From contig CAYJUC010000003.1 in assembly GCA_964372605.1 (NCBI GenBank), forward strand, positions 1 through 35,896: 35,896 nucleotides of DNA, in the 5' to 3' direction. A program made the translations under genes and the position numbers. Shown here in pieces: positions 1-35,896 of the stretch. This DNA comes from an uncultured bacterium (GTDB lineage: Bacteria > Methylomirabilota > Methylomirabilia > Rokubacteriales > CSP1-6). The first letter of the stretch is position 1. Each line of letters opens with the position of its first letter. The notes under the pieces were generated by a model that ran no database searches, was not told the origin of the DNA, and saw only the letters and a program-made list of their open reading frames with translations.

Positions 1-310
1 GGTAGTCGTACCTAACCTCGCCCTGATCGGTCAGGACCCTCCGCCCCTCCAGGTCAATCGACCGGACCTCGGCTCTCCGAAAGTCCACGCGCGTCTTCCG
101 GAAGAGCGGGCGGAGTGGCCTGACCACATGGCGAGGCTCGACACCCCCCGAGGTGATCTCATGGAGCATCGGAACGAACAGGTGATAGTTCTCCTTGTCG
201 AGGAGCACGATCCTGGCCGATCGCTCTCGACGCAGCGCCCTTTCGAGATGGAGCGCCGCGTAGAGCCCGCCAAAGCCGGCCCCGAGGATGACGACCTGCC
301 TATCGGGCAT
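1..310 (-). CDS. ndh: Type II NADH dehydrogenase (NDH-2) / FAD-dependent pyridine nucleotide-disulfide oxidoreductase; N-terminal ~103 codons, continues past the window start
   Basis: Absent from the ORF track because it has no stop in the window. Hand translation of the reverse strand from ATG 310..308 gives MPDRQVVILGAGFGGLYAALHLERALRRERSARIVLLDKENYHLFVPMLHEITSGGVEPRHVVRPLRPLFRKTRVDFRRAEVRSIDLEGRRVLTDQGEVRYDY. It has the GxGxxG Rossmann motif and the HLFxPxLHE motif typical of NDH-2. An in-frame stop lies at 331..329 upstream of the ATG. Confidence 0.8.
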   Translation of the reverse strand, partial: MPDRQVVILGAGFGGLYAALHLERALRRERSARIVLLDKENYHLFVPMLHEITSGGVEPRHVVRPLRPLFRKTRVDFRRAEVRSIDLEGRRVLTDQGEVRYDY

Positions 311-469
311 CGGTGACCCAGCGCGATCTCATGGCGTAGCCGCGTCCGATCCTCTGGCGGAGCCCTCGGATACTTTGGGTAGCTGCGCTGACGAGTAACA
401 GGATCAGCTCCGACAGCGGATCGAGACGAGGATCGCTCCTTTCCTGCGTCAGACTCCGGCCATTGTTAG

Positions 470-484
470 GGCAAGGGCTATGCC
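470..484 (-). promoter_or_regulatory. Candidate sigma-54 (-24/-12) promoter directed toward ndh
   Basis: The minus strand reads TGGCAT-AGCCC-TTGC(C). The GG and GC elements have the exact spacing of the consensus TGGCACG-N4-TTGCW. It lies about 160 nt upstream of the ndh ATG and downstream of a sigma-54 activator gene. Confidence 0.45.
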
Positions 485-607
485 AAGATCCAGACCGAAC
501 GCCAGGGCTGCGCTGTAACGTATGGAGAAAGAAGAGAGGAAATGCAGAAAGCCGGACTCTGCGCGCGCAGGAGAGACTTCAATAGGAAGAGTGAGGACTA
601 GGCGTTT

Positions 608-624
608 CGTCCCCTCGAGGGACG
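608..624. promoter_or_regulatory. Inverted repeat CGTCCC-N5-GGGACG; candidate enhancer (UAS) site or terminator stem
   Basis: Six-bp arms seen directly. The repeat lies 20-36 nt beyond the response-regulator stop (644) and about 130 bp upstream of the sigma-54-like promoter. The T-run (TTTT) follows it on the plus strand only. A 12-bp perfect palindrome CTGCGCGCGCAG lies nearby at 559..570. Confidence 0.3.
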
Positions 625-643
625 TTTTGTCCCCCCGGGTGGA

Positions 644-1984
<1,341 letters not shown>

Positions 1985-2031
1985 CAGGCTCCTCGCTTCC
2001 CCTCACGGCCCATGGTTGCCATCACACACCT

Positions 2032-3735
2032 TCATCTCTCCAGGAGGAGTTTCACGGTCACTGTGGTCCCCCTGCCGATGCCTTCGCTCTTGACCTCGAT
2101 CGTCCCCCCATGCTGCTCGACGATGCTCTGGCAGATGGGGAGGCCCAACCCGGTCCCCTTGCCAACCTCTTTGGTAGTGAAGAAGGGATCGAAGACTTTC
2201 GGCAGGTTCTCCGGGGGGATGCCGCATCCGTTATCGGCAACGGAGATCTGGACGATTTCTTGGCCTCGAGAGCCTTGCCCTCGCGCCATGGTGGTGACAG
2301 CGATCCGGACCTCTCCCGCGCCTTCGATGGCGTCGAGCGCGTTGGTCAGGAGATTCAAAAGGAGCTGCTGAAGCATCTGCGCATCGGCCTTGAGCTGGAC
2401 GGGACTCGGAAGGGGCTCCATCAGGATCCGCTTGTTGGCCATAGCGGCCTGTCTGTCCACAAAGGAGACCGACTCCGAGATGAGCCTGCCGAGATCGACG
2501 AGCGTAAAGGAAGGCTCCCGCTGCCTCGCGAAGTCCAGGAGCCTCCGGACGATGGAGGCGGCGCGGTCCACCTCCCCCTGGACCATCCTGAGGAATCGTG
2601 GGAAGTCCTCGAACTCCTTGCTGGCCAGAAGCGTCTCGGCCTGAGAGCGCCGCTGGAGAGCTTCAACGAAGCCCGCGATGGTATTCAGCGGGTTATTGAG
2701 TTCATGGGCCAGCCCCGCGGCGAGCCGACCGAGGGAGGCCAGTTTTTCCTGCCTGAGCAGCAGGACCTGGGATCGCTTCAGCTCCTCGTATGAGCGGTGG
2801 AGGTCTTCGTAGAGGCTGGCGTTCTCGATGGCGATGGCGGCCTGGGCGGCCAACGTCATGGCCAGAGCCTCATCTTCTTCAGTGAACTCCTCGGCGCCCT
2901 GTTTCTCGGTGAGATAGAGATTCCCGAACACCTTGCCCTTTGACACGATGGGCACGCCGAGGAAGGACTTCATCGGCGGGTGGTTCGGGGGGAAGCCGTG
3001 GGCCCGGGGATCTGTCGTCAAGTCCTTCAGGCGGAGCGGTTTCGCCTCCTGCACGAGGACGCCCAGGATGCCTTTCCCCACCGGCAGAGGGCCGATGGCC
3101 CTCTTCGTTTTCTCGTCGATACCTGCCGTGATGAACTGGCTCAGCCCACCCTTCCCATCCAGGACCCCGAGGGCCCCGTACCGTGCGCTCACCACCTTGC
3201 AGGCCATGTTGGCGATCCGCTGAAGCACGGCCGTCAGAGAGAGCCTGGCGCTCAACACCATCCCCGTTTTCACCAGCGTCCGGAGTTGATCGATCTCGCG
3301 TTTGCTGACCGCCTCCCGCTCCTCTGCCACGGCGAGAACGGCACGGGCCAGGAAGCGGTCCGCCATCAGCGAGTAGAGATCCAGGGCCTTCGCCAGCCGC
3401 CCGGTATCGGGCTGATATTTCCTAAAGAGGGATCGCCGGTACACATCGCGGAGCACGAGGAGGCCGTCAATGATGTGCTCAGTGGTCATTCCCCTCCGCA
3501 AACCCGGCCGAGCCATGAACCGGGCCCAACCTCGAACCGCTTCGTATTTCCCGGTTTCCAAGCATTTCACGTAAGTGTCGGAGAGCGCGTGCGACTCGTC
3601 CTCGATCTCCTGCGGGGTAAGGCCCTGAAGGAGCCCGTTCGCTCTCATCTGCCGGACCCACTGCCGCCGCAACCCTTCGCGTTTTTGCAGGAAGTGGTTC
3701 GTCAGTTCTTGGCGGAATCTATCGCTTCGGGCCAT
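2032..3735 (-). CDS. Cytoplasmic GAF-domain sensor histidine kinase
   Basis: 567-aa ORF with no obvious TM segment. Central GAF-like region (YGALGVLD...HPPMKSFLGVPI...FGNLYLTEK); H-box LAHELNNPLN; HATPase N/G boxes (LLNLLTNALDAI, DNGCGI, GTGLGL). It lies 47 bp upstream of the response regulator on the same strand. Confidence 0.85.
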   Translation of the reverse strand: MARSDRFRQELTNHFLQKREGLRRQWVRQMRANGLLQGLTPQEIEDESHALSDTYVKCLETGKYEAVRGWARFMARPGLRRGMTTEHIIDGLLVLRDVYRRSLFRKYQPDTGRLAKALDLYSLMADRFLARAVLAVAEEREAVSKREIDQLRTLVKTGMVLSARLSLTAVLQRIANMACKVVSARYGALGVLDGKGGLSQFITAGIDEKTKRAIGPLPVGKGILGVLVQEAKPLRLKDLTTDPRAHGFPPNHPPMKSFLGVPIVSKGKVFGNLYLTEKQGAEEFTEEDEALAMTLAAQAAIAIENASLYEDLHRSYEELKRSQVLLLRQEKLASLGRLAAGLAHELNNPLNTIAGFVEALQRRSQAETLLASKEFEDFPRFLRMVQGEVDRAASIVRRLLDFARQREPSFTLVDLGRLISESVSFVDRQAAMANKRILMEPLPSPVQLKADAQMLQQLLLNLLTNALDAIEGAGEVRIAVTTMARGQGSRGQEIVQISVADNGCGIPPENLPKVFDPFFTTKEVGKGTGLGLPICQSIVEQHGGTIEVKSEGIGRGTTVTVKLLLER

Positions 3736-3971
3736 GTTGAGCCTTCTCTTTTAGCTACATTCTTCCGCTTGCTTCAACGAACTGTCAAGCGAGACGCCGA
3801 AGTCCATTTGGGTCGTCGCACGCTTTTCAAATGAGCCAAACCCAATCGCTAACCCGGAGCTGCGTTATGGGCCGCATGAAGCCAGCAGATCAAGGGTGAC
3901 ATGAGGGAGCAATTTATGAGACATGATTGCCGTCCAAATGGGGAAGTTGACCGCCAGGGGACGACCCGAGC

Positions 3972-4484
3972 GTGGAGCTCTCGGACGAGGTGCTCTGTCA
4001 GCGGGTGGCCGCTCGGGACGAAGCGGCCTTCAACCTCCTGGTCCAGCGCTACAGGGAGCGGGCGTACCGACTGGCCTGGTCGATCCTCCGTGATGCCGAG
4101 GAGGCGCGGGACCTCTCCCAGGAAGCGTTTATCCGGCAGCGTCGCATCCTGGAGAACTTCCGGCAGTGGAAAGGGATGACGCCGGAGGAACGGCAGGCGG
4201 CGCGCGAGAGCTTCAAACGCTTCCGGCAGTTGCCGCCCGAGGAGAAGCAACGGATCCTGGAGGACTTTCAGCGCTGGAGCGAGCTGCCTGAAGCCCGGCG
4301 GTTGGAGCTTCGGCACGCCTACGAGCGATTCCAGCGTCTGCCGCCGGAGCGACGGGAGCGGATTCTGGAGCGCTTCAAACGATTCCAGTCGCTCCCGCCG
4401 GAGGAGCGCGAGCGGATCACGCGGAACTGGGAACGCTGGCAGCAGATGGCTCCGGAAGAGCGGGCGCGGGGGCGCCACCGGTGA
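3972..4484 (+). CDS. Hypothetical protein: ECF sigma-70 region-2-like N-terminus fused to about six PEER-type (DUF3106-like) repeats
   Basis: GTG start, with an in-frame TGA at 3948..3950 upstream. Residues 1-55 (DEVLCQRVAARDEAAFNLLVQRYRERAYRLAWSILRDAEEARDLSQEAFIR) resemble ECF sigma regions 2.1-2.2. I recognise nothing resembling regions 2.3/2.4 or 4. Instead there are ~18-aa repeats of the form FxR[FW]xx[LM]PPEER. Confidence 0.6.
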   Translation: MELSDEVLCQRVAARDEAAFNLLVQRYRERAYRLAWSILRDAEEARDLSQEAFIRQRRILENFRQWKGMTPEERQAARESFKRFRQLPPEEKQRILEDFQRWSELPEARRLELRHAYERFQRLPPERRERILERFKRFQSLPPEERERITRNWERWQQMAPEERARGRHR

Positions 4485-4506
4485 TGAGCCGGAGGTTGAC
4501 CTTGGC

Positions 4507-5088
4507 TCACTCCCCGGGCGCCAGCAGCACGTCGAAACTCACCCGCGCCTGATCGCCGACAGACAGGAAGAACTTCCTGGGAGGACTGATCCCGTAGTCG
4601 GTCATTCTGAGAGTCCCCTCACCCCTCACCCATACCTGACCGTCCCGGATCTGCGCCCGTCCGGTTAGGGTGATGGGCCGGTCGACCCCGCGGATCGACA
4701 GCTCCCCTTCGACGGTAAGCTGGGTGTCCGCCCGCTCCGCCAGCGAGGGGAAAGACGCCCGGACCTCCCGGACGGTGAAGCGGATGTGGGGGTGCTTGTC
4801 CACCTCCAGAGTCGTTCGCAGGTCCCTGTCCCGCAGGTCGATCCCGGTTTTGAGAGACGCCGGGTTGACCGTCACGTTCCCCCTGATTCCAGCCGGAATA
4901 TTTTCCAAATCCGCCTGAAACTCCCCCCGCACCTCCTGCGTGCTTCCCCGGAAGTCGCCGAGGGGGAAACTCGCTTCGAACATCACCTGGCTCCTGGCCG
5001 GGACCAGCACGTAGCTCTTGGGCTCCGCCCGGACCGGCGAGGTGACGGAGAAGAGGGAGAGCAGGAGGACCATGAGCGCGCGCCGCAC
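4507..5088 (-). CDS. YceI-like periplasmic (polyisoprenoid/lipid-binding) family protein
   Basis: The ORF track extends to 5211. I prefer GTG 5088..5086, which gives the signal peptide MRRALMVLLLSLFSVTSPVRA; ATG 5073 is an alternative. The mature part (YVLVPARSQVMFEASFPLGDFRGSTQEVRGEF...KTGIDLRDRDL...) fits the YceI family. The 5211 start would overlap the divergent gene. Confidence 0.75.
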   Translation of the reverse strand: MRRALMVLLLSLFSVTSPVRAEPKSYVLVPARSQVMFEASFPLGDFRGSTQEVRGEFQADLENIPAGIRGNVTVNPASLKTGIDLRDRDLRTTLEVDKHPHIRFTVREVRASFPSLAERADTQLTVEGELSIRGVDRPITLTGRAQIRDGQVWVRGEGTLRMTDYGISPPRKFFLSVGDQARVSFDVLLAPGE

Positions 5089-5160
5089 CGTGCGGTAGGC
5101 ATACCACAGCGATCTTGGGGCGTCAACGGTCGGTCCGGCAGCTCCTTCGGGGATTTTTGA

Positions 5161-5189
5161 TTGACAGGGTGGGACGGGGGATTTATGGT
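5161..5189 (+). promoter_or_regulatory. Candidate sigma-70 promoter TTGACA-17-TATGGT upstream of the adenosyltransferase gene
   Basis: TTGACA at 5161..5166, a 17-nt spacer, then TATGGT at 5184..5189. The ATG at 5204 is only 14 nt past the -10, so the leader would be very short. Confidence 0.35.
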
Positions 5190-5203
5190 GAGTTTTGCGC
5201 GAT

Positions 5204-5776
5204 ATGGTCAAGATTTACACCAAAAAAGGCGACGAGGGCCAGACCAGTCTTCTGGGAGGACAGCGGATCTCCAAGTCCGATCTCCGCCCGGAGGCGTACG
5301 GGACCCTCGACGAAGCCTGCTCGGTTCTTGGGGTGGCTCGGGCTGCGAACCAAGACGAAGAGCTGAAGGCGGTGATCCACACCATTCAACAGGATCTCTT
5401 CCTCTTGGGGGCCGAGCTGGCCACAGCGCCCGAGGACCGGGGCCGGTTCAACTTCCGGCTCACCGCCAAGCACACCGCCCAGCTGGAGTCGCTCATCGAT
5501 GCCAGGTTATCCAAGATCGAGCTTCCGCGGGCCTTTATCATTCCCGGCTCCTCCTCCTACATTCCCTCGCTCCTGGACTGGGCCCGGGCCGTGGTCCGCC
5601 GCGGCGAGCGGAGGGTGGTGGAACTCAAGGAGGCGGGGCTTCTCGAAAACCCCGAGGTCTTGAAATACATGAACCGGCTCGCCGATCTCCTCTTCGTTCT
5701 GGCCCGGTACCAGGAGGCCGTGGAGGGGAAGGGCGCGGTTCAGTGGAAGGGCCGCCGAGAGGGGATCACTTCTTAG
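5204..5776 (+). CDS. ATP:cob(I)alamin adenosyltransferase, PduO/MMAB type
   Basis: The N-terminus MVKIYTKKGDEGQTSLLGG matches the conserved KIYTKxGDxGxT start of PduO-type adenosyltransferases. The length (~190 aa) fits. The ORF-track start at 5195 adds 3 residues. Confidence 0.85.
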   Translation: MVKIYTKKGDEGQTSLLGGQRISKSDLRPEAYGTLDEACSVLGVARAANQDEELKAVIHTIQQDLFLLGAELATAPEDRGRFNFRLTAKHTAQLESLIDARLSKIELPRAFIIPGSSSYIPSLLDWARAVVRRGERRVVELKEAGLLENPEVLKYMNRLADLLFVLARYQEAVEGKGAVQWKGRREGITS

Positions 5777-5797
5777 CCAACCCAGGGGCGAAGAGCC

Positions 5798-6538
5798 ATG
5801 GGACGAGGCGGTCGCGTCATCTGGTCCATTGTGATCCCGGCCTACGATGAGGCTCATCGGTTGCCCGCCTACCTCCAGCGGGTCCTCGCCTACTTTCAGG
5901 AGCGTGGGGAATCCTACGAGGTCCTTGTCGTCGATGACGGCAGCCGGGATGGCACAGCCGACGGCGTTCGGGAGCTGCAGCGCGCGTGGGACCAGATCAA
6001 GTTGATCGTGCTCCCGTCCAACCGGGGGAAGGGATACGCGGTCCGGGTGGGGATGGTGAACGCGGTCGGCGACTTTCGCCTGTTCGCGGACGCCGACGGG
6101 GCCACACCGATCCTGGAGCTGAACCGGTTGGAGGCGGCGCTCAAAGGAGGCGCCGACATCGTGATCGGCTCTCGAGTCCTGACCGATCCCGAGGTGTCGG
6201 TCCGGGCGCTGCCGCATCGAAAGATGGTGGGGCGACTGTTCAACTGGCTGGTGGCGGGGATCGGCCTCAAGGGGATCGCCGATTCCCAGTGCGGTTTCAA
6301 GCTCTTCCGCGCCCCGACGGCGGAGGATCTTTTTCGCTCCCTCAGGACCGACGGCTTCGGCTTCGACGTGGAGCTTCTGCTGCTGGCCCAGCGGCGCGGC
6401 TACAGGGTGACCGAGGTTCCCGTCAACTGGGCTGATCAGCCGGGCAGCAAGCTCTGGGTGATCGCCGAAGGCCCCAAAATGCTCCGCCAGATCCTCTCGG
6501 CCCGCGCCAACCTGGCCCTCGGCCGCTACGATCGATGA
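5798..6538 (+). CDS. Family 2 glycosyltransferase (polyprenyl/dolichyl-phosphate sugar synthase-like)
   Basis: WSIVIPAYDE...VLVVDDGSRDGT...FADADG are typical GT-A/GT2 nucleotide-sugar binding and DxD motifs. The protein is 246 aa and soluble. Confidence 0.85.
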   Translation: MGRGGRVIWSIVIPAYDEAHRLPAYLQRVLAYFQERGESYEVLVVDDGSRDGTADGVRELQRAWDQIKLIVLPSNRGKGYAVRVGMVNAVGDFRLFADADGATPILELNRLEAALKGGADIVIGSRVLTDPEVSVRALPHRKMVGRLFNWLVAGIGLKGIADSQCGFKLFRAPTAEDLFRSLRTDGFGFDVELLLLAQRRGYRVTEVPVNWADQPGSKLWVIAEGPKMLRQILSARANLALGRYDR

Positions 6539-7713
6539 GCGCCGCAGGCGACCACGCGGAAGACCAGCGGGTTGCGCGGCGGGCCCGGCAGATCGAGCCG
6601 TTCCTGGCCGTAGAAGTCTTCGAGAAGGCCCAGGAGCTGGAGCGGCACGGGATCGACGTGATCCACCTGGAGTTCGGCGAACCGGACTTCGAGACCCCAG
6701 CCGTAATCCGGGAAGCGGCGCTCCGGGCCATCAAGGACGGCCGCACAAAGTACACGGCCAGCCTGGGAATCCTTCCCCTCCGGGAAGCCATCGCCGAGCA
6801 CTATCAGGCTACCTACGGCGTCCGGGTCTCCCCCGAGCAGATTCTCGTGACGCCCGGGACCTCTCCCGCCCTGCTCCTCCTCTTCACCGGCCTCCTCGAT
6901 CCGGAGGATCAGGTGATCCTCTCCGATCCCCACTACGCCTGCTATCCCAACTTCGTCCGCTACGCGGAAGGGGAGCCGGTTTCTGTGAATGTCTACGAGG
7001 AGGACGAATTCCAGTACCGCCCCGAAGCGATCCGCCGGCAGCTCAGCCAGCGGGTGAAGGCGATCATGATCAACTCGCCGGCCAATCCCACCGGGACCTG
7101 CCTCTCCCACCAGCGGATGGCCGCCGTGGCGGAGCTGGGACCGTGGATCATCTCGGACGAGATTTACCACGGTCTCAGCTACGAGGGGCGGGACCACAGC
7201 ATCCTCGAGTACACGGACCGGGCCTTCGTCCTGAACGGCTTCTCCAAGGCCTTTGCCATGACCGGATGGCGGCTCGGCTATCTGATCGCCCCCAGGCCGT
7301 TCGTCCGCCCGCTCCAGAAAGCCTTTCAGAACTTCTTCATCTCGACCTGCGACTTCGTCCAGTGGGCCGGGGTGGCCGCCTTGAAAGAGGCCGGCGGAGA
7401 GGTCCTGAGGTTCAGGCGGATCTTCGACGAGCGCAGGCGGGCCACGATCGCCGGCCTGCGCGAGGCCGGCCTGGGGGTCGGCTATGAGCCCACCGGGGCC
7501 TTTTACGTTCTGGCCAACGCCAGGCGCTACACTCAAAAGTCGTTCGATTTCGCCTTCGAGATCCTGGAGAATGCCCATGTGGGAGTCACGCCGGGAATCG
7601 ACTTCGGCCTGAACGCCGAGGGGTATCTTCGCGTCTCGTACGCCAACTCGCTGGACCGGATCCTGGAAGGCGTTCGCCGGATCGGGAAGTTTCTGGGCTC
7701 GCTCGGCCGATGA
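6535..7713 (+). CDS. Class I/II pyridoxal-phosphate-dependent aminotransferase (aspartate aminotransferase-like)
   Basis: NSPANPTG and SKAFAMTGWRLGY (PLP lysine) motifs; 392 aa. The start overlaps the GT2 stop (ATGA). Confidence 0.85.
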   Translation: MSAAGDHAEDQRVARRARQIEPFLAVEVFEKAQELERHGIDVIHLEFGEPDFETPAVIREAALRAIKDGRTKYTASLGILPLREAIAEHYQATYGVRVSPEQILVTPGTSPALLLLFTGLLDPEDQVILSDPHYACYPNFVRYAEGEPVSVNVYEEDEFQYRPEAIRRQLSQRVKAIMINSPANPTGTCLSHQRMAAVAELGPWIISDEIYHGLSYEGRDHSILEYTDRAFVLNGFSKAFAMTGWRLGYLIAPRPFVRPLQKAFQNFFISTCDFVQWAGVAALKEAGGEVLRFRRIFDERRRATIAGLREAGLGVGYEPTGAFYVLANARRYTQKSFDFAFEILENAHVGVTPGIDFGLNAEGYLRVSYANSLDRILEGVRRIGKFLGSLGR

Positions 7714-7782
7714 CTGGCGTCGGGGGTATGATCTTCCGCCGCGCCACCGAGCCGGCGTCGTCTTGATCGACTCACGCCCGTC

Positions 7783-8514
7783 ATGGACGTCGCGTACATC
7801 GCCACTCACGCCAGGGAAGACCAGCGCCACTGGTGGTTCGTCGGCCGCCGGGCGGTGATCCTGAGCGTCGCCCGAGAGCTGTTCGGCCGGGGAGGGCTCC
7901 GGTTGTCGGAGATCGGTTGCGGGACCGGCTCGCTGCTGGGGGCGCTGTCCGAGTTCGGGGAGGTGACGGGAGTGGAGGGATCGCCAGATTTTCTCCGCGT
8001 GGCCCGGCGTTGCGGTCGCCCGGTTCTCTCCGGAACGCTCCCCGACGCGATCCCGCTCCCGTCCGGTTCCCTGGACGGGGTCCTGCTCCTGGACGTGCTC
8101 GAGCATATCGACGACGACCAGGCGGCGCTCCGCGCCGTCCTCCGGCTGCTCGTGCCCGGCGGTCTGCTCCTCTGCACCGTCCCAGCCTATCAAGCTCTCT
8201 GGAGCTCCCACGACGTCGTCCTCGGCCACAGGCGGCGTTACACGAGGGCGACGCTTCGCCGCGCGCTTGGCGGCGCGGGGTTTCGGGTGACCCGGCTCAC
8301 CTACTTCAACACGCTCCTCGCTCCTCCGGTGGCGGCCGCGAGGCTCTTTGGGAGACGGCGCCGCGCTCTCCGGCACGACCTGGTTTCTCCGCCGCGCTGG
8401 CTCAACAGTCTCCTGGCCCGGCTCTTCGCTCTCGAGGCGCCGCTTCTCCGGCGCGTCAATTTTCCTTTTGGTATTTCCGTGCTGGCTATCGCCCAGCGAC
8501 CCACTCCCGGCTGA
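7783..8514 (+). CDS. Class I SAM-dependent methyltransferase
   Basis: Motif I EIGCGTGSLL; LLLDVLEHIDD; HWWFVGRR near the N-terminus; 243 aa. Confidence 0.8.
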   Translation: MDVAYIATHAREDQRHWWFVGRRAVILSVARELFGRGGLRLSEIGCGTGSLLGALSEFGEVTGVEGSPDFLRVARRCGRPVLSGTLPDAIPLPSGSLDGVLLLDVLEHIDDDQAALRAVLRLLVPGGLLLCTVPAYQALWSSHDVVLGHRRRYTRATLRRALGGAGFRVTRLTYFNTLLAPPVAAARLFGRRRRALRHDLVSPPRWLNSLLARLFALEAPLLRRVNFPFGISVLAIAQRPTPG

Positions 8515-8532
8515 TCCCGGAAGCCGCCGGCC

Positions 8533-10740
8533 ATGGCAGGCCTCCGCGACCCTTGCTGGCTCCTCCTCGCCCTGCTCTTCGGGGTCCTCCTCATCGTGAC
8601 AGTGGTCTGGGTCTCCGTGGATCAGCGGCCTCCGATGTGGGACCACGCCAACCACCTGGAGCGGGCCGTGACGTGCAAGCAGATCCTGGCCGATCCCGGG
8701 AGGGACCGCTTCCGCGAGATCATGGCCATCTCCGCGTTTTACCCGCCCGTTGTCCCGTGCGCAGCCGGTCTGCTCTATCTCCTCGTTCCGGTGACCCCGG
8801 TGACCGGCCAGGCGATCATCCTGGGGTTTCTCGGCGTCGGGCTCCTGGCGATCTTCCTGCTGGGCCGCCTGCTCTTCGATTCCCGGACCGGGCTCCTGGC
8901 GGCCCTGATCTTCGGGACCGCGCCGTTCGTGCTCTTCTCCAGCAACAACTTTCAGCTCGACCTTCCGCTGGCGTCCATGGTCGCTTTGGCGATCCTGACT
9001 CTGGTGAAGAGCGAAGGGTTTTCTCGGCGCGGGTGGTCCTGGGCTTCCGGGGTGATCCTGGGGCTGGGCCTCCTGACCAAGCCGCCGTTCGTCGCCTACG
9101 TGCTCCCGGCCCTGGTCATCGCCGCGCTCGCCTTCGGGAGCGGTGAGGACCGGGCGCGCCGGTGGGGCAACCTCGTCCCCGCGCTGCTCCTGCCGGCGGC
9201 GCTGGCGCTGCCATGGTACGGCCCCCGACTCTTCGGCCTCCCCGCCCAGGTCTTGAACCGCTCCTTCAAACAAGCGGCCGAATCGGGGTACCCCGAAGTC
9301 CTCTCTGCGTTTTCGCTCACGTTTTACCCTCGCGCCTTCCTGCCCCAGTTCGGCATTCTGGCGGGGCTCCTGTTCGCATGGGGGTGCTGGGCCCTCAGAA
9401 ACGACCGGCGGGTCCGGGGCCTCCTCCTGGCCTCCTGCCTGATCCCGTTCGGCATCTTCGTCTTCCTCCAGAACAAAAATCTTCGCTACACCCTCCCGAT
9501 TCTCCCGATGGCGGCGCTGGTCGCTGCCGGAGGGCTCCGGGCTGTGAGGCCGGCCTGGCGCCGGGCGCTTCTGGCGGGATGCGTGGTGTTCTCGCTGGTT
9601 CAGGTCGGAGCTTCCGCCTTTGGGATCCCTCCCGTTCCGGCTTGGACCCCGTTCAATCTGCCTCTCGTGATGGGCGGCCCCCCCAGCACCGCAGAATGGC
9701 CGCACGCGAAGATCCTGTCGTTGATCGTGAGGGAGAGCGGGGGACAACCAGTCACGGTCAGCGTCGTCCCCAACTACAATTTCTTCTCGGTCTCTAATTT
9801 TCGTTACTACGCGGTCCGGGACGGGCTCCCGCTCACGATCACCCGCGCATGGGATGAGTATCCGTTGAAGATTGATTTCATACTCCTCAAGACCGGGGAC
9901 CAGGGACCCGCGTTCTCCCTGGCAAAGCCCGGCCGGATCATAGCCAGGATCGAGGCGGGGGACCCTCCCTTCGAGAAGGCCTTTCCGATCATCGCGGAGT
10001 TTCCCCTTCCCGACGGGAGCCGGGCGTATGTGCGGAAGCGGAGCCTGGCGGCGGTTGAGGGGGTCACACCAGAGGCCATGGCTAGGCGGTTCGAGGCGGG
10101 AGCCAGGCAGTTCCTGGGGCGGTTCGCCCGGGAGGTGGAGGGGCTGGAGATCCGGTTCGCGTCCACGCCTGGCGAGCTGCTCCGGGGGGGCATAGACCGG
10201 ATTCAGATTTCAGCCGGGAAGGCAACGGTCGGAGAGTTTTCAATAAAGCGTCCTCCGCTGACCATCCGGGATGTTCGTTTCACCGTGGAAGGGCTTCGCG
10301 TCAACCCCCACCGTCTCCTGACCACCGGGGAGGTCGAGCCCCTGGAGATCGGCCGGCTTCAGGTCCACCATCTGGTGGTGACCGAGGAAGACCTGGGGGC
10401 CTTCCTGTCCGGGCAGCCACGGCTCACCGGGCTTCGGGTCCGACTGGAGGACGGAAGCGCAGCCGTGGAACTTCGGCAACCCGGTCCCGATCTGAACGCC
10501 CGCCTCCGTTTCGTGGTCCCCGGCCCGCTCGGCGCGGCCTTCGGCCTCGAGGTCGAAGCGGTGCGCCTGGGCGGATTCCCGCTGCCGGATGGGCTGACCC
10601 ATTGGGTGGTCAGGCACTACGACCCGGCGCCCCGGCTCTCCCAGCTCCCGGTGGCGGTCAGGCTCGAACCCGTCAGCATCCGGACGGGAAGAATCGAAAT
10701 CGGCGCGCTGGACGGGTCCTTGCGTCGTCGGCTAGAGTAA
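8533..10740 (+). CDS. GT-C fold membrane glycosyltransferase (family 39/83, ArnT/PMT-like) with extended C-terminal soluble region (possible DUF2993/LmeA-like module)
   Basis: 735 aa. About 11 hydrophobic segments over the first ~385 aa, with an acidic first loop (VDQRPPMWDHANH), a periplasmic domain, then a ~230-aa beta-rich tail (GGIDRIQISAGKATVGEF...LTIRDVRFTVEGLRVNP...LQVHHLVVTEEDLGAFL...). Confidence 0.75.
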   Translation: MAGLRDPCWLLLALLFGVLLIVTVVWVSVDQRPPMWDHANHLERAVTCKQILADPGRDRFREIMAISAFYPPVVPCAAGLLYLLVPVTPVTGQAIILGFLGVGLLAIFLLGRLLFDSRTGLLAALIFGTAPFVLFSSNNFQLDLPLASMVALAILTLVKSEGFSRRGWSWASGVILGLGLLTKPPFVAYVLPALVIAALAFGSGEDRARRWGNLVPALLLPAALALPWYGPRLFGLPAQVLNRSFKQAAESGYPEVLSAFSLTFYPRAFLPQFGILAGLLFAWGCWALRNDRRVRGLLLASCLIPFGIFVFLQNKNLRYTLPILPMAALVAAGGLRAVRPAWRRALLAGCVVFSLVQVGASAFGIPPVPAWTPFNLPLVMGGPPSTAEWPHAKILSLIVRESGGQPVTVSVVPNYNFFSVSNFRYYAVRDGLPLTITRAWDEYPLKIDFILLKTGDQGPAFSLAKPGRIIARIEAGDPPFEKAFPIIAEFPLPDGSRAYVRKRSLAAVEGVTPEAMARRFEAGARQFLGRFAREVEGLEIRFASTPGELLRGGIDRIQISAGKATVGEFSIKRPPLTIRDVRFTVEGLRVNPHRLLTTGEVEPLEIGRLQVHHLVVTEEDLGAFLSGQPRLTGLRVRLEDGSAAVELRQPGPDLNARLRFVVPGPLGAAFGLEVEAVRLGGFPLPDGLTHWVVRHYDPAPRLSQLPVAVRLEPVSIRTGRIEIGALDGSLRRRLE

Positions 10741-10767
10741 CGGAGGCGCTGATCGCCGAACGGGAGG

Positions 10768-11427
10768 ATGTCGGTGGCCGAATCCCCGAACGCCAGGAAA
10801 TCACGCGCGCTGAAGATCGTGAGAGTGTTGGAGAAGTCATATCCGGACGCCCGGATCGCGCTGGAGTTTGGGAATCCCCTGGAGCTCTTGGTGGCGACCA
10901 TCCTGGCGGCCCAGTGCACCGACGAGCGGGTCAACATGGTGACCCGGGATCTCTTCAGGAAGTACAAGAGCGCCGACGACTACGCCGGGGCCGGCCTCGC
11001 CACGTTCGAGAAGGAGATCCACTCCACGGGCTTCTACAAGGCCAAGGCCAGAGCCGTGCTCGGGATGGCCAAACAGCTGGTGGAGCAGCATGGCGGGCAG
11101 GTCCCGAGGACCGTGGAGGAGCTGATGGCGCTCCCCGGGGTGGGGAGAAAGACGGCCAACGTGGTGCTGGGGAATGCCTACGACCAGCCGGCGATTGCCG
11201 TTGACACCCATGTGTTCCGGGTCTCCCAGCGCCTCGGGCTCGCCAGATCCGACGACCCGGAAGAGATCCATGATCAACTCTGTCAGGTTCTCCCACGGGC
11301 GAAGTGGACCTTGATCACTCACCTCCTGACCACCCACGGGCGTCGGGTCTGCCAGGCCCGGACGCCAGCCTGTCCCACCTGTCCGGTTCGCGCCCTCTGC
11401 CCCTGGCCGGGAAAGTCCGCGAAATAG
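10768..11427 (+). CDS. nth: Endonuclease III (DNA-(apurinic/apyrimidinic site) lyase)
   Basis: HhH-GPD signature LPGVGRKTANVVL and the C-terminal 4Fe-4S motif CQARTPACPTCPVRALC (CX6CX2CX5C). GTG 10774 is an alternative start with better spacing from GGGAGG (10762..10767). Confidence 0.9.
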   Translation: MSVAESPNARKSRALKIVRVLEKSYPDARIALEFGNPLELLVATILAAQCTDERVNMVTRDLFRKYKSADDYAGAGLATFEKEIHSTGFYKAKARAVLGMAKQLVEQHGGQVPRTVEELMALPGVGRKTANVVLGNAYDQPAIAVDTHVFRVSQRLGLARSDDPEEIHDQLCQVLPRAKWTLITHLLTTHGRRVCQARTPACPTCPVRALCPWPGKSAK

Positions 11428-11458
11428 CAGGCCGTACCAGGGCCGTACCAGCTTTCCC

Positions 11459-11487
11459 TTGACAGCAGAAGAAGGTTCGTTTAGCAT
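11459..11487 (+). promoter_or_regulatory. Candidate sigma-70 promoter TTGACA-17-TAGCAT for rplM-rpsI
   Basis: Perfect -35 TTGACA at 11459..11464, a 17-nt spacer, then TAGCAT at 11482..11487, followed by an AT-rich stretch that is unusual in this GC-rich window. Confidence 0.5.
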
Positions 11488-11527
11488 TGATTTTTGCAAA
11501 TTTTTTTGAACCTTTGAGTCCGTGCAG

Positions 11528-11613
11528 GCGTGCGTGGCGCAAGCCCGGGTGCCCGCCTTGCTCAGTATAGGCGGGCGTGGCGCCAGCCCGGGTGCCCGCC
11601 TTGCTCAATGGAC
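11528..11613 (+). repeat. 43-bp tandem direct duplication (2 copies, ~86% identical) in the rplM 5' leader
   Basis: Copy 1, 11528..11570: gcgtgcgtggcgcaagcccgggtgcccgccttgctcagtatag. Copy 2, 11571..11613: gcgggcgtggcgccagcccgggtgcccgccttgctcaatggac. GCCCGCC (copy 1) and GGCGGGC (start of copy 2) form a 7-bp stem across the junction. Confidence 0.8.
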
Positions 11614-11636
11614 GGGGGCAGAAGCCGGACGACCAG

Positions 11637-12092
11637 ATGTCTACGCTCGAGCCAGCCGTGAAAGAAGTTTCCCGGAAGTGGTATCTGGTGGATGCCGAGG
11701 GGAAAGTGCTCGGCCGACTGGCCACGCAGGTCGCCGTGCTCCTTCTGGGGAAACACAAGCCGACCTACACGCCCCATCTGGATGTGGGGGATCACGTGGT
11801 CGTGGTAAACGCCGAGAAGGTTCACCTGACGGGTAAGAAGCGTGCGAGCAAGATCTACCGCTGGCACACCGGCTACATCGGCGGGCTTCGCGAAGTGAGC
11901 GCCGCCGAGATGCTGAAGACCCGCCCGGAACGGGTGATCGAGTGGGCGGTGCAGGGAATGCTTCCCAAGGGGCGCCTCGGCCGAGCCATGGCGCGGAAGC
12001 TCAAGGTCTACAGGGGGCGGGAGCATCCGCACGCGGCCCAGCGACCGGAGCCCTTCGACCTCCTGGTCAGAAATTCTCGGAGGGGAACCTGA
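11637..12092 (+). CDS. rplM: 50S ribosomal protein L13
   Basis: From internal ATG 11637: [61 protein letters not shown], the canonical L13 N-terminus. The ORF-track start at 11577 lies inside the leader repeat. Confidence 0.95.
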
Positions 12093-12487
12093 TGGCGGCA
12101 CTGACCCAGTACTACGGAACGGGACGGCGAAAAACCTCGGTGGCCCGGGTCTGGCTTCGGCCGGGTCAAGGGACCATCACGGTCAACCGGAGGAATTTTG
12201 AGGATTATTTTCCGGGAGAGACCTTCCGGATGATTATTTGCCAGCCGTTACAGCTGACCAACACGCTGGGGCAGTTCGACGTGCGGATCAACGTGGGGGG
12301 CGGGGGAGTGTCGGGGCAGGCTGGGGCCGTCAGGCATGGGATCGCCCGGGCCCTCCTCGTCTTTGACGAGAAGTTTCGTTCCGCGCTCAAGCGAGCCGGT
12401 TTCCTGACCCGAGATCCGCGGATGCGGGAGCGGAAGAAGTACGGTCAGCCGGGCGCCCGGAAACAGTTCCAGTATTCCAAGCGGTAG
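12092..12487 (+). CDS. rpsI: 30S ribosomal protein S9
   Basis: From ATG 12092, overlapping the rplM stop as TGATG: [25 protein letters not shown]...[17 protein letters not shown], canonical S9 termini. Confidence 0.95.
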
Positions 12488-12667
12488 TTCGAGCCGAGGG
12501 GCTTCGGCGCCGACAGCATCACCGTCGGCGCAAGCCACGAGGCGAGGCCCGAGTATTCGATCCGACCGCCCCCCGCCGACTTCGCCCGGGCACCTGCGGG
12601 GTTCGAGCAGAACGGGTGGGCCGGTTGGACCAAGCATGGATCAAGAGTGACTGAACAAGAGGCGGTC

Positions 12668-13717
12668 ATGGTGCGGGTCGCGGTGGCAGGGGCCAGTGGG
12701 TACATGGGGGCAGAGCTCCTGCGTCTCCTTCTGGTTCACCCCAGGGTGCGGCTGACGGCGGTGACGTCCGAGCGGCTGGTGCGTGAACCCATCGACCGGG
12801 TGTTTCCGAGTCTCCGAAGCCTCACCGGCCTCGCCTTTCAGGAGCTCCACCCCGAGCGGCTGGCTGAAGAGGCCGACCTGATTTTTCTCGCCCTCCCTCA
12901 CGCCGAGTCCCAGCAACACGTGCCGACGCTCCGGCGCTGCGGCCGGCGGATCATTGACCTCTCAGCCGACTACCGGCTCCATGACGCCCTAGCCTTCCAG
13001 ACCTGGTACACGACCCCGCACGCGGATCCCGCGGGGCTCGCGGAGGCGGTCTACGGCCTTCCCGAATTGCACCGGAAGGAGATCGCGTCGGCCAACCTCG
13101 TTGCCAACCCCGGGTGCTATCCGGTGGGCGCCGTGCTGGCCATCACGCCCCTCCTGAGGAGCGGCCTGGGAAGATCCGAGGGGATCGTCATCGATTCGAA
13201 ATCCGGGGTGACGGGCGCGGGGGCTCAGGGGCGGAAGGTAGACCCGATGTATCTCTACACCGAGGCCAACGAGAACATCCAGGCTTACGGCGTCCCCCGT
13301 CATCGCCACATCCCCGAGATCGAGCAGGAGCTTACCGGCGTCGCCGGGCGGCCGGTCCGGGTGAGCTTTACCCCCCACTTGATTCCTGTGAACCGCGGCC
13401 TGTTGACCACCGCCTCGGTTCCGCTGGCGGAAAAGGCGACGCCGTCCGACCTCCAGGCGTGTTATCGGGAGTTCTACGCCGGGGAACCGTTCGTCCGGGT
13501 ACTCCCCGAAGGGGCGCTGCCGACCACTCGGGCGGTCGTGGGCTCCAACTTTTGCGACGTCGCCGTGGTGGCGGATCCTCGGACCGGTCGCGTGGTCTGC
13601 CTGTCCGCGATCGATAACCTGGGCAAAGGCGGCTCGGGCCAGGCCGTTCAAAACCTCAACCTGATGCTGGGGTGGGGCGAACGCACCGGGCTCGAGGCGC
13701 CCCCGGTCTATCCTTAA
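12668..13717 (+). CDS. argC: N-acetyl-gamma-glutamyl-phosphate reductase
   Basis: MVRVAVAGASGYMGAELLRLL NAD-binding N-terminus; active-site region ANPGCYP. AAGAGG lies 6 nt upstream of ATG 12668; the ORF-track GTG 12647 is less likely. Confidence 0.9.
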   Translation: MVRVAVAGASGYMGAELLRLLLVHPRVRLTAVTSERLVREPIDRVFPSLRSLTGLAFQELHPERLAEEADLIFLALPHAESQQHVPTLRRCGRRIIDLSADYRLHDALAFQTWYTTPHADPAGLAEAVYGLPELHRKEIASANLVANPGCYPVGAVLAITPLLRSGLGRSEGIVIDSKSGVTGAGAQGRKVDPMYLYTEANENIQAYGVPRHRHIPEIEQELTGVAGRPVRVSFTPHLIPVNRGLLTTASVPLAEKATPSDLQACYREFYAGEPFVRVLPEGALPTTRAVVGSNFCDVAVVADPRTGRVVCLSAIDNLGKGGSGQAVQNLNLMLGWGERTGLEAPPVYP

Positions 13718-13720
13718 CCC

Positions 13721-14935
13721 ATGGCTCAGATGGAGTGGCTCGAGGGCGGAATCACGGCGGTTCCCGGAATCCTCGCATCGGGCATCCACGGAGGAATCAA
13801 GGCCGGCGGGAAAAAGGATCTGGCGCTCATCTACTCCGCGTCACCAGCCCGCGCCGCCGCTGTCTTCACCGGGAACCAGATCAAGGGCGCCCCGGTTCAG
13901 GTCTCCATGGAGCATATCAAGGGGGGGACGGTCCAGGCGATCGTGGTCTCCAGCGGGAATTCCAACGTGTGCACCGGGGAAGCGGGAATCAAGGACGCGC
14001 GCGACATGGCCAAGACCGTGGCGGATCTGCTCCGCATCCCCCCGCGTCACGTGCTGGTGGCCTCGACCGGCGTCATCGGTCGGCCATTGCCGATGGAGAA
14101 GATTCGACCCGCGCTCCCGAAGCTTGTGAAGGCGCTCTCCCCGCAGGGCGGGCGGAACGCGGCCGAAGCCATCATGACCACGGATACGCGCCCCAAAGAG
14201 GCGGCGCTCCGCGTGGAGGTGACCGGTCGACCGGTCACCATCGGCGGGATGGCGAAGGGCGTGGGGATGATTGACCCCCACATGGCGACGATGCTCTGCT
14301 TCATCGCCACCGACGCCGGGGTTTCACAGGAGGCCCTCCAGCCGGTGCTCAAGCGGGCCGTAGACCGGTCATTCAACCGGATCACCATAGACGGAGACCA
14401 ATCGACCAGCGACATGGCGGCGCTCCTGGCGAGCGGCCTGGCCGAGAACGCGCCGCTGGAGAGGGGGAGCCGGGGACTCAGGCAATTCTCCCGCGGCCTC
14501 GACGCCGTCACCCTGCGGCTGGCCCGGATGCTGGTGGAAGACGGCGAGGGCGCGACCAAGCTCGTGGAGATCGCCGTGCGGGGAGCCAGGAGCCGGAGGG
14601 ATGCGCTCGCCGCCGCCCGCGCGGTGGCCACCTCGCTCCTGGTGAAGACCGCGATCAACGGCCAGGACCCGAACTGGGGACGGATCATGATGGCGTTGGG
14701 GAAAAGCCCGGCGCGGGTAGAGGCCGAGCGGGTGGCGGTCTGGTTCGGCGACGAGCAGGTGGTGGAACGGGGTCAATTCCGGCCGGGAGCGAAGGCGGAT
14801 CGCCTCAGGGAGATCATGGCGCGGCCCGAGTTCACCATCCAGATTGACCTCGGAATCGGCGCAGGCAGAGAACAGGTCTGGACCTGCGATATTTCCGATG
14901 AGTATGTGCGGATCAATGCGAAGTACACGACCTGA
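13721..14935 (+). CDS. argJ: Bifunctional ornithine acetyltransferase / N-acetylglutamate synthase
   Basis: 404 aa with the autoproteolytic site motif [14 protein letters not shown]. Immediately downstream of argC. Confidence 0.9.
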
Positions 14936-14941
14936 ACTCTC

Positions 14942-14963
14942 GGAGGGGGTGGGGACCCCCTCC
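14942..14963 (+). terminator. GC-rich stem-loop after argJ (possible terminator, weak U-tract)
   Basis: GGAGGGGGT-GGGG-ACCCCCTCC, a 9-bp stem, 7 nt after the argJ stop. No clear T-run follows it. Confidence 0.35.
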
Positions 14964-15036
14964 GAATTACACACGCTTCCCAAGTTCGGTCCCCGGCAGG
15001 GGTCGGGAGGCGGAGGCAAACCGACGGAGGAATAGC

Positions 15037-15807
15037 ATGACCACATTGACGATGAAGGAGCTCCTCGAAGCGGGGGTCCATTTCGGTCACCAGACCAAGC
15101 GATGGAACCCAAAGATGCAAAAGTACATCTTCGGGGAGCGGAACGGGATCTACATTATCGATCTGCAGAAAACCCTGAAGAAGTTCCGCGAGGCCTGCAC
15201 CTTCGTCCGCGACCTGGCCGCGGAGGGGGGGACGCTCCTGTTCGTCGGAACCAAGAAGCAGGCCCAGGACACCGTGTTCGAAGAGGCGACCCGCTGCGGC
15301 ATGTTTTACGTGAACCAGCGGTGGCTGGGGGGAACCCTGACAAATTTTGCCACGATCCGGAAGTCTATCGCCCGCCTGAAGAAACTGGAGGAGATGAAGG
15401 AGACCGGCGAGTACGAGCGACTTCCGAAGAAGGAGGTGCTCGGGCTCGAGCGCGAGCGGCGGAAGCTGGAAAAAGCCCTGATCGGAATCAAGGAGATGGA
15501 CCGGGTCCCCGCTGCCGTGTACATCATCGATCCCAGGAAGGAAAAAATCGCGACGGCCGAGGCCCGGCGTCTGGCCGTCCCGATCATCGCCCTCGTGGAT
15601 ACCAACTGCGATCCCACGGGGATCGATTATCCCGTTCCCGGGAACGACGACGCGATCCGGGCGATCCGCTTGATCAGCTCCCGAATCGCCGACGCGGTCG
15701 TCGAAGGGCGGGGCAGCCTGGCCAAGGTGACAGCCGAGGAAACATCTGAAACGCCCGAGGCGCCGACGCCGGAGAGCCTGATGGCGCCGGCTCAAGCGGG
15801 TTCGTAA
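15037..15807 (+). CDS. rpsB: 30S ribosomal protein S2
   Basis: [22 protein letters not shown]...; GGAGG 7 nt upstream of the ATG. Confidence 0.95.
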
Positions 15808-15823
15808 AAGGAAGGCGAGACCG

Positions 15824-17747
<1,924 letters not shown>

Positions 17748-17773
17748 GGTCGGGCGTCGGCCATCGCCCCCTG

Positions 17774-17800
17774 AGGCCCCGGATGGGGCCTTTGCGTTTT
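17774..17800 (+). terminator. Rho-independent terminator after frr
   Basis: AGGCCCC-GGAT-GGGGCCT, a 7-bp GC stem, followed by TTGCGTTTT. Confidence 0.65.
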
Positions 17801-17859
17801 ACAGAGGATGTTTCTGCCTTGAATCGGCGCTGGACTTTTGAGTAAGATACTGGAAGAGC

Positions 17860-18642
17860 ATGGTGTCGCATTCGGATCACGGTCTCGCGCTGCAGGATCT
17901 GAGGGCTCTGGAAGAAGCGGGGCTCTTGGAGCGGATTCAGTCCCGTTCCCTCCCCCAGCACGTGGCGATCATCATGGATGGTAACGGCCGCTGGGCCACC
18001 CGGCGGGGGCTCCCTCGGGTGGCCGGGCACAGGGAGGGCGTGAAGGCGGCGCGGACGATCGTGAAGGCCGCCGACGAGCTGGGGATCCGATTTCTCACTC
18101 TCTACGCGTTCTCCTCAGAGAACTGGAGCCGCCCGTCCGAGGAGGTTTCCACCCTGATGAGCCTCCTGGAGCGCGCCATCGATCAGGAGCTGGCGGAGCT
18201 CATGGCCAAGAACGTCAGGCTCAAGGTGATCGGACGCGCGGAGGGAGTGCCGGCGCAGGTGAGGCGGGGGATCGATCGGGCGGTCTCCGCCACCCTGGCC
18301 AACACCGGGATGACGCTGATTATGGCCTTCAACTACGGCGGGCGCGACGAGCTGGTGGATGCCTTCCGCGTCCTGGCCCGCGAGATTCAGACCGGGTGTC
18401 TCCGCTTGGAGGAGATCGATGAGGTGCGGGTGTCCCGCGCGCTCTACACCGACGGGGTGCCGGACCCGGACCTGCTGATCCGGACCAGCGGGGAAATGCG
18501 GGTCTCCAACTTCCTTCTCTGGCAGATCGCCTACACGGAGCTGTGGGTCACCGACACGCTGTGGCCCGATTTTGATCGGCGCGAGCTTTACCTGGCGGTG
18601 GCGGACTTCCAGAATCGGGAGCGTCGGTTCGGCAGGGCGTAG
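17860..18642 (+). CDS. uppS: Isoprenyl transferase / di-trans,poly-cis-undecaprenyl-diphosphate synthase
   Basis: HVAIIMDGNGRWA, LTLYAFSSENWSRP and IRTSGEMRVSNFLLWQ signatures. A possible promoter TTGAAT-18-TAAGAT lies at 17819..17848. Confidence 0.9.
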   Translation: MVSHSDHGLALQDLRALEEAGLLERIQSRSLPQHVAIIMDGNGRWATRRGLPRVAGHREGVKAARTIVKAADELGIRFLTLYAFSSENWSRPSEEVSTLMSLLERAIDQELAELMAKNVRLKVIGRAEGVPAQVRRGIDRAVSATLANTGMTLIMAFNYGGRDELVDAFRVLAREIQTGCLRLEEIDEVRVSRALYTDGVPDPDLLIRTSGEMRVSNFLLWQIAYTELWVTDTLWPDFDRRELYLAVADFQNRERRFGRA

Positions 18643-18651
18643 GGGACGCCG

Positions 18652-19530
18652 ATGCAATCCCCGTTCCCGGACGCGGGGGCGACTTCGCCCGCGCCAAAGG
18701 CCACCGAGCTGACCCCTGTTTCTCCGTGGGTGGTGCCTCTGGCAAAGCGCGTGGGGAGCGCGGCTCTCTTCCTGCCGTTCTTCGTCTGGCTCGTGGAGTA
18801 CTCGCCGGCGTGGCTGTTCCCGGCCTTCGTGGTCCTGGTAGGAAGCGTGGGGCAGTGGGAGTTCACGCGGATGTTCGCCCGGTCCGGATCGGAGGTTTAC
18901 CCCTGGCTGGGTCTTCTGGCCGGAGTCGCCATCACCGCGAGCTTCGCGGTGCCCGGGGCGGGTCCGGCCGTCCTGACCCTGACGGTGGCCGCGTTCCTGA
19001 GCCAGAGCCTGGCGAAGACGGGGCCGTCCGGTCCGACGTGGGAACCGTGCGCCCTGACCTTTCTGGGGGTTGTCTACGTGAACTGGCTCCTGGGCTACTC
19101 ACTCTGGCTGCGGGCTCTGCCGCACGGGGCGGACTGGATCTTTCTCCTGGTGTGGGTGACGTGGGTGGGAGAATCCACGGCGTATCTGGTCGGCACCGCC
19201 GTAGGTCGGCGCAGGCTGTCGCCCCGGATCAGCCCGGCCAAAACCGTCGAGGGCGCGGTCGCCCAGCTCCTCGTATCGCTCCCGGCAGCGCTGGCCGGAC
19301 GGTGGTGGTTTTTCCCGGAGTGCTCGGTGAAAGACGCGCTGATCGTGGGGCTGATCCTCGGGTGCATAGGCCAAGTGGGGGACCTGGTGGAATCCTTGCT
19401 CAAGCGGAGCGCCCACACCAAGGACACAGGGCGCCTGATCCCGGGGCACGGCGGGTTGCTGGACCGGCTCGACAGCCTGCTCTTCAACACGCCGGCGTTG
19501 TTTTACTACGCGCGTTACCTGGCGACATGA
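18652..19530 (+). CDS. cdsA: Phosphatidate cytidylyltransferase
   Basis: A 292-aa multi-TM protein with the C-terminal signature SLLKRSAHTKDTGRLIPGHGGLLDRLDSL. Confidence 0.85.
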   Translation: MQSPFPDAGATSPAPKATELTPVSPWVVPLAKRVGSAALFLPFFVWLVEYSPAWLFPAFVVLVGSVGQWEFTRMFARSGSEVYPWLGLLAGVAITASFAVPGAGPAVLTLTVAAFLSQSLAKTGPSGPTWEPCALTFLGVVYVNWLLGYSLWLRALPHGADWIFLLVWVTWVGESTAYLVGTAVGRRRLSPRISPAKTVEGAVAQLLVSLPAALAGRWWFFPECSVKDALIVGLILGCIGQVGDLVESLLKRSAHTKDTGRLIPGHGGLLDRLDSLLFNTPALFYYARYLAT

Positions 19531-19578
19531 CACTGCGGTGAATCATCGGGTCGCCGCCGGGAGAGGGGGACTTTACTC

Positions 19579-20919
19579 GTGACCGCGATCGTTTCGTTTG
19601 TCGTCGTAATCGGGATCCTGATTTTGATTCATGAGCTGGGACATTTCTTTGCGGCCCGACGGATGGGAGTCGGGGTCGAGCGCTTCTCCGTAGGGTTCGG
19701 CCCCATCCTGTTCCGCCTGAAGCGCGGCGAAACCGAATACTGCCTCTCGGCCGTTCCCCTGGGCGGATACGTGAAAATGGTCGGCGAAGACCCCCGGGAG
19801 GGCGAGTCCGCGATTCCCGTCGCCCCCGAAAAGTCCTTCGCCCTGAAACCTCTTTGGGCGCGAAGCCTGATCGTGTTCGCCGGTCCGGGGATGAACTTCG
19901 TGCTCGCCGCGGCCATCTTCGCGGCGGTCTTCATGGTCACTGGCCGGCCGGTGCTGCCGTCGGTCATCGGACGGATCCAACCGGGGTCCCCCGCGGCGCA
20001 GGCGGGGCTACAGACCGAGGACCGGGTGATCGCGATGGACGGGAAGGCCGTGGCCCACTGGGACGATCTGGTCAAGGCTCTTCAGTCCTCCCACGGCGAG
20101 ACCGTTCAGCTCACGATCCGGCGGGGCGAGGCCGAGCGGAAGCTGGCCCTGACCCCAGCGCGGACCAAGGTGAAAGATGTCTTCGGTAGCGAGCAGGAGA
20201 TCTGGGATCTGGGGGCCCGGCCCTATATCCCCGCCAGAGTCGGGGAAGTGCTGGCCGGCTACCCGGCCGCCAAGGCGGGCCTCAGAGCCGGAGACGTTAT
20301 GACCGCGCTGGACGGGGCGGCCGTCTTGTCGTGGGAAGAGCTGGCTGAGGGAATCCACAAGCGCCCCGGGCGCAAGGTGGCGCTCAGCGTGCGGCGGGGC
20401 GGGGAGTCGCTGACCATCGAGGTCGTTCCCCAGGCCACGAAACAGCGGTCGCCGTCAGGGGAGGAGACCCTGGTGGGCCTGATCGGGATCAGCCCCGCCG
20501 GAGCCGTCACCTACGTTCGGTCGAATCCCGTCGTCGCCATGGGGGAGGGAATCATCCGAACCGGCGAGATCACCGCGCTCACCGTGGTCGGGCTCTGGAA
20601 GCTCGTGAAGCGGGAGCTTCCGGCCTCCGCCATCGGCGGGCCGCTCCAGATCGCGGTGTCGGCGGGAGAACAGGCCCGGCAGGGATTCACCAGCCTGGCG
20701 TTCTTCACCGCCGTGATCAGCATCAACCTGGCCGTGCTGAACCTGCTGCCGGTGCCCATGCTGGATGGCGGCCACCTTTTCTTTTTCGCCATCGAGTCGG
20801 TGATGGGGCGCCCGCTCTCCGTGCGGAAGCGGGAGCTGGCCCAGCAGGTGGGGTTCTTTCTTCTGGCGCTCCTCATGGTCTTCGCGATGTACAACGACAT
20901 CCAGCGATTCTTCAGATAG
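19579..20919 (+). CDS. rseP: RIP site-2 metalloprotease RseP
   Basis: HELGHF zinc motif in TM1, two PDZ-like regions, and C-terminal NLLPVPMLDGGH. Confidence 0.9.
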   Translation: MTAIVSFVVVIGILILIHELGHFFAARRMGVGVERFSVGFGPILFRLKRGETEYCLSAVPLGGYVKMVGEDPREGESAIPVAPEKSFALKPLWARSLIVFAGPGMNFVLAAAIFAAVFMVTGRPVLPSVIGRIQPGSPAAQAGLQTEDRVIAMDGKAVAHWDDLVKALQSSHGETVQLTIRRGEAERKLALTPARTKVKDVFGSEQEIWDLGARPYIPARVGEVLAGYPAAKAGLRAGDVMTALDGAAVLSWEELAEGIHKRPGRKVALSVRRGGESLTIEVVPQATKQRSPSGEETLVGLIGISPAGAVTYVRSNPVVAMGEGIIRTGEITALTVVGLWKLVKRELPASAIGGPLQIAVSAGEQARQGFTSLAFFTAVISINLAVLNLLPVPMLDGGHLFFFAIESVMGRPLSVRKRELAQQVGFFLLALLMVFAMYNDIQRFFR

Positions 20920-20928
20920 GAGCGGGCG

Positions 20929-23118
20929 ATGACACAAAGACGGAAGACGCGTCAGATTCAACTGGGCGGGGTCAAAGTGGGCGGGGACGCCCCCATCACC
21001 GTTCAGTCCATGACCAAAACCGACACCCGCGACGTGGAAGCAACCGTGCTCCAGGTCTGGTCCCTCGAGGCCGCCGGCTGCGACATCGTCCGGTGCGCGG
21101 TTCCGGACAAAGAGGCGGCGCTGAGCCTCGGCCGGATCAAGCGGCAGATCCGGATCCCCCTGGTGGCGGATATCCACTTCAACTATAAGCTGGCGCTCCT
21201 CGCCCTGGATCAGGGAGTGGATGGCCTCCGCCTGAATCCGGGGAACATCGGGGGAAAGCAGTTCGTGATGGACGTCGTGAAGATGGCTCAGGCGCGAAAG
21301 ATTCCGATCCGGATCGGCGTCAACGCCGGCTCCCTGGAGCGGGACCTGCTGGCCAAGTATAACGGTCCGACGGCCCAGGGAATGGTGGAGTCCGCGCTCC
21401 GCCACATCCGGATCCTGGAGGAGTGCGGCTACCCGGAGATGAAGATCTCGCTCAAGGCCTCCGACCCGGCCATGATGATCGAGGCCTACCGGATGCTGGC
21501 CGATCAGGTGGAGTACCCGTTCCATCTGGGGGTGACCGAGGCGGGGACCCCGACGGTCGGCACCATAAAGTCAGCGGTTGGCCTCGGCACGCTTCTCGCT
21601 GAAGGGATCGGTGACACGATTCGCGTGTCGCTTGCGGCGGATCCGGTGGAGGAGGTGCGGGTCGGGATCGAGATTCTCAAGGCCCTGGGGTTCCGAAAGC
21701 AGGGGCTGACCTTCGTGGCCTGCCCCTCCTGCGGCCGGGCCGATGTGGACCTGGTGAAGCTGGCCAGGGACGTAGAGGAGCGATTGAAAGGGATCACCGC
21801 CGAGGTGCACGTGGCCGTGATGGGATGCCTGCCTTCTGGTCAGCAGGTTGTCACCAGGGCGGGCCCGAAGCCCATTGAGGCCATCGAGGAGGGCGAGGAG
21901 GTCCTGACCAATGCGGGGTCGTATCAGAAAGTGCTCTGGTCAACCAGCCACACCTACGAGGGCGAGCTGGTGGAGGTGCGTCCCACAGGCTTTCCCCCCT
22001 TCCGGCTCACTCCCAACCATCCGGTGTGGGCCTTCCCTCGGCCCTCAAAGCGGAAGGGGGGTAGAGACAAGCGCCGGCATATTCTGAGCGTCCTGGAAGA
22101 GGGGATCGAGCCGAAATGGGTGAATGCCGGCGAGCTTAGTCCTGGATGGGTCTTAGCCTTTCCGGTTCTCCAGGAAAAAGAAGACCGCGCGACGCTGACA
22201 GCCGATGGGCTCGGCGTCATCCCGGTTGACGAGGACTTTCTCACCTTGTGTGGCTACTACCTGGCTGAAGGTACGCTGTCGGGGGAATATGGAAAGCCTT
22301 ACCAGCAGTTCTTCTACTTTCACGAACGGGAGGCCGCCTATGTAGAGAAGCTCCGGACCATCCTAGGAAGCCTCGGGCTCAAATCGAGCCTTCAGCACAG
22401 GCGTCATGCGACCGAGGTCATTACTCACTCCCTCGCCCTGGGAACGCTACTGGAGAGTCTCTTTACGCGAGGGGCGGAGGCCAAGCACCTCCCCGGCTGG
22501 ATGGTGACACTCCCTCACGAGAAACAGCGGGCGCTGATTCGGGCCCTGTGGGAAGGAGACGGCTATCTGGGTTGTGTCAGGGGTTACTGGCGGGCCGCTT
22601 ACTGCACGTCCTCGTGGAGGCTCGCTGTGCAGGTCCACCAGATCGTGCTCCGTCTCGGAATCGCTGCGTTCCTGCATCATCGCGATCAGCGGGGCCGGAA
22701 ACGGAACTGGGTCATTTCGGTCACTTCCAAGCCGGCTCTGGCCCGGCTCCGCCAGGTGCTCGGGCTCCCCGCGACGCTTGAGTCCGACGCCTCCAGGACG
22801 GGGCAGGTGGTGATCGATCAGCAAGCCCTGTATGTCGGCGTGCGCGCGGTTCGACGGATCCCTTACGCTGGCCACGTCCATAACCTGGAGGTGGAGGGTG
22901 TTCATTCCTTCTCGGTTCCTGGCGCGGCCTTGCATAACTGCGAGGTGAACGGCCCGGGCGAGGCGCGCGCCGCCGACATCGGCGTGGCCGGCGGGAAGGG
23001 GATCGGCCTGATCTTTCGTAAGGGAGTCGTCGTGCGGAAGGTACCGGAGGCTCAGATCGTGGATGCCGTCTGGGAGGAGGTCGAGCGGTTCATCGCCGAG
23101 CGGGAAGTTCTCAAATGA
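20929..23118 (+). CDS. ispG: 4-hydroxy-3-methylbut-2-en-1-yl diphosphate synthase (flavodoxin), interrupted in frame by an intein
   Basis: The N-extein (aa 1-299) carries the TIM-barrel motifs (APITVQSMT, LRLNPGNIG, HLGVTEAG) and CPSCGR. The C-extein (aa 671-729) begins CEVNGPGEA. The exteins sum to 358 aa, a normal IspG length; the precursor is 729 aa. Confidence 0.9.
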   Translation: MTQRRKTRQIQLGGVKVGGDAPITVQSMTKTDTRDVEATVLQVWSLEAAGCDIVRCAVPDKEAALSLGRIKRQIRIPLVADIHFNYKLALLALDQGVDGLRLNPGNIGGKQFVMDVVKMAQARKIPIRIGVNAGSLERDLLAKYNGPTAQGMVESALRHIRILEECGYPEMKISLKASDPAMMIEAYRMLADQVEYPFHLGVTEAGTPTVGTIKSAVGLGTLLAEGIGDTIRVSLAADPVEEVRVGIEILKALGFRKQGLTFVACPSCGRADVDLVKLARDVEERLKGITAEVHVAVMGCLPSGQQVVTRAGPKPIEAIEEGEEVLTNAGSYQKVLWSTSHTYEGELVEVRPTGFPPFRLTPNHPVWAFPRPSKRKGGRDKRRHILSVLEEGIEPKWVNAGELSPGWVLAFPVLQEKEDRATLTADGLGVIPVDEDFLTLCGYYLAEGTLSGEYGKPYQQFFYFHEREAAYVEKLRTILGSLGLKSSLQHRRHATEVITHSLALGTLLESLFTRGAEAKHLPGWMVTLPHEKQRALIRALWEGDGYLGCVRGYWRAAYCTSSWRLAVQVHQIVLRLGIAAFLHHRDQRGRKRNWVISVTSKPALARLRQVLGLPATLESDASRTGQVVIDQQALYVGVRAVRRIPYAGHVHNLEVEGVHSFSVPGAALHNCEVNGPGEARAADIGVAGGKGIGLIFRKGVVVRKVPEAQIVDAVWEEVERFIAEREVLK
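21826..22938 (+). mobile_element. Class 1 intein with LAGLIDADG homing-endonuclease domain (371 aa) within ispG
   Basis: Starts with Cys (CLPSGQQVV, block A). Block B TxxH (LTPNHPV). LAGLIDADG motifs LCGYYLAEGT (about 22237..22275) and LIRALWEGDGYL (about 22531..22569). Blocks F/G VHNLEVEGVHSFSVPGAALHN, followed by the +1 Cys (TGC 22939..22941). Confidence 0.85.
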
Positions 23119-23190
23119 ATGCGGAATGTGGAGTGCGGAATGAGTAAGGAGCGTCCCCTTTTCGCATTCCGCATTCCGAATTCGCCATTC
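23117..23190. repeat. Imperfect 26-bp inverted repeat (21/26) built from GGAATG/CATTCC units; candidate ispG terminator or REP-like element
   Basis: The left arm (23117..23142, gaatgcggaatgtggagtgcggaatg) pairs with the right arm (23165..23190, cattccgcattccgaattcgccattc). The 22-nt loop contains AAGGAG and CCCCTTTT. The segment is low-GC relative to its flanks. Confidence 0.55.
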
Positions 23191-23203
23191 CATATTTGAG
23201 AAG

Positions 23204-24898
23204 ATGCGCTGGTCACGGTCATTCATCCCCACGCTCAGAGAGGACCCGGCAGACGCCGAGGCGGTGAGCCACAAACTCATGGTGCGGGCTGGCCTGGTTC
23301 GCCAGCTCGGGGCCGGGATCTATGTCTACCTTCCCCTCGGCCAGCGGGTGATCGACATGGTCAACGCCATCATCCGCGAGGAGATGAACCGGATCGGGGG
23401 TCAGGAGCTCAGCATGCCGATGCTCCATCCGGCCGAGATCTGGCGGGAGTCCGGGCGGTGGGATGCCATCGGCGGCGAGATGTTCCGCCTGAAGGACCGG
23501 AACGACCGGGACCTGTGTCTGGGGATGACACACGAGGAGGTCGTCGCGTGGATGGCCTCGCGAGAGATCCGGTCATACCGGGACCTGCCGCAGATCTGGT
23601 ACCAGATCCAGACCAAGGCGCGCGACGAGGCGCGCCCCCGGTCGGGCGTTCTCCGCACTCGCGAATTCCTGATGAAGGACTCCTACACTCTGGACGCGGA
23701 CGAGGTCGGGCTGGCCAAGGCCTACGATGCCCACAAGGCGGCCTATTGCCGGATATTCGACCGGTGCGGGATCTCCTACGTGGTGGTCGAGTCCGACCCG
23801 GGGATGATGGGCGGGGCGGGCTCCCACGAGTTCATGGCTATGAGCCCAGCCGGGGAGGACGAGGTCGCCCTCTGCGCCAAATGCGGTTACGCCGCCAACG
23901 TGGAGCTCGCTCGCGGCATTCCTGCTTCCCCCGCCTTTCCCGACTGGAGACCGGAAGAGGTCGCCACTCCCGACGCCCGTACGATCCCCGAGGTCTCCGC
24001 CCTCCTCAAAATCCCCCCGGCCCTGGCGATCAAATCCCTGCTCTTCATCAGCGCAAACGGGCCTGTTCTCGCGCTGCTCCGCGGGGATCAGACCCTTCAC
24101 GAGAAGAAGCTGGCCAGGCTGGTGGGTGAAATCCGTCCGGCCCACCCCGAGGAGGTCAGGACGACTTTCGGGGCGGGCGCGGGATCCATCGGGCCGGTCG
24201 GAGTGAGCGTTCCCGTGGTCGCCGACGAGTCCCTGAAGGATGGGGTCTACGTGGCCGGCGCCAACCGGGATGGCTACCACCTTCGGGGAGTCAGACCTGG
24301 CCAGGATTTCCAGCCTCGCTTTGCCGACCTGCACGCGACCCAGTCCGGCGAGGCGTGCCCGCAGTGCGGGGCGCCGCTGGCGGTGGAGCGGGTCATCGAG
24401 GTGGGGAACATCTTCAAGCTCGGGACCAAATACTCCGTGCCCCTCGGGGCCATGTTTCTGGATGAGAGCGGCCGGGAGCATCCCATCGTCATGGGGAGTT
24501 ACGGGATCGGTCCTGCCCGTATCGCCGCGGCTGCCATCGAACAGCACCACGACGCGGACGGAATCGTCTGGCCCTGGAACATCGCTCCCTTTCAGATTCA
24601 CCTCCTGCCGGTGAACGTCAAAGACCGGTCCCAGATGGCAGCGGCCGAGGAGCTTTATGAAGATCTCGTCCGGGAGGGGTACTTGGTGTTACTGGATGAT
24701 CGGGACGAGCGACCGGGGGTGAAGTTTAAGGATGCCGATCTGATCGGCCTTCCCGTGCGGGTCACGGTGGGGACCGCGTTCGTGAGGGAGCAGGTGGTCG
24801 AGGTCCGCTCCCGCCGATCCCGGCAGGATCGAAAAATCGACAAGCGCGAGGTTCTCGTCGCGGTGAGGGAGCTGGCCCGAGAGCTTGCCAAAGCGTAG
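23204..24898 (+). CDS. proS: Proline--tRNA ligase (bacterial type with INS editing domain)
   Basis: MRWSRSFIPTLREDPADAE...; class II motifs (FRLKDR, TREFLMKDSYT, GSYGIGPARI). 564 aa. Confidence 0.95.
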   Translation: MRWSRSFIPTLREDPADAEAVSHKLMVRAGLVRQLGAGIYVYLPLGQRVIDMVNAIIREEMNRIGGQELSMPMLHPAEIWRESGRWDAIGGEMFRLKDRNDRDLCLGMTHEEVVAWMASREIRSYRDLPQIWYQIQTKARDEARPRSGVLRTREFLMKDSYTLDADEVGLAKAYDAHKAAYCRIFDRCGISYVVVESDPGMMGGAGSHEFMAMSPAGEDEVALCAKCGYAANVELARGIPASPAFPDWRPEEVATPDARTIPEVSALLKIPPALAIKSLLFISANGPVLALLRGDQTLHEKKLARLVGEIRPAHPEEVRTTFGAGAGSIGPVGVSVPVVADESLKDGVYVAGANRDGYHLRGVRPGQDFQPRFADLHATQSGEACPQCGAPLAVERVIEVGNIFKLGTKYSVPLGAMFLDESGREHPIVMGSYGIGPARIAAAAIEQHHDADGIVWPWNIAPFQIHLLPVNVKDRSQMAAAEELYEDLVREGYLVLLDDRDERPGVKFKDADLIGLPVRVTVGTAFVREQVVEVRSRRSRQDRKIDKREVLVAVRELARELAKA

Positions 24899-24905
24899 CG
24901 GCCCC

Positions 24906-24934
24906 TTGCCGGGGAAGGGGAGGTGTGCTAAACT
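24906..24934 (+). promoter_or_regulatory. Weak candidate promoter TTGCCG-17-(TGc)TAAACT upstream of the terminator hairpin
   Basis: TTGCCG at 24906..24911, a 17-nt spacer ending in TGC (extended -10-like), then TAAACT at 24929..24934. Confidence 0.3.
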
Positions 24935-24938
24935 CCTT

Positions 24939-24964
24939 AAAAAGTGGGCGTTGCCCACTTTTTT
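24939..24964 (+). terminator. Strong Rho-independent (bidirectional-type) terminator
   Basis: AAAAAGTGGGC-GTT-GCCCACTTTTTT. Perfect GTGGGC/GCCCAC stem (24944..24949 / 24953..24958), a 3-nt loop, a 6-T run, and an A-run upstream. Confidence 0.85.
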
Positions 24965-24986
24965 AGTTGCTGTTGCCAGGGCCCAG

Positions 24987-25616
24987 ATGGAGATGCACGA
25001 GCGGCTCTCGGAGGTGGAGAGTCTGGTCTCTCCGGCGCTCAGTGACCACGGGCTGACCCTCGTGGATCTGGAGTGGCGTCGGGAGGGACGCCAGTGGGTG
25101 TTGCGGTTCTTCGTCGACAAAGCAGAGAAGAAGGGTGGGGGGCCGAAGGGTGGGAAGCCGCAGGCGGGGCGGGAGATCAACGCAGGGAAGCCGCAGGCGG
25201 GGCGGGAGATCAACGCTGGGGGGCCGGAGGCCGGGCGGGAGATGATGCCGGGGCAGGAGATCGAAGCCGGGAAGCCGGAGGCGGTAAGCATCGCTGAGTG
25301 CCAACGCTTCAGCCATGAAGTCGGGGACATCCTCGAAGCTTCCGGGCTCTTCCCCGAGAGTTACGATCTCGAAGTCTCCTCCCCGGGTCTGGATCGGGAG
25401 CTGAAGAAAGAACGGGAATTCCGGTGGGCCACGGGGAAAACCATTCGGTGTTGGGTCTCCCAGGCCGTGGACGGAAAGACCGAGTTCACGGGGCAGCTCA
25501 GGCGCGTCACAGACGACCTCATCAGCCTGGAGGGGTCCGGCGGGCATCTCCATGAGCTGCCAAGGAGGCTCGTGACTAAGGCGCGGCTCGAGCCCGACTT
25601 TGCCCGCCGCCGCTAG
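24987..25616 (+). CDS. rimP: Ribosome maturation factor RimP with a repeat-containing insertion
   Basis: From ATG 24987: MEMHERLSEVESLVSPALSDHGLTLVDLEWRREGRQWVLRFFVDK ... SPGLDRELKKEREF.... The ORF-track start at 24885 lies before the terminator. About 45 aa of G/K/P/Q/E-rich repeats are inserted after FVDK. Confidence 0.85.
   Translation: MEMHERLSEVESLVSPALSDHGLTLVDLEWRREGRQWVLRFFVDKAEKKGGGPKGGKPQAGREINAGKPQAGREINAGGPEAGREMMPGQEIEAGKPEAVSIAECQRFSHEVGDILEASGLFPESYDLEVSSPGLDRELKKEREFRWATGKTIRCWVSQAVDGKTEFTGQLRRVTDDLISLEGSGGHLHELPRRLVTKARLEPDFARRR
25152..25250 (+). repeat. In-frame 33-bp tandem repeat (3 copies plus degenerate tail to ~25283) inside rimP
   Basis: Copies 1 (25152..25184) and 2 (25185..25217) are gggaagccgcaggcggggcgggagatcaacgc[a/t], 32/33 identical, each encoding GKPQAGREINA. 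Copy 3 (25218..25250) is about 75% identical. Confidence 0.9.
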
Positions 25617-25625
25617 GCTCCTCAG

Positions 25626-25644
25626 AGGGGGGCTTCGCCCCCCT
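25626..25644 (+). terminator. GC stem-loop after rimP (possible attenuator/terminator, poor U-tract)
   Basis: AGGGGGGC-TTC-GCCCCCCT, an 8-bp stem, 10 nt after the rimP stop, followed by only TT. Confidence 0.35.
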
Positions 25645-25835
25645 TCCGAGCCTCCCCCCGGGTGCAGTTCGAGCGTGGCGGGCTCGGCCATGCCGTAAGG
25701 CAGGCCACCCCCGGCGCGAGGCCCGAGTTAATGGCGCGGGCAAAGCCCGTGCACGGAGCGGGTGGGCGAGGCTGTTACTGGATTTTGACTTTACTCCGAC
25801 AAGCCGCTAGCCGGCGCGGTCGCAGGCAGGGCAGT

Positions 25836-27161
25836 ATGAACCGGGAACTGATCTACGTCATCGATCAGATCGGTCGCGAGAAGGGGATCGACAAAGAGGT
25901 CCTCTTCGAGGCCCTGGAGTTTGCGCTTCTCTCGGCGTCGAAGAAGACCATGGGGGCCGACGAGAACGTTCGGATGCGCGTCGACCGCGCCACCGGGGAG
26001 TTCAAGGTCCTCTGCGCGAAGAAGGTGGTCCCGAAGGTCAGCGACCTAAAGGTCGAAATCAGCCTGGCCGAGGCGCGAAAGATCCGGCCCGACGCCCAGC
26101 TCGATGAGGAAGTGGAGATCGAGCAGGCCCTCGGCGACTTCGGCCGGATCGCGGCCCAGACCGCCAAGCAGGTGATTCTCCAGCGGGTGCGCGAGGCCGA
26201 ACGGGAGGGCATCTACGCGGAGTTTGTCGGCAAAGAGGGGCAGATCGTTCGCGGCGTGGTTCACCGGATCGAGAGACGCAACGTGATCGTGGAGCTGGGG
26301 AAGGCGGAGGGGATCCTCCCTGAGCGAGAGCAGATCCCGGGGGAGCGCTACAACCCCGGGGATCGGATCCGCGCATACGTCCTGGAGGTCAAAAAGACCG
26401 CCAAGGGACCCCAAATCACCCTCTCGCGCACCCACCCGGCGCTCCTGGCGCGGCTTTTCGAGACCGAAATCCCGGAGATCGCCGAGGGAATCGTGCAGGT
26501 CAGAGCCGCCGCGCGGGAGCCGGGCGAGCGCGCGAAGGTGGCCGTGGCCTCGACCAAGCGGGACGTGGACCCCATCGGGGCCTGCGTGGGACTTCGGGGG
26601 ACCCGCATCCAGGTGATCAGCCGGGAGCTCCGCGGCGAGAAGATCGACATCGTCGAGTGGTCGGAGGATCCGGCCACTTTCATAGCCAGGGCGCTCTCAC
26701 CCGCCAAGGTCAGCTCTGTGTCTCTGCGGGGGGACCAGGAGCGCTCGGTTCTGGTGACGGTTCCCGATCATCAGCTTTCCCTCGCCATCGGCAAGAAAGG
26801 CCAGAACGCGCGGCTGGCCGCGAAGTTGACCGGGCTCAGGGTCGACATCAAGAGCGAATCGGAGCTGGTGGAGGAACGGCGTCGGGAGGAAGAAGAGCGG
26901 GCTCAGGGGCGTCTCGTCCTCGCGGAGTTTCCGGGGGTTGGCCCTCAGCTTGTGGAGAAGTTGGTCGAGCACAGCCTCTTCTCGCCCGCCCGCATCGTTC
27001 GCGCTGGTCTCCCGGCGCTCATGGAGATTCCGGGAGTCGGGGAGAAGAAGGCCGAAAAGATCTTCACAGCCGCCCAAGCCTGGATGACGCAGCAGGATGA
27101 GGCGCTCGCGGCCCCCGAGGCTCCGGCGGAGGATCAGGAGCAAGGGGCGGAGTCGGCGTGA
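25836..27161 (+). CDS. nusA: Transcription termination/antitermination factor NusA
   Basis: From ATG 25836: MNRELIYVIDQIGREKGIDKEVLFEALEFALLSASKK. S1 and KH domains are present (GACVGLRGTRIQ, LAIGKKGQNARLA), with a C-terminal HhH-like region. The ORF-track 58-aa extension is rejected. Confidence 0.95.
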   Translation: MNRELIYVIDQIGREKGIDKEVLFEALEFALLSASKKTMGADENVRMRVDRATGEFKVLCAKKVVPKVSDLKVEISLAEARKIRPDAQLDEEVEIEQALGDFGRIAAQTAKQVILQRVREAEREGIYAEFVGKEGQIVRGVVHRIERRNVIVELGKAEGILPEREQIPGERYNPGDRIRAYVLEVKKTAKGPQITLSRTHPALLARLFETEIPEIAEGIVQVRAAAREPGERAKVAVASTKRDVDPIGACVGLRGTRIQVISRELRGEKIDIVEWSEDPATFIARALSPAKVSSVSLRGDQERSVLVTVPDHQLSLAIGKKGQNARLAAKLTGLRVDIKSESELVEERRREEEERAQGRLVLAEFPGVGPQLVEKLVEHSLFSPARIVRAGLPALMEIPGVGEKKAEKIFTAAQAWMTQQDEALAAPEAPAEDQEQGAESA

Positions 27162-27466
27162 GGACCGAGCCCCGGCGCACCTGCATTGGATGCCGGCGGG
27201 TGTCGCCGAAGCCACGGCTGATCCGGCTCGTAAGACTGCCGGACGGGCGAGTGTCGGTGGATAGTTCGGGACGCGGGAGCGGGCGGGGCGCGTACGTGTG
27301 CCCGACTCCGGGTTGTCTGGAGGCGGCGCTCAAGCGCGGGAGGCTGGCTCAAGCGCTCCGCGGTCCGGCGGCGGTGGGGGACGAGACCCTGGCGCTCCTT
27401 CGGATCCGAACGGGAGAGGCAGCGCTTGAGAGCCGGGAGCGTGAAACCTCGGCGGTGAAAGGGTAG
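27158..27466 (+). CDS. rnpM: YlxR/RnpM family (DUF448) RNA-binding protein
   Basis: RRTCIGCRRVSPKPRLIRLV...GRGAYVCP motif. GTG overlaps the nusA stop (GTGA). Conserved position between nusA and infB. Confidence 0.85.
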   Translation: MRTEPRRTCIGCRRVSPKPRLIRLVRLPDGRVSVDSSGRGSGRGAYVCPTPGCLEAALKRGRLAQALRGPAAVGDETLALLRIRTGEAALESRERETSAVKG

Positions 27467-27472
27467 GGGACG

Positions 27473-29953
27473 ATGGCCGCACGGGTAAAGGTGATCGATC
27501 TGGCCAAGGAGCTGGGGGCGACCAGCAAGGAGTTGCTGGTGGCCCTGGCGGAGATGGGTTTGAAGGGCCAGCGCACCGCTACGCCCTTGGAGGAGCCGAT
27601 CGCTCGCCAGCTTCGCGCCCAGTTCGGCCGCGGACGGAAGATGGCGCCCGCCCCCAAGGCTCCGAAGGCGACCAAGCCGAAAGCAACGGCTGTTACGGTT
27701 GAGACGCCTGTCACAGTTGAGTCGCCCGTCACAGTCGAAGCGCCGAAAAAGAAGGCTCCGAAAAAAGCCGCTGTCAGGAAGCCCAAGGAAATCGCCGCGC
27801 CCGAGGTCAAGGTTCAGGAGACGGTGGCGGCCAAACCGGTGGCGGCGAAACCCGCGGAGATCCATCTCCCCGAGCCAGCGCTTCCCAAAGTCGAGCCGAA
27901 GCCCGTCCTCAAGGCAGTCAAGCCGGAAACGAAAGTCGCCCCCGCCCCTCCGAAGCTCAGGCCGATCGAGAGGATCCCTGCGCCTCCTCCGCCGCCTCCC
28001 GCGGCGCCCCCTGCGCCCAAAAGGGTCGCTCCGCCGCCCGCGGCGAAAAAGGTCCCGATTCCCGCTCCCGCGGCTGCCGCGCCGCCTCCACCTCCGGCCC
28101 GAGTGGCCGAGCCCCGACCGATCGTTCCCCCGCTGCCACCGCCCGTGGTTCTACCGCCACCTCCGGTTCCCGAGGCGCCTCCTCTCCCGCCGCCCCCGGT
28201 GGAAGTCAGGCGCGGGCTTATCAAGCTCCCCGAGTCGGTCACCGTGGGCGAGCTGGCGTCGAGCATGCGCCGGAAGTCGGTGGAGGTCATCAAGGCGCTC
28301 CTCGAGATGGGGGTGATGGCCACCGTCAACGAAATCGTGGACCCGACCGCCGCCAAGCTCGCGGCGGACAGGTTCGGCTTCGACGTAGAGATCCGCTCTC
28401 TGGAAGGAGAAGAGGTTCTGGACGAGGAGGTGGATTCCTCCCAGCTCCGGCTTCGCCCGCCGGTGGTGACGGTGATGGGACACGTGGATCACGGGAAGAC
28501 ATCGCTCCTCGACGCCATCCGCCGGACCAAAGTAGTGGAAAAGGAATTCGGCGGGATCACCCAGCACATCGGCGCCTACCAGGTGGAGACTTCTCACGGG
28601 AATGTCACCTTCCTGGACACCCCGGGTCACGAAGCCTTCACGGCCATGCGGGCGCGCGGGGCCCAGGCCACCGACATCGTCATCCTGGTGGTGGCGGCGG
28701 ACGACGGAGTCATGCCCCAGACCGTGGAGGCCATCAACCACGCCAAGGCGGCCAACGTGCCGATCATTGTGGCCACCAATAAGATCGACAAGCCCGGCGC
28801 CGATCCCGAGAGAGTCAAACGCGAACTCTCCAATCTGGGACTGGTCCCCGAGGAGTGGGGCGGGCAAACTATCTTCGTGCAGACCTCGGCGAAGCAAGGG
28901 ACCGGCGTCGACAGCCTGCTGGAGATGACCGCGCTCCAGACCGAGATTCTGGAGCTCAAGGCCAACCCCCAGCGGGCGGCCAGGGGCGTGATCGTGGAAG
29001 CGAAGCTGGACCGGGGCCGGGGCGCGGTGGCCACCGCGCTTATCCGGCAGGGAACCCTCCGCGAGGGGGATGCTGTGGTGGTGGGCCGACACTACGGACG
29101 GGTGCGGGCCATGTTCAACGACCGGGGGAAGAAGGTGCGCGAGGCCGCCCCGTCCGATCCCGTCGAGATCCTCGGGCTTTCGGGAGTTCCGCTGGCCGGA
29201 GACACGCTGGTGGCCGTTGACGATGAGCGGAAGGCCCGGCAGATCGCCACCGTCCGCCAGGATCGGGAGCGCGAGAAAGCCAAGGGAGCGGTGCGGGTGA
29301 CCCTGGAGGATCTTCACAAGCGGATCACCGCCGGCGAGGTGAAAGAGCTCCGCTTGATCCTGAGGGCCGATGTCCACGGATCGGTGGAGGCCCTCACCGA
29401 GTCGCTGGAGCGCCTCTCCACCGACGAGGTGAAGCTGAAGGTGATCCACGGTTCGGTCGGCGCTATCACCGAGACCGACATCATGCTGGCCGCGGCTTCC
29501 AACGCCATCGTGCTGGGGTTCAACGTCAAGCCCGAGCCCAAGGCAGTGACTCAGGCCCAGGCCGAAGGCGTCGATCTGCGGGCGTACAACGTCATCTACG
29601 AGGCCATCGACGACATCAGGGCAGCCCTGTCTGGGCTCCTGGCTCCCGAGATCCGAGAGACCTCACTGGGCAAGGCGCAGGTGCGCGCGCTCTTCTCCCT
29701 CTCCAAAGCGGGGACCGTTTTGGGTTCCTATGTCCTCGAGGGAAAGATCGCGCGGAATGCGAAGGTCCGGGTGCGGCGGGACGCCGCCGTGCTGGGGGAG
29801 GGGGTCATCAACTCGCTCAAGCGGTTCAAAGACGACGCGCGGGAGGTCGTTCAAGGACTCGAGTGCGGCATCGGGGTCGAAGGCGTGAGCGGTGTCCAAG
29901 TGGGAGACGTGATCGAGGCGTACACCACCGAAGAAGTTGCCCGAACCCTTTAA
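27473..29953 (+). CDS. infB: Translation initiation factor IF-2
   Basis: 826 aa. G-domain [26 protein letters not shown]. Pro/Ala-rich variable N-terminal region. Confidence 0.95.
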
Positions 29954-30024
29954 GACCGGTGGCCTCCTCGGCACGATCAGGGTCTTCTCGGTGGGCTTGC
30001 GCCCCGGTGAGTCGGGGGTAGGTC

Positions 30025-30315
30025 GTGACGGCGGCGCGCGTGGCCTTGGGGACGGTGGAGCTTCACCTCCCGGCGGTGAGGTCGCTCAAAGAGAAGCGGC
30101 ACGTTCTCAAGGGGCTCCAGGAGAAGCTGAAGCACCGCTTCGGCGTCTCCGTGGCCGAGGTGGACCATCACGACTCATGGCAGCGGGCTACCCTGGCGGT
30201 GGTCTGCGTCTCCCACGAGTCCCGCCATGCCAATGAGGTTGTTTCCAAGGCGGTTCATTTCCTTGAGTCCCTGGTGGATGGCAACGTGATTGACGTCTCC
30301 GTCGAGATCCTCTAG
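30025..30315 (+). CDS. DUF503 family protein (YlxP-like)
   Basis: LGTVELHLPAVRSLKEKRHVLKGLQEKLKHRF... fits the DUF503 pattern. Conserved position between infB and rbfA. GTG start. Confidence 0.8.
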   Translation: MTAARVALGTVELHLPAVRSLKEKRHVLKGLQEKLKHRFGVSVAEVDHHDSWQRATLAVVCVSHESRHANEVVSKAVHFLESLVDGNVIDVSVEIL

Positions 30316-30382
30316 CGTGCATAATCCACGAAGTTACAACCATATTCTCAGGAGGGCCGACGGGTCCTGAGGCGGACTTTCG

Positions 30383-30766
30383 ATGCAAGGCAAGCGAATC
30401 GAGCGGGTGAACCAGTTGATAAAGGAGGAGATCTCAGGCCTTCTCCAGCGCGAGCTGAAGGACCCCAGGATCGGCTTCGTGACCGTCACCGAGGTCCTGG
30501 TCAGCAAAGATTTGAGCCAGGCCAAAGTCTACGTTTCGATCCTCGGGTCCGAGGCGGAGTGGCGAGCGACGTTCGCCGCCCTCGAGAGCGCCAGTGGATT
30601 CATCCACAATCAGCTCCGGCGGCGACTCAGGCTCCGCGCGATTCCTTCGCTCAACTTCCGCCCTGATCGATCCATGGTCCACGCGGCCCGGATCCAGGGC
30701 CTCCTGGCCGAGCTCAATGCTGGAGCGACCGCCGAAGGTGCCGCGTCCCCCGATGAGGAGTCCTGA
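30383..30766 (+). CDS. rbfA: Ribosome-binding factor A
   Basis: RIERVNQLIKEEISGLLQRELKDPRIGFVTVTEVLVSKDLSQAKVYVS, canonical RbfA. Confidence 0.9.
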   Translation: MQGKRIERVNQLIKEEISGLLQRELKDPRIGFVTVTEVLVSKDLSQAKVYVSILGSEAEWRATFAALESASGFIHNQLRRRLRLRAIPSLNFRPDRSMVHAARIQGLLAELNAGATAEGAASPDEES

Positions 30767-31745
30767 GCCGGTGAAGCCGGTCCCTGACGATCTGGTCCAT
30801 CTCCTCTCCCGTCCCGAGGGGTCGATCCTCTTCCTCGCCCACGTCCATCCGGACGGGGACGTGCTCGGCTCGCTGCTTGGCCTCGGGCTGGCCCTCGCGG
30901 GAAGTGGATCTCCGATCACGGTCGCCGGCCCCCATCCTGTGCCGGAGTCTCTCGCCTTCCTGCCCGGCGCCTCCCTCGTCCAGCAGTGGTCGGAGGCAAA
31001 GGGGACCTTCGACCTGGTAATCCTGGCGGACTGCCCGGATCCAGGCCGGACCAACGGTCTCCTGGAGGGATCTCGCGGTCCCGCGACCCGGGTCGTGAAC
31101 ATCGATCACCACCCGGACAACAAGCGCTACGGGGACGTGAACTGGGTGGACCCGGTCGCCTCGGCCTCCGGGGAGATGGTGTACCATCTCGTCTTGGCGC
31201 TGGGGCTTCCACTCACCGCAGAGGTTGCCGTCAATCTCTTCACCGCCATCCATACCGACACGGGGTCTTTCCGCTACTCCAACACCACAACTCACACCCT
31301 CGCGGTCGCCGCAGATCTGGTGGCCCGGGGCGCGGCGCCTGCCCACGTGGCCGCTCGCCTCTACGAAAGTCGGCCAGCGGCGCACTTGAAGCTCCTGGGG
31401 CGATTGCTTCAGCAGGTTCGGGTCAGCGCTGACGGGCGCGTCGCCTGGCTAGCGCTGCCTGCCGGGAGCGTTCCCGAGGCGTTCCTGGAGGCTGAGGATC
31501 TTGTGACGTATCCCCGGTCTATCGCAGGCGTCAAGGTGGCCTTCCTGCTGCGGGAGGTGGAGGCGGGGGTGAAGGTGAGTCTCCGGGCCAAGGGGGAAAT
31601 CGGCGTAGGGCGAATTGCGGCCCGCTTCGGCGGCGGGGGGCACGCCAACGCCGCGGGATGCGTAATCCCGGGGAGCCTCGAGGAGGCGAAACGGGCAGTT
31701 CTCCGGGCCATAAGCGAGGCGATGAACGCCGGAGAACAGGCATGA
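30753..31745 (+). CDS. DHH/DHHA1 family phosphoesterase (NrnA-like oligoribonuclease / pAp phosphatase)
   Basis: LAHVHPDGDVLGS (DHH motif I-II), DHHPDN, and C-terminal GGGHANAAG (DHHA1). The start is either ATG 30753 (overlapping the rbfA end) or GTG 30771. The ORF-track start at 30594 is rejected. Confidence 0.8.
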   Translation: MRSPEPVKPVPDDLVHLLSRPEGSILFLAHVHPDGDVLGSLLGLGLALAGSGSPITVAGPHPVPESLAFLPGASLVQQWSEAKGTFDLVILADCPDPGRTNGLLEGSRGPATRVVNIDHHPDNKRYGDVNWVDPVASASGEMVYHLVLALGLPLTAEVAVNLFTAIHTDTGSFRYSNTTTHTLAVAADLVARGAAPAHVAARLYESRPAAHLKLLGRLLQQVRVSADGRVAWLALPAGSVPEAFLEAEDLVTYPRSIAGVKVAFLLREVEAGVKVSLRAKGEIGVGRIAARFGGGGHANAAGCVIPGSLEEAKRAVLRAISEAMNAGEQA

Positions 31746-32671
31746 GCGATTCCCCGCGCTCGGGCATCCTGGTGGTGGAAAAGGGGGCTGGGGTCACCTC
31801 CTTCCATGTTGTCGCCCACCTTCGCCGGAGGCTCAGAGTCGCGAAAGTCGGTCATGGAGGAACGCTGGACCCCGAGGCCACAGGCGTGCTGCCGATCCTG
31901 GTCGGAGAGGCCACCAAGCTGGCTTCCTACCTCATGGATTGCGAGAAGGAGTATCGCGCCACGGCCCGGCTCGGGGTGGCCACCGACACCCAAGATCTGG
32001 CGGGGAGGGTCCTCAAGACCTCGGTGGTTCCGCCCCTCAGCGAGGCCGAGATCGCCGAAGTCTGCTCCCGCTTCGTGGGGACGATCCGGCAAATTCCGCC
32101 GATGTTCTCCGCCCTCCATTACCGCGGGCAGCGCCTGCACGAGCTGGCTCGAAAAGGGGTGGAGGTGGAGCGGGAGCCTCGGCAGGTGGTGGTTCACGCC
32201 CTCACGCTCGAAACCGTGACGCTGCCCTCCTTCACGATCCGGGTGACGTGCGGAAAGGGAACGTACGTGAGGACCCTGTGCGCTGACATCGGAGAACGCC
32301 TCGGGTGCGGGGGCGCGCTCGAGTCGCTGATCCGGACCCGGGTGGGTCCGTTCGAGCTCGATCGGGCGGTCCCGTGGACCGAAGTGAGAGAGCTTAATCA
32401 CGCGGAGCGGCTTTGGGCCGCGCTGCTTCCCCTTGACGCCGGCCTCAGCCACTGGCCGGAAATCCGGCTCAGCGAAGCGGAGACCCTGGCGTTACTCCAC
32501 GGCAGAGCCGTGGCTGTCAGCAGCCCCGGGTCCCGCTCCACGGGGTGGGTCCGCCTCTACGAGGCGACCGGACGATTCCTCGGGGTGGGGCGGCTCTCCG
32601 GTGGTGGCGTCCTGGAACCCGAACGGATCCTTCATGGAGATCGTCCGCGGCGTCGAAGCCTACCGGCCTGA
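31742..32671 (+). CDS. truB: tRNA pseudouridine(55) synthase
   Basis: From ATG 31742 (ATGA overlap with the preceding gene): GILVVEKGAGVTSFHVVAHLRR...KVGHGGTLDPEATGVLPI, containing the catalytic Asp motif. Confidence 0.9.
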   Translation: MSDSPRSGILVVEKGAGVTSFHVVAHLRRRLRVAKVGHGGTLDPEATGVLPILVGEATKLASYLMDCEKEYRATARLGVATDTQDLAGRVLKTSVVPPLSEAEIAEVCSRFVGTIRQIPPMFSALHYRGQRLHELARKGVEVEREPRQVVVHALTLETVTLPSFTIRVTCGKGTYVRTLCADIGERLGCGGALESLIRTRVGPFELDRAVPWTEVRELNHAERLWAALLPLDAGLSHWPEIRLSEAETLALLHGRAVAVSSPGSRSTGWVRLYEATGRFLGVGRLSGGGVLEPERILHGDRPRRRSLPA

Positions 32672-33620
32672 CGGCCCTCCCAGCGCTGTGGCCCTCGGGG
32701 CATTCGACGGCGTCCACCTGGCCCATCAGAAGATCCTGGCCACCGCCGTCGCCAGAGCCCGCGCGTCGGGCCTTACGGCTCTTGCTTGCACCTTCGACCG
32801 TCACCCGCTGGAAGTGCTTCAGCCAAACCGGGCTCCGATCCCCATCATGGATCTTTCTGAAAAACTGACCCTGCTGGAGACCTACGGCCTCGACGCGACG
32901 GTGGTCATTCCGTTCACGAGAGAGTTCTCTCAGACGGAAGCCGAGGAGTTCGTCCTGGCCGTGATCGTCGGCCGCTTGAAAGCCAGGGAAGTGGTGGTGG
33001 GGTTCAACCACACCTTCGGGCGCGGCGCTCGCGGAACGGCGGCGCTTCTGGAGCGCCTCGGTGGGCGTTACGGTCTGCGGGTCCACGTGATTCCTCCGCT
33101 TTCGGTTGACGGGGAGGTGGTCTCCTCTTCGGTGATCCGGGAGGCGCTTCGGGCCGGAGACGTCCGCCGGGCCGCGGCGTTTCTCGGCCGGCCTTACACG
33201 ATTCGGGGTCGGGTGCTGAAAGGAAAGGGGCGGGGCCGGCAACTCGGGTTTCCCACCGCCAACCTGCGGCCCGACCGTGAGCTGATCCTCGCCCCGGGAG
33301 TCTATGCCGCCCGTGCCACGGTCGAGGAACCGGTGCCCGCATCAAAAACGGGTCAAGTCGGGTCGGGGCACCCGAGAGTTGAAAAAGGCGCCGTCGTGAA
33401 CGTGGGAGTGCGACCCACCTTCCAGGAAGGGGAGTACTGGGTCGAGGCTTATCTGATCGATTTCTCGGGAGATCTCTACGAAAAAACTCTGACCATAGCG
33501 TTCCTGGAACGGCTCAGACCCGAGCAGAAGTTCTCCGGTGTGGAGGCCCTCAAAACGCAGGTGGGCCGGGACATCGAGTCCGCCACCGAGTTTCTTGCCC
33601 GGCTCGGACCTCTTGTCTGA
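32634..33620 (+). CDS. ribF: Bifunctional riboflavin kinase / FMN adenylyltransferase
   Basis: From ATG 32634: ALGAFDGVHLAHQ, and the kinase part GRQLGFPTANL...NVGVRPTF. Overlaps the truB 3' end by 38 nt. Confidence 0.9.
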   Translation: MEIVRGVEAYRPDGPPSAVALGAFDGVHLAHQKILATAVARARASGLTALACTFDRHPLEVLQPNRAPIPIMDLSEKLTLLETYGLDATVVIPFTREFSQTEAEEFVLAVIVGRLKAREVVVGFNHTFGRGARGTAALLERLGGRYGLRVHVIPPLSVDGEVVSSSVIREALRAGDVRRAAAFLGRPYTIRGRVLKGKGRGRQLGFPTANLRPDRELILAPGVYAARATVEEPVPASKTGQVGSGHPRVEKGAVVNVGVRPTFQEGEYWVEAYLIDFSGDLYEKTLTIAFLERLRPEQKFSGVEALKTQVGRDIESATEFLARLGPLV

Positions 33621-33694
33621 ATTTGCCTTTACAACTCCATGGGGGCGTGTTACTTTGAAGCCGTAATTGCCGAAGGAATCGAGCGTTTTCGGAT

Positions 33695-33736
33695 CCCTCC
33701 CCATCGGCGCCCTCGAGAAGGGTATCGGGGAGGGAG
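33695..33736 (+). promoter_or_regulatory. Structured rpsO 5' leader stem (candidate S15 autoregulatory element)
   Basis: TCCCTCCCC (33695..33703) pairs with GGGGAGGGA (33728..33736), a 9-bp stem enclosing an inner CCCT/AGGG helix. It ends 11 nt before the GAAGGAG SD of rpsO. A candidate promoter TTTACA-17-TACTTT lies at 33628..33656. Confidence 0.4.
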
Positions 33737-33760
33737 ACGTGGTTGTCGAAGGAGCCCACG

Positions 33761-34030
33761 ATGCCCCTGGACCTGGCAAAGAAGCGAACGCTTGTCGAGC
33801 AGTACCGGACCCACGAAAGCGACACCGGTTCCCCCGAGGTCCAGATCGCTCTCCTTTCCGAGCGGATCAATAGCCTGACCGGTCACTTCAAGGTTCACCA
33901 AAAGGATCATCATTCCCGCCGCGGCCTGTTGATGCTGATCGGCAAGCGCCGCGGGCTTCTTGAGTACCTCCGGAAAAAGGATGCGGGGCGGTACAAGGCC
34001 CTCATCGAACGACTCGGGATCCGTCGGTGA
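33761..34030 (+). CDS. rpsO: 30S ribosomal protein S15
   Basis: From ATG 33761 (GAAGGAG 6 nt upstream): [57 protein letters not shown]... Confidence 0.95.
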
Positions 34031-34058
34031 CGACGGCTCCCGATACCCATCCAGTGCT

Positions 34059-34081
34059 CCGCCCCCCGCTCTACGGGGCGG
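34059..34081 (+). terminator. Stem-loop in the rpsO-pnp spacer (attenuator / RNase III-type processing site candidate)
   Basis: CCGCCCC-N9-GGGGCGG, a 7-bp GC stem. A second small hairpin CCGTCG-GTGA-CGACGG (34021..34036) spans the rpsO stop codon. Confidence 0.4.
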
Positions 34082-34129
34082 CTCCCCACAGCAAGAATTT
34101 CCACCAAGCGCAGGAGGCGTGAAGTCCGC

Positions 34130-35896
<1,767 letters not shown>

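Follow-up and report, generated by a model that had tools for sequence, protein, structure and literature searches.

The ispG gene in the 35,896-nucleotide stretch of DNA analysed here (the window) encodes a protein of 729 residues, and the question raised by this locus is what the 371 residues in its interior are and what becomes of the enzyme that they interrupt. The sequence-only reading had taken precursor residues 300-670 for a full-size intein, and at the level of the letters this holds throughout: residue 300 is a Cys (CLPSGQQVV), residues 669-670 are HN, residue 671 is a Cys, and the quoted motifs LTPNHPV, YYLAEGT, LWEGDGY and VHNLEVEGVHSFSVPGAALHN are all present. From its motifs, domain matches and predicted fold we conclude that the insert is an intein of the class 1 type in which a LAGLIDADG homing endonuclease is embedded. 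The features that carry the argument are as follows.

20929..23118, + strand: ispG open reading frame with the intein, 729 aa
20929..21825, + strand: ispG N-extein, residues 1-299 (GcpE Pfam and NCBIfam ispG equivalog matches; gap-free on Aquifex aeolicus IspG, 3NOY)
21721..21732, + strand: CPSC, with the N-extein ligands Cys265 and Cys268 (from residue numbering and the extein alignment)
21826..22938, + strand: complete intein, Cys1 to Asn371 (371 aa, exactly 371 codons, precursor residues 300-670)
21826..22200, + strand: N-terminal part of the Hint (splicing) domain, intein residues 1-125 (Hint_2 match at residues 1-54; C1, T62 and H65 invariant)
22000..22026, + strand: block B, FRLTPNHPV, with T62 and H65 (TxxH motif)
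22201..22836, + strand: LAGLIDADG homing-endonuclease domain, intein residues 126-337 (LAGLIDADG_3 match; fold matches)
22243..22278, + strand: LAGLIDADG motif 1, TLCGYYLAEGTL, GYYLAEGT, with catalytic-position Glu148
22531..22569, + strand: LAGLIDADG motif 2, ALIRALWEGDGYL, ALWEGDGY, with catalytic-position Asp245
22837..22938, + strand: C-terminal part of the Hint domain, intein residues 338-371 (N371 invariant, H370 nearly so; retained in mini-inteins)
22864..22938, + strand: blocks F/G, YAGHVHNLEVEGVHSFSVPGAALHN, the final two residues being the penultimate His and the terminal Asn
22939..23118, + strand: ispG C-extein, 59 aa and stop (alignment to 3NOY, residue numbering)
22939..22941, + strand: +1 Cys codon, extein Cys300, opening the C-extein

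Architecture of the interrupted gene

The N-extein comprises the TIM-barrel domain and the first portion of the Fe-S domain, and ends in ...HVAVMG, which places a Gly at the -1 position. Block A of the intein (Cys1, CLPSGQ) lies in the N-terminal Hint part, the 3' boundary reads ...HSFSVPGAALHN|C, and Glu307 of the C-extein falls within CEVNGPGE. Deletion of 21826..22938 does restore a colinear IspG of 358 aa with the junction ...HVAVMG/CEVNGPGEA..., as had been claimed, and this joined sequence aligns with A. aeolicus IspG (3NOY) gap-free across the junction (E 2.8e-112), so that an in-frame insert whose removal yields a colinear full-length host is present here as in class 1 inteins. The exteins score above the NCBIfam cut-offs for IspG (NF001540, 477.9 bits with a cut-off of 345; TIGR00612, 405.8 bits with a cut-off of 280) and contain C265, C268, C300 and E307, which identifies the host as the two-domain bacterial IspG/GcpE, while the models of the long, three-domain form reach only 231 of 1045 bits (PRK00694) and 221 of 886 bits (PRK02048). 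In the uninterrupted 729-aa protein the Pfam family GcpE is matched as two separate stretches (E 1.8e-143).

The intein itself is recognised from Hint_2, LAGLIDADG_3, its motifs and its predicted fold. The domain search of residues 300-670 proposed in the sequence-only reading finds both expected components: in Pfam, LAGLIDADG_3 matches over its cut-off in two stretches (E 2.7e-12 to 4.4e-13) and Hint_2 at 29.6-30.5 bits with a cut-off of 28.4, while the Intein_splicing model stays below its cut-off (16.9 vs 35.8 bits) and the NCBIfam models for intein-containing DnaB, GyrA, Tes and RecA match it weakly. Searched by sequence alone, the chains of the PDB yielded no significant match to the intein (best E 0.29; PI-PkoII 0.46), and for this reason a fold search was needed. 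The AlphaFold2 model of the intein (pLDDT 91.1, pTM 0.90) has as its best Foldseek match the TliVMA intein 7qsu (E 2e-21, TM 0.72), followed among the leading matches by PI-SceI, PI-PkoII and PI-PfuI, and all 16 of its top 16 PDB matches are intein homing endonucleases. The predicted model superposes on the solved inteins with their splicing domains included, as expected of a Hint fold, and its endonuclease part matches I-DmoI, I-Tsp061I and I-SceI (E 1e-5 to 1e-7) with the pseudo-dimeric alpha-beta-beta-alpha-beta-beta-alpha arrangement of LAGLIDADG proteins. The residues expected of a class 1 intein are in place, namely the N-terminal nucleophile (Cys1), the TxxH of block B (LTPNHPV, T62 and H65), and blocks F/G with the penultimate His, the terminal Asn and a Cys, from the permitted Cys/Ser/Thr, at +1; the two LAGLIDADG motifs stand in one chain, each with its acidic residue (E148, D245). 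In an alignment of 12 IspG-hosted homologs (A1) there is no variation at C1, T62, H65 or N371 and hardly any at H370, and the +1 Cys is conserved; the first four residues are likewise invariant in a second alignment (A2) of 12 sequences, two of them from other hosts. Cys1 is the first residue in every other intein with a recovered N-terminus, H370 is found in at least 90% of copies, with KN in one copy, and block F has an invariant Asn (VHNLEV) in all members.

The insertion point, Gly299/Cys300, lies in frame inside the Fe-S domain and splits C265/C268 from C300/E307. Extein Cys300 has the number of the third iron-sulfur ligand of A. aeolicus IspG, and Glu307 matches the fourth; by this match in numbering, the +1 Cys is itself a ligand of the IspG [4Fe-4S] cluster. 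This role of the +1 Cys did not feature in the sequence-only reading. The cluster of IspG is held by three Cys and one Glu (PMC9919496). Because two of the ligands are separated from the other two by the intein, and because the +1 thiol is required for splicing, the cluster can be assembled only on the spliced protein.

The inverted repeat noted earlier downstream of the intein is real, being a hairpin of 92 nt (-38.4 kcal/mol, z = -5.8) in the ispG-proS spacer, outside the intein. It has no T-run of a terminator, its Rfam matches are sub-threshold ones to plant-miRNA hairpins only, and as a candidate repeated element it occurs in a single copy across the window and 81 loci. The hairpin is unrelated to the intein.

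Alleles at the ispG site

The survey of ispG alleles suggested in the sequence-only reading recovers intein-plus, intein-minus and mini-intein alleles in related genomes. The identical site is occupied in at least 24 species-level genomes of Rokuibacteriota/Methylomirabilota (L001-L023, L077) and in eight Armatimonadota loci (L024-L030, L032), the cultured Fervidibacter sacchari among them, and in many metagenome contigs besides; the junction common to L001-L030, L032 and L077 is VMG|C(E/V/I)VNGPGE. At the Fervidibacter sacchari locus (L024, NZ_CP130454.1:1858139-1871260) the predicted extein junction peptide is DIAVMGCVVNGPGEAR. Dozens of ispG intein copies are already present in public databases and the element is not unique to the window; JGI auto-annotation labels such copies 'intein/homing endonuclease', and NCBI simply IspG, often 'partial'. 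Among species representatives the best match to the window intein is 78%, the window's source genome lying outside that set. A profile search of 1.84 billion representatives returned 28,798 matches, which amount to the whole LAGLIDADG-intein superfamily; at the 50% level, P0184, P0185, P0189 and P0192 are the only four clusters of IspG inteins that it contributed.

The proteins most similar to the exteins, 363-364 aa in length and 90-91% identical, have no intein, and one intein-less allele with the same rseP-ispG-proS synteny (L081) reads GCCGTGATGGGA|TGTGAGGTGAACGGCCC, nearly identical to the joined exteins of the window. Both acidic LAGLIDADG residues are kept in most full-size copies over the two phyla, even at about 41% identity, and acidic residues are lost in L008, L020, P0001, P0006, P0010 and P0015. 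Mini-inteins of 142 aa also occur at ispG; they keep residues 1-72 and 92-125 and the C-terminal Hint part, lack residues 128-337, a deletion that approximates the endonuclease domain block, and are closest to P0015, the most degenerate full-size copy.

Composition and divergence bear on how these alleles arose. The lower GC content that had been suspected for the intein segment is borne out, with GC of 0.622 compared with 0.647 and 0.667 in the two exteins and GC3 of 0.733 compared with 0.85 and 0.83; the intein GC3 falls under that of all 164 codon windows of the same size taken from the window's other genes (mean 0.831, sd 0.028, minimum 0.744), and GC3 is lower in intein than in extein for 21 of 21 alleles. 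Median dN/dS, taken over pairs with dS of 0.05 to 1.5 only, as many pairs with the window are saturated (dS about 1 or more), comes to 0.23 in the endonuclease, to 0.24 and 0.18 in the two Hint parts and to 0.13 in the N-extein. The endonuclease thus appears to be under purifying selection family-wide, which does not by itself prove activity of the window copy. Extein and intein identities are positively correlated (Spearman 0.60, 136 pairs), and certain pairs are discordant: the exteins of L017 and L018 are 97% identical (dS 0.36) and their inteins 80-82% (dS 1.2-1.4), and those of L002 and L014 are 95% identical as against 70-73% for the inteins. Taken together, the empty relatives, the degenerate and mini copies, the discordant divergence and the low intein GC3 indicate that the ispG intein is a mobile element caught at several stages of the homing cycle. 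A scan of viral contigs found relatives of at most 33% identity and no ispG allele, and a phage vector is accordingly not supported.

A splicing and homing model and its alternatives

We propose a model in which the insert, a class-1-type intein of canonical form that carries a LAGLIDADG homing endonuclease, is spliced out of IspG immediately before the [4Fe-4S] ligand Cys300 and spreads by homing, and we hold this to be very probably correct. The comparisons above establish how the sequence is built, which fold it is predicted to take, where it is inserted, and that the alleles in the population comprise empty, full-size, degenerate and mini forms; from these we infer that splicing takes place in the window copy and that this copy retains endonuclease activity. 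The splicing steps are drawn from the established chemistry of class-1-type inteins. Translation would yield the 729-aa precursor, in which an N-S acyl shift at Cys1 would be followed by attack of the +1 Cys on the resulting thioester. Cyclisation of Asn371 would then free the 371-aa intein, and an S-N shift would leave a native Gly-Cys peptide bond in an IspG of 358 aa, with [4Fe-4S] assembly following only after splicing. Once free, the endonuclease would be expected to cleave ispG alleles that lack the intein, at the conserved ...GCCGTGATGGG|TGCGAGGTSAACGG... sequence, and repair of the cut allele would copy the intein in. The invariant, essential location would prevent imprecise loss.

That the 371 residues are no intein at all, but a permanent domain, like the one that the long (about 606-613 aa) three-domain IspG carries between its TIM-barrel and Fe-S domains, or an assembly artefact, can be set aside with near certainty. 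Long forms do exist, PRK00694 and PRK02048 match partially, and a single metagenomic contig could not by itself exclude misassembly; however, the two models match the extein regions only, far under their cut-offs, and an insert inside the Fe-S domain between cluster ligands is incompatible with a permanent domain. This reading is effectively refuted by the Hint and LAGLIDADG matches, by the predicted intein-endonuclease fold, and by more than 30 independent assemblies, made in different studies, in which both junctions recur in frame at an identical codon; these assemblies also exclude the chimera that had been named as a risk. A passenger that splices and is no longer mobile, its endonuclease inactive and its inheritance only vertical on the way to a mini-intein or to loss, is a more serious possibility, although we think it rather unlikely. 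The same clade holds degenerate endonuclease motifs and 142-aa mini-inteins, the correlation between extein and intein identities implies that much of the inheritance is vertical, and endonuclease activity is not readable from sequence. Yet the window copy retains E148 and D245, the endonuclease domain evolves at dN/dS of about 0.23, and the discordance between intein and extein dS in several closely related host pairs argues for recent exchange.

The intein could also have been co-opted as a post-translational switch, in which a Cys1-Cys+1 disulfide, or metal bound to C265, C268, Cys1 and Cys+1, would reversibly block splicing, so that mature, oxygen-sensitive IspG would form only when redox or iron conditions allow. 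This hypothesis seems to us improbable. It draws on the +1 nucleophile doubling as a cluster ligand, with two more ligand Cys 32-35 residues upstream; on the standing of IspG as a node of the MEP pathway that is sensitive to oxidative stress (PMC11192765); on the M. tuberculosis SufB intein, cited as a sensor of oxidative and nitrosative stress (PMC8891592); on the stress-responsive splicing reported for the mycobacterial DnaB intein (PMC6195587); and on the redox trap that is reported to hold an intein (Callahan 2011). The persistence of the intein in two phyla and the retention of endonuclease-free mini-inteins would also fit. Against it, the closest relatives thrive without the intein, selfish inteins generally insert beside catalytic or ligand residues so that a host benefit is unneeded, and related inteins precede the active-site Cys of unrelated proteins, which points to a need for a +1 Cys and a conserved target rather than to regulation specific to IspG. 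Were a switch at work, IspG maturation would be conditional on redox or iron status and the intein would be more than a parasite.

The sequence comparisons show the ispG intein to be a genuine insertion allele, new as such, although the kind of element that it represents is well known. The suspicion that IspG was an undescribed intein host agrees with the literature searched: the full-text search, which included work on isoprenoids and on the carrier phyla, found no paper linking an intein to IspG/GcpE, and the main text of a 2015 intein survey does not mention IspG. Two papers that contain both 'intein' and 'IspG', the M. capsulatus genome paper and a ginsenoside review, are unrelated to an IspG intein. 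The great majority of bacterial inteins reside in proteins of replication and repair (61.5%) and of nucleotide metabolism (21.7%; PMC4760082), and this picture is broadened by an allele with many carriers in IspG, a core Fe-S enzyme of metabolism in the MEP pathway. As the splicing nucleophile would later become a cluster ligand, the locus offers a natural test case for the interplay of splicing and cofactor assembly. With its empty, degenerate and mini alleles beside others that look active, all at a single site and spread over two phyla, the family also forms a compact data set on the homing cycle in uncultured bacteria of soil and groundwater. One carrier, Fervidibacter sacchari, is in culture, which opens splicing to study in a native host. 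Filters based on length or HMM coverage could misjudge such ispG genes, for example in scoring MEP-pathway completeness in Rokubacteria genomes, and the 142-aa mini-intein with its Gly/Cys junction may be a minor protein-engineering part.

Comparison with known inteins

The common plan of PI-SceI (yeast VMA1), the VMA inteins of Thermococcus litoralis and Pyrococcus horikoshii, PI-PkoII and PI-PfuI is a split Hint domain with an inserted two-motif LAGLIDADG endonuclease, and the IspG intein has in common with these full-size class 1 inteins Cys1, the block B TxxH, the terminal HN, the +1 Cys and a highly conserved site in an essential gene. Its best structural matches among them are 7qsu, 1vde, 2cw7 and 1dq3. 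It differs in its new host and site, before the Fe-S ligand Cys300, in its sequence, only 11-18% identical to solved inteins, and in its length, 371 aa being shorter than PI-SceI (429 residues, 1vde_A) and PI-PkoII (537 residues, 2cw7). It also has the invariant Asn in block F, at a position where Asp is usual.

The inteins of M. tuberculosis SufB, Pyrococcus abyssi MoaA (the redox trap) and the radical-SAM enzyme Tes likewise interrupt Fe-S enzymes or proteins of Fe-S metabolism, and share with the IspG intein Cys1 and Cys+1 nucleophiles through which the precursor could be arrested by oxidation or by metals. Tes, the tetraether lipid synthase, is moreover a lipid/isoprenoid-related enzyme whose intein model, NF045703, weakly matches the insert (E 3.5e-5), a similarity far under the cut-off (21.8 vs 1700 bits). 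These inteins occupy other host proteins and sites, whereas in IspG the +1 Cys is itself a ligand of the catalytic [4Fe-4S] cluster.

Closer in sequence are sister inteins in IscU/NifU-like scaffolds, 2-oxoacid:ferredoxin oxidoreductase beta subunits, thioredoxin-reductase-like CATC sites, QueC and Hel308-type helicases, which are 25-31% identical to the IspG intein over the full 371 residues and have the CLPxGE start and the VHNLEV...HN end in common with it. In most of them the residue directly after the intein, which acts as the +1 nucleophile, is a Cys that binds metal or is redox-active, as at the junctions GNPV|CGD (NifU_N), WCPG|CGDFGI (oxidoreductase beta subunit) and YCAT|CDAP, and the clade that spans IspG, IscU, the oxidoreductase beta subunits and the thioredoxin-reductase-like proteins may preferentially occupy metal- or redox-active Cys. 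The sister inteins reside in different host genes and mostly in different taxa (Thaumarchaeota, CPR, Omnitrophota, Limnocylindria), and the helicase allele has a Ser at +1. Finally, bacterial intein-like (BIL) domains and Hedgehog/Hint (Hog) autoprocessing domains have the Hint fold in common with the IspG intein. Such domains are without an endonuclease and usually without the pair of HN and +1 nucleophile, reside in variable, non-essential proteins and mostly bring about cleavage without splicing. Unlike them, the IspG intein shows every hallmark of an intein and is placed at a catalytic site that is conserved.

The insert and a model for its splicing

We propose a model in which the insert of the ispG ORF is an intein of the standard class-1 kind, an identification that we hold with high confidence, and in which class-1 splicing would set free a mature IspG of 358 aa and an endonuclease of 371 aa, the latter then targeting ispG alleles that have no intein. 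Efficient splicing of this copy is probable, at a lower confidence than its identity as an intein, and an active endonuclease is plausible at a confidence lower still. The model starts from the following features.

20929..23118, + strand: ispG ORF of 729 aa, with Cys at residue 300, His-Asn at 669-670 and Cys at 671
21826..22938: insert, which these residues delimit to exactly 371 codons

Taking out the insert leaves a 358-aa protein with the joint ...HVAVMG/CEVNGPGEA..., as the sequence-only reading had stated, and every motif quoted in that reading was found in the ORF. The Pfam GcpE match to the 729-aa ORF is split in two stretches (E 1.8e-143), and the exteins, the IspG parts flanking the intein, are an ispG equivalog by NCBIfam. 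The insert carries the anticipated Hint and LAGLIDADG domains, as Pfam matches to Hint_2 (29.6 bits, cut-off 28.4) and LAGLIDADG_3 (E 2.7e-12), and NCBIfam models of intein-containing DnaB, GyrA, Tes and RecA match it weakly. Comparison of the intein with the PDB by sequence alone gave nothing informative. The AlphaFold2 model of the intein, with 12 homologous inteins as input, is confident (pLDDT 91.1, pTM 0.90), and all 16 top PDB matches of its fold are intein homing endonucleases, including the TliVMA intein (7qsu; E 2e-21, TM 0.72), PI-SceI, the PhoVMA intein, PI-PkoII and PI-PfuI; its central domain also resembles LAGLIDADG enzymes that occur free-standing, I-DmoI and I-SceI among them. 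Across homolog alignments C1, T62 and H65 of the block B TxxH motif, and N371 are invariant, the penultimate His is nearly so, the +1 Cys (first residue after the intein) is conserved, and one block F position, usually Asp in inteins, is invariantly Asn. Class 2 and 3 inteins, variants that do not have the N-terminal nucleophile, are ruled out because Cys1 is present.

Recurrence of the insertion and a probable homing cycle

Searching with the intein matched 58 proteins, nearly all of them GcpE plus LAGLIDADG fragments from metagenomes or from Rokuibacteriota or Methylomirabilales MAGs; database labels are 'IspG' (NCBI) or 'intein/homing endonuclease' (JGI automated annotation). In a scan of GTDB species, each represented by a single genome, the same element occurs in Rokuibacteriota/Methylomirabilota (loci L001-L023 and L077; 63-78% identity) and in Armatimonadota (L024-L030 and L032; 40-43% identity), including the complete genome of the cultured Candidatus Fervidibacter sacchari PD1. 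As the top intein match is just 78% identical, the window's own species is absent from the representatives. At all such loci each junction reached by a contig reads VMG/C...HN/C(E/V/I)VNGPGE, and the representative search added a fourth lineage (P0192, ...HVAVMG/C...HN/CRVNGPGE). Because the same junctions recur across these loci and lineages, an assembly chimera, the alternative raised at first reading, is excluded.

Empty alleles, clean insertion, purifying selection, decay, discordance and composition are together evidence for what appears to be an element that is mobile and passes through a homing cycle. The best 120 matches listed for the spliced extein are 337-388 aa long and so contain no intein, the closest full-length ones among them, of the same lineage, having 90-91% identity and 363-364 aa; relatives therefore include both intein-plus and intein-minus alleles. 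One empty allele, L081, shares the rseP-ispG-proS synteny of the window and reads GCCGTGATGGGA/TGTGAGGTGAACGGCCC at the site against GCCGTGATGGGA/TGCGAGGTGAACGGCCC in the window, which makes the insertion a clean 1113 bp and defines a candidate homing site. Among 17 Rokubacteria precursors the median dN/dS (Nei-Gojobori) is 0.23 in the endonuclease; the two Hint parts have 0.24 and 0.18, and the N-extein 0.13. Identities of extein and intein correlate only moderately (Spearman 0.60): L017 and L018 have exteins 97% identical (dS 0.36) against inteins 80-82% identical (dS 1.2-1.4), and L002 and L014 have 95% against 70-73%. The GC3 of the intein is below that of the extein in 21 of 21 alleles (mean difference 0.088), and that of the window's intein (0.733) lies under all 164 equal-size windows from other genes, bearing out the impression that it is less GC-rich than its flanks. 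A scan of viral contigs found no ispG allele, and hence no phage vector was seen.

Most copies, Armatimonadota included, keep both LAGLIDADG acidic residues; one or both are gone in L008, L020, P0001, P0006, P0010 and P0015. The mini-inteins (L077 and P0050-P0055; 142 aa, 63-85% identical to each other) lack residues 73-91 and 128-337, and with them nearly the whole endonuclease domain, and all retain 1-72, 92-127 and 338-371. These common end-points, and the fact that the minis are closest to P0015, the most degenerate full-size copy with both acidic residues lost, suggest a single decay-then-deletion event after which the minis may have diversified. Three reads-derived IspG database entries, P0026, P0056 and P0057, resemble mosaics in which assembly has mixed full-size with mini-intein alleles. 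The endonuclease of P0026 is internally deleted, and P0056 has the N-terminal Hint part of P0004 fused to a mini-intein C-terminus, as well as a VMGW junction; such sequences should not serve as a basis for claiming new allele types.

Insertion site, cluster ligands and related inteins

The spliced extein aligns to A. aeolicus IspG (3NOY) gap-free (E 2.8e-112), its Met1 pairing with residue 10 of the chain as deposited. We take that residue to be the native enzyme start, so that the two numberings should coincide. The extein has Cys265, Cys268, Cys300 and Glu307, the numbers that the 3NOY paper reportedly gives for the A. aeolicus ligands. Three Cys and one Glu serve as ligands of the [4Fe-4S] cluster in IspG (PMC9919496), and the three Cys ligands are also stated elsewhere (PMC11192765); the +1 Cys, extein Cys300, would thus be the third cluster ligand. 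As the intein splits C265/C268 from C300/E307, we infer that the precursor cannot hold the cluster and that splicing must precede its binding.

The double duty of the +1 thiol as a predicted cluster ligand makes it attractive to suppose that redox or metal state gates splicing, which would give the intein a regulatory role, and the inteins of SufB and DnaB have reportedly been credited with sensing stress. IspG itself has been described as an oxidative-stress node (PMC11192765). Near relatives, however, do without the intein, and selfish inteins as a norm insert at catalytic residues, which leaves gating improbable in our judgement.

Distant relatives of the IspG intein (25-31% identity) sit immediately before metal-binding or redox-active cysteines in other proteins, and related copies are present in QueC and in Hel308-type helicases. 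Pfam confirmed the host for one member in each of four groups, namely IscU-like scaffolds, oxidoreductase beta subunits, QueC and helicases.

IscU/NifU-like scaffolds (NifU_N), site GNPV/CGD(I/L/V)M: L031, L033, L034, L036, L037, L043, L050, L060, L075
2-oxoacid:ferredoxin oxidoreductase beta, site WC(P/A)G/CGDFGI, mostly Thaumarchaeota, Limnocylindria and CPR: L035, L038-L046, L049, L051-L056, L059, L061-L065, L067-L071, L073, L074, L078, L079
Thioredoxin-reductase-like CATC sites, YCAT/CDAP, identity from the site motif alone: P0271, P0275, P0313
QueC, related copy: P0049
Hel308-type helicases, Ser at +1: L047, L048, L057, L058, L066, L072, L080

The profile search also yielded very long, apparently multi-intein proteins, P0183 (3308 aa), P0186 (4920 aa), P0187, P0193, P0198 and P0206, in each of which 6-9 separate stretches are intein-like.

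Neighbourhood of ispG and comparison with known inteins

13721..31745: argJ, rpsB, tsf, a gap (probably pyrH), frr, uppS, cdsA, rseP, ispG, proS, rimP, nusA, infB, DHH-family protein
23112..23203: hairpin of 92 nt in the ispG-proS spacer (-38.4 kcal/mol, z = -5.8)

In L081 dxr lies just upstream of rseP, a position that it does not occupy in the window since cdsA (18652..19530) abuts rseP (19579). The inverted repeat noticed downstream of the intein proved to be a strong hairpin made of GAATGCGGAATG direct repeats and their complements. It runs from 7 nt short of the end of the ispG stop codon (23118) to immediately ahead of the proS start (23204). A terminator T-run and an Rfam match are both lacking; the hairpin is single-copy in the window and absent from 81 related loci, and could be a putative RNA stability or attenuation element; L081 has a 113-aa ORF in its place.

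The sequence-only reading knew of no intein described in IspG, and a full-text literature search, which also took in Rokubacteria, the carrier phyla, isoprenoid and the enzyme's systematic names, likewise turned up no account of an intein in IspG/GcpE; papers in which both 'intein' and 'IspG' occur were unrelated to one. The main text of a 2015 survey places 61.5% of bacterial intein hosts in replication, recombination and repair and 21.7% in nucleotide metabolism, and does not name IspG (PMC4760082). Only its host distinguishes the element from ordinary full-size LAGLIDADG inteins, and on this ground, together with the literature result and the existing public labels, we regard it as adding a new insertion allele to a known kind of element.

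What the first reader, a model, noticed from the sequence alone, without database searches (positions are those of the whole stretch)
21811..22950. The intein is inserted exactly at an Fe-S cluster ligand cysteine, so the +1 splice nucleophile doubles as a [4Fe-4S] ligand
Established knowledge: the IspG [4Fe-4S] cluster is held by three Cys and one Glu, in the pattern CxxC ... GC-x-VNGPGE. Here CPSC provides C265 and C268. The third ligand is the Cys encoded at 22939..22941, the intein +1 residue, which becomes C300 after splicing, followed by E307 in NGPGE. The unspliced precursor separates this ligand from the first two by 371 aa, so it presumably cannot assemble the cluster. The Cys1/Cys+1 pair could also form a disulfide. 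Inference: splicing, and therefore MEP-pathway flux, might be redox-conditional, as reported for some Cys1/Cys+1 inteins. Alternatively the site simply reflects homing into a maximally conserved sequence.
Basis: inference. Interest (0 to 1): 0.65.

Follow-up and report, generated by a model that had tools for sequence, protein, structure and literature searches.

The report
Mobile intein at IspG's iron-sulfur cysteine
The essential isoprenoid enzyme IspG of this groundwater bacterium is interrupted by a self-splicing, mobile protein element that sits exactly at one of the three cysteines holding the enzyme's iron-sulfur cluster; this makes a tidy new test case for conditional splicing, but the data point to an ordinary selfish intein.

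Summary
ORF 20929..23118 (+) encodes IspG/GcpE interrupted by a 371-aa class-1 intein (nt 21826..22938) that carries a LAGLIDADG homing endonuclease. Removing the intein gives a 358-aa IspG that aligns without gaps to Aquifex IspG (3NOY). Its cysteines are C265 and C268 (CPSC) and C300, followed by E307. C300 is the intein's +1 residue (nt 22939..22941). In 108 diverse IspGs these are the only three conserved cysteines.

The same site carries related inteins in 14 Methylomirabilota/Rokuibacteriota genomes and about 50 metagenome proteins. These include endonuclease-less mini-inteins and a second lineage about 42% identical. The closest IspG relatives (up to 91% identical) lack the intein and read VAVMGCEVNGPGE. 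Occupied and empty alleles are interleaved in the host tree, and one pair shares 60/60 identical flanking bases. Contigs that skip the intein precisely coexist with it in the same groundwater metagenomes. Both intein domains are under purifying selection.

The best reading is a selfish homing intein in a conserved motif, whose splicing is needed before the cluster site exists. Redox-conditional splicing is chemically plausible but untested. No paper in the searchable library describes an IspG intein. I class it as a new member of a known kind, of moderate interest.

The parts
20929..23118 (+). ispG (gcpE) precursor ORF, 729 aa plus stop. A GGAG ribosome-binding site lies 7 nt upstream of the ATG.
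   Evidence: Pfam GcpE E=1.8e-143; NCBIfam equivalog NF001540, 478 bits
20929..21825 (+). N-extein, aa 1-299. It holds the TIM-barrel domain and the first part of the Fe-S domain, and ends ...HVAVMG.
21721..21732 (+). CPSC motif: cluster ligands C265 and C268
   Evidence: 97-98% conserved in 108 diverse IspGs
21826..22938 (+). Class-1 intein, 371 aa, made of a Hint splicing domain, a DNA-recognition region and a LAGLIDADG endonuclease
   Evidence: predicted fold matches the TliVMA intein 7qsu, TM 0.72 on the target, and PI-SceI
21826..21828 (+). Intein Cys1, block A, the first nucleophile
   Evidence: invariant in the 17 aligned inteins
22009..22020 (+). Block B, T-P-N-H (intein T62 and H65)
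22246..22272 (+). LAGLIDADG motif 1, LCGYYLAEG, with the catalytic Glu
22546..22572 (+). LAGLIDADG motif 2, LWEGDGYLG, with the catalytic Asp
22876..22893 (+). Block F, VHNLEV
22903..22938 (+). Block G, HSFSVPGAALHN, ending in the penultimate His and terminal Asn
22939..22941 (+). Cys+1, the second splice nucleophile. It becomes C300 of mature IspG, the third [4Fe-4S] ligand.
   Evidence: (invariant in 43 sequences)
22960..22962 (+). Glu678 of the precursor, E307 of mature IspG, the fourth (carboxylate) ligand in NGPGE
22939..23118 (+). C-extein, 59 aa plus stop, starting CEVNGPGEARAADIG

Best explanation
This is a canonical class-1 intein with an embedded LAGLIDADG homing endonuclease. It sits in the single housekeeping-context ispG gene of a Methylomirabilota/Rokuibacteriota groundwater bacterium, between G299 and C300 of the signature VAVMG|C(E/V)VNGPGE.

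Inferred mechanism, from the standard class-1 pathway. After translation the Hint domain folds. Cys1 makes a thioester with G299. The thiol of Cys+1 attacks it to form the branched intermediate. The terminal Asn cyclises and releases the intein. An S-to-N shift then leaves a normal G299-C300 peptide bond. Only at that point does the contiguous loop GC-x-VNGPGE exist, in which the same thiol (C300) and E307 join C265 and C268 to hold the [4Fe-4S] cluster. Splicing is therefore an obligatory maturation step upstream of cluster insertion, and the +1 Cys is used twice in sequence: first as nucleophile, then as ligand.

The choice of site is best explained by the biology of homing. The endonuclease targets a DNA stretch that cannot drift, and the element needs a conserved C/S/T to keep as +1. 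The element is, or recently was, mobile within this phylum, and it is repeatedly lost or reduced to a mini-intein.

Shown here: the anatomy, the site, the distribution, selection on the intein and the coexistence of empty sites. Inferred: that the intein splices, that the endonuclease cuts, and that the precursor is inactive.
For: Anatomy. C1, T-x-x-H, blocks F and G, the terminal HN and C+1 are all present and conserved across the 17 aligned inteins (12 full-length, one with most of the endonuclease deleted, 4 mini-inteins). Both LAGLIDADG motifs, with their acidic residues, are present and are conserved in 11 of the 12 full-length copies (L005 has EGGG). The AF2 model gives pLDDT >90 for most of the intein and matches endonuclease-bearing VMA inteins.

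Exact restoration. Removing aa 300-670 gives VAVMGCEVNGPGEARAADIG, identical to 19 of 19 intein-less close relatives inspected.

Same site elsewhere. It is occupied in 14 Methylomirabilota/Rokuibacteriota MAG loci. It also holds 142-aa mini-inteins (P0050, P0053, P0054, P0055) and a lineage about 42% identical in an IspG only 54% identical to the query P0059 (P0190, P0031).

Mobility or turnover. Intein-bearing, mini-intein and intein-less alleles are interleaved in the extein tree. The intein-less locus L015 shares 60/60 flanking nucleotides with the intein-bearing L001. Contigs that skip 21826..22938 precisely (GGA-TGT-GAA-GTG) occur alongside intein-bearing contigs in metagenome runs X1, X2 and X4. 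Synonymous divergence of intein and host gene disagrees in both directions: L004/L007 0.28 for the extein against about 0.85 for the intein, and L001/L003 0.67 against about 0.42. Intein GC3 is 0.73 against 0.85 for the extein and 0.82-0.85 for the neighbours.

Selection. dN/dS is 0.10-0.30 for the endonuclease part and 0.13-0.41 for the Hint part.

Site statistics. All three conserved Cys of IspG are ligands, and only 8 conserved C/S/T sites exist.

Context. The gene sits in uppS-cdsA-rseP-ispG-proS-rimP-nusA-infB, so this is the core chromosomal copy.
Against: No experiment shows splicing or endonuclease activity. The intein tree broadly follows the extein tree, so much of the pattern could be vertical descent with repeated precise loss rather than active homing. 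dS is near saturation (about 1) for several pairs. The intein-skipping contigs are short, and many laid contigs are only 90-95% like the window, so they may come from related species rather than the same population. Whether these genomes hold a second, uninterrupted ispG was not checked. Novikova et al. [quoted passage not shown]
Confidence: 0.85

Rival explanations
1. Adaptive conditional splicing. The intein has been co-opted as a redox or Fe-S-status switch. Under oxidising conditions a Cys1-Cys+1 disulfide, or a mixed disulfide or metal site that also uses C265 and C268, holds the precursor unspliced. New IspG then matures only when the oxygen-labile cluster could survive, which would tune MEP-pathway flux and MEcPP accumulation.
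For: Both nucleophiles are Cys, and a CxxC pair lies 32-35 residues upstream. A C1-C+1 disulfide blocks splicing of the P. abyssi PolII intein, and the M. tuberculosis SufB and M. smegmatis DnaBi1 inteins respond to oxidants (PMC5874633, PMC4031507, PMC6195587). IspG is oxygen-sensitive, and its substrate MEcPP accumulates under oxidative stress and acts as a stress signal (PMC11192765). Insertion at a functional residue is described as rare (PMC4760082). The intein has persisted long enough to split into lineages 42% identical at the same site.
Against: Close relatives living in the same groundwater communities do without the intein, which argues against an important regulatory role. The intein keeps a selected homing endonuclease and decays to mini-inteins, which is the usual life cycle of a selfish element. 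Redox sensitivity is not universal among class-1 Cys inteins (PMC6195587). Mature IspG is already inactivated by oxidants through its cluster, so a second layer of control adds little that is obvious. Nothing in the sequence distinguishes a regulated intein from a constitutive one.
Confidence: 0.12
2. Immobile passenger. The endonuclease in this copy no longer cuts, and the intein persists only because any imprecise deletion would destroy an essential ligand loop. The distribution would then reflect one ancient invasion followed by rare precise losses, not ongoing homing.
For: The intein and extein trees share the same three major groups. One relative has lost the motif-2 Asp (L005, EGGG), and several have lost the whole endonuclease. 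Identity between inteins (65-80%) is lower than between their exteins (79-91%).
Against: Both catalytic acidic residues are intact in the window copy. The endonuclease region shows dN/dS of 0.10-0.17 in the pairs that involve the window. Intein and extein dS are discordant, including a case where the inteins are closer than their hosts (L001/L003). Empty sites with identical flanks exist.
Confidence: 0.25
3. Dead gene. The insert does not splice, this ispG is a pseudogene, and another copy or pathway supplies isoprenoid precursors.
For: One related locus (L011) has an in-frame deletion that removes blocks F and G together with CEVNGPGEAR, which cannot give active IspG. A second copy was not searched for.
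Against: The 729-codon frame is open. Every splicing residue is intact and under purifying selection. Extein dN/dS is 0.05-0.10. The gene lies in the conserved housekeeping cluster with a proper ribosome-binding site.
Confidence: 0.03

Closest known systems
PI-SceI / VMA1-type inteins (class-1 intein with embedded LAGLIDADG homing endonuclease; structures 1VDE, 1LWS, TliVMA 7QSU)
   Same: Same architecture: a Hint domain split by a DNA-recognition region and a two-motif LAGLIDADG endonuclease. Cys1, terminal His-Asn and Cys+1 are present. The best structural matches of the model are 7qsu (TM 0.72 on the target) and PI-SceI. The insertion is in a highly conserved motif of an essential enzyme.
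   Different: Sequence identity is only 13-18%. The host is a metabolic Fe-S enzyme, not an ATPase. The retained +1 Cys is a cofactor ligand.
Pyrococcus abyssi PolII intein (Cys1-Cys+1 disulfide redox trap)
   Same: Class-1 intein whose two catalytic cysteines can in principle form an intramolecular disulfide that blocks splicing (PMC5874633, PMC4031507).
   Different: No detectable specific sequence relationship. Disulfide formation has not been shown here. In PolII the +1 Cys is not known to be a cofactor ligand.
Mycobacterium tuberculosis SufB intein and M. smegmatis DnaBi1 intein (oxidative and nitrosative stress-sensitive splicing)
   Same: These are inteins in essential proteins whose splicing is inhibited by ROS or RNS through catalytic cysteines. 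SufB also links an intein to Fe-S metabolism (PMC6195587, PMC8891592).
   Different: SufB is a scaffold for cluster assembly rather than a cluster enzyme interrupted at a ligand. DnaBi1 is a class-3 intein. No stress data exist for the IspG intein.
Intein-containing radical-SAM tetraether lipid synthase Tes (NCBIfam NF045703)
   Same: A curated example of an intein inside an Fe-S enzyme. There is weak similarity to the endonuclease part of the present intein (E=3.5e-5).
   Different: Different host, and its insertion site relative to the cluster ligands was not examined here. NCBIfam has no corresponding exception model for IspG.

Membership tests
Class-1 intein | Cys or Ser as first residue (block A) | tested here: met
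   Cys at aa 300 (nt 21826..21828). It is invariant in the 17 aligned inteins. One assembled protein, P0056, has Trp at this position.
Class-1 intein | Block B T-x-x-H | tested here: met
   T62-P-N-H65 of the intein, nt 22009..22020. H65 is invariant in the 17 aligned inteins, and T62 is kept in all of them (the T-x-N/Q/S-H block).
Class-1 intein | C-terminal His-Asn followed by Cys, Ser or Thr at +1 (block G) | tested here: met
   The sequence is ...AALHN|C. Two relatives (P0012, L010) have Lys-Asn.
Class-1 intein | Hint fold | tested here: met
   Pfam Hint_2 scores 30.5 bits against a cut-off of 28.4. The AF2 model is high-confidence and superposes on VMA inteins.
Class-1 intein | In-frame insertion whose removal restores the contiguous sequence seen in uninterrupted homologues | tested here: met
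   The spliced sequence VAVMGCEVNGPGE is identical to 19 intein-less relatives. At DNA level the empty site in L015 has flanks identical to L001.
Class-1 intein | Autocatalytic protein splicing | not testable with these tools
   Needs expression and detection of ligated exteins plus free intein.
LAGLIDADG homing endonuclease (two-motif, intein-borne) | Two LAGLIDADG motifs, each with a catalytic acidic residue | tested here: met
   LCGYYLAEG and LWEGDGYLG are present. Pfam LAGLIDADG_3 gives E=4.4e-13.
LAGLIDADG homing endonuclease (two-motif, intein-borne) | Site-specific cleavage of the intein-less allele | not testable with these tools
   Only indirect support: dN/dS of 0.10-0.30 on this region and coexisting empty sites.
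IspG/GcpE (two-domain bacterial type) | TIM-barrel N-domain plus C-terminal Fe-S domain, at full-length equivalog score | tested here: met
   Pfam GcpE E=1.8e-143. NCBIfam NF001540 scores 478 bits against a cut-off of 345. 3NOY matches at E=2.8e-112 over residues 1-349.
IspG/GcpE (two-domain bacterial type) | CxxC ... GC-x-VNGPGE ligand set (three Cys plus one Glu) | tested here: met
   C265, C268, C300 and E307 are present after conceptual splicing and align to the ligand residues of 3NOY and 2Y0F. They are the only conserved Cys in 108 representatives.
Redox-conditional inteins (PolII, SufB, DnaBi1 type) | Catalytic cysteines able to pair (Cys1 with Cys+1 or another Cys) | tested here: met
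   Both nucleophiles are Cys. This feature is necessary but not sufficient.
Redox-conditional inteins (PolII, SufB, DnaBi1 type) | Disulfide observed in the precursor, and splicing reversibly inhibited by oxidants | not testable with these tools
   No experimental data exist. AF2 modelling of the precursor against the intein-less control was inconclusive.

The most novel reading that the evidence does not exclude
The IspG intein is a physiological maturation gate. In the precursor the four neighbouring thiols (C265, C268, intein Cys1 and Cys+1) form a disulfide or bind a metal or cluster. This reversibly blocks splicing, so new IspG is released only under reducing, iron-sufficient conditions. 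Protein splicing would then be coupled directly to the oxidative-stress-sensing node (MEcPP) of the MEP pathway.
Probability: 0.1. Interest if true: 0.75.

Novelty: new member of a known kind. Interest (0 to 1): 0.42.

Why it matters
[quoted passage not shown] Here an essential Fe-S enzyme of central metabolism is interrupted exactly at a cluster ligand. The same thiol must first do splicing chemistry and then bind iron.

That makes it a clean natural system for asking whether splicing and cofactor insertion compete or are ordered. It also allows a test of whether Cys1/Cys+1 inteins confer redox control on an enzyme that is already a known oxygen-sensitive bottleneck (PMC11192765).

The family offers built-in controls: full inteins, mini-inteins and intein-less alleles occur in near-identical host genes.

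Practically, it explains why ispG is split, mis-called or annotated as 'partial' or 'homing endonuclease' in many Rokuibacteriota/Methylomirabilota MAGs. It also suggests that an intein-exception model for IspG is missing from annotation pipelines.

Tried and rejected
1. Literature searches found nothing relevant for intein with IspG, with GcpE, with '4-hydroxy-3-methylbut-2-en', or for extein with 4Fe-4S. Searches for the ligand residue numbers also found nothing. The primary papers on the PolII, MoaA and SufB redox inteins are not held, so I cited reviews instead.

2. A sequence search of the intein against PDB gave only marginal hits (E about 0.3-0.5). The fold search was needed to place it.

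3. I modelled the precursor with AlphaFold2 to ask whether the cluster site can form before splicing. The Fe-S loops have pLDDT <50 in the precursor. I rejected this as evidence either way.

4. I looked for further inteins in the window by tblastn and found none.

5. I considered shifted intein boundaries, with the intein starting at Leu and the N-extein ending in GC. I rejected this because only C...HN|C fits the class-1 rules and the conserved blocks.

6. I considered that low intein GC3 alone proves recent foreign origin. It is only suggestive (0.73 against 0.85).

7. The context of the distant-clade locus L016 gave no taxonomic information.
Full report
**What is there.** The window's ORF 20929..23118 (+) encodes a 729-aa protein. 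Pfam finds GcpE/IspG (E=1.8e-143) in two stretches, and between them a Hint domain and a LAGLIDADG_3 domain. NCBIfam gives the IspG equivalog NF001540 at 478 bits against a cut-off of 345.

The insert runs from Cys300 (TGC, 21826..21828) to His-Asn670 (22933..22938). It is 371 aa long and is followed by Cys671 (22939..22941). It has the full set of class-1 intein blocks:
- block A, Cys1;
- block B, T62-P-N-H65;
- block F, VHNLEV;
- block G, HSFSVPGAALHN|C.

It also has two LAGLIDADG motifs with their acidic residues, LCGYYLAEG and LWEGDGYLG. An AlphaFold2 model of the precursor gives pLDDT >90 for most of the intein. Its best structural matches are IspG 3NOY for the exteins, and endonuclease-bearing VMA inteins for the insert (TliVMA 7qsu, TM 0.72 on the target; PI-SceI).

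The gene lies in a core housekeeping cluster, argC-argJ-rpsB-tsf-pyrH-...-uppS-cdsA-rseP-ispG-proS-rimP-nusA-infB-...-truB-ribF. A GGAG sits 7 nt before the ATG. No other intein is present in the window.

**Checking the observation.** Conceptual splicing gives a 358-aa IspG with Cys at 51, 56, 166, 265, 268 and 300 and Glu at 307. It aligns without a single gap to A. aeolicus IspG (3NOY, E=2.8e-112). The chain is offset by 9 residues of tag, so numbering is identical. VACPSCGR aligns with VACPTCGR and VAVMGCEVNGPGEAR with VAVMGCVVNAIGEAR. Against T. thermophilus 2Y0F the same residues fall on C297, C300, C343 and E350.

From my own knowledge of the two structure papers (Lee et al. 2010; Rekittke et al. 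2011), these are the published ligand sets. The three-Cys-plus-Glu coordination is stated in PMC9919496. PMC8835842 states that three conserved cysteines bind the cluster and that activity drops sharply when any of them is changed to Ser.

As an independent check I aligned 108 full-length IspG representatives from a library clustered at 50% identity. Only C265, C268 and C300 are conserved cysteines (97-98%); C51 is 74% conserved and C56 and C166 are not conserved. In an alignment of 43 intein-bearing, mini-intein and intein-less sequences, C671 is one of only two invariant columns.

One subtlety remains. In the precursor the intein's own Cys1 occupies the native context VAVMG-C, and profile HMMs align it to the ligand column. 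It is the splicing mechanism, not the alignment, that identifies the +1 Cys as the residue retained.

**Is the coincidence surprising?** Only moderately. An intein keeps a Cys, Ser or Thr as its +1 residue, and homing endonucleases target DNA that cannot drift. IspG has only 8 positions with a conserved C/S/T: S135, S174, T203, T230, S234, C265, C268 and C300. The junction 299|300 ranks 14th of 348 for local conservation. Three of the 8 candidate sites, and all 3 cysteine sites, are cluster ligands.

[quoted passage not shown] The case is therefore a good specimen rather than a routine one.

**Relatives.** A search with the intein found 58 proteins. Almost all are IspG or IspG fragments with the insert at exactly this site, and sources call them 'intein/homing endonuclease', 'LAGLIDADG family homing endonuclease, partial' or 'IspG, partial' from Rokubacteria or Methylomirabilales.

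A scan of one genome per species found 14 loci, all in Methylomirabilota/Rokuibacteriota MAGs. Eleven of them show the site intact, VAVMG|C...[H/K]N|CEVNGPGE; of the other three, L013 runs off its contig and L011 and L012 are aberrant.

Three further forms occupy the same site:
- 142-aa mini-inteins that lack precisely the endonuclease and the DNA-recognition region (P0050, P0053, P0054, P0055; IspG of 506-507 aa);
- a partly deleted form (P0026);
- a second lineage only about 42% identical, in an IspG that is 54% identical to the intein-less query P0059 and reads CVVNGPGE (P0031-33, P0190).

More distant intein relatives sit in other hosts, such as QueC (P0049, 31% identical).

**Evidence on how it behaves.**
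- The closest IspG relatives of the window, up to 91% identical, have no intein. All 19 inspected read VAVMGCEVNGPGEARAADIG, exactly the predicted spliced sequence.
- In a neighbour-joining tree of exteins, the intein-bearing, mini-intein and intein-less alleles are interleaved. For example, intein-less P0060 groups with intein-bearing L001, L002 and L003, and mini-intein P0053 groups with intein-less P0171 and P0177.
- The intein-less locus L015 (encoding P0060) has 60 of 60 flanking nucleotides identical to intein-bearing L001.
- The window's allele is found in groundwater metagenomes, with up to 94% of its words held. In runs X1, X2 and X4, contigs that carry the intein coexist with contigs that jump from 21824/21827 to 22945/22948. 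The bridging letters reconstruct GGA-TGT-GAA-GTG, that is G-C-E-V, a precise empty site. These contigs are short and may belong to related strains or species.
- Nei-Gojobori estimates give dN/dS of 0.13-0.41 for the Hint part and 0.10-0.30 for the endonuclease part, against 0.04-0.12 for the exteins. The endonuclease is therefore being maintained.
- Synonymous divergence of intein and host gene disagrees in both directions. For L004/L007 it is 0.28 in the extein against about 0.85 in the intein. For L001/L003 it is 0.67 against about 0.42. This is expected if inteins move between alleles. Several pairs are near saturation, so this is indicative only.
- Intein GC3 is 0.73, against 0.85 for the extein and 0.82-0.85 for the neighbouring genes.
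- Against active movement, the intein tree shares the three major groups of the extein tree. One copy has lost the motif-2 Asp (L005). Much of the history is therefore vertical descent with losses.

**Mechanism proposed.** Shown: the anatomy, the site and the evolutionary behaviour. Inferred from the established class-1 pathway (reviewed in PMC4031507):
1. Cys1 forms a thioester with G299.
2. The thiol of Cys+1 attacks it.
3. Asn371 of the intein cyclises.
4. An S-to-N shift makes the G299-C300 peptide bond.

Only then does the loop GC-x-VNGPGE exist as a continuous chain in which C300 and E307 can join C265 and C268 around the cluster. Splicing is thus an obligatory step before holo-enzyme formation.

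The precursor is very likely inactive. IspG must dock its cluster face onto the partner subunit's TIM barrel (PMC11192765), and a 42-kDa domain would protrude from that loop. This last point is an inference.

Intein termini are adjacent in the Hint fold, and Cys1 sits in the native context. I tried to test the point by modelling. The Fe-S loops have pLDDT <50 in the precursor, but the intein-less control built from the same alignment is also poor there. The result is inconclusive.

**The redox idea.** It has chemical precedent. A Cys1-Cys+1 disulfide blocks the P. abyssi PolII intein. The M. tuberculosis SufB and M. smegmatis DnaBi1 inteins are inhibited by oxidants (PMC5874633, PMC4031507, PMC6195587). 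[quoted passage not shown]

But redox sensitivity is not universal among class-1 Cys inteins (PMC6195587). Nothing in the sequence marks this intein as regulated. Close relatives in the same habitats manage without it. I rate an adaptive switch at about 0.1. Some inhibition by oxidants in vitro is far more likely, but would not by itself show a function.

**Novelty.** I found no paper that mentions an intein in IspG/GcpE. NCBIfam has intein-exception models for GyrA, RecA and the radical-SAM enzyme Tes, but none for IspG. The sequences are in public MAGs, partly mis-annotated. The element is a standard kind, a class-1 intein with a LAGLIDADG endonuclease, in a new host and at a notable residue. 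I classify it as a new member of a known kind, with interest about 0.4.

Noticed in passing
window 23117..23183 (ispG-proS intergenic region): A long hairpin is built from tandem heptads (GAATGCG, GAATGTG, GAGTGCG, GAATGAG) and their reverse complements. MFE is -38.4 kcal/mol and z = -5.3 against shuffles. In run X4 a variant contig carries 4-, 5- and 10-nt deletions here. It could be a terminator or a REP-like element; which is unknown.
   Followed up: partly
L012 5587..7297: This MAG contig carries an intein-bearing ispG that breaks off after about 308 intein residues. It is followed by a repeat of the segment [25 protein letters not shown]...VAVMGC joined directly to EVNGPGE, with no intein. 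It looks like an assembly chimera of intein-bearing and intein-less alleles from one population.
   Followed up: partly
L011 about 5100..7116: An in-frame deletion joins the intein sequence ...SRLASILGLG directly to AADIGVAGG. This removes intein blocks F and G and the extein CEVNGPGEAR, including the ligand Cys and Glu. It is either a dead allele or an assembly artefact.
   Followed up: no
P0012 and L010 (6001..7188): These two inteins end in Lys-Asn instead of His-Asn, and L010 has a 25-residue insertion before block F. They form a separate branch together with L009.
   Followed up: no
P0056 (507 aa, read-assembled source): A mini-intein IspG with Trp in place of the intein's Cys1 (VAVMGW VPEG). 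If real it could not start splicing. It may be a sequencing or assembly error.
   Followed up: no
P0190, P0031-P0033, L016: A second intein lineage about 42% identical occupies the same site in an IspG that is only 54% identical to the intein-less query P0059 (CVVNGPGE). Its taxon is unknown. In L016 the ispG is followed by a CfrBI-like restriction-modification pair.
   Followed up: partly
P0049 (634 aa): The nearest non-IspG relative of the intein (31% identical) interrupts a QueC-like protein (PF06508) at ...WWDP|C...VHN|CRNAILL.
   Followed up: no
window 18652..20919: cdsA is followed directly by rseP, with no dxr between them. Many bacteria have uppS-cdsA-dxr-rseP. The dxr gene must lie elsewhere.
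   Followed up: no
window 17159..17845: The longest ORF between pyrH and uppS has no Pfam hit. The overlapping 188-aa ORF 17181..17747 in another frame is the likely frr. I did not check this.
   Followed up: no
P0191 (535 aa): An actinobacterial-type IspG representative has the segment VPLRVAVMGCVVNGP duplicated in tandem around the ligand Cys. It is probably an assembly artefact and is unrelated to the intein.
   Followed up: no
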